NCBI GenBank assembly: GCA_018062825.1 | Contig: JAGORL010000001.1 | Span: 247,074-311,073 of the forward strand | Direction: 5' to 3' | Source: Patescibacteria group bacterium | Lineage (GTDB): Bacteria; Patescibacteriota; Patescibacteriia; UBA9934 | DNA length: 64,000 nucleotides | Shown here: piece by piece, positions 1 through 64,000 of the stretch | How positions within the stretch are numbered: the stretch's first letter is position 1 | Layout: each line of letters opens with the position of its first letter | The notes under the pieces: generated by a model | Database searches by the model: none | What the model was told of the DNA's origin: nothing | The model's input: the letters and a program-made list of their open reading frames with translations, nothing else | Translations under genes and position numbers: made by a program

Positions 1-204
1 GCTAGCCCGCTGCTTGTATTGTGGGAGAAGTGGGGAGGAGCACAGGTAAAGGATTCGAAATAAGAAGTAGAAAGGAGACGGTAGGAGTAAAGAGCACGCG
101 ACACTAGTGTCCGTGCTCTTTTGTTCGTGCGCCTGTGCTACTTCCGTCTTTTAACTTTAATCTCAGATGGACATCCCGGGGTTTCACCCCCACTTCCTAC
201 TGCT

Positions 205-219
205 TACTTCCTACTCCCT
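205..219 (+). repeat. CT-rich 15-mer TACTTCCTACTCCCT, copy 1
   Basis: Lies 18 nt upstream of the ATG of the membrane-protein gene at 238. Confidence 0.6.
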
Positions 220-237
220 GCTATACTTACACCAGCT

Positions 238-1761
238 ATGTTCGCCATTATCCTCAACCTTCCACCGGCAGTCCAAGATTTCCTTAACGTAACACCCGTT
301 GAGGATCTTGCTGCGTACGGTTTTCTAATTGCCGCACCATTTCCTATCCTCGGAATTCTTATCTGGGGCATGGTTCAACTCTGGCAAGACTTTAAGCAAG
401 ATAAGTGGACCGCGTCACTCAAGTGGATAACGCTTGATGTAAAAGTGCCAAGAGACACCGTGCAGACTCCAAAGGGTATGGAGAACTTTTTCTCTAACCT
501 GGCTGGTGTGAAAAGCGGACTCACCTGGCGTGAGCGCTGGTTAATAGGAAAAAAGCAGGCTTGGTTTTCTTTTGAACTCATTAGTCAGGGCGGCAAGATT
601 TCTTACCTGATTCGCACCCAAGAAAAGTACCGAGATATTATCGAGGCTGATCTGTACGCTCAGTATCCAGAAGCTCAGATTAGCGAGGTGCCGGATTACG
701 CGGATGAACTCCCTGTTGATTATCCAGATGAAGAATGGGATGTTTTCGGCGCTGAGATTTTGCTTTCAAAGCCAAATTATCTTCCTATTCGCACCTATGA
801 TGATTTTGAGCATCAAGGTGAGAAGGACAATCGTTTCAAAGATCCGATCTTGCCGCTTTTAGAGTTTTTTGGAAAATTGCGTCCAGATGAGCGACTATGG
901 ATTCAGATCATGATTCGTCCGCCAGAGAATAGCGATCACGTAAAAGCTGGCTTAAGTTTCCTCGCAAAGATCATGGGTAAGGAAGAGAAGAAGGCGCCAA
1001 AGGGCACTCTGGCTGAATTAGGTGACGCGCTTGCTGGTCTGCCAAAGGAACTGGTTACCCAAACGATCGGTATGGATTTTGGCGGCGGCGCTGCGGCTCC
1101 GATGGACAAGAAGGATGACTTCCGAGTGTTTAAGCTCACCCCAGCCGATAAGATTATTCTTGATTCGGTTGCTGAGAAGATTGCCAAGGTTGCCTGGGAG
1201 GTAAAGATCCGTTATGTGGCCGCTGGAAAAATGGGATCTTTCCGTAAGGGTCACTTTGCTTCCGGAATGAAGGGTATCCTGCAGCCATTTTCTAGTCAGT
1301 TATTAAATCAGTTAGGCATGCATGGCCCTTCGGTGCCAAACGATGACTACATCTGGTTAGCGTGGCAGATGCCGGGACGTCAGAAGAGATTGGTATCGCG
1401 CTTTAGGAATCGCATTTTTGATGCTGGCGCAACGCCAAGCATCATGAACTCTGAAGAGTTGGCAACCCTTTTCCACTTCCCAGCGTTTGATGCTCGTACG
1501 CCGTCACTGTATGGCGTTGGCGCACGTCGTGCTGAGGCTCCAGAGGAATTGTCATTTGCAGGTCCTGCTGCTCCAAGTACCCCTGGCTGGTCAGAGCTAT
1601 TCTCTGCTAATGTACTTCCAGACGATGAAGAAGCCGCAGGTGAGCCACAAGAAGAGCTACCAGCTCCAGAATTGCCTCGCCCTCACGCTCCAACTCGTCC
1701 CGGTGCGGCTCCAGTCCCAACTGCGGACAGCGCTGATACGCCTCCGAATCTGCCAGTCTAA
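238..1761 (+). CDS. hypothetical membrane protein with two N-terminal TM helices and a large hydrophilic domain; first gene of a pair with the T4CP-like ATPase
   Basis: ORF track 121..1761 starts at an alternative TTG; first ATG is at 238 (MFAIILNLPP...). Hydrophobic segments LTPAMFAIILNL and FLIAAPFPILGILIWGMV. No Shine-Dalgarno; a CT-rich leader precedes it. The stop lies 9 nt before the next gene. Confidence 0.5.
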   Translation: MFAIILNLPPAVQDFLNVTPVEDLAAYGFLIAAPFPILGILIWGMVQLWQDFKQDKWTASLKWITLDVKVPRDTVQTPKGMENFFSNLAGVKSGLTWRERWLIGKKQAWFSFELISQGGKISYLIRTQEKYRDIIEADLYAQYPEAQISEVPDYADELPVDYPDEEWDVFGAEILLSKPNYLPIRTYDDFEHQGEKDNRFKDPILPLLEFFGKLRPDERLWIQIMIRPPENSDHVKAGLSFLAKIMGKEEKKAPKGTLAELGDALAGLPKELVTQTIGMDFGGGAAAPMDKKDDFRVFKLTPADKIILDSVAEKIAKVAWEVKIRYVAAGKMGSFRKGHFASGMKGILQPFSSQLLNQLGMHGPSVPNDDYIWLAWQMPGRQKRLVSRFRNRIFDAGATPSIMNSEELATLFHFPAFDARTPSLYGVGARRAEAPEELSFAGPAAPSTPGWSELFSANVLPDDEEAAGEPQEELPAPELPRPHAPTRPGAAPVPTADSADTPPNLPV

Positions 1762-1770
1762 ACGTATCGT

Positions 1771-3657
1771 ATGAGTGAACAGCGTCCCCGTCTCGACCAC
1801 GAAAACATGATCGTCTACTTCGGCCAAACAAATTTCCGCAATGAAATGCGGAAATTTGGTATTAAGACCGATGATCGTCGTCGGCACGTCTATGTGATCG
1901 GTAAGACGGGTATGGGTAAAACCACGCTCCTTGAAAACATGATCTTAGCGGATATTTACGCTGGGCATGGTTGCTGCTACGTAGACCCGCACGGCGATAC
2001 CGCTGAGAAGCTTTTAGACTACATTCCGGCATGGCGTATTAATGACGTCGTGTACTTCAATCCATCAGACGCGGAACACCCGATCGGTTTCAATATTTTA
2101 GAGGCGATCGATCCGACCATGAAGAACCTGGTGGCGAGCGCCCTCATGTCGGTTTTTAAAAAGATCTGGGAGAACGTGTGGAGTGCACGCATGGAGTACA
2201 TCTTGAACAACACCATCTTGGCGCTTTTGGATACTCCGGGAACCACCATGCTTGGTGTAAACCGCATGTTGTCAGATAAGGATTATCGTTTAGAGATCGT
2301 TAAAAACATCAAAGATCCAATCGTGAAGCAGTTCTGGGTCCAAGAGTTTGCGGCTTATGATGCAAAGTTCGCCACTGAAGCAGTAGCGCCGATTCAAAAC
2401 AAGATTGGTCAGTTTATTTCGTCCGAGGTGATTCGTAACATTGTTGCGCAGGCAAACTCTTCCATCAATCTTCGGGAGATCATGGATAAAGGCAAGATTT
2501 TCATCATCAACCTTTCAAAAGGTCGTGTTGGTGAAGATGCCATGCGTCTTTTGGGCGGCATGCTCATCACTAAAATGCAGGTTGCGGCCATGGAGCGCGT
2601 GAACATGCCAGAAAAAGAGCGTCGCGATTTTTACCTCTACGTGGACGAGTTTCAGAACTTCGCCGTTGATTCCTTTGCGAGCATTCTTTCCGAGGCGCGT
2701 AAGTATCGTTTGAGTTTAATCATGGCGCACCAGTACATTACGCAGCTCTCTGAGCCGGTACGTGATGCAGTTTTCGGTAACGTTGGTACGATTATTTCGT
2801 TCCGTGTTGGCAGTATGGATGCCGAATTCCTTGAAACGGAATTTGCTCCACGCTTTACCGCAAACGACATTCTTAACCTGCCAAAATACGCCATCTACCT
2901 CAAGTTGATGATCGATGGCGTAGCAAGTCAGCCATTTTCGGCCGCCACGTTGCCACCGATTGCTCAGCGCACTGGTTCCATGGAGAAGGTTGTTCAGCAG
3001 TCGCGTGAGCGTTACGGCGGCAACCGTCAGCAGATTCAGGATAAAGTGGCCGTTTGGAGCGGTTTCGGACCAGATACAGACGTTGATGAAAAGATGGCCG
3101 AAGTATCAAAAGCTAAAAAAGATGCCAAGAAAGAGCGTTACATGCACGAGTATACGTGCTCACGTTGCGGTACGGTCTTTAAGTTGCCAATCGAACTTGA
3201 TCGCTCTCGCCCAATCTACTGTGAAGCCTGTAAGCCGATCATTGACTCTGAGCGGCAGAAGCGTGGCGGAAAGCCAAGCGGTGGAGCTAAGGGCCCATCC
3301 TCTAGTGGTGGCTCAAGGCAAGGTGGCGGCGGTGATCGTGCACGAGATCGTCAATCACAGCCAGTTGTCGCACGCCCGCCTTCGGTGCGTGATGGGGAGA
3401 TTATTACAAAGCCTGCGGTTGAAAAGAGTGCATCACTTGCGGATCTTGGCGGCGGTAAGATGCCAGTAAAGGAAGCGCCAAAGCCACAACCGCCAAAAGA
3501 TGAGAGAGCACCCCAAGCACAGGAACAAAGGGCGCCAAAAGAAACGCCATCGGTACAGCCAAAGAAGGAAGAGTTAAAGGCTGACGTTGCTCAGTCTCCA
3601 GCGCTTACTTCAAGTGCTAAGGTTGCCGTCTTACCAAACGAGCGCATCACGTTCTAG
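1771..3657 (+). CDS. TrwB/VirD4/TraD-type (type IV coupling protein-like) P-loop ATPase lacking an N-terminal membrane anchor, with a C-terminal CxxC...CxxC zinc ribbon and a low-complexity K/P/Q-rich tail
   Basis: Walker A VIGKTGMGKTT is followed by CYVDPHGD, which resembles the TrwB IVDPNGD motif. Walker B is FYLYVDEFQNF. C-terminus has CSRCGTVFKLPIELDRSRPIYCEAC followed by a G/S/P/K-rich tail. Confidence 0.65.
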   Translation: MSEQRPRLDHENMIVYFGQTNFRNEMRKFGIKTDDRRRHVYVIGKTGMGKTTLLENMILADIYAGHGCCYVDPHGDTAEKLLDYIPAWRINDVVYFNPSDAEHPIGFNILEAIDPTMKNLVASALMSVFKKIWENVWSARMEYILNNTILALLDTPGTTMLGVNRMLSDKDYRLEIVKNIKDPIVKQFWVQEFAAYDAKFATEAVAPIQNKIGQFISSEVIRNIVAQANSSINLREIMDKGKIFIINLSKGRVGEDAMRLLGGMLITKMQVAAMERVNMPEKERRDFYLYVDEFQNFAVDSFASILSEARKYRLSLIMAHQYITQLSEPVRDAVFGNVGTIISFRVGSMDAEFLETEFAPRFTANDILNLPKYAIYLKLMIDGVASQPFSAATLPPIAQRTGSMEKVVQQSRERYGGNRQQIQDKVAVWSGFGPDTDVDEKMAEVSKAKKDAKKERYMHEYTCSRCGTVFKLPIELDRSRPIYCEACKPIIDSERQKRGGKPSGGAKGPSSSGGSRQGGGGDRARDRQSQPVVARPPSVRDGEIITKPAVEKSASLADLGGGKMPVKEAPKPQPPKDERAPQAQEQRAPKETPSVQPKKEELKADVAQSPALTSSAKVAVLPNERITF

Positions 3658-3659
3658 GT

Positions 3660-4445
3660 ATGACTATCCTGCAGGCGGTGATTCTTGGGGTAGTGCAGGG
3701 GGTTACTGAGTTTCTCCCTGTCTCAAGCTCGGGGCACTTGCTGATTGTGCCGGCGCTTTTAGGCTGGCCAGAGCAAGCTATCGCCTTTGATGTGGCGGTA
3801 CATGTCGCCACACTCGTTGCTGTTGTAGTAGCGCTACGAGAAGAGATTTGGCAAGTAGGTTCGCAAGCAGTGAAGAGCTCGGGACCAGAGCGGAGTTTAG
3901 TGGTTAAAATAATCATCGCTACCATTCCGGCGGCTCTCGTTGCCTTTGCCTTCGGCGATTGGCTCGATCTTGCTCGTACGCCGCTTGTTGTTGGTGGAGC
4001 CTTGATCTTCTGGGGCGTACTTCTTGGCGTTATGGATTATTTTGCCAAAGGCCGCAAGCCAACACTCATCGCCGCTACGTCGTGGCGTGATGCGTTACTA
4101 CTCGGAGCCGCGCAGGCGCTTGCACTGATTCCGGGAACTTCGCGCTCAGGCGTTACGGTCACAACCGGTTTGGCGCTTGGACTTTCAAGAGAGACTGCCG
4201 CGCGTTTTTCATTCCTACTTGCCATTCCGGCAATTGCTGGCGCTGGTCTGCTGACCACGATCGACTCCATACAAAACGGACTCGATGTTGAAATACTACC
4301 TTTGATCGTGGGTTTCTTTAGCTCCATGTTCTCGGGACTCCTCGCGATTCGTCTGTTTCTGTATGTCGCAAAGCACGCCTCGCTCATGAGTTTTGCTGTA
4401 TACCGTGTACTTGTTGGAATTCTTATCCTTTGGTGGTTCATGTAA
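3660..4445 (+). CDS. uppP: undecaprenyl-diphosphate phosphatase
   Basis: VTEFLPVSSSGHL signature; multi-TM protein of about 260 aa. Confidence 0.9.
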   Translation: MTILQAVILGVVQGVTEFLPVSSSGHLLIVPALLGWPEQAIAFDVAVHVATLVAVVVALREEIWQVGSQAVKSSGPERSLVVKIIIATIPAALVAFAFGDWLDLARTPLVVGGALIFWGVLLGVMDYFAKGRKPTLIAATSWRDALLLGAAQALALIPGTSRSGVTVTTGLALGLSRETAARFSFLLAIPAIAGAGLLTTIDSIQNGLDVEILPLIVGFFSSMFSGLLAIRLFLYVAKHASLMSFAVYRVLVGILILWWFM

Positions 4446-4450
4446 TTTGT

Positions 4451-5299
4451 ATGTTGACTCGCGAAATAGCTCCCTGGGTAGATTACGCTTTGCTTGATTC
4501 TGGTAACGGCGAGAAGCTCGAGCGTTTTGGTGATGTCATTATGATTCGCCCCGATCCACAGGCTATGTGGCCACGTGAAGGGCGGAAAGAATGGGAGAGC
4601 GCCCATTTAACATACAAGCGCCAAGGTCGAGAAGGTGAGTGGGTGATTAAGCACGAGGTCCCGGCTATGTGGACGATCGGTTGGGAGGATTTAGTGTTCC
4701 GCATTCGCCCAACGTCCTTTAAGCACACTGGTCTATTTCCTGAGCAAGCAAGTAACTGGCAGTGGCTACGCAAGCACCTGAAGCCAGGTATGCGCGTTTT
4801 AAACCTGTTTGGATACACCGGCGGCGCCTCGGTAGCGGCAGCTAGCGTTGACTGCGATGTCACGCACGTTGATGCGAGTAAGCCGGTAGTTACTTGGGGT
4901 CGTGAGAATTTAGAAGCCTCAAGTCTACAAGAGAAGAAAGTGCGCTGGATCGTTGATGATGCGCAGAAGTTTGTGGCCCGTGAAATCCGTCGTGAAAGTA
5001 AGTACGATGTTATTTTGATGGATCCGCCAGCTTTTGGTCGTGGGCCAGAGGGTGAGGTGTGGCAATTTGAGGATCATCTTGCTGCGCTCCTTGCCGGCTG
5101 TCGTCAGCTTTTGAAGGAAGAGTCAGGAATACTCCTCGTGAACGCCTACTCACTCGGTTTTCCAGCGCTCGCAGTTGAGAACATTGTGAAAACAACCGTG
5201 CCGCAAGCTACCATTGAGAGCGCCGAGCTCACGCTTGAGGAACAAACAAAGCGTAAATTCCTGCTCCCTACGGGTGTTGTAGTGCGCGCTACTTGGTAA
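4451..5299 (+). CDS. class I SAM-dependent RNA methyltransferase (RlmI/YccW-like catalytic domain)
   Basis: SAM-binding motif VLNLFGYTGGASVAAA and a DPPAF motif. ORF track starts at 4430 and overlaps uppP; ATG at 4451 chosen. Confidence 0.65.
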   Translation: MLTREIAPWVDYALLDSGNGEKLERFGDVIMIRPDPQAMWPREGRKEWESAHLTYKRQGREGEWVIKHEVPAMWTIGWEDLVFRIRPTSFKHTGLFPEQASNWQWLRKHLKPGMRVLNLFGYTGGASVAAASVDCDVTHVDASKPVVTWGRENLEASSLQEKKVRWIVDDAQKFVAREIRRESKYDVILMDPPAFGRGPEGEVWQFEDHLAALLAGCRQLLKEESGILLVNAYSLGFPALAVENIVKTTVPQATIESAELTLEEQTKRKFLLPTGVVVRATW

Positions 5300-5301
5300 G
5301 C

Positions 5302-5979
5302 ATGCGCATTCTTTTTGAAGACAATCATCTGATTGCCGTAAATAAACCGTACGGCATGCCAACCCAAGGCGACTCATCGCAAGATCGCGATCTTTTGAAT
5401 TGGATAAAGGATGACATCAAGGTGCGTCACAATAAACCAGGCAATGTTTTCGTCGGTCTTCTTCATCGTTTGGATCGTCCGGTTGGAGGTGTAGTGCTCT
5501 TTGCAAAAACCAGTAAGGCCGCTAGCCGGCTATCCGATCAAATTCGTCGCCACACTGTTGAGAAGGTGTATTGGGCGGTGGTTGAGGGTGAGCCAAAGCA
5601 GCCAAAGGGAAGTGTGGTGCAGTGGCTTGTGAAAGATGAGGCAAAGAATATCGTTACCGCTTTTGACAATGAGGTACCAGGGTCGCTCAAGGCAGAGTTG
5701 ACCTACACGGTTTTGCAAACAAAAGATCAACTATCACTTGTTGAAGTGTATCCAAAAACTGGCCGACCGCATCAGATCAGGGTGGCCATGAAGTCACTCG
5801 GTACGCCGATTGCGGGAGATGCTAAATACGGCGCATCACTCAAGCTCCTTGCCGATGACGGCGGCCCAGCGATCGCTCTTTTTGCGCGTTCATTCGGTTT
5901 TGAGCACCCCATAACAAAAACTCGGCAGACCGTGGTCGCCGAGCCTTCGCTACCAATATTTTCTGAGGTAAAGGGTTGA
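5302..5979 (+). CDS. RluA-family pseudouridine synthase
   Basis: HRLDRPVGGVVLFAKT catalytic motif. ORF track uses TTG at 5293; ATG at 5302 lies directly after the previous stop. Confidence 0.85.
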   Translation: MRILFEDNHLIAVNKPYGMPTQGDSSQDRDLLNWIKDDIKVRHNKPGNVFVGLLHRLDRPVGGVVLFAKTSKAASRLSDQIRRHTVEKVYWAVVEGEPKQPKGSVVQWLVKDEAKNIVTAFDNEVPGSLKAELTYTVLQTKDQLSLVEVYPKTGRPHQIRVAMKSLGTPIAGDAKYGASLKLLADDGGPAIALFARSFGFEHPITKTRQTVVAEPSLPIFSEVKG

Positions 5980-6004
5980 TTTTTTAATGATAAACACCTA
6001 CAAT
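5976..6004 (+). promoter_or_regulatory. candidate sigma70 promoter TTGATT-17-TACAAT for mnmA; transcript would be nearly leaderless
   Basis: The -35 overlaps the rluA-like stop and the -10 ends 9 nt before the mnmA ATG. Confidence 0.3.
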
Positions 6005-6012
6005 ACGCGGTT

Positions 6013-7122
6013 ATGAACAAACCCCGCGTTTTACTTGGCATGAGCGGCGGCGTCGACAGTAGTGTGTCGGCGGTTTTGTTGTTGCAGGCGGGGTATGAAG
6101 TAATCGGTGGCTTCATGAAGAATTGGAGCGACGGCAGCGATGGCCCGGAGTGTTCTTGGCGCACTGAGCGCCGTGACGCCATGCGCGTTGCTGATCAGCT
6201 CGGTATCCCATTTCACACCTTTGACTTTGAGGCTGAGTACCGCAAGCGCGTCTACGAGTACATGATCGCTGAATACAAAGCCGGTCGTACGCCAAACCCT
6301 GATGTACTGTGTAATAAGTACATGAAGTTTGATCTCTTCATGAATGAGGCGCAGAACCTTGGTTGTGATTTTGTAGCAACCGGTCATTACGCTCGTAAGC
6401 TCGTGGATGAGCAAGGGGTTGCGCATCTTTTAGCTGGCGTCGATCAAAATAAAGATCAAACCTACTTTTTGTGTCAGTTAAATCAAGAGCAGATTCGTCG
6501 TTCGCTGTTTCCGATTGGTGACTTAGAAAAAGCAAAAGTGCGCGAAATCGCGCGCGAGGCAAATCTTGTCGTAGCGGATAAGAAGGATAGTCAGGGTATT
6601 TGTTTCGTTGGCAAAGTTGAGATGCAAGATTTTCTTGAGGCACGCATTGCGCCGCATGATGGCAATATCATAACGACGGATGGCAAAGTGCTCGGTCAGC
6701 ACCGCGGTTTTGAGTTTTACACGATCGGCCAGCGTGAAGGTTTAGGCATTGGTGGCGGAACACCGCTTTATGTTGTTGATCGCAAGCCAGAGACAAACGA
6801 GGTGGTAGTGGCGCTTGGCGATGAAGATCCAGCTCTCTACAAGTCAGAACTCACCGCTACTAACCTCACAGAAACCATCCCAGGCAATTTTACCAAGTAC
6901 GCCGATCAAAAAATCACGGCCCGTGTTCGTTACCGCCAACCCCTCGCCGTCTGTTCTTACATTCTACTTTTCAGCCCCAACGAAGTCCGTCAGGACGAAG
7001 TGGGCCCTACTTCCTACTCCCTCCACGTCACCTTCACCACCCCCCAGCGTGCCGTTGCTCCTGGTCAATTCATTGCCTTTTACGTCGGTGACGAGCTGAT
7101 CGGTTCAGGGGTAATTGGGTAA
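6013..7122 (+). CDS. mnmA: tRNA-specific 2-thiouridylase
   Basis: N-terminal PP-loop SGGVDSSV; conserved C-terminal PGQ..FY.GD..IG.G.I. Confidence 0.92.
   Translation: MNKPRVLLGMSGGVDSSVSAVLLLQAGYEVIGGFMKNWSDGSDGPECSWRTERRDAMRVADQLGIPFHTFDFEAEYRKRVYEYMIAEYKAGRTPNPDVLCNKYMKFDLFMNEAQNLGCDFVATGHYARKLVDEQGVAHLLAGVDQNKDQTYFLCQLNQEQIRRSLFPIGDLEKAKVREIAREANLVVADKKDSQGICFVGKVEMQDFLEARIAPHDGNIITTDGKVLGQHRGFEFYTIGQREGLGIGGGTPLYVVDRKPETNEVVVALGDEDPALYKSELTATNLTETIPGNFTKYADQKITARVRYRQPLAVCSYILLFSPNEVRQDEVGPTSYSLHVTFTTPQRAVAPGQFIAFYVGDELIGSGVIG
7008..7022 (+). repeat. CT-rich 15-mer TACTTCCTACTCCCT, copy 2 (inside the mnmA coding sequence)
   Basis: Exact match to copy 1; sits within a pyrimidine-rich stretch. 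Confidence 0.6.
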
Positions 7123-7164
7123 TATAGACGAGGCGAAGTTTTTTCGTTAAAGTAGGTGCGATTT

Positions 7165-8967
7165 ATGGTCCCCCAAGAGCGCATTCGTAACTTCTGCATT
7201 ATTGCCCACATCGATCACGGAAAATCCACGCTTTCCGATCGTCTTTTGGAGTTAACAAAAACCGTGGAAAGCCGCCAAATGAAGGATCAGCTCCTTGATT
7301 CCATGGACATTGAGCGTGAGCGCGGTATTACTATCAAGCTCGCCCCGGCGCGCATGAAATGGACCAAAGATGGCACGGAGTACACCCTGAACTTAATCGA
7401 CACTCCAGGGCACATTGACTTCAACTACGAAGTATCGCGTTCCCTCGCCGCTGTTGATGGCGCTGTTTTACTTGTCGACTCAACCCAAGGCGTGCAGGCG
7501 CAAACCGTCGCTAACCTCTATTTAGCAATGGAGGAGAATTTGGAGATCATCCCGGTCTTAAACAAAATCGATCTTCCCGCTGCTGATGTGCCACGCCGCA
7601 AGGCCGAGCTCATGAAGCTCATTGGTTGCAAGGAGGAAGACATCTTGGCGGTCTCAGGAAAAACCGGTGAGGGCGTGCCGGCGCTTCTTGATCGCGTTAT
7701 TGAGCGTGTGCCGCCACCAGTTGGTGAATCAACCGGCGCTCCGCGCGCTGTTATTTTTGATTCCGCCTACGATGATTACAAGGGCGTTGTGGCCTACGTG
7801 CGCGTGATTGACGGCAAGTTCAACAAGCGTGACAAGATTCGCATGGTCGCAACAGATGCTGAGGGCGAAATCTTAGAGCTCGGCGCTTTGAAGCCAAAGT
7901 TTTCTCCGCTTGAATATTTAGAAACCGGTCAGATCGGTTACATTGTTACTGGCTTGAAAGACATTCGCGCCTGTCGCGTGGGTGACACCATTACGGTGGA
8001 CGGCAACGTTGTGCAGCCGCTTGAGGGCTACCGTGAAGTTCGCCCGATGGTCTTTGCTGGCGTCTTCCCGGCGTCTGGTGATGAATACCCAGAACTTCGT
8101 GAAGCGATGGATCGTTTGAAGTTGAATGATGCTGCGCTTGTCTATGAGCCAGAGCATTCGCCAGCGCTTGGCTATGGTTTCCGCTGTGGATTCTTGGGCA
8201 TGCTGCACCTTGAAATTCTCAAGGAGCGCTTGAACCGTGAATACAATCTTGATCTTGTGGTAACACTACCATCGGTTGCCTACCGCGTATTCATGAATAA
8301 CAAGCCAGGAGAGCATCACGTGATTAAGGGCGCGCTTGATTTGCCAGATCCTGGCCTTACTGAGCACGTTGAAGAGCCTTGGGCAAAGGTGGATATTATT
8401 ACGCCAGCTGATTACATTGGTAACGTCATGTCACTATGTCAGGAGCGCCGCGGTGTGTACTTAAATACTGAGTATCTCTCAGAGGGTCGCGCCATGCTCC
8501 ACTACGAGATTCCACTCTCAGCCATCATCGTTGACTTCAATGATCGCCTTAAGGGCGCAACAGCTGGTTATGCCTCGCTGACATACGATGTATTTACGTA
8601 TCGTGAAGCTGATATCGTAAAGCTTGATATCGCTGTTGCTGACGATCGAGTAGATGCCTTTGCAAGTTTGGTCTACCGAGAAGATGCCGAGCGCATCGGC
8701 CGACGTGTACTCGAGATTTTGCAAGAGAGCATTCCGCGTACGCAATTCGTTATTAAACTCCAGGCGTCAGTTGGTGGTAAAGTAGTAGCAGGTGAGCGTA
8801 TTAGTGCGTTACGCAAAGATGTAACTGCTGGCCTGTACGGTGGTGATGCTACGCGTAAGCTCAAGCTTCTTGAAAAGCAGAAGAAAGGAAAGAAGAAGAT
8901 GATGAGCATGGGTGTTGGTAAGGTGGATATTCCAGGTGAAGCCTACTTAAAAGTATTGAAGAGATAG
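7165..8967 (+). CDS. lepA: elongation factor 4 (translational GTPase LepA)
   Basis: IRNFCIIAHIDHGKSTLSDRLL and DTPGH motifs. ATG at 7165 has AGGTG 6 nt upstream; ORF track GTG at 7156 lies inside that SD. Confidence 0.95.
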   Translation: MVPQERIRNFCIIAHIDHGKSTLSDRLLELTKTVESRQMKDQLLDSMDIERERGITIKLAPARMKWTKDGTEYTLNLIDTPGHIDFNYEVSRSLAAVDGAVLLVDSTQGVQAQTVANLYLAMEENLEIIPVLNKIDLPAADVPRRKAELMKLIGCKEEDILAVSGKTGEGVPALLDRVIERVPPPVGESTGAPRAVIFDSAYDDYKGVVAYVRVIDGKFNKRDKIRMVATDAEGEILELGALKPKFSPLEYLETGQIGYIVTGLKDIRACRVGDTITVDGNVVQPLEGYREVRPMVFAGVFPASGDEYPELREAMDRLKLNDAALVYEPEHSPALGYGFRCGFLGMLHLEILKERLNREYNLDLVVTLPSVAYRVFMNNKPGEHHVIKGALDLPDPGLTEHVEEPWAKVDIITPADYIGNVMSLCQERRGVYLNTEYLSEGRAMLHYEIPLSAIIVDFNDRLKGATAGYASLTYDVFTYREADIVKLDIAVADDRVDAFASLVYREDAERIGRRVLEILQESIPRTQFVIKLQASVGGKVVAGERISALRKDVTAGLYGGDATRKLKLLEKQKKGKKKMMSMGVGKVDIPGEAYLKVLKR

Positions 8968-8968
8968 T

Positions 8969-9070
8969 ATGAACGTGCACGAAAAGCGTCGGAAGCGACT
9001 CATGGCAATTCTCGCCAGCCTCATCTTGACCTCCATGATCATCTCCATGTTTGCGTATTCATCGTTCTAA
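8969..9070 (+). CDS. possible 33-aa hydrophobic micro-protein (MNVHEKRRKRLMAILASLILTSMIISMFAYSSF)
   Basis: ATG lies 1 nt after the lepA stop. Basic N-terminus followed by a single TM-like segment. Not in the ORF track; weak support. Confidence 0.2.
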   Translation: MNVHEKRRKRLMAILASLILTSMIISMFAYSSF

Positions 9071-9097
9071 GAAGTGAGGGGCAAATACATTATGTTG

Positions 9098-9137
9098 AAA
9101 ACACTCAGGCGCCAAAAAATGGCCCTGAGTGTTTTTT
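9098..9137 (+). terminator. rho-independent terminator after lepA
   Basis: AAAACACTCAGG...CCTGAGTGTTTT 12-bp stem followed by a T-tract. Confidence 0.7.
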
Positions 9138-9278
9138 CTACGATAAAAATCATCCCCAGCAGCTCCTAACAAAATACCACTCACTTTTGTATGCTTCTTG
9201 TGGTGGGGCAAGGCGACTTGGTGCATAGCGTATTTCTAAGATAATCGTAGGAATACGTTAAATACTAAGGCGATTTCT

Positions 9279-10979
9279 GTGTCTAAAGTCTGGTCAATCG
9301 CGCCCCGAGTCTCACAAGACATCGTGGCGCATCTTTTGCAAAGTCGGGGAGTACAAGAAACGGAGGTGTTCCTGCATCCTGACTGGGAGCGCGATACGCA
9401 TGCTCCAGCGGTTTTTACCGCCATGGAACAGGCCGTTGAGCGTGTGCTTTTTGCGTTAAAAAACGGTGAGGCAATCGTCATTCACGGTGACTATGACGCT
9501 GACGGCGTTTCTGGTTCAACGCTTCTATATACCGCGCTTCGTGATATCGCTGAGCGCCTAAAATACCCATTTGCTGTTAACGTCTTTTTGCCAGACCGTG
9601 AGCAGGATGGTTACGGCGTAGCTATACATACGGTCGATCGTTTAGGTGCCGAGGGCGTGAAAGTACTCATCACGGTTGATTGTGGCATTGCAAACGGCCT
9701 TGAGCTGGCTCGTGCTAAGGAGCTTGGCATGGATACTGTTGTTTGTGACCATCACCAGATGGGCGAACATTATCCAAGCGATGCAATCGTGCTGCACCCC
9801 TTAGCTCCCGGTGAGTCGTATCCAAACAAGGTGCTGTGCGGCACTGGTGTCGCTTTCAAGTTTGCCAGCGCTTTATTTATGAAGGCTCGCACGCTTGGCG
9901 CCAACTTTCCTGAGGGCGTTGAAAAGTGGTCACTTGATCTTGTTGCGGTCGCAACCGTGACGGACGTCATGCCGCTACTTGGTGAGAATCGCGCACTCGA
10001 ATATTTCGGTTTAAAAGTGCTTGCTAAAACTCGCCGTCCAGGCTTGCGGGCGATCATGGATATCTCTGGCACCGATCCTGCCACGGTTGATACGCAAGGT
10101 ATCGGCTTTCGCATTGGTCCGCGTTTAAATGCGGCGGGTCGTTTAGCCTCAGCAACGCTCGCCTTTAACGTCCTTGCCGCCACAGACGACACGTCGGCTC
10201 GCCTTGCTGCGCTCAAACTCGAGAAGCTTAATCGTGAACGTCAGGCTGTCTTTCAGACGTCCTATGCGCTCGCAAAAATCCAAGCCGCTGAACTCGCCAA
10301 AACGTCGCAAGTACTCGTGGTCTACGATAAAGATTGGCTTCCGGGTATCGTCGGCCTCATTGCTGGTCGCCTGGTAAATGATTTCAGCTTGCCGGCCTTT
10401 GCTTTTACAAGCGTTGGCGATCATGTGGTCGGTTCTGGTCGCAGTGTTGGTGGTTTGCATTTAGTGCAAGCCATGGATGCCTGTGATCATAATTTGTACG
10501 TGAAGCGCGGTGGTCACCCCCAGGCCTGCGGCTTAACCCTGAAGGGTGAGGAAGAAGTAGGGAAGTTTCGTCATGAAATAAATGCGTACGCTGCCCATTT
10601 CTTTGGGGCAGCGGGTGTAGTAGATAAGCTCAATATTGATGGCGAACTTGCACTTGCCGAGGCTACTCTCGGACTTGCTAAAGAAGTACAAGCGTGCGCG
10701 CCGTTTGGTGAAGGTAATCGTCAACCGGTCTTTGCTACCCTCAGCGCTAAAGTGATCGATGCTGTGCCAATGGGAGCGAGCGGTTCGCATCTACGTTTAC
10801 AGGTGCGCGATAAATCCGGCTCGCAAGCTAAACTTATCGGTTTTGGTTTTGGCGATCTTGGTTCCTCGCTCAAGATCGGCGAAGAGCTTGATGTGGCGTA
10901 TGAACTTGGCGAAAACATCTGGAACGGTCGCACTGAAGTACAATTACGTCTTGTTGATGTTCGCCGTGGCGAAAAGTAA
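9279..10979 (+). CDS. recJ: single-stranded-DNA-specific exonuclease RecJ
   Basis: DHH motifs HGDYDADGVSG and DHHQMGE. GTG start as in the ORF track. Confidence 0.9.
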   Translation: MSKVWSIAPRVSQDIVAHLLQSRGVQETEVFLHPDWERDTHAPAVFTAMEQAVERVLFALKNGEAIVIHGDYDADGVSGSTLLYTALRDIAERLKYPFAVNVFLPDREQDGYGVAIHTVDRLGAEGVKVLITVDCGIANGLELARAKELGMDTVVCDHHQMGEHYPSDAIVLHPLAPGESYPNKVLCGTGVAFKFASALFMKARTLGANFPEGVEKWSLDLVAVATVTDVMPLLGENRALEYFGLKVLAKTRRPGLRAIMDISGTDPATVDTQGIGFRIGPRLNAAGRLASATLAFNVLAATDDTSARLAALKLEKLNRERQAVFQTSYALAKIQAAELAKTSQVLVVYDKDWLPGIVGLIAGRLVNDFSLPAFAFTSVGDHVVGSGRSVGGLHLVQAMDACDHNLYVKRGGHPQACGLTLKGEEEVGKFRHEINAYAAHFFGAAGVVDKLNIDGELALAEATLGLAKEVQACAPFGEGNRQPVFATLSAKVIDAVPMGASGSHLRLQVRDKSGSQAKLIGFGFGDLGSSLKIGEELDVAYELGENIWNGRTEVQLRLVDVRRGEK

Positions 10980-10985
10980 AATCAT

Positions 10986-11411
10986 ATGCAGATAGAATTT
11001 CGACGTTTACGAGAGGATGTTCCAGTGCCTGAGTATAAGACCGCCGGCGCGGTTGCCTTTGATCTCGCCGTTATCGAAGGCGCAACTCTCGCTTCCGGCG
11101 AGCGCATGCTCTTACCAACAGGGCTTGTCGTTCGTGTTCCAGAAGGTCATGCTCTTATCCTGGCGTCTCGCTCAAGTAATGCCAAGAAAGGCATTCGGTT
11201 AGCAAATAGCGTTGGCGTTATCGATCAAGACTATTCAGGACCAGAAGATGAATTGCGTATTGCCGTGCATAACTTCGGCAGCGAACCATATACGATCGAG
11301 AAATACGATCGTATCGCGCAAGGGCTCATCGTTCCAATTGCTCGTGCTACATTTGTGGAGCCACAAGACTGGGACGGATCTAATCGGGGAGGCTTTGGAA
11401 CAACTGGTTAA
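10986..11411 (+). CDS. dut: dUTP diphosphatase
   Basis: Dut motifs AGAVAFDL, RSS and GVIDQDYSG, plus C-terminal RGGFGTTG. Confidence 0.9.
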   Translation: MQIEFRRLREDVPVPEYKTAGAVAFDLAVIEGATLASGERMLLPTGLVVRVPEGHALILASRSSNAKKGIRLANSVGVIDQDYSGPEDELRIAVHNFGSEPYTIEKYDRIAQGLIVPIARATFVEPQDWDGSNRGGFGTTG

Positions 11412-11414
11412 TCT

Positions 11415-11837
11415 ATGAAAAAAGAGGTCTTCATGTTTTCAGATGGGGGAGCGCGCGGTAATCCAGGCAAGGCCGCCGGCGCCGCTGTTTTATATGAGAA
11501 AGATGCTAAGGGTGCGCTAACTCTTGTGGGGGAGGCGTCGCAGTATTTTGATCACGCCACCAATAACGTTGCCGAATATACTGGCATTGTCGTCGGTTTA
11601 GAAAAAGCGCACGAGCTTGGGTATACAGACGTGGTCGCTAAGATGGATTCGGAACTCGCGGTAAAGCAATTAAATGGGGAATACCGAGTTAAAAACCCAG
11701 AACTCGCGAAACTCTTCCTCAAAATCCATAATCTTAAAACGCATTTTCGCTCTGTTTCCTTTACGCACATTCGCCGAGCCGAGAATGCTGCCGCTGACGC
11801 ACTCGTAAACAGAGTAATTGATGCGCACGTGCTATAA
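11415..11837 (+). CDS. RNase HI-family protein (RNase H-like)
   Basis: FSDGGARGNPG, TNNVAEYTG and a C-terminal ..AD.L motif are typical of the RNase HI fold. Confidence 0.7.
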   Translation: MKKEVFMFSDGGARGNPGKAAGAAVLYEKDAKGALTLVGEASQYFDHATNNVAEYTGIVVGLEKAHELGYTDVVAKMDSELAVKQLNGEYRVKNPELAKLFLKIHNLKTHFRSVSFTHIRRAENAAADALVNRVIDAHVL

Positions 11838-11848
11838 TTAAGCCATCT

Positions 11849-12982
11849 ATGGGTCTCTTTGGTGGTAACAAAAACGCAGAGGAGCAGTTTGTTGGCGTGG
11901 TTGGCGTTGATATTGGTACCTCCGGTATCAAAATGGTCGAATTAACCCCGGAAAAGGGTCGACCAAAGCTCTCAACCTACGGCTATTCGGATGAAAAGAC
12001 TCCGTCGCCGGTTGCGCCGCAGTATATTGATAATCCGGAAGCTGCTGCCGAGGTTCTTCGCTCTGTTTACAAAGAGGGACGTTTTCGTGCTACTAAAGCC
12101 GTTGCAGCCTTGCCGGGCTCTGAGGTATCACACGCCATTATTACGCTCCCAGTCCCTCGCTCCGCTAAGGAAGATCTGAAGCCGCTCATTGAGGCGCAGG
12201 CTCGTAAATTCTTGCCACTTCCACTGGAGGAGATGATCTTAGATTCTCAGATTCTAGATAAGAATCTATTGCCAAAAGATGAAAAGTCCGTTGCTGCTCA
12301 GGCTGATCTTGAAATGGCTTCCGGTAATCGCAAGTTTATTCGTGTTCTTGTGACTGGCGCCCCAAAAACCCTCGTCACTAAGTATGTTGCAGCTTTTAAG
12401 GCAGCCAAGCTTGAACTCACCTCGTTAGAGACTGAAGTTTTTGCGGTCACTCGTTCGCTTGTTGGTAAAGATAAGTCGCGCATCATGATTGTTGATATTG
12501 GCGCGCATCGTACAAATATCACTATCGTTGACCAAGGGGTTCCTTACTTGTCACGCGGTATCCGCTCCGGCGGCGCGGCTATTACTCAGGCGCTGGCAAG
12601 CGGCATGAATACCGCCTTTGATGAAGCTGAAAGCATGAAGCGTGATCTAGGCTTCCGCCAAGATGCCGGCTTACCGAAGCCGCTTGAAGAGGCCTTGAAA
12701 CCGATCGTTCATGAGATGAAGTACGCTATTCAGCTCTATGCTGATCAGGAATTCCATGAGAACAAATCAGTAGAAAAGGTTATTCTCACCGGTGGTTCGG
12801 CGCTTCTCCCGGGACTAGTTGATCACTTTGTACGTGAACTCGGATTGAACGTGTACATCGGTGACCCCTGGGCACGTATCGCGTCACCAATGGAGGCGCG
12901 TGGTGTACTTGAAGAGGTAGGAACGCGTATGGCAGTGGCGGCTGGCTTAGCCTTGAGAGCCTTTGATACCGACAAAACGTAA
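11849..12982 (+). CDS. pilM: type IV pilus assembly ATPase-like protein PilM
   Basis: Actin-like fold motifs VGVDIGTSGIKMV and a later DIGA...T; size about 375 aa. Confidence 0.8.
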   Translation: MGLFGGNKNAEEQFVGVVGVDIGTSGIKMVELTPEKGRPKLSTYGYSDEKTPSPVAPQYIDNPEAAAEVLRSVYKEGRFRATKAVAALPGSEVSHAIITLPVPRSAKEDLKPLIEAQARKFLPLPLEEMILDSQILDKNLLPKDEKSVAAQADLEMASGNRKFIRVLVTGAPKTLVTKYVAAFKAAKLELTSLETEVFAVTRSLVGKDKSRIMIVDIGAHRTNITIVDQGVPYLSRGIRSGGAAITQALASGMNTAFDEAESMKRDLGFRQDAGLPKPLEEALKPIVHEMKYAIQLYADQEFHENKSVEKVILTGGSALLPGLVDHFVRELGLNVYIGDPWARIASPMEARGVLEEVGTRMAVAAGLALRAFDTDKT

Positions 12983-12984
12983 CT

Positions 12985-13371
12985 ATGCCTCCGGGAAAAC
13001 CGGGAATCTTTTTAGCGATGTGTGACCGCCGGTTGCGCGACATTCTCGCGGAACGGTTTTCGCTTGAAGGTTGGCGTAGTCAGGCGGGGGATAGCTTTCT
13101 TGATATCGAGCGCAAAGCAGCCCGCTTTCGCCCAACAGTGATCGTGATCGATTCGCAATGCGTTTCCAGTATTACCGATACCATTAAACGCGCTCGTTCA
13201 CTTCCAACGCTTTTAAAAACCCACATCCTGATTTACGCTCCTCATATGGAGCGCGAACAGATCGATGCCGTGCTGACCGCGGGAGCACAAAGTGTGCTGC
13301 TTGCTACGCATATCACCGCCAAGGATGTAATTAACGCTGCCAAAGACCTGTTAAAGCCGGGTCGGGTATAA
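12985..13371 (+). CDS. degenerate CheY-like receiver (REC) domain protein
   Basis: PTVIVIDSQC occupies the phospho-acceptor Asp position, but the conserved T/S and K are not obvious. It sits inside the pilus block where PilN/PilO would be expected. Confidence 0.4.
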   Translation: MPPGKPGIFLAMCDRRLRDILAERFSLEGWRSQAGDSFLDIERKAARFRPTVIVIDSQCVSSITDTIKRARSLPTLLKTHILIYAPHMEREQIDAVLTAGAQSVLLATHITAKDVINAAKDLLKPGRV

Positions 13372-13380
13372 TAGCCGCAT

Positions 13381-13866
13381 ATGCAAAGGATGGAAGTATT
13401 GATCGTCGGGTTACTCATTGGTGCCATCGGGCTTGTCTCTGGGCTTTCAGTCATGGGAGCTCGTGCTCGCTTGCGAGACGTCACGCGCCTGGCGCATGTG
13501 CGTGAATTACAGATGGGTCTAGAGTTTTCGTTTGCTAACCGCGGTACCTATCCAGTTGTTACTACACCAATTGCGCTTGGTGAGGCGCGCACTATTTGTT
13601 TAAGTGCAAACGGGTTTAACCCGCCATGCGGAGAGAACGAGGTACCATACATTGAGTTCGTGCCAGCGCCACCAAGCGCGGGCTTGTCTGGCAAGGCTGC
13701 ATGTGACGGCGTGCGCAATGGCTATTGTTACGCCTCAGATGGGGAGTCATTCCGCATCACTTTTGAACTTGAAAAAGCCAACCGTCAGCTTGGTCTGCCA
13801 AAGGGTGCCAACTGTGCTACGGAAAATGGCATAACCCCTGGCGTTTGTCAGGCTTTTGCGCAGTAG
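13381..13866 (+). CDS. type IV pilin-like protein with an atypical N-terminus
   Basis: Begins MQRMEVLIVGLLIGAIGLVSGL, a hydrophobic alpha1-N-like segment with Glu at position 5 but no G|F cleavage motif. C-terminal Cys pair CATENGITPGVC. Confidence 0.5.
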   Translation: MQRMEVLIVGLLIGAIGLVSGLSVMGARARLRDVTRLAHVRELQMGLEFSFANRGTYPVVTTPIALGEARTICLSANGFNPPCGENEVPYIEFVPAPPSAGLSGKAACDGVRNGYCYASDGESFRITFELEKANRQLGLPKGANCATENGITPGVCQAFAQ

Positions 13867-13867
13867 T

Positions 13868-14662
13868 ATGTTGCCAATCATCGCTATCCCACTAGCAGCG
13901 GTTCTCGGTCTTTTTGCTGGCGGCTTTGCGAACGCCGGCATCATGCGCACCAAGGAGACCTTGTCCTTTACTGCCAACCGTAAGTGCTCAATGTGTGCAC
14001 ACCCAATGCACGGTCACGACACGCTACCAATCGTAGGCTATCTTGGGTTACGTGGTCGTTGCCGGAAGTGTAAGGCCGTTATTCCATGGCAGTACCTCAT
14101 GACTGAAGTGGCCATGGCGGGTCTCTTTGCGCTTTTTGCCTGGCGGGCTTTTACACTGTTCGGCGCTCCAATTGAAGTTGAGGCTTCAGAGGCAATTCTA
14201 CTGTTCGCTCGTGACGCTGGAGTAAGTTTCTTCCTCGTGCTCATTTTCATGTTTGATTGGCGTGCGAGCGTGATTCCTGATCGCCTCAGCATTCCCGCCA
14301 TGTTTATAGCATTACTTGCTAACATCTTGCTTGGCATGCCAGCCACCGATGTTCTACTTGGCGGCTTACTTATCGGTTCTTTCTTTGCAATGCAGTTTTT
14401 CCTCACACGTGGTCAGTGGGTTGGTGGTGGAGATATTCGCATGGGATTACTCATGGGCTTCTTACTTGGTCCGTGGGTCGGTATTGCTGCGTTACTCTTG
14501 TCCTACATTTTTGGAGCATTGGTCGGTATCTTCCTGATCGCCACTGGTCGGCGTCAGCTTTCAAGTCATGTGCCATTTGGCACGTTTATGGCGGTTGCTA
14601 TACTCATCTGTATGCTTGCCGGCGCGCCAATTGTCGACCTCTACATCAAAGCCTTAACGTAG
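13868..14662 (+). CDS. pilD: prepilin peptidase (A24 family)
   Basis: CSMC...CRKC zinc site and multi-TM topology. ORF track TTG at 13856 overlaps the pilin gene; ATG at 13868 chosen. Confidence 0.85.
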   Translation: MLPIIAIPLAAVLGLFAGGFANAGIMRTKETLSFTANRKCSMCAHPMHGHDTLPIVGYLGLRGRCRKCKAVIPWQYLMTEVAMAGLFALFAWRAFTLFGAPIEVEASEAILLFARDAGVSFFLVLIFMFDWRASVIPDRLSIPAMFIALLANILLGMPATDVLLGGLLIGSFFAMQFFLTRGQWVGGGDIRMGLLMGFLLGPWVGIAALLLSYIFGALVGIFLIATGRRQLSSHVPFGTFMAVAILICMLAGAPIVDLYIKALT

Positions 14663-14663
14663 T

Positions 14664-15314
14664 ATGGAACGATCGCTTGATAATGAGCGAGGAGCACCTC
14701 TTGTTGAAGATCAAGAGGTGCTTTTAGAAATGCCAGAGGCGCCTGAGGAAATGGTTGCTCGCGTTGATGTCATGAATGAAGCTGAAGCTAATGACTTTCA
14801 CGAAGCATTCGCCGAAGAGCTACAGATGGGGGATGACGGGATTGAGGAGTACGAAGGGGAGCTTGAAGAGATAGACAGCGAAGTCGCTGAGCGTTTCTGG
14901 GCTGAGGGTGAGCGCATGACCAAAGAGCAGCTCATGCGACGATTGTCGTTAGCAGAACGAGCCGCTGAGTCATCGCAAAGAGTCTTAGCAACCCTGGATC
15001 TTGATTCCCGGGAAAAAGCCGTTGAGGCAGCCCTTGGCCTTGTGCCGATGCTCAATTTCTTACAAGGCGTAGCTGGGCGTCGCATTAAGGTTGATGGTGG
15101 CGTACGTCTTGAGCCAATGAAGCCAGGTGAGCGTATGGTGGCAATGGTGTCTGACCTGATGCCTGTGCCAGGAACAGGATTTGTTCTGGAGCGTGCCTAT
15201 CAACAGGCGGTAAAACGTGGTTTAGATGAGCGCATGCATGAAGCAGCTAATGATATAGGTTTGAAAGTCGCGATGCAGCCAACGGTGCAGTCGTTACTTC
15301 GCGCCTTTGCTTAA
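14664..15314 (+). CDS. acidic hypothetical protein
   Basis: ORF immediately after the pilD stop; Glu/Asp-rich N-terminal half. Confidence 0.5.
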   Translation: MERSLDNERGAPLVEDQEVLLEMPEAPEEMVARVDVMNEAEANDFHEAFAEELQMGDDGIEEYEGELEEIDSEVAERFWAEGERMTKEQLMRRLSLAERAAESSQRVLATLDLDSREKAVEAALGLVPMLNFLQGVAGRRIKVDGGVRLEPMKPGERMVAMVSDLMPVPGTGFVLERAYQQAVKRGLDERMHEAANDIGLKVAMQPTVQSLLRAFA

Positions 15315-15315
15315 T

Positions 15316-15558
15316 ATGACAACTCCTAAAGAATTAGCGCACCTTTTGGCGCACAGTAAAATGGCAACTGCTGAAAAAGAGTATTGGGCCGAACTTGTGC
15401 CGCTCTTACCAAAAAAGATGCGTGAAGAATTTGCCGGTTTCTTAACGGCCGAAGAGGCAGAACGCAGGCGTTTCGCCGCCCGCCTCAAATCAGAAGTCGC
15501 CAAAAGTCGTGATCAGAAAAAGATTGAGGAATTGCGTCAAAAATTGAGGGAAGAATAG
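15316..15558 (+). CDS. small hypothetical protein (about 80 aa, helical and charged)
   Basis: ATG at 15316 follows the upstream stop. ORF track TTG at 15307. Confidence 0.4.
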   Translation: MTTPKELAHLLAHSKMATAEKEYWAELVPLLPKKMREEFAGFLTAEEAERRRFAARLKSEVAKSRDQKKIEELRQKLREE

Positions 15559-15576
15559 TAGCTAATATTAGCCAAT

Positions 15577-15610
15577 AAAATAGCCTTTTGCGTTGACAAA
15601 AGGCTATTTT
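15577..15610 (+). terminator. perfect 13-bp inverted repeat AAAATAGCCTTTT/AAAAGGCTATTTT (terminator-like)
   Basis: 8-nt loop followed by a T-rich tract; overlaps the -35 of the promoter downstream. Confidence 0.55.
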
Positions 15611-15621
15611 TGTAATATTAT
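15593..15621 (+). promoter_or_regulatory. near-consensus sigma70 promoter TTGACA-17-TATTAT
   Basis: Read directly from the sequence; drives the GC-rich small gene starting at 15674. Confidence 0.6.
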
Positions 15622-15673
15622 CTAAAGTTAGGATGTAGGTATAAGTCGTTCCTTTTACCGCCTGGAGGCACTT

Positions 15674-16006
15674 GTGAAGAAGTTCATCTCCGCCCTCGTC
15701 GCCCTCGCCCTGGTCGCGTCCGCCGCCGTCTTCTTCGTGAAGATGAACGAGGACAAGTCCGAGGACGCCGTCATCGTTGTGGCCGACTCGTTGTGCAACG
15801 ATGAAGACTGGCAGACGTGGGTTTATGCCAAGACCTTCGTCACTCCGGAGATCGCGCTGAGCGAGCGCGATGGACAGATCTACGCTCCAGCGATCGAGCT
15901 GATCGAGCTCGATGGCCAGGTCTACCAGATCAACGCCAGCGCCCAGGGGCCGTTTGTCTGTGGGAAGGTGGACGAGAATCTCGTCTGCCATGCGGTGGGC
16001 GAGTGA
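15674..16006 (+). CDS. small secreted protein (signal peptide MKKFISALVALALVASAAVFF), GC-rich islet
   Basis: GTG start with GGAGG 5 nt upstream. About 65% GC with strong GC3 bias, unlike the flanking sequence. Confidence 0.55.
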   Translation: MKKFISALVALALVASAAVFFVKMNEDKSEDAVIVVADSLCNDEDWQTWVYAKTFVTPEIALSERDGQIYAPAIELIELDGQVYQINASAQGPFVCGKVDENLVCHAVGE

Positions 16007-16038
16007 CTACGTGAGCGCTTCGTTTCGCCTTCGGGTGA

Positions 16039-18189
<2,151 letters not shown>

Positions 18190-18211
18190 CTGACCTTGAT
18201 CAAGAGTCTTC

Positions 18212-18286
18212 CCCGAACGTAAGTGAGGGGTCTTGGTCCTGCACTTTGGCCTGACGCGAAAGCTAGATCCCTCACTTACGTTCGGG
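18212..18286 (+). other. long hairpin with a perfect 18-bp stem (CCCGAACGTAAGTGAGGG / CCCTCACTTACGTTCGGG) and a 39-nt loop, followed by a CT-rich leader to gatC
   Basis: Inverted repeat read directly from the sequence in the ligA-gatC intergenic region. No T-tract follows on the + strand. Confidence 0.5.
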
Positions 18287-18358
18287 AAGGGCTTCTGCGG
18301 CTACCTCTCACCTCCAACCTTTCACTTTCCTTAACTTTCCGCTACTCTTTACCCCAGT

Positions 18359-18640
18359 ATGGATTTCTCACTAGACCACGTAGCAAAGTTAGCAAAATTA
18401 CAGCTAACATCAGAGGAAAAAGAGCTCTTTGCTCGCCAATTTCCTGCAATCTTAGAGTACGTTGATCGCCTGCGTACGGTTGATACGGCGCACATTGATG
18501 CCCGTGCTTATCTCACTGATGCCGTAAACGTTTGGCGTGAAGATGCTCCAGCCGCTCAGGTTGATGAGCGCAATGCTGTGATTGATTCCTTCCCAAAGAA
18601 GGCTGGTGACGCTTTGGAAGTTCCTGGAATTTTCTCCTAA
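18359..18640 (+). CDS. gatC: Asp-tRNA(Asn)/Glu-tRNA(Gln) amidotransferase subunit C
   Basis: 93 aa. VAKLAKLQLTSEE..L followed by DR/VDT motifs is typical of GatC. Confidence 0.85.
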   Translation: MDFSLDHVAKLAKLQLTSEEKELFARQFPAILEYVDRLRTVDTAHIDARAYLTDAVNVWREDAPAAQVDERNAVIDSFPKKAGDALEVPGIFS

Positions 18641-18644
18641 ACGT

Positions 18645-20096
18645 ATGAGTAACTGGCTATCCGCGACTGAGATTCGCGCTGGTATTGAGAGTGGGCTATT
18701 CACTGCCGAATCAATCGTTCAAAAAACGCTTGATGATATTGCGGCCCGCGATGGTGACATCGGCGCCTTCCTGCAGGTATTTACCGACCGTGCGCTCAAG
18801 CAAGCGCGCGCGATCGACGCTCTTAAGAAAGAAGGCAAAGAGCTACCTCGTCTTGCCGGTGTCCCTGTTGCTATCAAGGACAACATGCTCTTGGCGCACG
18901 AAACAGCTAGTGCCGGCTCCAAGATGTTGAAAGACTATAAGGCAACCTACACCGGAACAGCTGTTGCTCGTTTGGAAGCCGCTGGAGCAATCATCATCGG
19001 TCGCACAAACATGGATGAATTTGCGATGGGTTCCTCTACCGAAACGTCTGCCTACCGCATTACGCATAACCCATGGGATCTTACTCGTGTTCCTGGTGGT
19101 TCGTCGGGTGGTTCAGCGGCGGCTGTTGCTGCTGGCTTTGTGCCGGTATCGCTTGGTTCTGATACGGGTGGTTCTATCCGTCAGCCAGCAGCGCTTTGTG
19201 GCATCGTTGGCTTGAAGCCAACCTACGGTCGCGTTTCGCGCTACGGTTTGATCGCCATGTCTTCGAGCTTAGATCAGATTGGTCCATTTGCTCGCACCGT
19301 TGAAGATGCTGCACTCATTTTGAGTGTCATGGAGGGTAGGGATGAAAAAGATGCCACCTCGCTTGAGGTAGCAGAGTCAGCTGCTCCAGAGGTGCTATCA
19401 CCAAGTTTCGAAGGACTCCGCATCGGTGTTCCGTCACAGTATTTTATTGACGGGATGGATGAAGAGGTTCGCAAGGCTGTTGAAGAGGCGATCACAGTTT
19501 TCAAAGATCATGGCGCTATCGTAAAAGAGATTTCGCTCCCACTCACTGATGCCGCGCTTCCGGCGTACTACATTTTGCAGCCAGCAGAAGTCAGTAGCAA
19601 CATGGGGCGTTATGATGGTATGCGTTACGGCACGCGCGCGCCCGGCACGCTTGATGAATCGTATCTTGCAGCGCGCGGTGAAGGCTTTGGCCCTGAGGTC
19701 AAGCGCCGTATCATGCTTGGTACGTACATCTTGTCCGCGGGTTACTACGATGCGTACTATAAGAAAGCGTTAGCTGTTCGTCAGGCGCTTCGTATGGAGT
19801 TTGATGCCGCCTTTAAAGATGTCGATCTCATCCTTGGTCCAACTTCACCGGCAGTTGCCTGGAAGCTTGGAGAGCGTTTCAATGATCCGATCGCCATGTA
19901 CCTAGCAGATATTTTTACTACTGCCGCTAACATTGCTGGTATCCCAGGTATCTCAATTCCATGTGGATTTGCACACGGCCTACCGGTAGGTCTCCAGTTG
20001 CAGGCACCATTCATGCATGATGTGCATTTGCTGCGTGCCGCTACTGCATATCAAAAAGTAACTGATTGGCACTTGAAAACCGCTGCAGAAGTATGA
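18645..20096 (+). CDS. gatA: Glu-tRNA(Gln) amidotransferase subunit A
   Basis: Amidase signature [31 protein letters not shown] at 18645 follows the gatC stop. Confidence 0.95.
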
Positions 20097-20908
20097 TCCC
20101 GTACATATCGTGGCACACGATAGCAATCGGCCCTCTCACCGTGCAGGTGTGGGGGCTTTTTGTTGCTGCAGGTTTTGCGCTCGGCACGCTTGTGGCTGCT
20201 CATGAGGCGCGTAAACGAGGGTTGAAGCCAGGGATTGTGCTTGATATTGCGCCGCTTCTGTTATTGGCCGCCATGATCGGTGGTCGTCTCTTTCACGTCT
20301 TTATCTACGACCCAAGTTACTACTTCGCAAACCCTTTAGAAATTCCGATGATCTGGAAAGGGGGAGCATCTATTTTTGGTGGTTTTCTCGGTGCACTCGT
20401 AGCTGCTTTGTGGTACATGCGAAAAAAACAGGTTGATGTTTGGAAGTACGCAGATGTGCTCGTATTCGGCTTGCCATTTGGTAAAGCGATCGGTCGCCTC
20501 GGTTGCTTCTTTATCCATGATCACCCCGGAACAGCCACCGACTTCATAATTGGCGTGAAATATCCTGATGGGGAAGTGCGTCACGACCACGGCCTCTATT
20601 TAGCGATCAACGGCGCGCTCATGGCGATCGTCTTTATGGTGATGGCACGCAAGCCGCGCGCTGACGGTTTTTACATCGGTCTTTTTTGCGCTTGGTACGG
20701 CGTCGTACGTTTCTTTCTCGACTTTTATCGGGTTGCCGATGCTCGGTATCTTGGTTTAACTCCAGCGCAATACCTCTGCATTGTCATGACTATATTTGGT
20801 ATAGCGGTTCTTGTGTGGATAACAAAAAGACAGAAAAAGCCCGTATCGGTAAACTCGGAGGCGTCGGTAGCCCCGGAATTACCGGAGTCTACCTCAAAAG
20901 TTTCCTAA
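20093..20908 (+). CDS. lgt: prolipoprotein diacylglyceryl transferase
   Basis: Lgt motifs GGRLFHV and GLPFGKAIGRLGCFFIHDHPG. ATGA overlap with the gatA stop. Confidence 0.9.
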   Translation: MIPYISWHTIAIGPLTVQVWGLFVAAGFALGTLVAAHEARKRGLKPGIVLDIAPLLLLAAMIGGRLFHVFIYDPSYYFANPLEIPMIWKGGASIFGGFLGALVAALWYMRKKQVDVWKYADVLVFGLPFGKAIGRLGCFFIHDHPGTATDFIIGVKYPDGEVRHDHGLYLAINGALMAIVFMVMARKPRADGFYIGLFCAWYGVVRFFLDFYRVADARYLGLTPAQYLCIVMTIFGIAVLVWITKRQKKPVSVNSEASVAPELPESTSKVS

Positions 20909-20917
20909 TATTTTCGT

Positions 20918-21661
20918 ATGTCTGAAGAAACAAAAGGTGGAGGATTTTTTGATGGAAATCCAAAAACCATGTTCCTGTTCGGCTTTGTATCCGGCGTCGC
21001 CGTCGTGCTCATCCTGAACTCACTTCTTGGCGGCTTCAATGTAAACGCTGCCGGCGGTAATAATAAGAACAACACCGGAAAGGTTGTTGTGCCAACCCAA
21101 CAGGTTGTAAACACCGCAACGGGTCAGCCAGCAGGTGAACTAGCTGCAGTAACAGATGACGAACACATTCTTGGCGATTTGAGTAAGGCTAAGGTTGTCC
21201 TCGTTGAGTACTCAGACTTCGAGTGTCCTTTCTGTGCCAACCACCACCCAAGCATGCAGCAAGCAGTAGCGGAGTACGGTGATGACGTCGCCTGGGTATA
21301 TCGTCACTTCCCACTGTCATTCCACCCACAGGCGCAGCCAGCTGCTATCGCTAGTGAGTGTGCTGCAGATCAGGGAGAGTTCTGGGCCTACGCCGACGCT
21401 CTTATTGAAAACCAGGCTAGTCTTGGTCCAGCATACTACTCAGATCTAGCAGGTGAACTTGGTCTCAATGTAAACACCTTTAACAACTGTTTAGAGGACG
21501 CTGAGGTAGCTCAGCGCGTAACGGACGATATGAACTCCGGTCGCGCTGCTGGTGTAAGTGGCACCCCAGCAACGTTTGTGAACGGCACGCTTATCTCTGG
21601 CGCGGTCCCATACGCTTCCTTGAAGCAGGTGATCGATGCCGCGCTCGCAACCGCAGAATAA
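20918..21661 (+). CDS. membrane-anchored DsbA-family thiol:disulfide oxidoreductase
   Basis: N-terminal TM segment and a thioredoxin-fold CPFC active site. Confidence 0.8.
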   Translation: MSEETKGGGFFDGNPKTMFLFGFVSGVAVVLILNSLLGGFNVNAAGGNNKNNTGKVVVPTQQVVNTATGQPAGELAAVTDDEHILGDLSKAKVVLVEYSDFECPFCANHHPSMQQAVAEYGDDVAWVYRHFPLSFHPQAQPAAIASECAADQGEFWAYADALIENQASLGPAYYSDLAGELGLNVNTFNNCLEDAEVAQRVTDDMNSGRAAGVSGTPATFVNGTLISGAVPYASLKQVIDAALATAE

Positions 21662-21677
21662 TAAGGCAGAAACCAAT

Positions 21678-21730
21678 ACCCCGCGCCGTTTTCCCTGGAA
21701 TGGGTTGATGCAGCGCGGGGTTTGTGTTTC
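21678..21730 (+). terminator. rho-independent terminator after the dsbA-like gene
   Basis: ACCCCGCGC...GCGCGGGGT stem followed by TTTGTGTTTC. Confidence 0.65.
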
Positions 21731-21756
21731 TATACAGGCAAACAATTAGCTATCCT

Positions 21757-22434
21757 ATGGATCAAACAACACAACCAGCACCACAGGGACAGAAGAAAGG
21801 CCTTTCCACCTCAACCAAAGTAATCATTGGTGTCTTGGTTGCCATGGTACTTTTCGGCATGCTCGCCATTATTGGCGGCGCTATTGTGATAATGGTCGTG
21901 GCTAAGAATATCAAGGAAGCCAACATGGACAGCTACACGTACTCAGATTGGGAGTACACATCCTATGATGACGCCTCTACATCCTGGACCCCGTACACGG
22001 ACACCTTCGGTCGTTTCAGCGGTAGCTTCCCAGCCTACCCAACATATGAAACGGATAGCACGCCAATCACTGGCTCTGACGTTTTAGTATGGTACGACAT
22101 GTACTCCAGTGAAGATCTTGATGGCTACTACAGCATCACGGTCTCTGAGTATCCAGTAGAGATCGATCTTGGTGAGCCAGAAGCAAACTTGAACAATGCT
22201 CTTGATGGCTTGTTGGCTTCAACCGGTGCAAGTCTCGTTACCTCTGGGTTTGAAAGCGTGGAGGGAAACACGGCGCTTTATTACCTAGCCTCTACAAGCG
22301 ACGGCATTTACCTTGAGGGTAAGTCGATCGTGCAGGGCCAAGTGCTCTACCAGCTCATGGTAGCGTATGAAGATGAGGCCGCTTCCGCAGAAGGCCGTGA
22401 ACAGTTCTTCAGCTCCTTTGAACTCAATCAGTAG
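21757..22434 (+). CDS. hypothetical single-TM protein with a Y/T/S/D-rich extracytoplasmic domain
   Basis: TM segment VIIGVLVAMVLFGMLAIIGGAIVIMVV. ATG at 21757; ORF track starts at GTG 21724. Confidence 0.5.
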   Translation: MDQTTQPAPQGQKKGLSTSTKVIIGVLVAMVLFGMLAIIGGAIVIMVVAKNIKEANMDSYTYSDWEYTSYDDASTSWTPYTDTFGRFSGSFPAYPTYETDSTPITGSDVLVWYDMYSSEDLDGYYSITVSEYPVEIDLGEPEANLNNALDGLLASTGASLVTSGFESVEGNTALYYLASTSDGIYLEGKSIVQGQVLYQLMVAYEDEAASAEGREQFFSSFELNQ

Positions 22435-22447
22435 AATAGTCACTAGC

Positions 22448-22479
22448 AAAATAACCCCTCGTGGGGTTATTTTGTTTTT
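22448..22479 (+). terminator. rho-independent terminator (AAAATAACCCC tcgt GGGGTTATTTT)
   Basis: Perfect stem followed by a T-tract. Confidence 0.75.
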
Positions 22480-22537
22480 CGCGTACTTCGGGTACTGTAC
22501 CGCCGGCTACTGACAAACACCCGACCGTGAGGTTGCA

Positions 22538-23377
22538 ATGACGCCACAAGACCGACACTTCCGACAGCTCCTCGAGGAGCGCTGGTCGGCCGGCAAGTTC
22601 GTCTGCATTGGGCTCGATACGGATCCCGACAAGGTTCCTGAGGTCGTCGTCCGAGAGCCGGATGACCCGCACGCCTTCCTAGCCTTCAACAAGGCCATCA
22701 TCGAGGCAACTGGTGACATCGCTGGCGCCTTCAAGTTCAACAGTGCCTTCTACGAAGCGCACGGCGTCGCTGGCCTCATGGGGCTGCGTGACAGCATCAG
22801 GACGGCTCACCGCATCGCGCCCGGCGTACCGGTGATCCTCGACGCCAAGCGCGCCGACATCGACAATACGAACAGCGGCTACGTGCGCTTCGCCTTCGAC
22901 ATCATGCAGGCAGACGCCATCACGGTGAGTCCGTACCTCGGCCGCAAGGCGCTCAAGCCATTCCTCGAGTGCAAGAACAAGGGAATCTTCGTGCTGTGCC
23001 GTACGTCCAACGACGGCGCCGGCGAGTTCCAGGATCTCGAGTGCGGCGGCCTGCCGCTCTACGTGCACGTGGCTCGCAAGGTCGCCACGACCTGGAACGA
23101 GAACGGCAACTGCGGCGTGGTCGCTGGCGCAACGCGCCCGAGTGAACTCGCTACCGTTCGCTTCCAGGTCAACGATCTGCCGATCCTCATCCCTGGCATC
23201 GGGGCTCAGGGCGGGGACGTGGAAGCGACCGTCAAGGCCGGCAAGTGCTCGCGCGGCCGTGGCATGCTCGTGAACTCCTCACGTGGCATCATCTACGCTT
23301 CCTCGGGCAATGACTTCGCGAACGCTGCCCGCCTGGAAGCCCTGCGCCTGCACGAACTCATCACGAGCTTCCTGTAG
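22538..23377 (+). CDS. pyrF: orotidine 5'-phosphate decarboxylase (type 2), GC-rich islet
   Basis: DAKRADIDNT and GIGAQGGD motifs. About 65% GC with GC3 bias; GAGG ribosome-binding site. Confidence 0.85.
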   Translation: MTPQDRHFRQLLEERWSAGKFVCIGLDTDPDKVPEVVVREPDDPHAFLAFNKAIIEATGDIAGAFKFNSAFYEAHGVAGLMGLRDSIRTAHRIAPGVPVILDAKRADIDNTNSGYVRFAFDIMQADAITVSPYLGRKALKPFLECKNKGIFVLCRTSNDGAGEFQDLECGGLPLYVHVARKVATTWNENGNCGVVAGATRPSELATVRFQVNDLPILIPGIGAQGGDVEATVKAGKCSRGRGMLVNSSRGIIYASSGNDFANAARLEALRLHELITSFL

Positions 23378-23419
23378 CAGGCACCGCAACCGACCCCTAC
23401 GCGGGTCGGTTTTCTGTTT
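23357..23419 (+). repeat. direct repeat copy A (pyrF 3' end plus terminator hairpin AACCGACCC..GGGTCGGTT)
   Basis: About 88% identical to 24175..24236. The hairpin arms are conserved; differences are confined to the loop and a 2-nt indel. Confidence 0.7.
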
Positions 23420-23447
23420 AAAAATATCAGCAATTAGTAGAAAATTA

Positions 23448-23476
23448 TTGACAAAATGCCAATTTTATGCTAATAT
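23448..23476 (+). promoter_or_regulatory. near-consensus sigma70 promoter TTGACA-17-TAATAT
   Basis: AT-rich spacer. Drives the GC-rich membrane-protein gene, whose ATG at 23540 has GGAGAGG upstream. Confidence 0.6.
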
Positions 23477-23539
23477 ATTGTGTCTTTATTGACCTTTCGG
23501 CGCCATCAGCCGACTGAGAAACACAGAAGGAGAGGCGCC

Positions 23540-24166
23540 ATGATCGCGCTGATCGTCAAGGTGCTATTCTGGTCAGTCTTCGCCACCATCCTGGCCTGCC
23601 TGGAGATCGAGAGCGAAGGGAAGTACGGGTGGGCGCACAAGGCGCCGACCTGGTACCGCACCACCGGGTTCTTCGGGAAGCTGTACGGCATGATCATGGG
23701 CGGCAAGCCGCTCACCGGCTACCACCTGTTCATGTTCCTCTTCACCTTCATGATCTTCCACGTTCCGTTCTTCTCGGGCGTGGTGTGGTCGGCCGAGGGC
23801 GAGCTTCTCGCCTGCGCGATGTACTTCGCCTGGTGCACGCTGTGGGACTACATCTGGTTCGTGTTGAACCCCGCCTACGCTGGTCGATTCACGCGCAACA
23901 ACGTGTGGTGGCACTCCGGAAGCCCCTGGATCTTCGGACTGTTCCCGCTCGACTACCTGTCGGGCGTCACGCTCTCCTTGGGTCTCGCTGGAGCCGCCGC
24001 CTGGCACTCGGGAGAAGCTCAGCTCTTCGTCGATCACCTCGCGGTCCTCATCGGATTCGGGGCCTACGTCGCACTCATGCACTTGTGCGCGCCCGCCTAC
24101 CGCTACTGGTATGGCTACATGCGCCTGAGTGATGACCGCGACAAGGTCGACATCGTCTATCCCTGA
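23540..24166 (+). CDS. hypothetical integral membrane protein (about 208 aa, W/F/Y-rich TM helices), GC-rich
   Basis: ATG with GGAGAGG 5 nt upstream; ORF track starts at 23480. High GC3 bias. Confidence 0.55.
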   Translation: MIALIVKVLFWSVFATILACLEIESEGKYGWAHKAPTWYRTTGFFGKLYGMIMGGKPLTGYHLFMFLFTFMIFHVPFFSGVVWSAEGELLACAMYFAWCTLWDYIWFVLNPAYAGRFTRNNVWWHSGSPWIFGLFPLDYLSGVTLSLGLAGAAAWHSGEAQLFVDHLAVLIGFGAYVALMHLCAPAYRYWYGYMRLSDDRDKVDIVYP

Positions 24167-24174
24167 CAGGCAAG

Positions 24175-24236
24175 CTCATCACGAGCTTCCTGCAAGGCGC
24201 CGCAACCGACCCCCACGTGGGTCGGTTTTCTGTTTT
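24175..24236 (+). repeat. direct repeat copy B (non-coding copy of the pyrF 3' end plus terminator)
   Basis: See copy A. Followed by a T-tract, so it probably also terminates the membrane-protein gene. Confidence 0.7.
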
Positions 24237-24294
24237 GCAATTTTAAAAGAAGACCGAGCATCCAGGCGTGGATACTCGGGCGGGGGAGCGTTGG

Positions 24295-24732
24295 CTACCG
24301 CGGGCGCGGGTGCCTGTAGCTCGGTTGGTTGTCGGCTGCACGGGCGTACAGGGCAACAATCGGATGAATGCGCGGCTTGCAGCGCTCGCGCAGGGCCTTG
24401 AAGGCGGCTTCGGTGATGTCGACCTCCTCGAAGCTGAGGCTGAACTCGCGCATGTACCGCTCGATGTCGTCGAGCAGTTCGTGGGTAGTACGGCCGCTCT
24501 GGAAGTTCTCGATGTGCTCGAGGTGGCTACGTGCCTTGTGCAAGCGGTACTCGCGAGCACGTGAACGCAGAGTGTCGAGCGTAGTGTTGTAGTCTGCCGG
24601 AAGGCGTTTGCCTTCTACGCAGAGACGATACGTGTTGTAGAGGCTCTCGAGCGCGTTGTGGCGCAAGGCGATCTGGTAGGTCATCACCTCCTCTGCGGTG
24701 GGTTTCTCTGGCCGAACAGGACTGATGGGCAC
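24295..24732 (-). CDS. hypothetical alpha-helical protein (145 aa), GC-rich
   Basis: GTG start with GGAGG 6 nt upstream. Contains an Rx4H-like motif (RSHLEH). Function unknown. Confidence 0.45.
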   Translation of the reverse strand: MPISPVRPEKPTAEEVMTYQIALRHNALESLYNTYRLCVEGKRLPADYNTTLDTLRSRAREYRLHKARSHLEHIENFQSGRTTHELLDDIERYMREFSLSFEEVDITEAAFKALRERCKPRIHPIVALYARAADNQPSYRHPRPR

Positions 24733-24801
24733 GGGACACCTCCAAAGAGGCGCATAAAGGATAGCAGAAAAGGGAAAAAGCCGCTAAGATATTCACCGTA
24801 T

Positions 24802-24876
24802 CGGGCTATAGCGCAGCGGTAGCGCGCTTGCATGGGGTGCAAGAGGTCGTGGGTTCGATCCCCACTAGCCCGACCA
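24802..24876 (+). tRNA. tRNA-Pro (anticodon GGG)
   Basis: Cloverleaf read by hand: C1:G72, D-stem GCGC/GCGC, anticodon loop AUGGGGU with G37, T-loop TTCGATC and an encoded CCA. Confidence 0.8.
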
Positions 24877-24905
24877 GACAATGAGCACTTGCTATACTTG
24901 TTTAT

Positions 24906-25835
24906 ATGTTTCTCCTGTTTGCAAGTATTGCGAGTCTGATACTGCTCGTACTCGCCGCGCGCTTTGTTATTGCCGAGGTTGACGTTCTCTCTCGTGCGCT
25001 CCACTCGTCTCGATTCGGCCTCTCTTTTTTACTACTAGGTTTTTTAACATCACTCACGGAGATTGCTGTTGCTATTAATGCACAGGCAGATGGTCATCCA
25101 GAGATTTACGCTGGAAACTTAATTGGCGGAGCGTTTGTTATCCTGCTCCTCATTATTCCGTTTTTAGCAATTTTAAAACGCGGCCTACCACTGCAAAAGC
25201 ACCTTCCGCCCTCCACGCTTTTTCTATTTTGTGGATTGATGGGTTTGCCAGTACTTGTTGCGCTTGATGGCATGATTGGCGTTGCCGATAGTATCGCGCT
25301 GATTTTGGCGTATGCAGCATTCGTTTTTGCTACGCTCATGAAATCAGGGGCGTCATTTAATATCAGTGTCGTTTTCACTAAAAAAGTCGGCATCAGTTTT
25401 ATCAAAATCTGTTTGGCCAGTGTTGCTATCTTTGCGAGTTGTCACTACCTCGTGCTTGGAACAGAAGAATTGGCAGCGATCCTCGGTTTTCCAGCCTTCG
25501 TGGTCAGTATCATTCTTCTGGCTCTTGGTACAAACATCCCAGAGTTGTCACTAGCAATTGCCTCCATTGTAAAAAAGAAAGCCGATGTAGCCCTCGGGGA
25601 TTACGTTGGTTCCGCTTCATTGAATGCTCTGATCCTCGGAGGATTTTCCCTCATGAACGGTCCATACAGTTTAGGGATCACAAAATATCAAACAGTGCTT
25701 TACATCTTCCTGTTAAGCCTTCTCATCTTCCTGGTAGCCGCCTACACCAAAAAGCGTATTTCGCTCTATGAGGCCATGGCGCTCATCGCTTGCTACGGAG
25801 CAATTCTCGCCTTTCAAGCATTCATGCATTTCTAA
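24906..25835 (+). CDS. Ca2+/Na+ antiporter (CaCA family, YrbG-like)
   Basis: Two alpha-repeat signatures, LTSLTEIAV and GTNIPELSLAIASI; about 10 TM helices. Confidence 0.85.
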   Translation: MFLLFASIASLILLVLAARFVIAEVDVLSRALHSSRFGLSFLLLGFLTSLTEIAVAINAQADGHPEIYAGNLIGGAFVILLLIIPFLAILKRGLPLQKHLPPSTLFLFCGLMGLPVLVALDGMIGVADSIALILAYAAFVFATLMKSGASFNISVVFTKKVGISFIKICLASVAIFASCHYLVLGTEELAAILGFPAFVVSIILLALGTNIPELSLAIASIVKKKADVALGDYVGSASLNALILGGFSLMNGPYSLGITKYQTVLYIFLLSLLIFLVAAYTKKRISLYEAMALIACYGAILAFQAFMHF

Positions 25836-25836
25836 C

Positions 25837-25864
25837 AAAAAACCTGCCATATCGGCAGGTTTTT
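25837..25864. terminator. bidirectional terminator between convergent genes
   Basis: AAAAACCTGCC atatc GGCAGGTTTTT, a hairpin flanked by A- and T-tracts. Confidence 0.75.
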
Positions 25865-25867
25865 AAT

Positions 25868-27283
25868 TTATCGGGTAGATGTCGGGTAAAGCCAGACAGG
25901 ACTTGTATCACCAGCTGACCAGGTAGCAAAGTCGGTGAACTGCGTGTTCTCAAAAACATACACCGGACTTGGGTCACCATTCATGTTGAGCCATGAGACT
26001 TCAACGGTATACGTTCCAGGATTCATTGGGATGGTCACGCTTGTTTCCGGCGATGCTTGCGCGCTACCCCAAGGTGAATTGCGTGTTGCCGTGTCAGGAA
26101 TGGTTGATGTGAACTCGTCAACAACTCCTAAGACACGATAGCGAATATCGGTATAGCTATCGTAGATAACAAACGTAAGCATTGATTCATTCTCTGGTCC
26201 GGCGGGGTTAACAACAAGCACGATCGGATTATCAAGCATGGCGCTGACCGTAGAATCTGCAAACTGATTCTTGTATGTATTGATAAGCGTACGAACCCCG
26301 TCATACATGAAGGTATTAATGAAATACACCTCGAGGTTATCAGTTGGTGGCAGGGAAGTAAGAGCGGTAACGACCTCCTTCAGTTTTGCTTGATCTGAAG
26401 TAGTCCACTTTTGCTGTTCGCTTGCAGAGAGCTCGTTAGCGTAAACATACGTACCAACGACGCTATACTCATTCATGAGCCAGTACAAAAGAACAGATGA
26501 GTCGCCGTAAAGCGTGCGAACAGTGTCGTAATGCGCGCGGCGCTGCGCGGTGTCTTTCATGAGCGCGCCTTCCATAAGTGCCGCCACAACATTTGCCGGC
26601 TGATCATCCGCAAGCTCTCGATAGAGTGTAGCAAGCTCATTCTTGCTCATTTCGTACTTAGCGATCAGATTAAAATTTTGGTAGGCATCAATATACGGAT
26701 AACCGTACGCAAAGAACTCTCGGTACGCAGCAACTGCTTCATCATTCTTACCTTGTGACGCATAAAGAACGGCGTTGCCGTACCACTCCTCTGCAGTATC
26801 AGGGCGAGTGGTGATCGACCCTTGCTCGGCGGCCTGAAGATCGGCTTTGAGTTCACCAAGCTGCAAGAGAATCTGAGCGGTGTCGCCCTTAATGTCAGCG
26901 GTCGTGCGCTTAATCTCGTTAACATCCTCCTGCAAAATGCCGATCGATCGCTGCAAGTCCTCAACGCCTGGAACGGTAGCCGCTAAAACACCATTCTTCG
27001 GACCGGCAACATGCACCAGGGCAAAGATCGCCCAAATGATGGCAAACACCCCAAAGAACACTACGCGAGTTTTTGCGGCCTCTTGCTTGGTAACGACGTT
27101 ATCGCGTCTGAAGTAGAGATAAAAAATCGAGGTGATACCAACGCCAACGAGCGAGGCGATAAGAAGGTAAAGTGACAAATTCGCAAGCGGAGAGAGGACA
27201 TCGTTCACAAAGCCGCCAATACCACCAATTGTGCCGAAAAGCGGAAGATTTTGACGAATGTATTGCTTGATGGAGTCGATCAT
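25868..27283 (-). CDS. hypothetical protein with an N-terminal TM helix, a coiled-coil segment and an extracellular domain
   Basis: ORF track start 27412 would overlap the divergent MFS gene. The internal ATG (MIDSIKQ) at 27283 leaves a 104-bp divergent promoter region. Confidence 0.5.
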   Translation of the reverse strand: MIDSIKQYIRQNLPLFGTIGGIGGFVNDVLSPLANLSLYLLIASLVGVGITSIFYLYFRRDNVVTKQEAAKTRVVFFGVFAIIWAIFALVHVAGPKNGVLAATVPGVEDLQRSIGILQEDVNEIKRTTADIKGDTAQILLQLGELKADLQAAEQGSITTRPDTAEEWYGNAVLYASQGKNDEAVAAYREFFAYGYPYIDAYQNFNLIAKYEMSKNELATLYRELADDQPANVVAALMEGALMKDTAQRRAHYDTVRTLYGDSSVLLYWLMNEYSVVGTYVYANELSASEQQKWTTSDQAKLKEVVTALTSLPPTDNLEVYFINTFMYDGVRTLINTYKNQFADSTVSAMLDNPIVLVVNPAGPENESMLTFVIYDSYTDIRYRVLGVVDEFTSTIPDTATRNSPWGSAQASPETSVTIPMNPGTYTVEVSWLNMNGDPSPVYVFENTQFTDFATWSAGDTSPVWLYPTSTR

Positions 27284-27386
27284 AATGACTCGAATAATGC
27301 CACAAAAAGCGCCCGATGTCCACTTGCGTGCGGTATGATGGAAACATTGCTCATTAGCAAAATATAGGTATACTTGTGCCCTCTCT

Positions 27387-28703
27387 ATGACCATCGCCAA
27401 GCACCGCAGCATATTTTACGCCCTGCTCACCAATGCCCTTGTTGTTGTTGTCACAAACTCGTTCGTCTGGTTTGCGGTGACTTTCTGGGTGTATTTGGAG
27501 ACGCGATCAGTTATCGCTACGTCACTTATCGCCGGCATGTATACCGTAGCTAATGCGGTGTCAGCACTTTTTTTTGGCGCGCTCGTGGATCATAATAAAA
27601 AGAAGACGGCCATGGTCTTCTCGACCGTCATCTCGTTTATCGCTTATGCCGCCGGGCTCATTATTTTGCTCGCCGCCGGCTCTGATCGTTTTACAGACAT
27701 CACCTCGCCAGTTTTGTGGGTCTGGGTCGGGCTCCTCCTTTTTGGTTCGATCATCGGTAATATTCGCACCATCGCCTTATCAACAACGGTGCCAGTGCTT
27801 TTTGAAGAGAAGGATCGGGGTCAGGCCAACGGTCTCATTGGCACAACAAACGGCATTGCCTTTGCTATCACGTCAGTTGCTAGCGGTATTGTGATTGGTT
27901 TCTTTGGTATGGATATCGCGCTCATGGTGGCGGTGCTGTGTATGGCGCTTGCTATCGTGCACCTATCGTTTATCAAAATCCCAGAGCCAGAAATCGTTGT
28001 CGATCATGCTAAGCCTCGCCGCGTTGATCTGTGGGGAACGTTCAAAGTTGTTCGTGCCATACCGGGATTGCTAGCACTTATTTTCTTCACCACGTTTAAC
28101 AACTTTCTTGGGGGAGTATTCATGGCGCTCATGGATGCTTACGGGTTGTCTCTCGTGTCCGTGCAGGCTTGGGGTCTTATGTGGGGCGTGTTAAGCACGG
28201 CGTTTATTGCAGGTGGCTTACTGATTGCTAAATTTGGACTTGGCAAAAATCCACTACGAACCATGATCATGATTAACATGATCACCTGGAGTGTTTGTAT
28301 CTTCTTCACCATTCAAGAGTCGATCGTGCTTACAGCGATCGGTCTTTTTACCTGGATGATCTGCGTGCCGTTTATTGAGGCTTCTGAGCAAACAATTCTG
28401 CAAGGCGTTGTGCCACAAGAACGCCTAGGACGCGTGATTGGTTTTGCGCAAAGCGTTGAATCAACCGCATCACCGGTAACAACCTTGTTCATCGGGCCGC
28501 TAACGCAGTGGTTCTTCATCCCATTCATGACAACCGGTGCTGGCGTTACCCTCATTGGTGGTTGGTTTGGAGTGGGGGATGCTCGTGGTATTGCGCTCGT
28601 GTTCACCGTTGCCGGCATTCTTGGACTCACCGTAACTCTCGCTGCACGCTTTTCGGCTTCGTACCGCCGTTTGTCACATACGATTGCTACCACAATGAAG
28701 TAA
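27387..28703 (+). CDS. MFS transporter
   Basis: 12-TM topology with MFS-like loops. Confidence 0.85.
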   Translation: MTIAKHRSIFYALLTNALVVVVTNSFVWFAVTFWVYLETRSVIATSLIAGMYTVANAVSALFFGALVDHNKKKTAMVFSTVISFIAYAAGLIILLAAGSDRFTDITSPVLWVWVGLLLFGSIIGNIRTIALSTTVPVLFEEKDRGQANGLIGTTNGIAFAITSVASGIVIGFFGMDIALMVAVLCMALAIVHLSFIKIPEPEIVVDHAKPRRVDLWGTFKVVRAIPGLLALIFFTTFNNFLGGVFMALMDAYGLSLVSVQAWGLMWGVLSTAFIAGGLLIAKFGLGKNPLRTMIMINMITWSVCIFFTIQESIVLTAIGLFTWMICVPFIEASEQTILQGVVPQERLGRVIGFAQSVESTASPVTTLFIGPLTQWFFIPFMTTGAGVTLIGGWFGVGDARGIALVFTVAGILGLTVTLAARFSASYRRLSHTIATTMK

Positions 28704-28708
28704 AAAAA

Positions 28709-28744
28709 GACCCGAACGGTTCGCAGGTGTGCGTCGTTCGGGTC
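28709..28744. terminator. hairpin GACCCGAACG...CGTTCGGGTC with a 16-nt loop
   Basis: Preceded by an A7 tract, which gives a U-tract for the minus-strand gene ending at 28743. May also act on the + strand MFS transcript. Confidence 0.5.
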
Positions 28745-29330
28745 AGCGCGTCGGCAGTTCGCTAATGCGCTGCAGGAGTTCCAAGAGATCGTCAGGCCGC
28801 TCGTAGGCATCCGGCATCGCGATCTCGATTGCGATCGGGTCATGCACGAGCGACTGGTGGCTGATCAGCCAGCTCGGCGGATCATGAGAGTCCGTGCGAG
28901 TCGGTGTGATGATCTTCGTGATGCGTTCGGGGCGATCGAATCGTCCACGCTTCTTCGCCGTTGCGATCTGCGAGGCGATCGAATCATCCACACTGTGGGC
29001 CGGCAGTACCCCGCGGATGAAGTCCGCATTCGGCAGGAGTCGGCGCACATAGAAGCGCAGGCACGTAAGCGGATAGCCGCGTGCCAGCACGGCTGCGCAC
29101 ACCGGATCAAGTTCCGGCGTGTGCTGACCAAGTTCCGGAGCGCTGACTACCAGCTTGCGCATGCTCGCCGTACTGTGACGAATCTGCACCGTGCCACGGA
29201 ACTGGCTGATGTAGTCAGGTACGCCCGCGGTCGTGGTGCGCAGGAGGTAGCGACAGCGGTTTACGATCGCCACCATCATGAAGCTCTGACCATCGGCGTG
29301 TTCGCAGATGATCTCGATCGCAATATCCAT
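28743..29330 (-). CDS. hypothetical protein, GC-rich, with possible 2H-phosphoesterase-like H-x-[ST]-x motifs (RHSTA, SHQSL)
   Basis: ATG with GGAGG 4 nt upstream; about 60% GC. The motif assignment is tentative. Confidence 0.45.
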   Translation of the reverse strand: MDIAIEIICEHADGQSFMMVAIVNRCRYLLRTTTAGVPDYISQFRGTVQIRHSTASMRKLVVSAPELGQHTPELDPVCAAVLARGYPLTCLRFYVRRLLPNADFIRGVLPAHSVDDSIASQIATAKKRGRFDRPERITKIITPTRTDSHDPPSWLISHQSLVHDPIAIEIAMPDAYERPDDLLELLQRISELPTR

Positions 29331-29500
29331 GAGGCCTCCAAGAAGAAGGGACGCAAGCGGACTCTAGCAAGAGAAGCGCAGGATGAAAAGAGTGCTCCCT
29401 TGCAAGAGGTACCAAGAAGTCTGTATAAAAAGGCGGATTCTATAGGGATCTTGCCGTTCTTAAGTGGACGAGCTAGCATGCCAAGGCCTAGGGGGAGTAC

Positions 29501-30097
29501 ATGCCAAAGAAGCTGCTCATCACCGGTGGACCGGGGGGTGGAAAGTCAACCATCATTCGTAGCCTCAAGGAGGAGTTCGAGGGACGTATTGTGTGCGTCC
29601 AGGAGGCAGCAACGCTGCTGCTCGCTACCGGCTTCCCGCCGCCTGGCGAGTCACCGCACCCGGATGATCTTGTTGCCTTTCAGCGCAAGATCTTCACGAC
29701 CATCATGGACCTCGAGTATCACGCCATGAGCTACGCGACACGTGAAGGCATTCCGCTCGTCGTGTGCGACCGCGGTCTCCTCGACGGGGAGGCCTACATG
29801 AACAGCCGTGAGGAGTTCATGCGCACGGTCGGCATCACGGATCGCGCGATGTTCCTGAATGGCTACGACGAAGTGCTCTACGTGGAATCGCCGGCGCCTT
29901 CTGCAGACTTCGTCTGGTCGCGCACGGCGGGCAACGAACACCGCATGGAGCACGATCGCTCCATCGCAGCCAAGATCGAAGGTCGGACTTGGGAAGCATG
30001 GCGCGATCACCCCAAGATCCGCCACATTCCTCACACCTGGGGGTTTCAAGGAAAGGGCGTCATCGTTCGTGCCCGCGTCCTCGAGCTCCTGGAGTAA
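29501..30097 (+). CDS. P-loop NTPase of AAA_28 / NadR-kinase-like type, GC-rich
   Basis: ITGGPGGGKST Walker A, EAAT, and VVCDRGLLDGEAY are typical of AAA_28 kinases. GGGGGAG ribosome-binding site. Confidence 0.55.
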   Translation: MPKKLLITGGPGGGKSTIIRSLKEEFEGRIVCVQEAATLLLATGFPPPGESPHPDDLVAFQRKIFTTIMDLEYHAMSYATREGIPLVVCDRGLLDGEAYMNSREEFMRTVGITDRAMFLNGYDEVLYVESPAPSADFVWSRTAGNEHRMEHDRSIAAKIEGRTWEAWRDHPKIRHIPHTWGFQGKGVIVRARVLELLE

Positions 30098-30146
30098 ACG
30101 AAGACCTCGTTCGTCGGTATATCCGAGAACGAGGTCGTTTTTATTT
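30098..30146. terminator. bidirectional terminator (GACCTCGTTC...GAACGAGGTC followed by TTTTTATTT)
   Basis: Sits between the convergent AAA_28 gene and the ABC exporter gene, whose stop is at 30145-30147. Confidence 0.7.
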
Positions 30147-31884
30147 AACTCTGGCGTTGTTTGTGAAGCAGCATGTCCATAGCCTCAGTAAGTGAGCCCG
30201 CTGGTGTAATCGCCCCACTATTAACGAAGAAGATTTCGTCAGCGCTCTCAATGGTGTTCAAGCGGTGGGCAATAATCACGCGCGTAGTCGATGCTGGTAG
30301 CGCCGTTAAAGCCTTCTCAAGAAGCTGCTCAGTAACCGTATCAATATTAGCCGTCGCTTCATCAAGGATAAGAAGTTCTGGGCTACGTAGAATTGCTCGC
30401 ATGAAAGCTACAATCTGCTTTTGGCCAGCGCTGAGCGTGCCACCGGTTGTGCCGATCGTGGTCAGGAGTCCTTGCTCAAAGCGTTCAAGTAAGTCAGTGA
30501 GGCCGAGGTCGGTGAGAAGCTCAGTTAACTGATCATCGGTTAGCGAGCTGTAGCGATCATTGCCGTACAAGATATTGTCACGTACGGTTCCGGCGAGAAG
30601 AAACGGATCCTGCAAGATAAAGCCGATCCTCATTGCTCGCTCTACATCGGTATATGAACGCAAGTCTTTGCCGTGGAGCCGCACGGTTCCAGAAGTAGGA
30701 TCATACAAACGCGCCATAAGTGACGCTGTCGTTGTTTTGCCGCCACCCGTTGGACCAACAAGTGCGTACGTTTTCCCAGCCTCAAGCTGCAGATTAATAT
30801 TTTGCAAAACCGTCTTGCCGTCAGGATAGGCAAACTGCACGTCGCTAAAGGTGAGAAGCTTGTTGTTGTTTACTGGAGCTGTATCAGGAATGGTCTGCAT
30901 GTCTGAAGTGAGACTCAAAAGGTGCTCAATACGATCACCAGCCGAGAGCGCTCCCTGCAGTGATCCCCAGAACATGGCCACCTGACGTAGTGGATCATAG
31001 AAGCGCATGATGTACGTCAAAAAACTCACAAGAACACCAAGAGTGATTGATCCACTGGCGATAAGCGTGATGCCGTAGGTGATTGCAATAACCTGAGCTA
31101 CCTGACTCATGAAGGTATACAGTGGGTTCAAGGCGTGATTTGCGAGCTCTGTTTGCTGGGATGCTACGTAATTTGCGGCATTAGATTCACTTAGGCGGGT
31201 GCGGAAGTAGTCTTGGCGATTAAAAACCACCATGACTTTAAAGTTTTCGATATTTTCCTGAACCGCAGCACTAAACTGACCGGTTGTTTGTAGGCTCGCG
31301 GCGTTCTTGCGCTTAATATAGGAGGCGGTAATTTTAGCAATCACCAAAAGCACGAGCGCTGGCGCAAGACTTGCTGCACCAAGGCGTAGATCGGTAAGTA
31401 AGAGTGCAATACCAGAGCCGATAATCATGAAGGCATTGCCAACAAACTGCATGATCGCCTGTGAAAAAAAGTTGTTCAACTTTTCGGTGTCATTGTTAAT
31501 ACGAGAAATAAGATCTCCAGCCTTATTCTGATTGAAGAAGGCCATCGGCATGGCAGAAATCTTAGTGAAGATGGTGTTACGCAGATTGAAGATCAAGCGC
31601 TGACCAACGCCGCCCATGGCAGTTGTTTGTACGTACATGGCAATAAACGTACCGATAAAAAGAGCACCAAGTTGCAATGCTACAAACAGGAGTCCGGCTT
31701 CATCATTTACTAAGATGTAGTCATCAAGAGCACGACCAATCAGCGTTGGAGCCAGAAGCTGAAACAGTGAGCTAAGTAAGATAGCAATAACCGCTACCGT
31801 CATCGGAAGCTTTTCATGGCGAAGGAACTGCCAGAAGAAGCGGAGCTTAGTTTTGCCTGGTGGCTTATTCAGCTGATAGTTCAT
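30145..31884 (-). CDS. ABC exporter, fused permease/ATP-binding subunit (MsbA/MdlB-like), half of a likely heterodimer
   Basis: 6-TM domain followed by an NBD with LSAGQKQ and ILDEAT motifs. ATG (MNYQLNK) overlaps the upstream gene's end by about 20 nt. Confidence 0.88.
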   Translation of the reverse strand: MNYQLNKPPGKTKLRFFWQFLRHEKLPMTVAVIAILLSSLFQLLAPTLIGRALDDYILVNDEAGLLFVALQLGALFIGTFIAMYVQTTAMGGVGQRLIFNLRNTIFTKISAMPMAFFNQNKAGDLISRINNDTEKLNNFFSQAIMQFVGNAFMIIGSGIALLLTDLRLGAASLAPALVLLVIAKITASYIKRKNAASLQTTGQFSAAVQENIENFKVMVVFNRQDYFRTRLSESNAANYVASQQTELANHALNPLYTFMSQVAQVIAITYGITLIASGSITLGVLVSFLTYIMRFYDPLRQVAMFWGSLQGALSAGDRIEHLLSLTSDMQTIPDTAPVNNNKLLTFSDVQFAYPDGKTVLQNINLQLEAGKTYALVGPTGGGKTTTASLMARLYDPTSGTVRLHGKDLRSYTDVERAMRIGFILQDPFLLAGTVRDNILYGNDRYSSLTDDQLTELLTDLGLTDLLERFEQGLLTTIGTTGGTLSAGQKQIVAFMRAILRSPELLILDEATANIDTVTEQLLEKALTALPASTTRVIIAHRLNTIESADEIFFVNSGAITPAGSLTEAMDMLLHKQRQS

Positions 31885-33571
31885 AGGTATTGGTACTGCG
31901 TTGTGACTCAACGATTTGGGCGTACTCAGGTGATTGTTTGAGAAGGGAAGTATGCGTGCCGGTGGCCAGGATCTCACCCTCCATAAGGAGGATGACATTG
32001 TCATACGCCTCAGCGGTTGCCACTTTTTGCGTTACCGAGACAAGTGTGAGATCTGGGTAGTTGCGATTGAGATTCTCTAGAATTTTCTGTTCAGTACGGA
32101 TATCAACACGTGCTGTGAAGTCATCCAGGTAGAGAATCTTTGGATGCTGCGCTAGCGCACGCGCTAGCATGACGCGCTGCTTTTGTCCGCCCGAGAGGCT
32201 TGTACCGCGTTCAGATACGATCGTTTGCAAGCCGTCAGGAAGGGAAGTGATGAAGTCACGCAGTTCTGCAGTATCAATCGCAAGCGCAACATCAGCATCG
32301 CTCACTTCACGGCCAAAGCGAATGTTCTCAAGAATGGTCATGTTGAAGAGTGCACTATCTTGAAAAACAATGCCGAGCTCTTTGCGAAGTGCGGCCTGAT
32401 TGTATTCATGAACCGGCACGTCGTCATACGTGATAGTTCCGGCGGTTGGCGCGGTAAGTCCGGCAAGTAAGTAGAGAAGCTGTGTTTTGCCGGCAGCCGT
32501 TGGTCCAATGATCGCTGTCTTGGTTTTTGGTTCAATCGTAAACGTAGCATCACGCAAAACACTCGTGGTTTCGTACTGAAGTTGAACACCACTCACGGCA
32601 ACTCGACCAAGGAAGGTTGCAGGCGTAATACTACCAACCTCTTTCACAGAGGCGGTTAACACTTCCGCTACGCGTCCATATGATGCCGCCGCCCGACCCA
32701 TCATGGTACCCATGAAGCCAAGCATGAACAACGGAAAGATAAGAATGGTGAGGTAGTTCATGAAGGCAGCAAACTCACCAACGCTCAAATTGCCATCAAT
32801 AATGTAGTGACCGCCAAGAAGCACCATGATAATCATGGCGCTATTAGCAATGAGGGTAATGATCGGAATAAGGGCAGCAAAGGTTTTGAGGATCTGCATG
32901 CCGGTATCACGCGCATCGCTATTTGCCTTTACAAAACGCTCGTACTCAAGTGCTTGTGCATTTAGAACGCGAATAAGCGCTGATCCAAGAATGCTTTCGT
33001 TAATAACCGTATTGAGGCGATCAATAACCTGCTGACTCTTTAAAAACAAGGGACGAATGCTAGAAAACAAAGTAAAGATCGCAATCGCAATCAGCGGCAC
33101 AATAGCAACAACCGCAGCGCCAAGTCGCAAGTGAATAGAGAGAAGAAATGCCGCTGCACCAATGATGATAAACACCGAAGAAAAAAGCGTCGGAATTGCT
33201 TGCGAAACAAATTGCTTGGTTGCATCAATGTCAGAAGTGAAGTTAGTTAGAAGTACGGAAGGCGTTTTGTTTTGCACGAACAGAAAATTCTGTTCAGAAA
33301 TGCTCGTAGCGAGTTGATCACGCAAATCCCGAGCAACGCGTTCGCTAACACGCGTCTGAACAAAAACAAGTAACGCGCCACAGATTAAAATAAGGGCAGC
33401 GAGTAGGCCGAACTGCCAAATAACGTTCAGGCTATCGTAGGTGCCGGTGGTATAGGAGGTGATTGCTCGTGAGATAAAGCTTGGAACAAGAAGGTTCAAG
33501 AAGCTTTGCGTAAGTGCAAGAAGCACGAGCGCCAGGATGAAGAATCGATACGTTTTAATGAGGGTCTGCAT
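31865..33571 (-). CDS. ABC exporter, fused permease/ATP-binding subunit, partner subunit
   Basis: TM domain followed by an NBD with GPTAAGKT, LSGGQKQRV and ILYLDD motifs. Confidence 0.88.
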   Translation of the reverse strand: MQTLIKTYRFFILALVLLALTQSFLNLLVPSFISRAITSYTTGTYDSLNVIWQFGLLAALILICGALLVFVQTRVSERVARDLRDQLATSISEQNFLFVQNKTPSVLLTNFTSDIDATKQFVSQAIPTLFSSVFIIIGAAAFLLSIHLRLGAAVVAIVPLIAIAIFTLFSSIRPLFLKSQQVIDRLNTVINESILGSALIRVLNAQALEYERFVKANSDARDTGMQILKTFAALIPIITLIANSAMIIMVLLGGHYIIDGNLSVGEFAAFMNYLTILIFPLFMLGFMGTMMGRAAASYGRVAEVLTASVKEVGSITPATFLGRVAVSGVQLQYETTSVLRDATFTIEPKTKTAIIGPTAAGKTQLLYLLAGLTAPTAGTITYDDVPVHEYNQAALRKELGIVFQDSALFNMTILENIRFGREVSDADVALAIDTAELRDFITSLPDGLQTIVSERGTSLSGGQKQRVMLARALAQHPKILYLDDFTARVDIRTEQKILENLNRNYPDLTLVSVTQKVATAEAYDNVILLMEGEILATGTHTSLLKQSPEYAQIVESQRSTNTYELSAE

Positions 33572-33593
33572 ACTAGCGGTGGTGATTATAATT

Positions 33594-34019
33594 TTAGGTG
33601 CTATCCATTAGTGACTTTGTGAGTTCAGAAGCGGTGCCTTCTAGCTCAGCTATGCTCGCTGGCACCCGGTGTTCAACGCCTTCAGCTGCTACGAATAATC
33701 TGCGTAAGCTATGCTTGCTAGGTACAACGTGCAGATGAAGATGATTCTGTGAGCGAAAGCCCCAGCCATTAACAATAGCTAGACTGGTTTCTCCAGTTAG
33801 CTTTTCGACCGCTCGCATGCAACGGTCGGAGAGTGATAAAAAGGCCTGAGATTCTATTGGCTTGAGATCGCTAAGATTTTCAACGTGACGAACCGGAAGA
33901 ATCATGACGTGGCCTTTCTTGACAGGGCTGTCATTAATGATCGCAAAAACCGACTCGTCTTGATAAACAACGCGGTACGTTTCATTAATTAAGGCATTGC
34001 ACAACACGCAGGCGTCCAT
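33594..34019 (-). CDS. HIT-family hydrolase
   Basis: Histidine triad HLHLHVVP. Confidence 0.9.
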   Translation of the reverse strand: MDACVLCNALINETYRVVYQDESVFAIINDSPVKKGHVMILPVRHVENLSDLKPIESQAFLSLSDRCMRAVEKLTGETSLAIVNGWGFRSQNHLHLHVVPSKHSLRRLFVAAEGVEHRVPASIAELEGTASELTKSLMDST

Positions 34020-34110
34020 AATCGGGATTGTATATTAAACAGGGTACAGGTTATCGGGGATAGTGCAATCTTGCCCCCAATCAGATATTCAGGTATAGTT
34101 TCGTCGCTTT

Positions 34111-34198
34111 GGAGAGGTCGCATAGTGGCCTAGTGCGCACGCTTGGAAAGCGTGTGAATCGAAAGGTTCCGAGAGTTCGAATCTCTCCCTCTCCGCCA
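34111..34198 (+). tRNA. tRNA-Ser (anticodon GGA)
   Basis: Acceptor GGAGAGG/CCTCTCC, anticodon loop TTGGAAA, long variable arm, T-loop TTCGAAT and an encoded CCA. A small terminator hairpin follows (CTCAC..GTGAG plus T-tract). Confidence 0.85.
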
Positions 34199-34293
34199 GA
34201 AAATGTTCTCACTTTGGTGAGGACTTTTTCTTTTTGGAAATAATAAACCCCACAACCTGCCGCACGTCTTTCATTCAGCGAAAGATGCGTACA

Positions 34294-34845
34294 TTAGTTG
34301 TGGGGGCGGGGCGGCAGGAGTATGTCAGCCCAGGAAAAGAGCGCGAGCTGCGCGGGATCGATGACCGTGATGGCATCGAAGCCCTGCGACAGCTCGACGT
34401 GTTGGCGGTGGAAGAGTCGGTAATCACGACGGCAGCCCTCCTCGACAGCACGGCGGCTAAGTTTCGTCGGCTGCTCGCGCGCCAGGAATTGTCGCACAAC
34501 TAAGTCTTCCGACGTCACGAAGTGCCAACCCTCAATCTCGTCCGCCCCAAGCCCGCGCAAGAGTTTAGCAATCATCACACGTTCCTGCGCGAACCCGTTC
34601 CACATATCTAGAATCAGTATCGCATTTTCCCGTTGTAGTAGTATCCCTACACGCTCGAAGAGCACCTGAGCGGCATAGGCATGTTCGCCCTGATAAGGGC
34701 TGAGCATGGTGGCGCCAAACAGTTCACGCAGAATTGCGTCACGTTCGATTAGTGCCACATCTGACCTCCGGGCGAGAACCTCCTGACACAGGGTACTTTT
34801 TCCGGCTCCACGTGGGCCAATCGTCAAAATGACCTTCTTCATCAT
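34294..34845 (-). CDS. P-loop kinase-like protein (AAA_33/zeta/PNK-like), GC-rich, next to the 3' end of tRNA-Ser
   Basis: Walker A GPRGAGKST and hydrophobic-strand-Asp ILILD. GAGGG ribosome-binding site; about 62% GC. Confidence 0.55.
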   Translation of the reverse strand: MMKKVILTIGPRGAGKSTLCQEVLARRSDVALIERDAILRELFGATMLSPYQGEHAYAAQVLFERVGILLQRENAILILDMWNGFAQERVMIAKLLRGLGADEIEGWHFVTSEDLVVRQFLAREQPTKLSRRAVEEGCRRDYRLFHRQHVELSQGFDAITVIDPAQLALFSWADILLPPRPHN

Positions 34846-34960
34846 GCCCTCATTGGCTTGAGGTTGCTGAATAAACTTAACAAAGCCAGCTCTTTAACAC
34901 AAATACTAATACGTTCGCTAACAGGCGTTTAATTAGCCGGTTTTATGCTAGAATAGACCC

Positions 34961-35347
34961 ATGAAACGGTCCTATACCAGTACTCAAGTTCCTCAGCCGC
35001 TCGCGGTCTTGCGCCGTGCCGGTTATGCCGCTTTCCGGGACCCAAATACCGGGGAAGAGAGCTTTATTTTACGTTTAGGCGCCGGCTACTACCCTCGGTA
35101 TCACCTGTACGTTGAGCTCGTGCCTGGTGGCTATTCCTTTAATCTGCACCTTGATCAAAAGCAGGCGTCATATGAAGGGGCCTCGGCCCATAATGGCGAG
35201 TATACTGGGCCAATTATTGAAAAAGAGTTAGAACGCATTGATAAGTGGGCACGGGCGGTCTATATTGAACTTATGCAAAAGCCGGCACAGGAAGCAGCGG
35301 CTGCTAAGACAAAGCGTGGCTTATTAGGTGGTCTATTTGGTAAGTAA
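34961..35347 (+). CDS. hypothetical protein (128 aa)
   Basis: ORF with a C-terminal GLLGGLFGK tail; no recognised motif. Confidence 0.45.
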   Translation: MKRSYTSTQVPQPLAVLRRAGYAAFRDPNTGEESFILRLGAGYYPRYHLYVELVPGGYSFNLHLDQKQASYEGASAHNGEYTGPIIEKELERIDKWARAVYIELMQKPAQEAAAAKTKRGLLGGLFGK

Positions 35348-35349
35348 TT

Positions 35350-35604
35350 ATGTCGATCAAAGATGAGGCAAAGAAATTAAAAAGTGCCGTACTGGAATCG
35401 ACTATTTCCTATTTTATTGCAGCCTTGTCAGTTGTGGCTGGTTTAGCGTGGAATGATGCCATCGCTAGCTCCATCGCTGTTCTTTTCCCAGGAGACGCCT
35501 CAAGTATCATCGCGAAATTCACATACGCCGTTTTTGTCACCATTCTTGTGGTACTCTTAACAGTAGGAATAAAGCGTCTAATGAAAAAAGACGAAATATC
35601 CTGA
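35350..35604 (+). CDS. small two-TM membrane protein
   Basis: 84 aa with hydrophobic segments ISYFIAALSVVAGLAW and FTYAVFVTILVVLLTV. Confidence 0.5.
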   Translation: MSIKDEAKKLKSAVLESTISYFIAALSVVAGLAWNDAIASSIAVLFPGDASSIIAKFTYAVFVTILVVLLTVGIKRLMKKDEIS

Positions 35605-35617
35605 ACATTTCAAAGCT

Positions 35618-36304
35618 ATGAAAGCCGTCATCCTTGCCGCTGGTAAGGGTGCACGCCTTCGTCCACTCACTGATTACGTACCAAAGCCGCTTCTGGACGT
35701 TGGCGGTGCGCCACTGATTACCCGCACACTCATGAGTTTGCCTCGGGCTGTCACCGAGATCCATATCGTTGTCGGCTACATGGGCGAGAAGATACTCACC
35801 GCACTCGGCGGCCATTTTGCTGGTCGACCGATTTTTTATCATCAGCAAGAAACATTGAACGGAACCGGGGGCGCCATGATGCTTTTGAAGGATGTTATCG
35901 ACGGCCCGACACTTATTTTAAATGCTGACGACCTATACTCCGGAGATGACCTAGCTCGTTTATCAGAATATCCGCTCGCTATTCTTGCGAAAGAGCGCAC
36001 CCGTGGTACCGTGCCTAATCCATTGTCCGTGCGTCACGGTTTTCTAAATGGTTTCGCACGTTTGCCGCAGCATCAGTACGCGCCACTGGAAAATTGTGGC
36101 GCTTACCTTGTCGATAAACGTTACTTTTCAGTGCCGCCGGCTATGATTCAAGTGCGTGATCAGATGGAGTACAGCCTGCCGCACGCTTTTGTTGAACTTG
36201 CGAAAAATGAACTCGTGAGCGTCGTTCGAGCAACGTTTTGGATGCCGGTTGGCACACCGGAACAGCTCGCGGTCGCAAGAGACCTCGTAAACCTTGGGAG
36301 ATAG
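35618..36304 (+). CDS. sugar-phosphate nucleotidyltransferase (NTP_transferase family)
   Basis: N-terminal AVILAAGKGARLRPLT signature. Confidence 0.8.
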   Translation: MKAVILAAGKGARLRPLTDYVPKPLLDVGGAPLITRTLMSLPRAVTEIHIVVGYMGEKILTALGGHFAGRPIFYHQQETLNGTGGAMMLLKDVIDGPTLILNADDLYSGDDLARLSEYPLAILAKERTRGTVPNPLSVRHGFLNGFARLPQHQYAPLENCGAYLVDKRYFSVPPAMIQVRDQMEYSLPHAFVELAKNELVSVVRATFWMPVGTPEQLAVARDLVNLGR

Positions 36305-36351
36305 TGTAAAAGCTGGTAAAAATGGCGGTATTGTGCTAACCTTCGCCAGTT

Positions 36352-37218
36352 ATGCCAGCAGCCAATTTTCATAAAGATGACCTGCGGGACTGTGCAGCGC
36401 TTGTTAAAAAGACCAAAGAACGAGCTTTTTTTGCTGTTAAATTTCTACCAAAAGACGCAAGAGATGCGGTTTTAGTCCTACGAGCCTTTGTGCACATCGC
36501 CCTGTCTCATAAAGATGCGGGCGATGCGCAGAAGCTCGCCATCTTCAAGGATGCCTGGCGCGCGGCTCTTATCTCAGCCCCACCGATAAGCATTCCAGCG
36601 GCTTGGTTCTCGGTCTTGCGTGCCACAAGTGAGGTATTCCGTGTTTATAAAATTAGCGCCGCGGAAGGAGACCTCTTTTTTACCGCCTTAGAAAAAGATT
36701 TAGATCGTGGTTTGTGTGTGCCGCAATCTGATATCGATGAGATTGAGGCGGGTATGGCAGCGATTGGTCGCATGTTCGCTAAAGCCGTGCAGTGTGAGGA
36801 TGAGCGCGGCGTAATCGCCTGCGGAGAGGTTGCGCGTGCCATGTATCGCACCGAGAGTCTTGTGCGGTTTGAAGCGAGCGTAGTAAAGCATCGTCGCGTT
36901 TCCATGAGTGTTGAGATGTGTAGATCAGTAGGGGTTGAAGACGAGCACGTAACTGCCGGTCGAGTATCACCGGAACTCATAGCGCTGTTCAAGAAACACA
37001 TTTTTGAAACCCGTCAGATCTATCGTGGTGCTGAACGCGCGCTTGCACTACTTCCCATGGGATCATCCCGAGCGGCGCGTGTTATTGCCGCAATATACGA
37101 ATCAAAACTTGATCGCGTTGTTGCACAAAAATACGATGTCTTCCATGGAGCTCGCAAGCCATCCATCACTATGCGTCTACTTGTGTCTATTCGTCTCTGG
37201 ATACGTTTACGCGGCTAG
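36352..37218 (+). CDS. squalene/phytoene synthase-family protein with degenerate Asp-rich motifs
   Basis: FFAVKFLPKDARDAVLVLRAF resembles the CrtB/HpnD N-terminus. The expected ADDIVD motif is replaced by SHKDAGD and the second DxxxD region is also altered. Confidence 0.6.
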   Translation: MPAANFHKDDLRDCAALVKKTKERAFFAVKFLPKDARDAVLVLRAFVHIALSHKDAGDAQKLAIFKDAWRAALISAPPISIPAAWFSVLRATSEVFRVYKISAAEGDLFFTALEKDLDRGLCVPQSDIDEIEAGMAAIGRMFAKAVQCEDERGVIACGEVARAMYRTESLVRFEASVVKHRRVSMSVEMCRSVGVEDEHVTAGRVSPELIALFKKHIFETRQIYRGAERALALLPMGSSRAARVIAAIYESKLDRVVAQKYDVFHGARKPSITMRLLVSIRLWIRLRG

Positions 37219-37271
37219 CCTGGACGCAACAAAACCCGTCGATTCGTCGTTTGCACGACAAGTGACGGGTT

Positions 37272-37712
37272 TTACGTTTGGTGACGCGCTCGCAGCGCAA
37301 CCACCAGGTCCGCGACAATCGGGATGAGTCGATTCACAATCGGCGCCATGAGAAGCGACGTGAGAAAGGTGACCCCGATCGCCTTCGGCAAGTTCGCGGC
37401 CGGCGTCAGGAAAACGACGATCGACGTGAAGGTCGTCGTTTGAGCGACGGCGTACGTGACGCCGCGCACAAAATCCTGACGCATCGTGTGTTCACCACCG
37501 AACCTGTCGACGGCATACGTAGCGATGCGCGTGTAGTACACGCCTAGCCACGTTTTCACAATGATGAGTCCGAAGGCAGCGATCACTGACGCCTGGCCGC
37601 TAAGGCCGGCGAGGTAATAGTTCTTCAGGACCACGAGAAGTGCCCCAAAGAAAAACACCAGTGCGCCAGCGGTCTTGCTGCCGTCACCGGGTTGGTAGGG
37701 GAGTTTTGGCAC
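37272..37712 (-). CDS. hypothetical 4-TM membrane protein, GC-rich
   Basis: GTG start with AAGGAGA upstream; ORF track TTG at 37742. About 60% GC. Confidence 0.5.
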   Translation of the reverse strand: MPKLPYQPGDGSKTAGALVFFFGALLVVLKNYYLAGLSGQASVIAAFGLIIVKTWLGVYYTRIATYAVDRFGGEHTMRQDFVRGVTYAVAQTTTFTSIVVFLTPAANLPKAIGVTFLTSLLMAPIVNRLIPIVADLVVALRARHQT

Positions 37713-37747
37713 GAAAGTCTCCTTGGAAAGAGCGACGTGCAAGGGTA

Positions 37748-38254
37748 CTAGATTTGAGTACGTTTTGCAATAGCAAGACGAGCCTCAGGATCGGCTTCGG
37801 CGTACTCTTTGAGCTTATGTAAAAGAATGCGAGGGGTACTAGCAACGGTGAAGTTGAGATACGTCATGATGGCTTTCAGAAGCCAGTGCTTTGGCGTGAT
37901 GGTGAGTTCATGCGTCAGTCGTGAGCCATCTCTTTCGCGTGTCATGACATAGCGACTTGTCGAGGACGAATGATCGCTCTCGGCTGTATAGGAGAACTCA
38001 ATCCCCGGTGAGGCGATAAGCACTTTGCCAGTACTCATGATTTTCGCTGAGGAGCCGCCGTGAAAGCGATCATTATCAACGCTAAAACGAAAAGTTGAGC
38101 CGCTCTCAACGTCACCATCCCATTCCCAGTGCACGAGGGTATACATCCAGCCGCGTATATGCGTTGGATCAGTTAGAAGTTCATATACCTGCTGTGGCGG
38201 AAGATTAATGAAGATGGAGTTCGTGTAGGTTCGATACATAGTGTGTACAGGCAA
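37748..38254 (-). CDS. SRPBCC-superfamily protein (polyketide cyclase / AHSA1-like)
   Basis: Size and N-terminal pattern (INLPPQQVYELLTDP..GW) fit the SRPBCC fold. Confidence 0.55.
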   Translation of the reverse strand: MPVHTMYRTYTNSIFINLPPQQVYELLTDPTHIRGWMYTLVHWEWDGDVESGSTFRFSVDNDRFHGGSSAKIMSTGKVLIASPGIEFSYTAESDHSSSTSRYVMTRERDGSRLTHELTITPKHWLLKAIMTYLNFTVASTPRILLHKLKEYAEADPEARLAIAKRTQI

Positions 38255-38301
38255 CTATATAAAGGCGTTTGTTTCCTTTATGATGCCAGAGACTTTTACG
38301 T

Positions 38302-39090
38302 ATGGCTATTAAAAATGAACTCTGGGTGCTGGGTGTCGGGTGTGGGGTACTAGGCCTATTAGGTTTTATGTCAGGGCAGGCGCCGCTTCCAAGTGCGTTC
38401 TCTTGGCTGCCGATCATAAGCGTTGTTCTCTTAGCGCTACCTGGATACTTCGCCTTTGTGTCAGACGCCGGTGACAAGCGTGGGGGAGCGGTGCTTATCA
38501 TGCTCGCCCTTGTTGGGCTAGGTATTGAGTACATCGGTGTTACTACCGGTTGGCCGTACGGAACCTTTGCTTACAGTGAGGTGATGGGCGAGAAACTTTT
38601 TGGCGTCGTTCCGTGGACTGTAGCTTTCGCTTGGCCGCCACTTGTTCTTGGTGCGCTGTACGCTGTGAAGTCTATTAACCATTGGCCGCTTGCTGTGCGC
38701 GCTTTGCTTGCTGCACTTCTTTTAGTGGTGATCGATCTAGCCCTTGATCCAGCAGCCGTAGCTCAAGCATTTTGGACCTTTACACCACCGGGGCCATATT
38801 ACGGTGTACCGTGGGTGAACTACGCTGGTTGGCTATTGAGTGGCTTTATTGGAAGCGCCTTGGCGCTGAGTGTGATTAAAAAGAGCGCGCACCACCTGTC
38901 TTGGCGCACAGCCTCAAGTGCAGTCTTATCGATCGCATTCTTTACGGGTGTAAATGCGTCGTATGGTCTGTATGTTCCTATGCTTGTTGGTTTGCTGTTG
39001 ATCGCTGCCTTTTTCTTTGTTCAAGGGAAACGTTTTGTTCGCATCTATGCACATCTCGCAGCTCGCAAGGCACAGCAGGGCCAGAAATAA
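38302..39090 (+). CDS. COG2324 / DUF422-type carotenoid-biosynthesis membrane protein (CruF-like)
   Basis: Multi-TM protein with GWPYGTFAYSE and GVPWVNYAGW motifs. Confidence 0.55.
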   Translation: MAIKNELWVLGVGCGVLGLLGFMSGQAPLPSAFSWLPIISVVLLALPGYFAFVSDAGDKRGGAVLIMLALVGLGIEYIGVTTGWPYGTFAYSEVMGEKLFGVVPWTVAFAWPPLVLGALYAVKSINHWPLAVRALLAALLLVVIDLALDPAAVAQAFWTFTPPGPYYGVPWVNYAGWLLSGFIGSALALSVIKKSAHHLSWRTASSAVLSIAFFTGVNASYGLYVPMLVGLLLIAAFFFVQGKRFVRIYAHLAARKAQQGQK

Positions 39091-40405
39091 GCACGCCATC
39101 GGTGACGGCCCAATCGTGTACTGGATGAATCGTGAACTGCGCTCCAAAGAGAACGCAGCGCTTTTGTACGCGCAAGAAATTGCCATTGAACACAAGCGGC
39201 CTCTCATTGTCGTTTACAATCTAGTTGCAAATTATCTCGGTGGCGGTACTCGGCAATTTGATTTTAAAACATCATCATTTACTGAACTGCACGAAGCGTT
39301 CGCAGTAAAAGAGATCCCGTGGCACGTCATTGTCGGTGAAAGCGAAGAGCTGATTACCTTCTTCACTAAGCATAACGCCGGCGCTGTTATAACTGACATG
39401 TGCCCACTACGCATTTCGCAAAAGTGGGTGAGTGCAATTGCAAAAAAGATGCCGGTTGCGGTTATTGAAGTGGACGCACACAACATCGTGCCTGTCTGGA
39501 CTGCATCTTCTAAGCAGGAATTCGCAGCCCGCACGCTGCGCCCCAAGCTTCATAAGCTCTTGCCTGACTACCTGATCGAACTCCCTCCGTTACGCAAACA
39601 CCCATTTCCAGCGCCTGGAGCGCCATATCATGACGCCGTGATTAAAAAGCTCCGTGCTCCTCTGAAAGAGATGATGCCGGTGTCATTTATTTCAGGAGAG
39701 AAGGCTGCGCATAAGGCTCTACAGGATTTTTTAAAGCATCGACTCATAGGTTACGCAGAGCGTCGCAACGATCCAACCAAAGATGGTATCTCCCATCTGT
39801 CACCATACTTGCACTACGGCATGATTGCGCCACTGACGGTAGCGTTAGCTGTTCGTGGGGCTGATGCGCCACGCGCTGACAGGGATGCGTATCTTGAAGA
39901 ACTCATTGTGCGCCGCGAGCTCGCTGATAATTTCTGTTTTTACAATCCGTACTACGATAGCGCGGAAGGATTTCCTAATTGGTCCAAAGCAACACTTGAT
40001 CAGCATGCTAAAGACAAACGAGACAGTCTCTACTCGTACATGCAATTTGAGAAATCACAAACACATGACCCATTGTGGAACGCAGCGCAGCGGCAAATGG
40101 TGCAGTCGGGAAAGATGCACGGTTACTTGCGTATGTACTGGGCAAAGAAGATCTTAGAATGGACGCCATCAGTTGCAGAAGCAATGCGCATCGCAATTAA
40201 ATTGAACGATACGTATGAACTTGATGGTCGTGATCCAAACGGGTACGTAGGAATTGCGTGGTCAATTGGTGGCGTGCACGATCGTGCATGGTTTCCGCGA
40301 CCAATTTTTGGCACAGTGCGTTACATGAGTGCAAATGGGTGTGCAAGTAAGTTTGATGTTGATGCATACATTGCACATTGGAGTGGCGTGCAGAAACTCA
40401 TGTAG
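39047..40405 (+). CDS. phr: deoxyribodipyrimidine photolyase, class II
   Basis: GPIVYWMNRELR N-terminus and GKMHGYLRMYWAKKILEW FAD-binding signature. Start overlaps the previous gene by about 44 nt; ORF track starts at 39017. Confidence 0.9.
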   Translation: MHISQLARHSRARNKHAIGDGPIVYWMNRELRSKENAALLYAQEIAIEHKRPLIVVYNLVANYLGGGTRQFDFKTSSFTELHEAFAVKEIPWHVIVGESEELITFFTKHNAGAVITDMCPLRISQKWVSAIAKKMPVAVIEVDAHNIVPVWTASSKQEFAARTLRPKLHKLLPDYLIELPPLRKHPFPAPGAPYHDAVIKKLRAPLKEMMPVSFISGEKAAHKALQDFLKHRLIGYAERRNDPTKDGISHLSPYLHYGMIAPLTVALAVRGADAPRADRDAYLEELIVRRELADNFCFYNPYYDSAEGFPNWSKATLDQHAKDKRDSLYSYMQFEKSQTHDPLWNAAQRQMVQSGKMHGYLRMYWAKKILEWTPSVAEAMRIAIKLNDTYELDGRDPNGYVGIAWSIGGVHDRAWFPRPIFGTVRYMSANGCASKFDVDAYIAHWSGVQKLM

Positions 40406-40482
40406 CGTACCTGTTGATGAATAGGCTTGTGATGTACGCGCATCGCACATATGATGAGTGAGACTTGTCATCACAAAAAACT

Positions 40483-40968
40483 ATGCGCATTACCTCACCA
40501 GCGTTTCGCAATGGAGAGAAGATCCCACCACAGTTCACCTGTGATGGCGACGACGTCAATCCAGAATTGCGAATCACTGGCACGCCAGCGAGTGCAAAGA
40601 GCGTAGTTATCATTGTTGATGACCCAGCTTCACCAAGTGGTAACTGGTTGCACTGGAGCTTGTGGAATCTTGATCCAAAAATTTCCATCATTGAGGAGGA
40701 TAGCGTGCCGCGCGGCGCCGTACTGGGGGAGACTGATTTTTCTGAAGTCGGGTATGGTGGTCCGTGTCCAAGTTACGGAGAGCATGAATATCGCTTCATG
40801 GTCTTTGCCCTTGATACCACGCTTGCGTTGGCTGAGGGCGCACCACGCCACATTTTAGAAGCTGCCATGGACGGTCACATTATTGATGAAGCCTCGCTTA
40901 CCGGTCGCTACCAGCGCGTAAAGAAAGAACCCCGTGTCTCCAAAAAACGAGCAACTGTTAAGGCTTAG
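40483..40968 (+). CDS. YbhB/YbcL-family Raf-kinase-inhibitor-like (PEBP) protein
   Basis: FTCDGDDVNP, DPASPSG.W.HW and YGGPCP.G.H.Y.F motifs. Confidence 0.85.
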   Translation: MRITSPAFRNGEKIPPQFTCDGDDVNPELRITGTPASAKSVVIIVDDPASPSGNWLHWSLWNLDPKISIIEEDSVPRGAVLGETDFSEVGYGGPCPSYGEHEYRFMVFALDTTLALAEGAPRHILEAAMDGHIIDEASLTGRYQRVKKEPRVSKKRATVKA

Positions 40969-41023
40969 GAACTTGTACCAGGGGTGCCTAGACGAAGGGG
41001 CTAGAGGTTTGTAAGCTCACCCC

Positions 41024-42892
41024 ATGCAGGACGTAAAAGAGCTCATTAAGGCCAAGGTCGATGTCGCTGACCTGATTGCCGACTACGTTCCATTGAAGCC
41101 CGCCGGCAGCGGGAGTTTTAAAGGTGTCTGCCCATTTCACGCGGAGCGCACGCCGTCGTTTCATGTCAGCCGAGAGCGCCAGATCTGGCGTTGTTTTGGT
41201 TGTGATAAAGGGGGAGACGTCTTCTCCTTCATGATGGAAATGGAAGGCGTTACGTTTCCTGAAGCTCTGCGCTTACTTGGTACAAGAGTTGGTGTTGAAG
41301 TGCCGGAGTATCGCCCGGTTAGTAAAGAGCAGGCTTCAAAAAGAGAGACATCGCTGCAGATTCATGACGTTGCTGCTAAGTACTACGCTGCGCTTCTTGA
41401 GCGATCAAGTGAAGGCAAAATCGCTCGTGAGTACGTTGCGTCCCGAAAGCTAAGTCCCGAGCTCATTGCTAAGTTTCAGATCGGTGCCGCGAGTGACGCC
41501 TGGGATGGCCTAACGCGCCTACTCAAGCAAAAAGGATACACCGAGCAAGCAATGCTTGAGAGCGGTTTGTGCTTAAAGCGTAAAACAGGTGACGGTCTAG
41601 TTGATCGTTTTCGTAATCGTTTAATGATTCCGATCTGCGACGCTCAAGGCAAAGTGATCGCTTTCACTGGTCGCATTATTCCGGCCGCTGTCCCAGTGGG
41701 TGTTGATCCAGGTGGCAAATATGTCAATTCACCAGAAACCGAGATCTTCAAAAAAGGTGAAGCACTCTATGGTTTGCATCTAGCAAAGACCGCCATTCGC
41801 AAGTCAGGTGAGGCGATTATTGTTGAAGGCAACCTAGATGTCGTCGCATCCCACAAGGCTAATGTTGAAAATGTCGTCGCCGCCTCTGGCACCGCGTTAA
41901 CCGAAGCGCAGTTGCGCTTGCTTTCACGCTACACTAAGCGCATCACATTTTGCCTTGATGATGACGATGCCGGCTTTGCCGCTGCTAAACGCGTTTTAGA
42001 ACTTGCTATCAAATTACAGTCAGCCCACGATTCTCTACGTTTAGAGGTGCGTTGTTTATCTATTCCGGAAGGCCTTGGCAAAGATCCGGATGACGTTGTC
42101 ACCAAAAGCCCGGAAGCTTGGCAACAGATCGTCACGCACAGCGAGGAGGCTATTGAGTACTTTTTCAAAAAGACCCTGCGGCGCTTTGAAGAGGCGGGTG
42201 GAGCAGGGAATGTAAACGAGCGCACCAATTTGATCGACGAACTCTTGCCAGAGGTTGCGCGTTTGCGCCGTCCGGATGAGCGTCACCTCTACCTGTTGCG
42301 TTTAGCTGATGTCACCCACGTTGATACGGATATTTTGCGGGAAATGCTCGCAGCCGAGGTTGCTAAGCGTTCAAAAGAGTCTTTGGGTCCAGCGTTGCAG
42401 TCAACCAAAGCGAAAGTGCCCGTTGAAAACACCCAAAGCAAGGCAGCCGCCTTTTTACTAGGCATCGCGCTCGTCTACGAGGAGCTTATTCCGCATATTT
42501 TGGCTGACGTTAAAGAAGAATTAATCACTGATCCGTGGAAAACGCTTTACGCCCATCTGCGCGTCCTGTATACTCATTCCGAACTGCCGCCTTCCTCTGA
42601 CACGCAAATAAACCCATTTTCGCGTCTTCGGGCATATCTCGATGCACAAGGAGAAGGATCGCTTACGAGCGTCCTTGACTCACTTGCGCTAAGAACTGAC
42701 GAGATCCTTGCCGGACTGACGCCCGAGCAGATCAGAGGTGAAGTTGATCGGCACCGCGAGCTCTTTTCTGATGTCTTCAGAAAACAGCACCGCAAAGAAC
42801 TCGAGGCTGCAATTCGGCAAGCCGAACTATCCGGCGATACCGACCGCCTTACCGAGCTTCTCACACAATATTCTTTGTTGCTGCGCACTTAG
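41024..42892 (+). CDS. dnaG: DNA primase
   Basis: Zinc-binding CPFH..CFGC and a TOPRIM domain (EGNLDV, DDDDAG). Confidence 0.95.
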   Translation: MQDVKELIKAKVDVADLIADYVPLKPAGSGSFKGVCPFHAERTPSFHVSRERQIWRCFGCDKGGDVFSFMMEMEGVTFPEALRLLGTRVGVEVPEYRPVSKEQASKRETSLQIHDVAAKYYAALLERSSEGKIAREYVASRKLSPELIAKFQIGAASDAWDGLTRLLKQKGYTEQAMLESGLCLKRKTGDGLVDRFRNRLMIPICDAQGKVIAFTGRIIPAAVPVGVDPGGKYVNSPETEIFKKGEALYGLHLAKTAIRKSGEAIIVEGNLDVVASHKANVENVVAASGTALTEAQLRLLSRYTKRITFCLDDDDAGFAAAKRVLELAIKLQSAHDSLRLEVRCLSIPEGLGKDPDDVVTKSPEAWQQIVTHSEEAIEYFFKKTLRRFEEAGGAGNVNERTNLIDELLPEVARLRRPDERHLYLLRLADVTHVDTDILREMLAAEVAKRSKESLGPALQSTKAKVPVENTQSKAAAFLLGIALVYEELIPHILADVKEELITDPWKTLYAHLRVLYTHSELPPSSDTQINPFSRLRAYLDAQGEGSLTSVLDSLALRTDEILAGLTPEQIRGEVDRHRELFSDVFRKQHRKELEAAIRQAELSGDTDRLTELLTQYSLLLRT

Positions 42893-42937
42893 CGTACGCA
42901 ACGTAATGCCTGACGACATCGAAGGACCTGTCTTTTG

Positions 42938-44233
42938 ATGTTCGCCGTGACTATGGCTGCCAAAAAAACAACCCGTTCCGTGAAAAACGAAAAGAAAGAG
43001 GTAAAGGCTACCAAGAAGACCGTTGCTGCCAAAGCAAAGAGTAAGCCGGTAGCTAAAAAAGTCGCTGCTGCTCCTAAGAAGGCCGTAAAAGCCGTAGTCG
43101 CCGCACCGCGCCCGCAGCTCAAGCCAGATAAAAAGAGCGCCGCTCCAACAGAGGAGGTCTTGAATCGTATTATTGAGCGCGGCATGACCCGTGGCTTCAT
43201 TACCGAGAACGAACTTCTCTTTTCCTTTGGCTTCATTGAGGATCACCTGGATATCCTTGAGGAGCTTTTAGAAAAAATTGAACGCAAAGGTCTGCACTTC
43301 GTAGAAATGCGCGAAGGATTCCTCGGTGGCAACAAGTCACGTGATGAGGTATACGATAAGTTGCGTATCACGGTAGATAAAAAGGCTGACACCAGTGTTT
43401 CACTTGAGCTGACGCAAGATAGTATTCAAATGTACTTGCGTGAGATTGGTAAGATTCCGCTTTTGAATGCTGAAGAAGAGGTTGCTCTTGCTCGTCGTAA
43501 AGAGCGTGGAGATAAGGAGGCTGATCGCCGCCTGATTGAAGCGAACTTACGTCTTGTTGTTTCGATCGCTAAAAAGTTCGTTGGTAAGCAATTGTCTCTC
43601 CTTGATCTTATTCAGGAGGGTAACGTTGGCTTGTTCCGTGCCGTAAAGAAATTTGAGTACCGCAAAGGTTTCAAGTTCTCAACGTACGCCACCTGGTGGA
43701 TTCGCCAAGCGATTACCCGCGCGCTCGCTGACCAATCCCGCACCATTCGTATTCCAGTGCACATGGTAGAAACCATTAACCGTTTCAAGCAGGTTGAGCG
43801 CCGCCTCATTCAAGACCTTGGCCGCGAACCGCTTTTAGAAGAGTTAGCTGCGGAAATGGACCTACCTCTTGAGAAGGTACAGCACATTCAAAAGATCTCG
43901 CAGGAAACGGTTTCACTTGATACTTCAGTCGGTGATGACGATGACGATTCAAAGCTTGAAGACTTCATTGAGGACGTTAAGAACATCTCGCCAGATAAGG
44001 CCGCTGCTCGTCAGCTCTTGCGTGATTACGTCTTGGAAGCAATGAAAGATCTTACGCCACGCGAACAGAAGATTCTAGAGATGCGTTTCGGCTTAGAGGA
44101 CGGCGTTAGCCACACGCTTGAAGAGGTTGGTCGAGAATTCGATGTGACGCGTGAGCGTATTCGTCAGATTGAGGCTAAGGCGCTTGAGAAGATTCAGCAA
44201 AAAGAAATCATTCAAAAGCTTCGCGATTATTAA
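42938..44233 (+). CDS. rpoD: RNA polymerase sigma factor RpoD with an N-terminal lysine/alanine-rich histone-H1-like tail
   Basis: Regions 2-4 are recognisable ([49 protein letters not shown]). The N-terminus has [41 protein letters not shown]. Confidence 0.95.
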
Positions 44234-44239
44234 AAACCT

Positions 44240-44941
44240 ATGCGACGTCTCTGGCTTCTTCCGCCGGTTATTGCTCTTGCCGGCTTATCAATCTACGTGA
44301 TTGTTCTATCACAGCAGGTCAAAACGCTATCTGAGCGAGCCATTGCTAATGAAGTGATCTTGGCACAAAGCAGTCTGTTGCCTCCGGAAGAAGATGCCAA
44401 ATGCTCACGTCGTCAGCATAGCTACGGACTCATTGATGAAGAATCATTACTTGCGTCCGTGGGCGCTACGCATACAGACATCGCAATTCCAGGTGAGACC
44501 TTTGTAGGCGCCTGCGAGTACTCGGGAACAACCTACCAATTGTATGATCGCACCGGTCTCGAATTTAATAGTCGAGAAACCGAAGGTGACAGCTGGGCGG
44601 TTGCTATGAGCACAGATGACGGTTGGGAAATTCTCAATTTCACCACGGCTGACACCTCTGCCGATTCACCACAGTGTTTTTTCTCAAGTCTCTTTGCACC
44701 AGTTAGGCGCGGTGAGCGAGAAAACCTGCACATCGAATGTGAATCAGTGCAAGGAGGATCAGTGCTTGGCACTGGTCTCGTACAAGAGTCATTCGTTGTT
44801 CAGCCAGCTATTCCAGAAGTAACCGCCTGGTACAGCTGTGTTTCTGAAGCGATTGTGATCAGTACCCCAGATAATCAAGGTGTGAAGCAAATTAATAATG
44901 TAACTTGTACGTCGGTTTACGAACAGGGAATTGAAGAGTAG
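44240..44941 (+). CDS. hypothetical membrane-anchored secreted protein
   Basis: N-terminal anchor LWLLPPVIALAGLSIYVIVL; Cys-containing exported domain. Confidence 0.5.
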   Translation: MRRLWLLPPVIALAGLSIYVIVLSQQVKTLSERAIANEVILAQSSLLPPEEDAKCSRRQHSYGLIDEESLLASVGATHTDIAIPGETFVGACEYSGTTYQLYDRTGLEFNSRETEGDSWAVAMSTDDGWEILNFTTADTSADSPQCFFSSLFAPVRRGERENLHIECESVQGGSVLGTGLVQESFVVQPAIPEVTAWYSCVSEAIVISTPDNQGVKQINNVTCTSVYEQGIEE

Positions 44942-44954
44942 TGCGGAAACAAAA

Positions 44955-44986
44955 AAGCACTGACATATTGTCAGTGCTTTTTTGTT
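44955..44986. terminator. bidirectional terminator AAGCACTGACA tat TGTCAGTGCTT followed by TTTTTT
   Basis: Perfect 11-bp stem flanked by A6 and T6 tracts, between convergent genes. Confidence 0.8.
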
Positions 44987-45000
44987 TAGCAATCTGTCGT

Positions 45001-46812
45001 TTAAACGTCGCTGGCGTTAGAGCGGCCTGAGCGCTTGCGTTCGTTTTCAGTGAGGAACTTCTTGCGCATGCGAACGTTTTCCGGCGTGACCTCTACGTAC
45101 TCGTCAGAGTCAATGTACTCAAGAGCTCGCTCAAGGTTCATGTCGATGGCCGGCGTAATAACCACGATGTGGTCAGCAGAGGAGGCGCGCATGTTAGTGA
45201 GCTGCTTTTCCTTGATAGCATTCACGGTCATGGTTTCCTTGGCGCTTTCACCGATCACCATGCCCTCATAAATCTCTGTACCTGGAGCAACGAACATAGC
45301 ACCGCGCTCCTGGATCATAGCAAGTGCGTACGGAGTGGTCTTACCAGTTTCGCCAGAAATGATTGAACCAGATGTGCGGCGGTTGATTTCACCCTTATGA
45401 GGAGCGTAACCAGAGAAGATGTGGGAGAAAGTTCCTTGTCCCTTGGTGATCGTCATGAACTCGGTGCGGAAGCCCAGGATACCGCGGGTTGGCATGGTGT
45501 ATTCCAGACGTGTTGAGCCATTTTCGCTCATCATGTTGGTCATGTCACCCTTGCGCTTGCCGAGCTTTTCAATCACGGAACCGGCGTATTCATCCGGTAC
45601 GTCGATAACCACAGACTCCATCGGCTCCATCTTGACGCCGTTTTCTGTCTTCATGATTACCTGTGGCTGGGAAACCTGGAGCTCAAAGCCTTCACGGCGC
45701 ATCTGCTCAATCAAGATAGCTAAGTGCATTTCACCACGACCAGAGACGCGGAACTCACCGTCACTGAGCGGGAACTCCACTTGTAGTCCAACGTTGATTT
45801 CAAGCTCGCGCTCCAAGCGCTCACGAATTTGGCGGGAAGTAACAAGTGAGCCTTCACGTCCCGCAAAAGGGGATGAGTTAGGCATGAAGTTCATGGTAAG
45901 CGTAGGGCCATCAATGGCGAGAGTTGGCAGAGCCTCAGCGTCTGGGGCTTCAGCAATCGTTTCACCTACGTAAATCTCTGGAAAACCAGCGACCTGCACA
46001 ATGTCACCAGCAACTGCTTCATTCACTTCAACCTTGGTCAAACCTTGGTGGGTGTAAAGCTTGGTGATCTTGCCGGTGTAACGATTGCCATCTTGCTTAA
46101 TAACCGTCACGGTTGAATTCATTTTGATCGTTCCCTCAACGATACGACCTACCGCAATACGACCAACATAGTTATCGTATTTAAGGTTGGCAACCTGCAT
46201 GACCATCGGCTTATCAGTTTCGCTCTTTGCTGCAGGAACAGACTTCAAGATGAGGTCAAACAACGGGCGCAAATTCTTGCTCTCATCATTAAGATCCATT
46301 TTAGCAATACCATCGCGACCGATGGTGTAAATGTGCTGGAAATCAAGCTGAGCATCGGTAGCTCCAAGCTCGACGAACAAGTCAAAAATCTGGTTATGAA
46401 CCCAGTCAGGGCGAGCTGTTGGCTTGTCGATCTTGTTGATAACAACAATCGGCTTCAAACCAAGCGCCAGCGACTTACGCAAAACGAACTTAGTCTGAGG
46501 CATTGGGCCCTCGTAGGCGTCTACAAGCAAAAGCACGGAGTCCACCATGCGAAGAACGCGCTCAACCTCGCTACCGAAGTCAGCGTGACCTGGGGTGTCA
46601 ACGATGTTGATCTTGACGCCATCAACGACGATCGCGGTGTTCTTTGCGTAAATGGTAATTCCGCGCTCTTTTTCAAGCTCGTTACTGTCCATGACGCAAT
46701 TTTCAATAACGTCACGATCAGAAAAGGTGCCAGACTGCTGAAGCATGGCGTCTACAAGTGTGGTCTTACCGTGGTCAACGTGAGCAATGATGGCGATGTT
46801 TCGAAATTCCAT
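45001..46812 (-). CDS. typA: translational GTPase TypA/BipA
   Basis: RNIAIIAHVDHGKTTLVD and DTPGHADF motifs. ATG (MEFRN) at 46812; the ORF-track extension to 46887 is rejected. Confidence 0.95.
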   Translation of the reverse strand: MEFRNIAIIAHVDHGKTTLVDAMLQQSGTFSDRDVIENCVMDSNELEKERGITIYAKNTAIVVDGVKINIVDTPGHADFGSEVERVLRMVDSVLLLVDAYEGPMPQTKFVLRKSLALGLKPIVVINKIDKPTARPDWVHNQIFDLFVELGATDAQLDFQHIYTIGRDGIAKMDLNDESKNLRPLFDLILKSVPAAKSETDKPMVMQVANLKYDNYVGRIAVGRIVEGTIKMNSTVTVIKQDGNRYTGKITKLYTHQGLTKVEVNEAVAGDIVQVAGFPEIYVGETIAEAPDAEALPTLAIDGPTLTMNFMPNSSPFAGREGSLVTSRQIRERLERELEINVGLQVEFPLSDGEFRVSGRGEMHLAILIEQMRREGFELQVSQPQVIMKTENGVKMEPMESVVIDVPDEYAGSVIEKLGKRKGDMTNMMSENGSTRLEYTMPTRGILGFRTEFMTITKGQGTFSHIFSGYAPHKGEINRRTSGSIISGETGKTTPYALAMIQERGAMFVAPGTEIYEGMVIGESAKETMTVNAIKEKQLTNMRASSADHIVVITPAIDMNLERALEYIDSDEYVEVTPENVRMRKKFLTENERKRSGRSNASDV

Positions 46813-46830
46813 AGGGTGAAAATTGACCGA

Positions 46831-46859
46831 ATGATAGCTGATTTTTTTGTTTTTGGCAA
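46831..46859 (-). promoter_or_regulatory. sigma70-like promoter TTGCCA-17-TATCAT for typA (minus strand)
   Basis: Reverse complement of 46831..46859. The -10 lies about 18 nt upstream of the ATG, so the leader is short. Confidence 0.45.
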
Positions 46860-46885
46860 GTCGTAAGGGGGATGGAGTGAAAATC

Positions 46886-46913
46886 AAAAAACGGCCAGTA
46901 TTGGCCGTTTTTA
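46886..46913 (-). terminator. terminator hairpin ACGGCCA gtat TGGCCGT flanked by A and T tracts
   Basis: Immediately downstream of the minus-strand gene whose stop is at 46914. Confidence 0.65.
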
Positions 46914-48383
46914 TTAATCTTCGTAACGGATAAGCTCGTTTGCAAAGAATTCCTCTGCTCCTTGACCTAGCTCCTTGGCCTCACTAAACACCTTCTCAGC
47001 CCTTGCTTCCTGTGCTTGCAGAAGGGCGTCGACCATCTTATGCACCGAGCCGTTCGGATTTTTTTCAAGGGCTGCGAGCTTTTTTAGCGCCAGTTCAGCA
47101 TCTTGTTCGGCCTCTCGAAACTGCTCAATGCCGGCTTGCAAAGGCTTACCGTCATAGTTTGTTGAATCTTGCATGAAGCCATCGCGAATGATGTTGTGGG
47201 TATTCCAGCCACTAAGTGATGTGCCAACCTGTGTCCACTCATTATCTAGGTGAATGATCGCGCGGATGCTTTCCTTGGCGGCATTGGCAGCATCTTGGCG
47301 GAGTTCAGGGTTGGCATCAACATCGAGCGCTTCCAGTACCTCCATTGAAAAGGCATCCGCAAAATCATAACGCTCTTGCTTGTCTTTGGCGCGATGGTCA
47401 GCGTAATGCGCTGAATAATTATCAGCGTCATATTCATACATGCCATACATACCCATGCGAATATCTGGTGCCTGAAGAACGCTATTACGCATAACGTCCG
47501 CATGTGTACGCAGATTAGCTGGCGAGTAATCGGTAAGCGCGCTGAGCATGCCGGTAAACTCTTGGTTATGCTGCATGCGCAATTGATCACCATACGCATC
47601 GAAAACTTTGCGTACATCAAGCTTTTGTCCGCTGTCGGTGGCGTACGATCCGGTATTAGCTTCGATCATGCTAAAAAGCGCCTTGGCACGAGTCTTGTTA
47701 AAATCAGCTTCACGTTTTGTGAGGCCAGAAGTATCTGGATTCAGGAGCTGGTCTGTCCAGGTGTCATTGAGGAGGCTGAGCATTTCCGCGCGCGTCGCCG
47801 CTTCACCTCCTTCAAAGGTGATCGTTTCCTTCATGTCAGTAAGATGCTCAAAGCGTAGACCGTGATCACGTGCCGCACGTTCAATGGTTGTATCAAGAAT
47901 CTCGGCATGAATAGCCTCACGCGCTTCACCACGTTCAAACGATGTCTCGATCGCTTCCTTGCCAGTCGAGATGGATTGCCCGATGCCAAAAAGTCCAGCG
48001 GCACCAAAGAGCACTTTTCCCACTTTTGATTGAGCAAATTTACGCAGGACCTGATTTCCGCGGTAGGAGGCAAAATCCTCTTCTGTTGGATCACTGTCAT
48101 CAATGCTATCGGGCGACTTGAGAGATTCGCTCAAGATTGAGTGCTCTGGAATGGCGGTAAAATCTTTAGGCAAGGTTTCAGCACTAAGAGCCTGAAGAAA
48201 GGCTTTATCAAGGAGTCGTGCTCGAAGTTCCGCGGGGGATACGATCTGCTCTGTGGCTGGGGCCTCAGCGGCTTCTGCAAAATCAGCGCCTTTCTCATGG
48301 CGATTAGCCTCTTTGCGTTCTGGGATACGCGGCTTTTCACTTGGTGAAACTGCGCCAACTCCAGATTCTCGTCCATGCATCAT
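46914..48383 (-). CDS. large hydrophilic hypothetical protein (about 490 aa), divergent from the ECF sigma gene
   Basis: ORF track start 48536 would overlap the divergent sigma gene; internal ATG (MMHGRESG) chosen. Acidic and helical; no recognised motif. Confidence 0.45.
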   Translation of the reverse strand: MMHGRESGVGAVSPSEKPRIPERKEANRHEKGADFAEAAEAPATEQIVSPAELRARLLDKAFLQALSAETLPKDFTAIPEHSILSESLKSPDSIDDSDPTEEDFASYRGNQVLRKFAQSKVGKVLFGAAGLFGIGQSISTGKEAIETSFERGEAREAIHAEILDTTIERAARDHGLRFEHLTDMKETITFEGGEAATRAEMLSLLNDTWTDQLLNPDTSGLTKREADFNKTRAKALFSMIEANTGSYATDSGQKLDVRKVFDAYGDQLRMQHNQEFTGMLSALTDYSPANLRTHADVMRNSVLQAPDIRMGMYGMYEYDADNYSAHYADHRAKDKQERYDFADAFSMEVLEALDVDANPELRQDAANAAKESIRAIIHLDNEWTQVGTSLSGWNTHNIIRDGFMQDSTNYDGKPLQAGIEQFREAEQDAELALKKLAALEKNPNGSVHKMVDALLQAQEARAEKVFSEAKELGQGAEEFFANELIRYED

Positions 48384-48477
48384 ATGTGAGCAGTTTACAG
48401 GCCTAGAACCGGCCTTAATAGGGCATGTGGGGATAGGAATTGAAAGATTTTGAGAAAGGGCGCGTACTATAAGGTAC

Positions 48478-49032
48478 ATGGCCGTGAATCTGACAGATGC
48501 GCAGCTTGTTGCAGAAACCCTGCGGCACCCGCACATGTTTCGAGAAATCGTGCAGCGCTACGAAGCGCCTCTTTTGCGATACATTCGTCGCCTTGGTCTT
48601 CATGATGAAGCAGAGGATATTTTGCAGGATTCATTTTTAAAAGCCTATCGTTATTTAGGAAGTTTTGACCCATCGTTGAAATTCTCTTCCTGGATGTATC
48701 GTATTGCCCACAATACCGCCATGAGCGCTCACCGAGCTCGTCAGGTGCGCCCAGTAGTTGAAAGAAGCGAGGAATCGCAGAAAGCATATGACTCCATGGC
48801 CGCCGAGCTCGATGTCAGTCAAGACTTGGATCAAGAAATACTCAAAGAACATCTAGAGGAAGCGCTCGCTCGGATTGATAAAAAGTATCAGGCTGTCATT
48901 GTACTCAGATACTTTGAGGAACGAACGTACGATGAAATATCGGACATTCTCAGACTGCCGGTAAAGACCGTCGGCACACTCCTACATCGCGCCAAGAAAC
49001 AGTTGCAAGATAAAGTCACTCCAGGCCTATGA
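48478..49032 (+). CDS. ECF-type sigma-70 family RNA polymerase sigma factor
   Basis: Region 2 (LLRYIRRLGLHDEAEDILQDSFLKAYR) and region 4 (YDEISDILRLPVKTVGTLLHRAKK). Confidence 0.85.
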   Translation: MAVNLTDAQLVAETLRHPHMFREIVQRYEAPLLRYIRRLGLHDEAEDILQDSFLKAYRYLGSFDPSLKFSSWMYRIAHNTAMSAHRARQVRPVVERSEESQKAYDSMAAELDVSQDLDQEILKEHLEEALARIDKKYQAVIVLRYFEERTYDEISDILRLPVKTVGTLLHRAKKQLQDKVTPGL

Positions 49033-49796
49033 CAAACCTCGCTGATACCATTCTCAAAAAAGTCGAGGACGATAAAATCACCCCAATTCCGGCGTGGTAC
49101 TTCACGCTCGTGAATATCGGGTTCTGGGCCATGTGGGCCGCTTCGCTGCTTCTAGGTGGCGCAAGCATGACCATGATTATCTTCATGCTCGTTCACGCTG
49201 GTTGGGAATTCCAGCCAGTAGTAACGCCATCACCCGCGCGTTTCTTAGGGCTTGTCATTCCGTATTTGTGGATCGCTTCACTTGGTGTGATGGTGGTTTT
49301 AAGTTGGTTTCAGATTCGCCACACGCGCCACGGGTACAAATACTCATTTACGTGGCTTATTATCGTTAGCCTGTTGGCGAGCATCATCTTTGGCTTTGCG
49401 GGTTACCTTTTTGGCGTTGGTCGCCTGATTGATAACGCGGGTTGGCGATATGCCGGTCCTGTCTATGAGCGTTTCCAGCCACAGCCGCTTAAAAATATGC
49501 CGCAGGAGTACGGTTTATTGGCGGGTGTTGTGGTTGAAAAGCCGGCAGACCAACTGGTTATTATTAGAACGTTTAACGGCGAACGTTGGACGGTTTCTGT
49601 TGCTCGTTTGAGTAGTCAGGATTTGGCAAAGCTTGAAGAGGTGCGTCGGGTGCTGTTCCATGGTTATGTTCTTGAAGTTGAAAAAACCTTCGAGGCCTGT
49701 GAAATCATTGAGCCAATGATGGTGCGTGAAAGAAAGGAAGTGCCAAAACGTATTACTGATTGTGAAGGGCAAGAGGCCTCTTCCTTTCATGAGTAA
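49029..49796 (+). CDS. membrane protein, candidate anti-sigma factor
   Basis: ATGA overlap with the sigma gene stop; 4 predicted TM segments plus a C-terminal soluble domain. Assignment rests on operon position only. Confidence 0.4.
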   Translation: MTNLADTILKKVEDDKITPIPAWYFTLVNIGFWAMWAASLLLGGASMTMIIFMLVHAGWEFQPVVTPSPARFLGLVIPYLWIASLGVMVVLSWFQIRHTRHGYKYSFTWLIIVSLLASIIFGFAGYLFGVGRLIDNAGWRYAGPVYERFQPQPLKNMPQEYGLLAGVVVEKPADQLVIIRTFNGERWTVSVARLSSQDLAKLEEVRRVLFHGYVLEVEKTFEACEIIEPMMVRERKEVPKRITDCEGQEASSFHE

Positions 49797-49811
49797 TTTA
49801 TAAAACTTTCT

Positions 49812-50483
49812 ATGAATATTGTATTTGGCGCAAAGGCTCTAGCATTAACTATTCCGGCTCTTGGTGCCGCCGTTGGTGGCACGGCCCTTGTTACGCAAGA
49901 TGCTCAGGCCCATCTAATGAACGTTTCTGGTGCTGAGCGTCAGGAGATTCGTACGGAGCGCCGTGAAGATGCCAAGGCTGTTAAAGCCGCTATTGAAACA
50001 AATGATTTTGCGGCTTTTCAAGAAATCTCTACTGAGCGTCCCGGTCTTGCTGAGATTACTACTGAACAGTTTGCTGTCATGGTTGAGGCCAATGCCTTAA
50101 AGGAGGCGGGGGATCATGAAGCGGCCCGTGCGCTGATGCAAGAGGCCGGACTAGAGCTGCCACGCCCATTCCACGGTCACCGTGGTCGTGCAGCGCTCAC
50201 AGCTGAAGAGCGTGAAGATATGAAGGCAGATATGGAGGCGGTACGCACAGCATTGAATGATCGTGATTACGCCTCGTATCTTGAGCTCACTCCTGATCGT
50301 CCGTTCTTAAATCAGGTAACGCAGGAGCAGTTTAATGTCCTTGCTGATGCCCAGGAGCTACGTGAGGCCGGTGATTTTGAAGGAGCAATTGATCTTCTTC
50401 AAGAAGCTGGTCTTGAGCACGCTGGTCCAGGCGGAAAGTTTGGCCACCGAGTTGTGCGCGGCAATGAGTCAGTACAAGAGTAA
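49812..50483 (+). CDS. secreted protein with two tandem repeats of about 100 aa
   Basis: Signal-like N-terminus. Repeat units ..FAAFQEISTERPGLAEITTEQFAVMVEANALKEAGDHEAA.. and ..YASYLELTPDRPFLNQVTQEQFNVLADAQELREAGDFEGA.. Confidence 0.5.
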   Translation: MNIVFGAKALALTIPALGAAVGGTALVTQDAQAHLMNVSGAERQEIRTERREDAKAVKAAIETNDFAAFQEISTERPGLAEITTEQFAVMVEANALKEAGDHEAARALMQEAGLELPRPFHGHRGRAALTAEEREDMKADMEAVRTALNDRDYASYLELTPDRPFLNQVTQEQFNVLADAQELREAGDFEGAIDLLQEAGLEHAGPGGKFGHRVVRGNESVQE

Positions 50484-50485
50484 AT

Positions 50486-50512
50486 AAAAAACGCCCAACC
50501 GGGCGTTTTTTA
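50486..50512. terminator. bidirectional terminator AAAAACGCCC aacc GGGCGTTTTT
   Basis: Between convergent genes. Confidence 0.8.
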
Positions 50513-50513
50513 T

Positions 50514-51968
50514 TTAGATCAGTGTGCCAAGATCAAGTTCCTGGGTAAAGGTGATCTCTTTCACGAAGTCTGGAGCGTGGCTAACCATGATCATTGCGCC
50601 TTCATATTTCTGGAGCGCGCGAGCAATCACTGGAAGATGACGGAAGTTGATGTGATTGGTTGGCTCGTCGAGAATAAGGAGGCCTGGCTTTTGTAGCACG
50701 AAGCGTGCAAAACACAGAAGTCCTTTTTGACCTTCAGAGAGCGCGCCGACCTTGGTACCGATAACGTCAGTCGTCAGCAGGAAATGAGCACCAACGGCAC
50801 GAATAGTTTGATCATCCGGCACTTTCATCATGCTAGCAAGCGACTGGTACGCTGTCTGATCAAAATCTAATCCTGAGAAGTCCTGGCGATAGTAGCCAAC
50901 GCTCACATCTTTCGCGATTGAAGCACCCTCATCTGACTCGTCAGCAAGAGAGCGTAGGAATGTACTCTTGCCAATACCGTTCGGGCCAGAGATAAGGAGG
51001 CGCTGGCCTTTACGCAAATAGAGCTTGCGTTCAACGCGGTGCGGCTCATGATTCTTAATCACCTTGATCGACGAAATAGTCAGGACGTTGTCAGACCATG
51101 GTTGTGTTGGAATTTCAAAGTCACGAATGGTGCGATCATCCTTGCGTACATCAACCATGTTTTCTTCTGCGTCACTCACTTGATCACGCAACTTGCTGGC
51201 AAGCTTACGCATCTTTCCACCTTTTTGTGCAAAGAAGTTAATCTTATCTTTACGATCCTGGATCTCTTTCAAAAGGCGAGCGTTCTTCATGCGATCACGT
51301 TCCAAGCGAGCGGTGATCTCCTCAACCACGTCAAAGTAGTTACCTTCATAGCGATCAACCTTGCCGCTATAGACATCAAGATGCAAAACGCCTTCAGTAA
51401 AGGTATTTAAGAAATCAGCATCGTGCGAGATGACGAGTACTGTCTTTGGATACATGATGAGAAACGCGGTGAGGTGCGCGATGCCATCGGTATCAAGATT
51501 GTTCGTTGGCTCATCAAGAAGCAGGATTTCAGGCTCCTGGATAAGAGCGTAGGCAAGTAAGAGTCGTGCCTGTTGTCCGCCGGAGAAATCCTTGATCTTC
51601 TTATCAAGCGGGGTTTGGAGGTTGACCGTCTCCAATACTTCAGTGATCCGGCGATCAAGATCGTAGAGCTTTTCCTCAAACGCTGTAGCAAAGAACTCGG
51701 AAACCGTAAGTTCCATGCGCTCACGTGGCATGACCTGAGTAGCGATCGCGACCTTAGCTCCTTGCTTAAGGTGAATCTGGCCACGGTCGGGCTGGAGCGC
51801 GCCAGTAAGAAGTTTAAAAATTGTGCTCTTTCCAGCGCCATTTTGGCCCATAACGGTGATCTTGGCGTTCTCACGCACAGAGAATTCAGCCTCGTCGAGC
51901 ACGAGATTTTCTGCATCGTAACCAAAGGTTACTTTGTCAAAGCGAATGACGACATCTCCATGATCCAT
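50514..51968 (-). CDS. ABC-F family ATPase (two tandem ABC domains, no TM domain)
   Basis: Two Walker A motifs (GQNGAGKST, GPNGIGKST) and two signature motifs (FSGGQQARL, LSEGQKGLL). Confidence 0.85.
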   Translation of the reverse strand: MDHGDVVIRFDKVTFGYDAENLVLDEAEFSVRENAKITVMGQNGAGKSTIFKLLTGALQPDRGQIHLKQGAKVAIATQVMPRERMELTVSEFFATAFEEKLYDLDRRITEVLETVNLQTPLDKKIKDFSGGQQARLLLAYALIQEPEILLLDEPTNNLDTDGIAHLTAFLIMYPKTVLVISHDADFLNTFTEGVLHLDVYSGKVDRYEGNYFDVVEEITARLERDRMKNARLLKEIQDRKDKINFFAQKGGKMRKLASKLRDQVSDAEENMVDVRKDDRTIRDFEIPTQPWSDNVLTISSIKVIKNHEPHRVERKLYLRKGQRLLISGPNGIGKSTFLRSLADESDEGASIAKDVSVGYYRQDFSGLDFDQTAYQSLASMMKVPDDQTIRAVGAHFLLTTDVIGTKVGALSEGQKGLLCFARFVLQKPGLLILDEPTNHINFRHLPVIARALQKYEGAMIMVSHAPDFVKEITFTQELDLGTLI

Positions 51969-52114
51969 AAGCGAAAGTTAAAATTGCGCTGAAGTAAACC
52001 ATGATTTGAGCTTTTGTACAAGGGCAAGAACGGGGAGCTTGACCTATCAAGGGAATCCTATATTCTCGGTACGTGGTCACTTCCATTATCTTAAAACGAC
52101 CACAAAAATACCCT

Positions 52115-52657
52115 ATGTCGCACCCACTCGTGAACCAAAAGGTTCCAAGCGTGGTCTTTAAGACCCGTGTCCGAGATGAATCGATCGGCGGTGAGAACCC
52201 TTTCCGCTGGGAAGATAAGTCAACAGATCAGATCTTCTCAGGTAAAAAGGTGGTAGTTTTCTCTCTACCTGGCGCATTTACCCCAACCTGCTCTTCAACA
52301 CACGCTCCTGGCTACGATGCCAAGCATGAAGAATTTAAGAAGCATGGTGTTGATCAGGTTATCTGTCTGTCAGTGAATGATGCCTTTGTCATGAAGCAGT
52401 GGGCAGACAAGCTCGGTCTCAAGAATGTGTACATGTTGCCAGATGGTAATGCCGAGTTTACCCGCAAAATGGGCATGCTCGTACGCAAAGAGAACCTTGG
52501 CTTTGGTGAGCGATCATGGCGCTACTCTATGCTTGTAGAGGATGGAACCATCAAAAAGATGTTTGTCGAGCCAGGCTTTGCCGATGATTACGAACAAGAT
52601 CCATTTGAAGTGAGTGATGCCGATACCATGCTCAAGTGGTTGAGTGAGCAGAAGTAA
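52115..52657 (+). CDS. peroxiredoxin (Prx5-like)
   Basis: PGAFTPTCS peroxidatic-Cys motif. ORF track starts at 52073; ATG (MSHPLV) chosen. Confidence 0.8.
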
Positions 52658-52711
52658 GAAAAAAAAGACCCATGCGCAAGCCTGGGTCTTTTGCTACACT
52701 ACGGTGAACGT

Positions 52712-53881
52712 ATGAATGATAAAGTATTTTACAGTAAACTACAGGCTCGGCATGTGTCATTGCAAGAGATTTTGAAGAACCCAAGCTGGTTTCAGGATGT
52801 TCCGGCTGATTGGTGGGTGATCGTCACCGACATTCAAGGTTCAACAAAAGCCATGGAGGCTGGCCGGGGAAAAGATATCGGTACAATTGCCGGCAGCTGC
52901 GTGATCGCATGTTTGAATATTGCCAAGCAACTCAAGATTGATGTGCCATTTTTCTATGGTGGCGATGGTGCAACATTTATTGTGCCAGGAGCGTGCGTAG
53001 AGCAGATGGTAGCGGCACTTAAGGATTTGCGAATGAACGTAGCGAAAACCTACGGCTTACCGCTCAGAGTCGGAGCGGTGCAGGTACAGAAAATTTATGA
53101 TCAAGGCGTTCAATTAAGACTGGCAAAGTGGTCAGTAGCGCCTGGATACTTACAGGCAGTAGCGCTCGGTAATGGGCTACCAATGGCGGATAAGCTCATT
53201 AAAGCCGAGCGTGGCGACAAGGGTGACGATATGCCTGCCATGGGAAAGGTGGATCTTGAAGGATTGATGTGCCGCTGGAATGCAATCGATCCAAAAGAGC
53301 CGCGAGAAGAGGTGGTGTGTGTGATTCTTGAGGCTACAGAAGTTGCAAAACAGGGCGAGGTATATGCCAAGGTCATTGATCTTATTGATGATATCTACGG
53401 CTCGTATCACGATCGTCACCCAGTGCAAAAACAGATGATGACTCCGGCGGTAAGTTGGCCAGGCATTGCGCGACGTGAAAAACTCGGGAGCGGTCGGCGC
53501 TTGTCCTTGCGTATGTTTGATGAAGCAGCACGCGCTATGATGCATGCGGTTATTTTCCGCTTTGGCTTGCGTATTGGTAGCTTTGAGCCAGCAGAGTATC
53601 TGCGCCAACTCATGCTCGCAACCGATACGTTGCACGTTGGCGGAACCATGCACACCATTATTTCCGGAACCGCAGAGCAGCGCCGAAAGCTGCGTGAGGC
53701 GCTGGATACGCTTGAGGTAGACAAAGAGATACTATACGGACTTGCCGCTTGCCCATCTTCAGTTATGACGTGTTACGTGCAGCGCCTTGATGAAGGCGGT
53801 CATATGCACTTTGTTGATGGTGCGGGTGGGGGATACACGCTCGCGTCACGCGAGTGGAAAGCAAAACGCGTAACCAAGTAA
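52712..53881 (+). CDS. hypothetical protein, possibly DUF3095-like with a nucleotidyl-cyclase-like N-terminus
   Basis: WVIVTDIQGSTKAME resembles the class III cyclase FADIVGFT region. The family assignment is from memory and uncertain. Confidence 0.4.
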   Translation: MNDKVFYSKLQARHVSLQEILKNPSWFQDVPADWWVIVTDIQGSTKAMEAGRGKDIGTIAGSCVIACLNIAKQLKIDVPFFYGGDGATFIVPGACVEQMVAALKDLRMNVAKTYGLPLRVGAVQVQKIYDQGVQLRLAKWSVAPGYLQAVALGNGLPMADKLIKAERGDKGDDMPAMGKVDLEGLMCRWNAIDPKEPREEVVCVILEATEVAKQGEVYAKVIDLIDDIYGSYHDRHPVQKQMMTPAVSWPGIARREKLGSGRRLSLRMFDEAARAMMHAVIFRFGLRIGSFEPAEYLRQLMLATDTLHVGGTMHTIISGTAEQRRKLREALDTLEVDKEILYGLAACPSSVMTCYVQRLDEGGHMHFVDGAGGGYTLASREWKAKRVTK

Positions 53882-53914
53882 AACAAACACGAGCCATTGG
53901 CTCGTGTTTGTTTT
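53881..53914. terminator. bidirectional terminator AAACAAACACGAGCC attg GCTCGTGTTTGTTTT
   Basis: Perfect 15-bp stem. Confidence 0.8.
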
Positions 53915-53916
53915 GT

Positions 53917-54906
53917 CTAATCACGCTCAACCGTTTCACTGATGCGATACTTTGGGAAGAAGCCATCAGGTAAGTCATGCACGAGCTTTGCCCAGTCCTC
54001 ACCGTAAAGTTCGGTAGCAAGTTCAGAGCTTGGTACCCAGTGAAGGGCGCCATTCTTACCCACGGTGTAGATCTTTGGATCACTCATGATCTTAAGTAAG
54101 TATGAGCCGGGTTTGTAGGTGACGACGCCTTTAATCGGAAGCGCTGCCATCTCGTCGGTGGTAATGATTTCAACATCGTCAAAATCCTCATACCACGAGA
54201 AGAACGTTTTCTCATTTTGAAAGACATAGCGCCCGCCGTCTGAGCCACAGTAATACACTGTCGATACGTCAGGGGTGCGAATTAAGCTATCGGAAGTGCA
54301 GGATTCTGGATAATCAGCGATTTCAAGATCCTTGTCATCATTGATTGATGTTGCTCGTGAACGCTCAAGCTCAATGTTATAGGTAAGAGATCCCTCTGCG
54401 GCAATAAGTGAAGCGTAGGGGTTAATAGCGGTGTCCCCATCATAAATTTCAAAGTGCAGATGCGAACCAATGCTCTCAGCATTGCCGCTATCGCCAACGT
54501 ACGCAATATGCTGTCCACGTGTAACGCGTGTACCGTCACGTACCCCATCTGCATACGCGTAGCGTACGCCGCCATCGCCGTCGTCAGTTCCTGGAGTGTC
54601 GTTATTAAGGTGGATGAAATTATACGTATACCCATCATCGCCTCGAAGCGTCATCATGTAGCCATAGCTTGGTTCCGTGGTTGGCGCAAACGTAATGCGA
54701 CCATCCGTAGGGGCAAGTACACGAATCATTTTATCAGCCATGAGGTCAATGGCATTATGCTGCCGACCGCCACTACGAGACTGCGTAAAGTCATCAATAA
54801 ACGTTGCTGGTCCATCGACGGGAAAGGTAATATCAATAACCGTCTGTGCATGAGCCAAAGTTGGCACAAAGGCAATCAAGAGCGCAAAGAAAAGAAGATG
54901 ACGCAT
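53917..54906 (-). CDS. M23-family metallopeptidase (secreted)
   Basis: HxxxD (HNAIDL) and HLHFE zinc ligands plus a signal peptide. ATG (MRHLLFF) chosen inside the ORF-track frame. Confidence 0.85.
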   Translation of the reverse strand: MRHLLFFALLIAFVPTLAHAQTVIDITFPVDGPATFIDDFTQSRSGGRQHNAIDLMADKMIRVLAPTDGRITFAPTTEPSYGYMMTLRGDDGYTYNFIHLNNDTPGTDDGDGGVRYAYADGVRDGTRVTRGQHIAYVGDSGNAESIGSHLHFEIYDGDTAINPYASLIAAEGSLTYNIELERSRATSINDDKDLEIADYPESCTSDSLIRTPDVSTVYYCGSDGGRYVFQNEKTFFSWYEDFDDVEIITTDEMAALPIKGVVTYKPGSYLLKIMSDPKIYTVGKNGALHWVPSSELATELYGEDWAKLVHDLPDGFFPKYRISETVERD

Positions 54907-54982
54907 ATACAGGTGACTATAACCGAACGTGAACAAAAAAGAAAAACCACCCCGTGATAAGTGCGGAGTGGTTTTTGGGTGA

Positions 54983-55405
54983 TTATTCGCCAAGTGTCAG
55001 TGGAATCTGGGTCATGTTAATTTCACGACCAGAGTCATCGGTGTTATAAAGTTCAAGCGTAATGCTAGGGCCGGTCGGAGAGAACATGTACACGGCATTA
55101 AATACGTACGTTCCATCAGGTTGTGGCATTACTTCCGAAGTAACGTTCCAGCTGCCATCGCTCTCAATGACACGAGCGTAGATTTTTAGCTCAGGATTAG
55201 TGGTTGTACCCTCAATGCGTAGCGGACTGGTAACGGTTGCATTTGCGGCAGGCGTGGTAACTACGGTATCAGCGGACATTTGCAGGCCACTCATATCATC
55301 ACCATTCATCATGCCACCATTATCACTTGTTCCAGAGCAGCCTGCACCAAGAAGTGCCACGCTGGCCATGATCATTACTACACCAGATAGAAGCTTTTTG
55401 CTCAT
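54983..55405 (-). CDS. lipoprotein (lipobox LLGAGC)
   Basis: Signal peptide plus lipobox; the mature domain is Thr/Gly-rich. Confidence 0.55.
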   Translation of the reverse strand: MSKKLLSGVVMIMASVALLGAGCSGTSDNGGMMNGDDMSGLQMSADTVVTTPAANATVTSPLRIEGTTTNPELKIYARVIESDGSWNVTSEVMPQPDGTYVFNAVYMFSPTGPSITLELYNTDDSGREINMTQIPLTLGE

Positions 55406-55453
55406 AAAATAAAGATACGAATATAAAAGTATGATACCTTATGCCTCGAAAGT

Positions 55454-55894
55454 ATGGGAAGTAAAATAGCGCTACCTACCGTAAAAATTGGCAAATACGC
55501 AATTAAACGCAAACGCGGTTTATCAGGCTTGGGTCTTTTTGCGTTAGAGGCAATTCCAAAAGGCGAGTATGTGGTGGAGTACTGGGGGCGCATGTTGAAT
55601 GATGCCGAGGCTCAGCAAACTGGCGGTAAGTACCTTTTTGAACTCAGCAAGCATCGAACGATCGACGGTTCATCGCGGGATAATCTAGCGCGTTATATCA
55701 ACCACGCCTGCCGACCAAATTGTGAAATTGAGATCAAGAAAGGTCGCGTGCTCATCTTCTCAAAGAAGGCAATCAAAGCCGGTGAAGAATTAACCTACGA
55801 TTACGGTAAAGAGTACGTTGACGAATTCATTAAGCCTTACGGATGCCGGTGCGCCACCTGTGCCGCGAAGAAACAAAAAACTCCCACCGCCTAA
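55454..55894 (+). CDS. SET-domain protein (putative protein-lysine N-methyltransferase)
   Basis: SET signatures NHACRPNC and ELTYDY, plus a C-terminal Cys cluster CRCATC (post-SET-like). Confidence 0.8.
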   Translation: MGSKIALPTVKIGKYAIKRKRGLSGLGLFALEAIPKGEYVVEYWGRMLNDAEAQQTGGKYLFELSKHRTIDGSSRDNLARYINHACRPNCEIEIKKGRVLIFSKKAIKAGEELTYDYGKEYVDEFIKPYGCRCATCAAKKQKTPTA

Positions 55895-55909
55895 GCGGGG
55901 GAGTTTTTT
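55877..55909. terminator. terminator hairpin AAAACTCCC-ACCGC ctaa GCGG-GGGAGTTTTTT
   Basis: The stop codon of the SET-domain gene lies in the loop. Sits between convergent genes. Confidence 0.65.
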
Positions 55910-55911
55910 AG

Positions 55912-56541
55912 TTATTCAGCGCTCTCGCCGGCGTTAGCCTGGGCGATGATTGCGTTCAACGTTGTAAGAATGGTATCGAGCTTAGCATTAATTGCTGCAA
56001 GCTCTGCACTAGTGTTGCCACCAGTTGCCTGTTCAGCACGAGGTGCTGAGTAGCTTGGTGTTTCCTGACGCTCACCTGCACCTGCTCCTGCTCCTTCACC
56101 ACCGGTGAAGCAAGGCTTGCAGTAAACTGGGCGAGTGCCCATTGGGCGGAAAGGAACTTCACAGCGTGTTCCGCAAGAGCTGCACTCCGTGTTGAACATC
56201 TGCTTCTCTTCACGGTCTCCGTACGAAGGGCGTGAGAATGAGCTTGAACGCTCTTCGCCACCGCCTTCATTCTTGAAACAATCACGGCAGTAAACCGGGC
56301 GACCCTGCGTAGGACGGAACGGTACGCGGCAAGCGTTACCACAACCAGCACACGTAGCATCATGAAGGTCTGGACGAGCGGCATCGCGATCAGCGCTACC
56401 ATTGCTCCAAGCTCCACGACCACCAACACCACCCTTATGACCACCAAAGCGGTTACCACCACCACCGAACTTTTTACCACCAAAACCACCACGGCTCTTA
56501 TAGCCACCACTTGAACGATCGTCGCGAGAGAAATTCTTCAT
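55912..56541 (-). CDS. Gly/Arg-rich protein with two tandem CxxCG...PFRP...RPVYCxxC zinc-ribbon modules
   Basis: N-terminal RGG/GGF low complexity; CAGCGNACRVPFRPTQGRPVYCRDC and CSSCGTRCEVPFRPMGTRPVYCKPC; C-terminal helical tail. Confidence 0.6.
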   Translation of the reverse strand: MKNFSRDDRSSGGYKSRGGFGGKKFGGGGNRFGGHKGGVGGRGAWSNGSADRDAARPDLHDATCAGCGNACRVPFRPTQGRPVYCRDCFKNEGGGEERSSSFSRPSYGDREEKQMFNTECSSCGTRCEVPFRPMGTRPVYCKPCFTGGEGAGAGAGERQETPSYSAPRAEQATGGNTSAELAAINAKLDTILTTLNAIIAQANAGESAE

Positions 56542-56575
56542 AGATATTTCGCGAAGGTTAGCAGATTTTTAGAAA

Positions 56576-57478
56576 TCATGCAAGTGCTGACTGGCTTTCC
56601 TCGCATTTTACTGAGCAATATTGCGGCTTTTGAGCACAATCCTCGCAAATAATAAGTTGACGGTGACACTCGTCAATCGCGCAATTGCCAAAGCGTTCTG
56701 ACCCGTTTTTACATGAGACGCAGCGGCCAATAACCGGATAATTATCTGTAAAATTCTCGGTAAGGCGATCATCAAATACGTAGAGCGAACCCTGAAACTC
56801 TTGGCCAGGATACTGCTTCATGTAGGTGCCGATACCGCCATGCAGTTGGTACACGTCTTCAAAGCCCTGCTGTTTCAAAAAGCCCGAAGCCTTCTCGCAG
56901 CGAACGCCATACGTGCAGACGGTAAGCACCTTTTTCTTTTTGATCTCAGTGAAGTTCTTAGCAATCTCCGGAAGATCTCGGAAGTTGCGCATGCCGCTTT
57001 CACGCGATCCCACAAAGTGACCAACGTTATATTCGTAGTCATTGCGCATGTCGATGATTTCAAAGTCTTCACCATTTTCAAACCAGCGCTTCAACTCTTC
57101 AGCGGAAATATGTTTACCGGTAACCTCATTCGGATCAATGTCTTGATCTTGAGCAAGTCCGGTAGCAACGATCTCAGTTCGAACCTTGATCTTCAATTTA
57201 GGAAACGCTTTGCCAGTTCCAGGGCTCGACTTAAACCAAACGTCAGAAAAGTTACCAAAGGTGCCAGTTGAACCATCCTGCGCGTGCATCTGTTCTTCAA
57301 AAGCACGAACATTCTCCGGTACTCCTTCAACGGTACCGTTGATACCTTCTTGAGCAAGAAGAATGCGGCCTTTGAGCGACAGCTTTTCGCATGTTGTTCG
57401 TAGCCACATCATAAAACCAGCCGGATCCTTGATCGGCGTGTATTTATAGAAGATGATGATTTCGTAGGCGGATTTCAT
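56576..57478 (-). CDS. trhO: rhodanese-domain tRNA uridine(34) hydroxylase (TrhO/YceA family)
   Basis: UPF0176 N-terminal domain, rhodanese Cys loop CTYGVRC and a C-terminal Cys-rich tail. Confidence 0.8.
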   Translation of the reverse strand: MKSAYEIIIFYKYTPIKDPAGFMMWLRTTCEKLSLKGRILLAQEGINGTVEGVPENVRAFEEQMHAQDGSTGTFGNFSDVWFKSSPGTGKAFPKLKIKVRTEIVATGLAQDQDIDPNEVTGKHISAEELKRWFENGEDFEIIDMRNDYEYNVGHFVGSRESGMRNFRDLPEIAKNFTEIKKKKVLTVCTYGVRCEKASGFLKQQGFEDVYQLHGGIGTYMKQYPGQEFQGSLYVFDDRLTENFTDNYPVIGRCVSCKNGSERFGNCAIDECHRQLIICEDCAQKPQYCSVKCEESQSALA

Positions 57479-57537
57479 GGCAAAAGAGTACTAAAATTAT
57501 CAAAAAAAGAAAAGTCAGGAGGCTTGAGATATAAAGA

Positions 57538-57567
57538 CGCACCATGCCGACGTGCCGGCATGGTGCG
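57538..57567 (-). terminator. terminator hairpin with a 12-bp stem CGCACCATGCCG / CGGCATGGTGCG
   Basis: Downstream of the minus-strand GC-rich gene ending at 57577; followed by a T-rich tract on that strand. Confidence 0.6.
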
Positions 57568-57576
57568 TGGTGCTCG

Positions 57577-57888
57577 CTACCGCGTCTCGCGAGCCTTAAG
57601 GACGAAGTCGAGCTTGTTCATGACCTTCATCGTACGCTCAGCCTCGACCACACCAAGCGTCGTGATGCGGTACTTGGTGTCAGGGTTGCGGCCGGCGCCA
57701 GTAACAAGTCCGGCGTCGATGAACTTGCTCAGCACTTCGCGCACCTCTGCGATCACGAGGCTGACCTTGGCATCGGTGAGGCCGATCATGCGCTCACGAA
57801 TGCGTTCAGCCGTGAAGCCGCTATCGGAGTCGTTGCGGTCGACGTACAGGGAGCACAGGATTGGAGCAGCGAAGAGTGTGTGATGCAT
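57577..57888 (-). CDS. small GC-rich hypothetical protein, possibly a winged-helix DNA-binding protein
   Basis: ATG (MHHTLF) with GGAGG 5 nt upstream. The C-terminal half (TGAGRNPDTKYRITTLG) looks like a wing/turn. The assignment is weak. Confidence 0.4.
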   Translation of the reverse strand: MHHTLFAAPILCSLYVDRNDSDSGFTAERIRERMIGLTDAKVSLVIAEVREVLSKFIDAGLVTGAGRNPDTKYRITTLGVVEAERTMKVMNKLDFVLKARETR

Positions 57889-57934
57889 GTAACCTCCGGC
57901 GCTAAAGTAAGCCAAATTTTATGAAAAGTCAAGC

Positions 57935-58228
57935 CTAAGGCTTGATGAGGGTAAGTATAAAATCAATATCTTTTCCGGTTTCAGCACCGATTATCTGACG
58001 CACTTCCTTTTTCAACGGCAGAAGAAAACCAGTCCTCTTATCAGGGAAAATGGCGGTTTCCCAGCTATGAGCGCCGACTCTTACCATCACCTTACGAGAT
58101 CCCCAGCCTTTTGCTCGAGGCAGGGTGGCAATCGAATCACTGACCTCTCGTGGCAGACTGACGAAATACCAAGAGGCTTTTTCACCAGGATACTTCCACA
58201 TTGAAGCCGTGAAGTGAAACAACTTCAT
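57935..58228 (-). CDS. DUF1905-like small protein
   Basis: 97 aa; W..PG.K.SWYFV.LP...S......KGWGS.KV.V.VG...W.T.IFP pattern. Confidence 0.55.
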   Translation of the reverse strand: MKLFHFTASMWKYPGEKASWYFVSLPREVSDSIATLPRAKGWGSRKVMVRVGAHSWETAIFPDKRTGFLLPLKKEVRQIIGAETGKDIDFILTLIKP

Positions 58229-58229
58229 A

Positions 58230-59462
58230 CTAACAGAGTTTCATTCCCACCAGCCGACCAGCCGCCCAGGAGGCCTGCAGATTGAAGCCACCAGTAAAAC
58301 CATCAACATCCATAATCTCTCCGGCAAAATAAAGGTCGGGGCAAATAGTGCTTTCCAGTGTTGCTGGATCAATTTCCGAAAGAGGAACCCCACCAGCCGT
58401 TACAAACTCATCACCGGCACCGCGCTGCACAACGTGCAGCGGAATTGCTTTGAGCCAATTGCAAACACGCAAGACATCTTTCTTGCTGATTTCATTAACA
58501 CGTTTTGTAACATCAAGAGCAAGTTCAGAAACGATAACCGCCGCGAGTGAATGTGGCACAAAGAATCCAAGCGTGTTTACAAATTGCTTCTGCGAATTTA
58601 ACGCCATGATGTGCTCCAAGTCTACGCGAACGCTATCGATTGATTGTTCTGGAAAAAGATCGATCGTAATTGGGAGTGGCTGCTGAGCATTGTACGTTTC
58701 AAAAGCTACAAGCGATGACAACGCAAAAACCGCTGGACCACTAACGCCTTTGTGCGTAAAGAGAAACGGTCCGGTAAAGCGCTGCTTCTTTTCGCCATGT
58801 GAAGAGATTGTCGCATTTGGAAAAGATAATCCTGACAGCTGTGTTGGCCACGTCTCTTGCGTGAAAAAAGCATTCAAGCTCGGAGCGAGTTTGGTGATGG
58901 TGTGACCAAGTGCAATAGCAAATGCATAGCCATCTCCGGTTGAGCCTGTTTGCCGATACGCTTGTCCGCCAGTTGTGAGTACGATTCGATCAACAACAAG
59001 CGGTTCAACCTGATCTTTCATGGTCAGCACGAACTCATTATTCTCCTTTGCAACGGAAAGCAGTGTTGTCTTAAGAAATACGCGAACGTTACTGTTCGCA
59101 AAGAGGCGTTCAAAAACCGCCACAATATCGTGACCATCATCAGAGGCGGGGAAGGCGCGGTTATCAGCTTGAATCTTCAGCGGCACGCCATGATCTTCAA
59201 ACCAATTATAAACAGCGTCCGGTGGAAAGTTATACATGGCCCGCGTCAGAAACTTATTGCCACGTGGATATTTAGTGAGGAGCGTTCGTACATCGTGAAT
59301 GCCGGTTGTAACGTTACAGCGACCACCACCGGAAATGATAACCTTCTTTCCAAGACCATTATTTCGTTCAATCAAAAAAATATCAGCAGCAGGATGTTGC
59401 TCCTGAAGCGTTGCGGCACACATCATCCCAGCCGCGCCTCCGCCGATAATCGCAATACGCAT
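58230..59462 (-). CDS. HI0933-family NAD(P)/FAD-dependent flavoprotein (BaiN-like)
   Basis: N-terminal Rossmann motif IAIIGGGAAG and GGGRCNVT. ATG at 59462; ORF track TTG at 59471. Confidence 0.85.
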   Translation of the reverse strand: MRIAIIGGGAAGMMCAATLQEQHPAADIFLIERNNGLGKKVIISGGGRCNVTTGIHDVRTLLTKYPRGNKFLTRAMYNFPPDAVYNWFEDHGVPLKIQADNRAFPASDDGHDIVAVFERLFANSNVRVFLKTTLLSVAKENNEFVLTMKDQVEPLVVDRIVLTTGGQAYRQTGSTGDGYAFAIALGHTITKLAPSLNAFFTQETWPTQLSGLSFPNATISSHGEKKQRFTGPFLFTHKGVSGPAVFALSSLVAFETYNAQQPLPITIDLFPEQSIDSVRVDLEHIMALNSQKQFVNTLGFFVPHSLAAVIVSELALDVTKRVNEISKKDVLRVCNWLKAIPLHVVQRGAGDEFVTAGGVPLSEIDPATLESTICPDLYFAGEIMDVDGFTGGFNLQASWAAGRLVGMKLC

Positions 59463-59503
59463 AACGCCCAAGTCTAGGGTAAAAAATCGAAAAAGTAAAG
59501 AAA

Positions 59504-60190
59504 CTAGCCAAATCGTTTCACTACCCCTTCAAGCCATGCGCGCTGCCAGTAGGCAAAAATACAAAGTACAAGAAGCACAGCGGCGGTGATTGCAACAAGA
59601 ATGTACTGCGCATCTGCAACCCCAGCGCCGAGCATCGCAAGCACGAGCGATCCCGGGAGTCTACCAATAAGAGAAACGGCAATAAGCGTTCGCAAGCGAA
59701 TTACCGTTAGCCCCGCTAGGTAACAAATAAGATCGTCAGGAAAAGCGGGAAGAAGAAAGATAAGCATGAACGCTGCTACGCCATGCGTTTTACTCAGGTA
59801 GTCAAAACGCTTCATGACGTCTTTTGGCACCATGAGTTCGGCAAGTGGTCGACCAAAATAGCGTGATAGTGCAAAGATGGCAGTAAAGCCAATAGCGCTA
59901 CCGATCATGGCATAAAGCGTGCCAAGCCAGGTGCCAAATAAATAACCACCCAAAAAGCCGGTTACTTGGCCGGGGATGGGCGCAAAGAATACTTGCGCAA
60001 CCTGCATAGCGATAAAGACGATCGGGCCCCACGCACCTGCTCGCCGCACGAACTGCTCAGCTTGCGCCGGATCGGTAATAATCGCGAGTTGCGGCCATAA
60101 GAAATACGCCGCAATCGCAAGTACGCCCATTACTGACAAAAATGCCGTAACGGTGCGCACGGTCAGAAAAGATGATCTGTGATTCTGCAT
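59504..60190 (-). CDS. DedA/TVP38/TMEM64-family membrane protein
   Basis: Conserved F.P.PG...G.L.G core (FFAPIPGQVTGFLGGYLFG). The start is uncertain; ATG at 60190, 60226 or TTG at 60244 are all possible. Confidence 0.75.
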   Translation of the reverse strand: MQNHRSSFLTVRTVTAFLSVMGVLAIAAYFLWPQLAIITDPAQAEQFVRRAGAWGPIVFIAMQVAQVFFAPIPGQVTGFLGGYLFGTWLGTLYAMIGSAIGFTAIFALSRYFGRPLAELMVPKDVMKRFDYLSKTHGVAAFMLIFLLPAFPDDLICYLAGLTVIRLRTLIAVSLIGRLPGSLVLAMLGAGVADAQYILVAITAAVLLVLCIFAYWQRAWLEGVVKRFG

Positions 60191-60256
60191 AGTAAAAGCA
60201 TAGCAGAAAAGAAACACCACGAGCATATACTCGTGGTGAATCAATTGCGCCGTGCT

Positions 60257-61135
60257 TTAGCTCTCTGACTGCATCATGACACTACGCTTATCGATCAGGT
60301 ACTGCACCATGACCTTTGCGATGTCTACTTCCGTAACGCGTTGCGTGATCGCAAAGTTGTTTGGGAAGTTTACTTCAGCAATGTGTGGCTGATCATGAAC
60401 GTCAAACAAGAGATCTACGCCAGCTGTTTCAATGCCGAGTGTTTGCACAGCCTTCACTGCCATGGCTGCAATTTCTGGCGTTGGGGTGAAAACGTCACGG
60501 CGCTGCTCGGTATCATCTCCAGAGTTTGTGCGGAACTCATCGCCCATAGCGTAGGCAATGTGGCCAGCTGCAACCTTATCTCCCACAACAACCACGCGAG
60601 CGTAGTACTTGTGTTCAACATACTTGCGAAGCAAGATGGCCGTTTCCTGTGAGCGGAAGAAGTCGAGGAGTGACTTCAGGCTTGGCATGGAGTCAACGCG
60701 GATAACGCCAACGCCATGTGAACCGCCACGAACCTTCACAATAACAGGGAAGTTACCCAGGCTGTTTACGGCTTGCTCGATACCGGCATCGGTATTTGGA
60801 ATGAATGGAACCGTTGGGATAGCCGGAAGATTGTAGTGCTGGTGGGTAAAATAGGAACAACCAATAACACCCATGGCTGAGCGCCAATCATGATAAAAAG
60901 TAGTGCACTCCGGAGTAACCATGAGCTGCTCCGCAAGTTTAGCCTTTTTGCCTGTAGCAATACGATAAAAAAGATCGTCGCTTCCAAGTTTTGGCAGGTC
61001 TTCAAGGTTCTGTGTTTCAAGATCGTAGAAGACGCAATCGATACCAAGTGACGCACACGCTGTCGCAAGTAGTGAACCAATGCTTTCCGGGTGTGAGGAC
61101 ATCTGCTGTCCCCACGTAAGCAAGTGGAGGGTCAT
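60257..61135 (-). CDS. ATP-grasp domain protein (RimK-like ligase)
   Basis: VIVKVRGGSHGVGV, YVEHKYYARVVVVGD and GVDLLFD..PHIAEVN motifs. Confidence 0.7.
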   Translation of the reverse strand: MTLHLLTWGQQMSSHPESIGSLLATACASLGIDCVFYDLETQNLEDLPKLGSDDLFYRIATGKKAKLAEQLMVTPECTTFYHDWRSAMGVIGCSYFTHQHYNLPAIPTVPFIPNTDAGIEQAVNSLGNFPVIVKVRGGSHGVGVIRVDSMPSLKSLLDFFRSQETAILLRKYVEHKYYARVVVVGDKVAAGHIAYAMGDEFRTNSGDDTEQRRDVFTPTPEIAAMAVKAVQTLGIETAGVDLLFDVHDQPHIAEVNFPNNFAITQRVTEVDIAKVMVQYLIDKRSVMMQSES

Positions 61136-61238
61136 AAGCCGGAGAAGTTAGTGAGCAAAAATCTCGCCGATCATAGCGAATTTTGAAACATTTGTAAAGG
61201 TTTTTGCGTAGTAAAAAGTCGAGTTTTTACACTTTTAT

Positions 61239-61988
61239 TTACATTTCTGCATTTTCAAGTGCATGATCACCCACCTGAGTGCGTACAAGATGCAAAAGAA
61301 GAGCGCCGGATCCGAGCCGTTCGCCAAGGAGTTTGGCTAGTGAGCGAATGTAGGTTCCGGACGAAACGCGCAGCGTTACTTCCGCGGTCAAAACGTCAGG
61401 TGCTTCCGGGGCGTTAAGGAGATTTTGCCACGCCTGCGTGATTGCCACTTGGCGAAAGTCGCCACGAACGCGAGCGATGCATTGCGTGATGTCGGTAAGA
61501 AGGTGCGCCGGCGAGACCTGATCGCAGCGAATATCCTCAATAAGCGCAACGCTCATAGTAGTCGTCGGGATCGTAACGTCGCCGAGCGATCCAGTGTTTG
61601 CGTAATGATGCAGCGGTTTGCCACCAACTTTTCGGGCTGAATATGCTGGAAAGGGAAGCGTGTGATCGCCAAGAAGGTTATGGATCGCAGTTGCGACTTC
61701 TTCAACCACTGGAGTGATGCCGGTTGCCTGTGGCATGCCAAGCGCATCATGCGTATCACTTGTAAAACCAAATAAGATCGTAGCTCGGTATACCTTGGTT
61801 AATTTTTCAAACTCACTTTTCTTGTGGCGATCATCGCCGGAAAGAATGAGGACAACGCCTTCAGCCATTGGGTCAAGTCGACCGGCGTACGTCATCGGTA
61901 CATCAAAAAGCGTCGGGTCAGTTTCCCGAAGCTTAACGATCATATCAAGCGGCGTCGCGCCGATCGGCTTGTTAACAACGTGAAGCAT
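61239..61988 (-). CDS. truB: tRNA pseudouridine(55) synthase
   Basis: YAGRLDPMAEGV catalytic Asp motif and GTYIRS. Confidence 0.9.
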   Translation of the reverse strand: MLHVVNKPIGATPLDMIVKLRETDPTLFDVPMTYAGRLDPMAEGVVLILSGDDRHKKSEFEKLTKVYRATILFGFTSDTHDALGMPQATGITPVVEEVATAIHNLLGDHTLPFPAYSARKVGGKPLHHYANTGSLGDVTIPTTTMSVALIEDIRCDQVSPAHLLTDITQCIARVRGDFRQVAITQAWQNLLNAPEAPDVLTAEVTLRVSSGTYIRSLAKLLGERLGSGALLLHLVRTQVGDHALENAEM

Positions 61989-61993
61989 GTGGG

Positions 61994-62527
61994 CTAACCA
62001 GCATTTTCAGCGATTTCTTTGAGTGCAGCAAGACCGCGATCAAAATCTTTCTGAAGAGCCTTCTCCATGCTAAAAAGAACCGCAAAGATTTTCATGGTGA
62101 ACGGATTGGTGCCAGTCATAATCCAGGTAACGCGAGTGCCGCCTGCTTCCGGAGTGAATCTGAAAGTTGTTTGATTCATCGCTTCAAATGGTTTGATGAA
62201 CTGAAGATCGATCTTGATTTCATTTGGCGCATCACTCGAGGTGATCGTCATCTTTCCCTCGCCAACCTTACCGTTACCAGACCAGCTATAGGTTGCGCCA
62301 GTGCCGTGTGATGGCTCGCTATACTCTTTCTTCATGGAGTCATCCATCTTTTCCCAAGGAGACCAAGCTTTCCAAGCTTTGAAATCATTGATATGCGTAA
62401 AGATTCTTTCAGCAGACGCGTTTATGACGATCGATCGTTCATAACGAAAGTCATTTGGAAGCGTGGCGACATAGCCAAGAAAGACAATGCCGGCAAAGAG
62501 TAGTGCAATAAAGAGTGCGAGAAGCAT
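61994..62527 (-). CDS. membrane-anchored SRPBCC-family protein
   Basis: N-terminal TM segment (LLALFIALLFAGIVFLGYV) followed by an SRPBCC-like domain. Internal ATG chosen; ORF track extends to 62638. Confidence 0.5.
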   Translation of the reverse strand: MLLALFIALLFAGIVFLGYVATLPNDFRYERSIVINASAERIFTHINDFKAWKAWSPWEKMDDSMKKEYSEPSHGTGATYSWSGNGKVGEGKMTITSSDAPNEIKIDLQFIKPFEAMNQTTFRFTPEAGGTRVTWIMTGTNPFTMKIFAVLFSMEKALQKDFDRGLAALKEIAENAG

Positions 62528-62624
62528 AATGATGTAATTTAGAAGTACTGTGAAAAACAGTACATTGTTTAAGTAATTAATAAAAGCGAGGCATTCGCTT
62601 TTTGGAAAGTGTTGAAAATGAAAA

Positions 62625-62647
62625 CCCAGACGCGCCATGCGTCTGGG
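62625..62647 (-). terminator. terminator hairpin CCCAGACGC gccat GCGTCTGGG
   Basis: Downstream of the minus-strand RCC1-like gene; followed by a T-tract on the minus strand. Confidence 0.65.
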
Positions 62648-62767
62648 TGTGGCTAAAGTTCAAGCAGGATATTTGTCGTAATTTGTCCTGGAGAACTTTA
62701 GTAGCGCTAGTGAGGGCAGAGCGTATGTTGAATCGCTCGAATGACACTCACTATGTGAAGGGATGAA

Positions 62768-63964
62768 CTACCAGTACTGCGGGGTGCAGCTGGCGTAGCG
62801 CGCCGGCCACTGGCCGGCGTTCGAGCCGCCCCAGCAGATGGCCTCGCCGAACTCGTACGGGACGAGGCTACTCGAGCCGTCGACCGCGTCCTTGGGGTCG
62901 TCGATGACCCCGCACATCCTGCCGCCGCTGTCGGTCACCGAGACCTCGACCCGCGAGCGCCAGGTGACCGGACCGTTCGGGCCCTGCGGGATGTAGTACC
63001 GGTTGGCCGGCACGCCGTAGTCATCGAACATCACGGCGTGATGCACGCCGTCGGGGCTGGTGTTGTTGTCATCCGTCCAGAGGTAGACGGACCCGTCCGA
63101 GAGCATCGCGGCCCCAAACATGTGACCGATCTCGGTGGTCTCCCAGGAGATGATGTCGACGTCGCTCGGAATGCCGCGCTGCCCGGGGACGGGGCCGTTC
63201 GCGATGAACGAGCTGCACGCACTCGTTGTGACGCACCACATGTCGAGGGTGCCGTCGTCCTGCACCGCGCCGGCGATGTACCGCCCGACCTCCACCGCCG
63301 TATACGTGCCGGTGGAGGGCTTGTTGGCGTGGGTCGACAGGGCCGTATCGCCCCAGCAGCTCACGCCGCCGTTCGTGATCCCGACGGCGCACCCGACGTC
63401 ACGCCCCACACCGAGCTCGGTGAAGCCGGTCGTGGTGGGGAGCGCACTGCCGAACGCGCCGGCCGTGTTGCCCCAGATCCGCACCTGCCCGTTCTCGTCG
63501 AGGACGCCGAAACGTCCGGTCGAGCCCGAGGAGAGCGCGCTGTAGGGCTCGCCACCCGTCGGATGGGAGATGATCGTGCTGTAGCCGAAGCAGTTGAGAG
63601 CCCCGGAACCGGAGAGGATCGCGCAGCTCCACTCATAGTAGCCGCTCGACGCCCCCTCGCCGATCATGGGGTAGGCGAAGTTGCCGGCCGCGTACGGGGA
63701 GCCGACCGAGTAGGGCTCGGCCTGCCAGGTGCCGTTCGCGCTCGAGCTCCACGTGCCATCGTCGTTCAGCCACGAGACCGCCCCGTGACTCGAGGACGGG
63801 AAGATCTGCAGCGGGCAGACGTCCGGCAGATCCGGGATGCATTCCGGCTCGAGCTCCTCGACCGGCACGCAGCCGGCGTTGCACTCCTGCCCGCGCGCGT
63901 CGGTCGCGACGAGCGTCAGGCACAGGAGCATGGTGAAGGTGACAAGGTGCTTGTGATCGTGCAA
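62768..63964 (-). CDS. secreted RCC1-like repeat (beta-propeller) protein, strongly GC-rich
   Basis: TTG start with GAGGAA upstream and a signal peptide. Repeated G.V.CWG motifs (GQVRIWGNTAG, GGVSCWGDTA, GEAICWGGSNAG). About 68% GC. Confidence 0.55.
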   Translation of the reverse strand: MHDHKHLVTFTMLLCLTLVATDARGQECNAGCVPVEELEPECIPDLPDVCPLQIFPSSSHGAVSWLNDDGTWSSSANGTWQAEPYSVGSPYAAGNFAYPMIGEGASSGYYEWSCAILSGSGALNCFGYSTIISHPTGGEPYSALSSGSTGRFGVLDENGQVRIWGNTAGAFGSALPTTTGFTELGVGRDVGCAVGITNGGVSCWGDTALSTHANKPSTGTYTAVEVGRYIAGAVQDDGTLDMWCVTTSACSSFIANGPVPGQRGIPSDVDIISWETTEIGHMFGAAMLSDGSVYLWTDDNNTSPDGVHHAVMFDDYGVPANRYYIPQGPNGPVTWRSRVEVSVTDSGGRMCGVIDDPKDAVDGSSSLVPYEFGEAICWGGSNAGQWPARYASCTPQYW

Positions 63965-64000
63965 GTCAATTTCCTCAAATGCGCATCACGTTATGATGCG

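Follow-up and report, generated by a model that had tools for sequence, protein, structure and literature searches.

The window, by which we mean the whole 64-kb stretch analysed here, comes from a tiny, probably host-dependent bacterium, and its positions 36352-40968 hold six genes. The first (36352..37218, plus strand) encodes a 288-aa CrtB-like protein of the SQS/PSY fold, a putative CrtB-derived pseudo-synthase (PF00494 SQS_PSY, 68 bits at a cut-off of 26). It has the same orientation as the gene upstream, which codes for a sugar-phosphate nucleotidyltransferase (NTP-transferase; 35618..36304, plus strand) and bounds the ancestral island described below on its left; the gap between the two is 47 bp, and the crtE gene found there in the relative L167 is missing. 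A gene for a small four-helix membrane protein (37272..37742, minus strand; 156 aa as the maximal open reading frame, 146 aa as called in relatives) converges on the crtB-like gene, and between the two lies a hairpin with a perfect 10-nt inverted repeat (37231..37273) that, judged by its sequence, probably functions as a bidirectional terminator. Next comes a gene for an SRPBCC (Polyketide_cyc2/AHSA1) protein, a small ligand-binding protein by Pfam match (37748..38254, minus strand). Divergent from it, the plus strand encodes a 262-aa multi-pass membrane protein homologous to CruF-type carotenoid 1,2-hydratases (38302..39090; PF04240 Caroten_synth, 151.7 bits), a 452-aa class II CPD photolyase (39047..40405, from ATG 39047) and a PEBP/YbhB-family protein (40465..40968; PF01161 PEBP, TIGR00481). 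Profile matches bore out all five proteins that an earlier note on this DNA had placed here; the membrane-protein gene is a sixth that its list did not have.

Two related contigs have crtE-crtB-crtI-ubiA(lyeJ-like)(-cruF)-photolyase in the same slot, flanked by the NTP-transferase gene on one side and PEBP-dnaG-rpoD on the other. This island is intact in the P0004 contig (polyprenyl_synt-SQS_PSY-CrtI-hyp-UbiA-CruF-photolyase-SNase-PEBP-DnaG-RpoD-...-BipA) and near-intact in L167 (DUF5654-NTP_transferase-CrtE-CrtB-CrtI-UbiA-photolyase-PEBP-DNA_binding_1-DnaG-RpoD...BipA), in which CrtI scored 625 bits with the CrtID model and UbiA 234.6 bits with PRK12875 (cut-off 205). Since the slot of the relatives holds crtE, crtI and ubiA, the window clade has lost these genes. 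None of the three was found anywhere in the 64-kb window, a Pfam sweep of its open reading frames of at least ~140 aa gave no polyprenyl_synt, Amino_oxidase, UbiA, lycopene cyclase or rhodopsin, and neither regulators nor operators of the LitR/CarH type were observed. In place of the lost genes stand the small membrane protein and the SRPBCC protein, both encoded on the opposite strand. Because these two minus-strand genes, one convergent and one divergent, separate crtB-like from cruF, the former does not share an operon with cruF and the photolyase gene, and a functional link to CruF therefore rests on conservation of the neighbourhood in one narrow clade. The arrangement is no chance neighbourhood, as the clade has it in four further contigs (L001, L082, L083 and L086).

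The earlier note had read the locus as a photoprotection or pigment module. The ancestry of such a module is supported by the island of the relatives, but an assembled module of five partners is not what the window contains; it holds a remnant of crtE-crtB-crtI-ubiA-cruF-photolyase. PEBP, which the note had grouped with the light-associated genes, has a constant place beside dnaG-rpoD: it lies upstream of dnaG in L167, with one small DNA_binding_1 gene between, and directly upstream of dnaG in L169, a locus (PEBP-DnaG-RpoD-photolyase) with no carotenoid genes. PEBP is thus part of a PEBP-dnaG-rpoD block and not of the pigment remnant. Nor is the mere presence of carotenoid genes in a reduced genome new, although the note had called it unexpected, since an earlier study reported bacterioruberin-type lyeJ/crtD/cruF genes in Patescibacteria (PMC9948471).

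CruF appears intact by sequence. It scored 142.4 bits with TIGR03460 (cut-off 154.7), retained 19 of 19 invariant columns in a 17-sequence alignment that included haloarchaeal CruF, and had a dN/dS of 0.054. The photolyase matched TIGR00591 over its full length with 548.7 bits (cut-off 550.05). Its overlap with the 3' end of cruF, seen before, was confirmed, but its extent depends on the start: TTG 39017 gives 74 nt and ATG 39047 gives 44 nt, whereas ATG 39125, with which the 426-aa NCBI protein P0210 would begin, leaves no overlap. We favour ATG 39047 because gene callers picked the same start in three relatives, because the TIGR00591 match begins upstream of M27 and because conservation of the N-terminal peptide, and of the DNA at 39010-39066, extends to a relative with a 67%-identical CruF. 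The overlap region is near-invariant at the DNA level, and adjacency or overlap of the two genes is kept in L001, L082, L086 and the P0004 contig; cruF and the photolyase gene are probably translationally coupled. The SRPBCC gene (dN/dS 0.09) is kept in L001, L082 and L083, and L086 retains an N-terminal fragment of it. A second SRPBCC gene in the window (61994-62638) is unrelated to it. The small membrane protein had no Pfam or NCBIfam match and is restricted to the window clade (L001, L082, L083, L172; dN/dS 0.04-0.08); a single-sequence AF2 model gave four helices with low confidence (pLDDT 59.6). It is not a remnant of UbiA.

In the CrtB-like protein, both Asp-rich motifs, which the earlier note had described as replaced and altered, are lost: the first changed from DExxD to LSHKD (L51-S-H-K-D55), the second from RDxxED to VRFEAS (V171-R-F-E-A-S176). 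In a MAFFT alignment of 26 sequences, F-x-R-x-x-D-E-x-V-D and N-F-L-R-D-x-x-E-D were present in the 24 other SQS_PSY sequences, whereas the window protein had IALSHKD at the first motif and SLVRFEAS at the second, and an 83%-identical orthologue had IALTLKD and SLVRYESG. Pairwise alignment to PDB 5iys likewise gave the loss, and 29 of 49 family-conserved columns were replaced. Both motifs are kept in 97 of the 111 nearest family representatives in which both regions were aligned. The protein also fell far under the cut-off of every NCBIfam equivalog (CrtB/HpnD, 16-46 bits versus cut-offs of 250-550). Judged by these alignments, the motif loss is real and no alignment shift. Of 12 catalytic positions of S. 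aureus CrtM, 10 are replaced (R45, D48, Y129, Q165, N168, R171, D172, D176, Y183 and R265 in CrtM numbering) and two, D52 and Y248, kept; most of the conserved Arg, Tyr, Gln and Asn residues, which by this mapping bind the diphosphate or take part in catalysis, are lost. Near the former sites, both orthologues share the acidic residues D55, D58, D116, E168 and E174, and a remodelled metal site and new chemistry are therefore conceivable.

The gene lies where L167 and the P0004 contig have crtB, and position and best-hit rank point to orthology with their crtB genes. Its product is only 27% identical to that of L167, whereas neighbouring genes reach 50-86% (RpoD 85%, BipA 80%, PEBP 65%, photolyase 60%, DnaG 51%, NTP-transferase 50%) and the CrtB proteins of P0004 and L167 share 56%. 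Averaged over 22 other sequences of the family, its corrected distance was 2.09, compared to 0.98-1.00 for the positional orthologues; by this measure, the crtB descendant has diverged about twice as far as they have. Because of its long branch, the window clade was not placed as sister to P0004/L167 in a neighbour-joining tree. Nevertheless, the gene is held by strong purifying selection: the 60 nucleotide differences between window and L172 change only 7 amino acids (dN/dS 0.035, dS 0.31), and dN/dS versus L001 was 0.04-0.10. An AF2 model had a pLDDT of 92.9 and TM scores of 0.80-0.84 to CrtM-type structures in Foldseek, with a bias toward the canonical fold from an input alignment of mostly canonical enzymes. 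The protein is neither an ordinary CrtB nor the product of a pseudogene; it is a pseudo-synthase that has been retained and probably repurposed. Since the gene is retained and not decaying, the suggestion that its product is inactive, of changed chemistry or repurposed was the right one.

We favour, with a probability of roughly 0.6, an eroded light-protection island in which the crtB descendant survives as a non-catalytic pseudoenzyme. The ancestral island would have combined bacterioruberin-type C40/C50 carotenoid synthesis with a CPD photolyase; in the window clade, crtE, crtI and ubiA have been lost cleanly, and an intact-looking cruF and an intact class II photolyase gene are kept. The crtB descendant would no longer make phytoene or dehydrosqualene by condensing two prenyl diphosphates, and its conserved helical prenyl-synthase fold and pocket would be in non-catalytic use, most likely in the binding or handover of a hydrophobic isoprenoid or lipid or in chaperoning a partner in the membrane, for instance CruF or the new four-helix protein. 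CruF probably still hydrates a carotenoid-like substrate at its terminal isoprene unit, and this substrate would have to be supplied by genes in another part of the genome or by the host. The pigment and DNA-repair cluster has shed most of its pigment genes, yet keeps under strong selection a phytoene-synthase relative with nearly all catalytic residues replaced.

Possible, if doubtful, is a complete pathway, with crtE, crtI/crtD, lyeJ and a canonical crtB elsewhere and the degenerate copy as a regulatory or non-catalytic partner (heteromer subunit or scaffold). CruF is intact, crtE, crtI, lyeJ or a second canonical crtB may lie outside the 64 kb analysed of a contig of at least 406 kb, and in other Patescibacteria cruF and lyeJ/crtD genes are reportedly scattered, cruF lying far from lyeJ and crtD in those from Lake Baikal (PMC9948471). 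Moreover, on L173 the gene for the doubly degenerate SQS_PSY protein P0116 has a second SQS_PSY gene as its neighbour, which suggests that pairs of inactive and active copies exist. However, none of these genes was found within the 64 kb, and the ancestral locus shows clean deletions. We consider it unlikely that the protein is still an enzyme whose new chemistry dispenses with the canonical trinuclear Mg2+ site, for example, by hydrolysing or transferring an isoprenoid (di)phosphate with a single metal ion or none, or by acting on a carotenoid; residues conserved in the clade (R44, K54, D55, D58, E168, R172, E174, H180, R181, R182) would then carry the reaction. Purifying selection equals that on the neighbouring enzymes, the 83%-identical orthologue has several of the same new charged residues at old active-site positions, and non-canonical SQS/PSY-fold proteins (YisP and the carbazole prenyltransferases LvqB4/CqsB4) are among the PDB matches. 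On the other hand, the Arg residues that presumably hold the diphosphate are replaced (R48H, R171V and R267A by the CrtM mapping), and we know of no precedent for catalysis by an SQS/PSY fold without either motif. A decaying relic, open by chance, would fit the loss of catalytic residues and partner genes but is very improbable: the 288-codon frame is intact in 3 of 3 full-length copies (window, L001, L172), L082 has a partial C-terminal copy whose frame is open too, amino acid changes are few, the AF2 fold is confident, and dS values of 0.31 and >1 speak against the sampled strains being one recent clone. An ordinary, active CrtB with merely shifted motifs is hardly credible, as MAFFT, phmmer-to-PDB and hmmalign all put LSHKD and VRFEAS on the motif columns, conserved columns and CrtB/HpnD scores disagree, and of the two candidate strings, D55-x-x-D58 and D9-D10-L-R-D13, the latter lies in the N-terminal helix and aligns with a non-catalytic, variably acidic segment of other family sequences.

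Compared with CrtB/CrtM (PF00494, Trans_IPPS_HH), the window protein is homologous in sequence and fold and its gene sits at the crtB position of the ancestral crtE-crtB-crtI, but it lacks both Asp-rich motifs, and the locus has neither crtE nor crtI. YisP of Bacillus subtilis (PDB 3we9), a farnesyl-diphosphate phosphatase found among both its sequence and its structure matches, is a degenerate SQS/PSY fold as well and does not catalyze head-to-head condensation. In YisP, however, only the second Asp-rich motif is missing and the first is still there; since both are gone in the window protein, the YisP mechanism is unlikely. As in the lyeJ-crtD-cruF system of haloarchaea, Arthrobacter and Lake Baikal Patescibacteria (PMC9948471), the loci of the relatives unite a UbiA-type prenyltransferase, a CrtI/CrtD-type desaturase and CruF. 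The window retains CruF with all family-invariant residues, but lyeJ/ubiA and the desaturase are missing, cruF overlaps the class II photolyase gene, and an SRPBCC gene diverges from it. Physical linkage of pigment genes to a CPD photolyase is shared with the light-protection loci of non-phototrophic bacteria, and comparable linkage is described for heliorhodopsins flanked by carotenoid genes and photolyases; in the window, the pigment half is largely deleted. NDUFAF6 and C. albicans NDU1, mitochondrial complex I assembly factors, both lack the two DxxxD motifs (PMC8007014). Their origin is independent, whereas the window protein descends from the bacterial crtB of a carotenoid island in a Patescibacterium and has no visible link to a respiratory complex. 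All are selected SQS/PSY folds without DxxxD and with a presumed non-catalytic role at the membrane, and by this analogy the pseudo-synthase would parallel the aid that NDUFAF6/NDU1 give to the assembly of a membrane complex.

The gene list that the earlier note had drawn up for 36352-40968 was borne out by the ORF map of the window and by profile searches, with one gene to be added. A plus-strand gene for a 288-amino-acid SQS_PSY protein (36352-37218), here called the crtB-like gene, is followed on the minus strand by genes for a 156-amino-acid membrane protein without a family match (37272-37742), which that list lacked, and for an SRPBCC protein (37748-38254; Polyketide_cyc2/AHSA1; PF10604, 37.1 bits against a cut-off of 27.4; PF08327, 35.3 against 22.1), and then on the plus strand by those for a CruF-type membrane protein (38302-39090), a class II CPD photolyase (39047-40405) and a PEBP protein of the YbhB family (40465-40968; PF01161, 111.2 bits against 24; TIGR00481, 102.7 against 57.75). 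The next genes 3' are dnaG, rpoD and, farther along, bipA on the minus strand. Since the convergent crtB-like and membrane-protein genes have a perfect inverted repeat of 10 nt between them (37231-37273), the crtB-like gene is most likely part of the upstream plus-strand unit, and cruF and the photolyase gene (phr) a unit of their own; an operator-like inverted repeat was not found in the divergent region between the SRPBCC gene and cruF. The 156-amino-acid membrane protein gave no Pfam match even at an E value of 10, and its single-sequence AF2 model (pLDDT 59.6) was too poor for a fold search; that it is a remnant of UbiA was ruled out, its similarity to UbiA being nil. A second SRPBCC protein with an N-terminal extension is encoded at 61994-62638 on the minus strand (Polyketide_cyc2, 65.8 bits), and the idea that the two SRPBCC genes are paralogues was rejected because their similarity is not significant.

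The 288-amino-acid protein scored 68 bits against PF00494 (gathering cut-off 26; model positions 2-260 of 263). None of the NCBIfam CrtB/HpnC/HpnD equivalogs was reached, all of them giving 16-46 bits against cut-offs of 250-550; HpnD was the best (46.3 against 278.6), and the CrtB models gave 16-38 against 500-550. When 1.84 billion cluster representatives were scanned exhaustively with HMMER, a single close cluster came up, at 83% identity; the next match has 29%. The statement of the earlier note that the Asp-rich motifs are replaced or altered held up in an alignment of 26 sequences (the window protein, its 83% identical orthologue and 24 other SQS_PSY proteins), and both motifs were likewise absent when the protein was aligned to PDB 5iys. 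The 24 other sequences read F-x-R-x-x-D-E-x-V-D and N-F-L-R-D-x-x-E-D. The first motif (D-[DE]-x-x-D, helix C) is lost, reading IALSHKD in the window protein (L51-S-H-K-D55) and IALTLKD in the orthologue, with leucine in place of D51, which is invariant in 24 of 24 other sequences; the second (R-D-x-x-E-D) is lost as well, reading SLVRFEAS (V171-R-F-E-A-S176) and SLVRYESG. Altogether, 29 of the 49 columns that are at least 90% conserved in the other sequences are replaced, including R48H, D51L, Y131I, Q165Y, N168E, R171V, D172R, E175A, D176S, Y184S and R267A; D55 and Y249 are retained. We take these columns to be those of S. aureus CrtM R45, D48, D52, Y129, Q165, N168, R171, D172, D176, Y183, Y248 and R265, and on this mapping the replaced Arg, Tyr, Gln and Asn residues would presumably have had diphosphate-binding or catalytic roles.

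Both motifs are kept by 97 of the 111 nearest family representatives with both regions aligned, and a few other lineages are degenerate as well. One such protein, P0116, comes from a lineage unrelated to the window and has REVVS and RAVAFH in place of the motifs; P0121 is similar. The P0116 gene lies head-to-head with a second SQS_PSY gene (278-1093, minus strand, and 1225-2088, plus strand, of contig L173), and the two are possibly an inactive/active pair. P0010, a protein of 3831 amino acids, has 12 separate stretches that match residues 187-210 of the window protein at 53% identity; this probably reflects an artefact of repeats or low complexity and not homology. A basic pocket was also considered on the grounds of bulk charge, but this argument was dropped, as the pI of 9.55 (5.3-9.7 in other family sequences) and the net charge are not distinctive.

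The crtB-like gene is not a pseudogene and is under strong purifying selection. Compared with L172, another contig of the same clade, 60 nucleotide differences include only 7 amino-acid changes (dN/dS 0.035; dS 0.31, unsaturated), and compared with L001, likewise a contig of that clade, which is collinear over 8.7 kb at 80.6% nucleotide identity, dN/dS ranges with the method from 0.04 to 0.10, like that of neighbouring genes. An AF2 model (pLDDT 92.9, pTM 0.90; the input alignment consisted mostly of canonical enzymes) matched the CrtM-type structures 8is6, 5iys and 2zco in Foldseek with TM scores of 0.80-0.84, and the protein is thus predicted to retain the all-helical class I prenyl-synthase fold. 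Elsewhere in the collinear stretch, L001 lacks a gene for an AAA_33 (P-loop kinase-like) protein that in the window (34294-34845, minus strand) lies between tRNA-Ser (34111-34198) and a gene for a 128-amino-acid protein; in L001 the latter directly follows the tRNA. The AAA_33 gene is an indel specific to the strain, and it adjoins a tRNA.

The best non-orthologous match to the window protein, P0004, has intact motifs and is encoded on a 98.7-kb JGI contig in the order polyprenyl_synt, SQS_PSY, CrtI-type desaturase, hypothetical (minus strand), UbiA (minus strand), CruF and a 452-amino-acid photolyase, followed by SNase, PEBP, DnaG, RpoD and BipA (minus strand). A second relative, contig L167, has EVE, DUF5654, NTP-transferase, CrtE, CrtB, CrtI, UbiA (minus strand) and photolyase, and then PEBP, a small DNA_binding_1 gene, DnaG, RpoD and BipA; its desaturase reached 625 bits with the model for bifunctional CrtID, and its UbiA exceeded the PRK12875 prenyltransferase cut-off. 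L167 has no cruF, and tblastn of the 589-bp gap revealed no remnant of it. In a third relative, L169, the carotenoid genes are absent from the locus and the order is PEBP-DnaG-RpoD-photolyase. There, at 10001-12061, the photolyase gene is directly 3' of rpoD and followed by a Y1 transposase gene, and this neighbour hints that a mobile element relocated the photolyase.

The window has the same borders as these relatives, DUF5654 and NTP-transferase on the left and PEBP-dnaG-rpoD on the right. Because only 47 bp separate the NTP-transferase gene from the crtB-like gene and only 53 bp lie 3' of the latter, crtE and crtI must have been removed cleanly; the membrane-protein and SRPBCC genes stand where the relatives have crtI and ubiA. 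The SRPBCC-cruF-photolyase-PEBP order extends to L086, a further contig of the clade, in which the photolyase is 76% identical and a truncated upstream minus-strand ORF matches the SRPBCC N terminus. Comparison of these loci shows that an ancestral crtE-crtB-crtI-ubiA-cruF-phr island eroded differentially in this lineage, and that in the window clade, where the CruF and photolyase beside it are both intact, the protein descended from CrtB has been kept but lacks the canonical Mg2+ and diphosphate machinery. The earlier suggestion of a photoprotection or pigment module gains a carotenoid-island ancestry from this synteny but loses one member: since PEBP goes with dnaG-rpoD in all relatives, whether or not they have pigment genes, it is outside the light module. 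Two wider searches returned no further loci of this type. Genome contigs searched with DnaG and 10-kb flanks gave only relatives of 30-41% identity from many phyla, without synteny, and among 80 class II photolyases (48-56% identity) found on metagenome contigs with a photolyase alignment, which did not include the P0004 contig, none adjoined CruF, DnaG or PEBP.

The crtB-like gene diverged far more than its surroundings. Between the window and L167, identity is 85% for RpoD, 80% for BipA, 65% for PEBP, 60% for the photolyase, 51% for DnaG and 50% for the NTP-transferase, and 27% for the CrtB-like protein; the CrtB proteins of P0004 and L167 are 56% identical, and the photolyases of the three lineages 57-62% pairwise. 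Measured against 22 other family sequences, the window protein has a mean corrected distance of 2.09, and its positional orthologues have 0.98-1.00. Because of this long branch, an NJ tree placed the window clade outside all others and not beside P0004/L167. The orthology therefore rests on the same position in the genome and on P0004 ranking first among the distant matches.

CruF scored 151.7 bits against PF04240 (cut-off 25) and stayed below the equivalog cut-offs (TIGR03460, 142.4 against 154.7; NF041333, 110.5 against 300); NCBI names the identical protein 'carotenoid biosynthesis protein'. None of the 19 residues that are invariant in an alignment including haloarchaeal CruF has been lost from it (among them E76, T82, G83, P85, G87, Y91, D145, W158, Y166, Y167 and N173), and its dN/dS is 0.054; it looks functional. 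Backbone or elongase genes (crtI/crtD, or lyeJ for the bacterioruberin-type elongase) accompany CruF on the P0004 contig and on L085 but nowhere in the 64-kb window. On L085, a 942-kb JGI contig, the same gene set is rearranged to UbiA (minus strand)-CruF-lycopene cyclase-CrtID-type desaturase (9117-13411). The photolyase matches TIGR00591 over model positions 19-453 of 453 (548.7 bits, E = 1.4e-164), falling short of the curated cut-off of 550.05 by 1.3 bits, and is 54-60% identical to many annotated photolyases. If it starts at ATG 39047, its gene overlaps cruF by 44 nt (4 nt on the P0004 contig); with a start at 39125, as implied by the 426-amino-acid NCBI protein P0210, there is no overlap. 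ATG 39047 is favoured, since it was the choice of gene callers for three relatives, the TIGR00591 match extends upstream of the next Met, and the DNA of 39010-39066 is near-invariant down to a relative with a CruF of only 67% identity. This conservation across the cruF end and photolyase start includes synonymous sites and suggests a dual-coding or translation-initiation constraint.

From the replaced residues we infer that the pseudo-synthase cannot make phytoene or perform head-to-head condensation and now serves a different role. We favour, by analogy with NDUFAF6/NDU1, a non-catalytic use in which the hydrophobic pocket of the fold would bind a lipid or isoprenoid or aid a membrane partner. 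Alternatively, the protein may have acquired new chemistry: D55, D58, E168 and E174 are conserved in the clade and could act together with new basic residues, with the changes in the presumed catalytic columns speaking for the non-catalytic use. The pathway may also be complete, its absent members lying in other parts of the genome, as bacterioruberin-type genes reported in Patescibacteria are sometimes scattered across it (PMC9948471). In a Pfam search of ORFs of at least about 140 amino acids in the 64-kb window, no prenyl-diphosphate synthase, CrtI-family desaturase, UbiA, lycopene cyclase or rhodopsin was found, and the sole isoprenoid-related gene there is bacA (3660-4445).

The window also encodes a bacterial SET-domain protein (55454-55894, plus strand), a DUF3095 protein (52691-53881, plus strand; 316 bits) and, at 55912-56541 on the minus strand, a protein that carries a pair of treble-clef zinc fingers (zf_Tbcl_2), a finger also present in a TrwB-like coupling protein (1771-3657). 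The GC content rises from about 0.50 to 0.56-0.59 at 22001-24000, 28001-30000 and 62001-64000, and ORFs of these blocks (21724-22434, 23480-24166, 28842-29729 and 62768-63964) are without a Pfam match.

A bolder extension of the non-catalytic use, which we consider improbable, is that an episymbiotic Patescibacterium pirates carotenoids or isoprenoids. With crtE, crtI and the elongase deleted, the cell would no longer build a polyene backbone of its own but would capture and tailor host-made carotenoids, using a catalytically silent CrtB-derived isoprenoid binder, the SRPBCC protein as lipid carrier, the small membrane protein, and, for light protection, a CruF hydratase that is still active and expressed together with the photolyase. 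A parallel would be the rhodopsins of Saccharibacteria, for which a passage of PMC9948471, citing Jaffe et al. 2022, gives host-derived retinal as a proposal.

The locus is a clean natural example of a biosynthetic island eroding in a reduced genome, with four states among relatives: complete, without cruF, the window remnant, and photolyase only. It raises the question of what the intact CruF hydratase acts on once the backbone genes have gone from the locus, a point that matters for the extent to which Patescibacteria rely on the lipids and pigments of a host. In annotations, the crtB-like gene should neither be named phytoene synthase nor be counted by pathway-completeness tools. Pigment genes in Patescibacteria are not new in themselves, since bacterioruberin-type genes were already on record (PMC9948471).

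Two known kinds of protein with this fold invite comparison. YisP-type FPP phosphatases keep the first Asp-rich motif and have lost the second. The window protein differs in having neither, and it resembles 3we9 only weakly (E = 0.025; TM 0.72). NDUFAF6/NDU1 are SQS/PSY-fold proteins without DxxxD motifs (PMC8007014), and the window protein, compared with NDUFAF6 by description, shares the fold and the loss of both motifs. We propose analogy rather than membership, since synteny points to descent from a resident bacterial crtB. The literature searched makes no mention of a bacterial pseudo-synthase derived from CrtB. The window protein would be an enzyme that escaped deletion by a change of function, an independent bacterial parallel to eukaryotic NDUFAF6.
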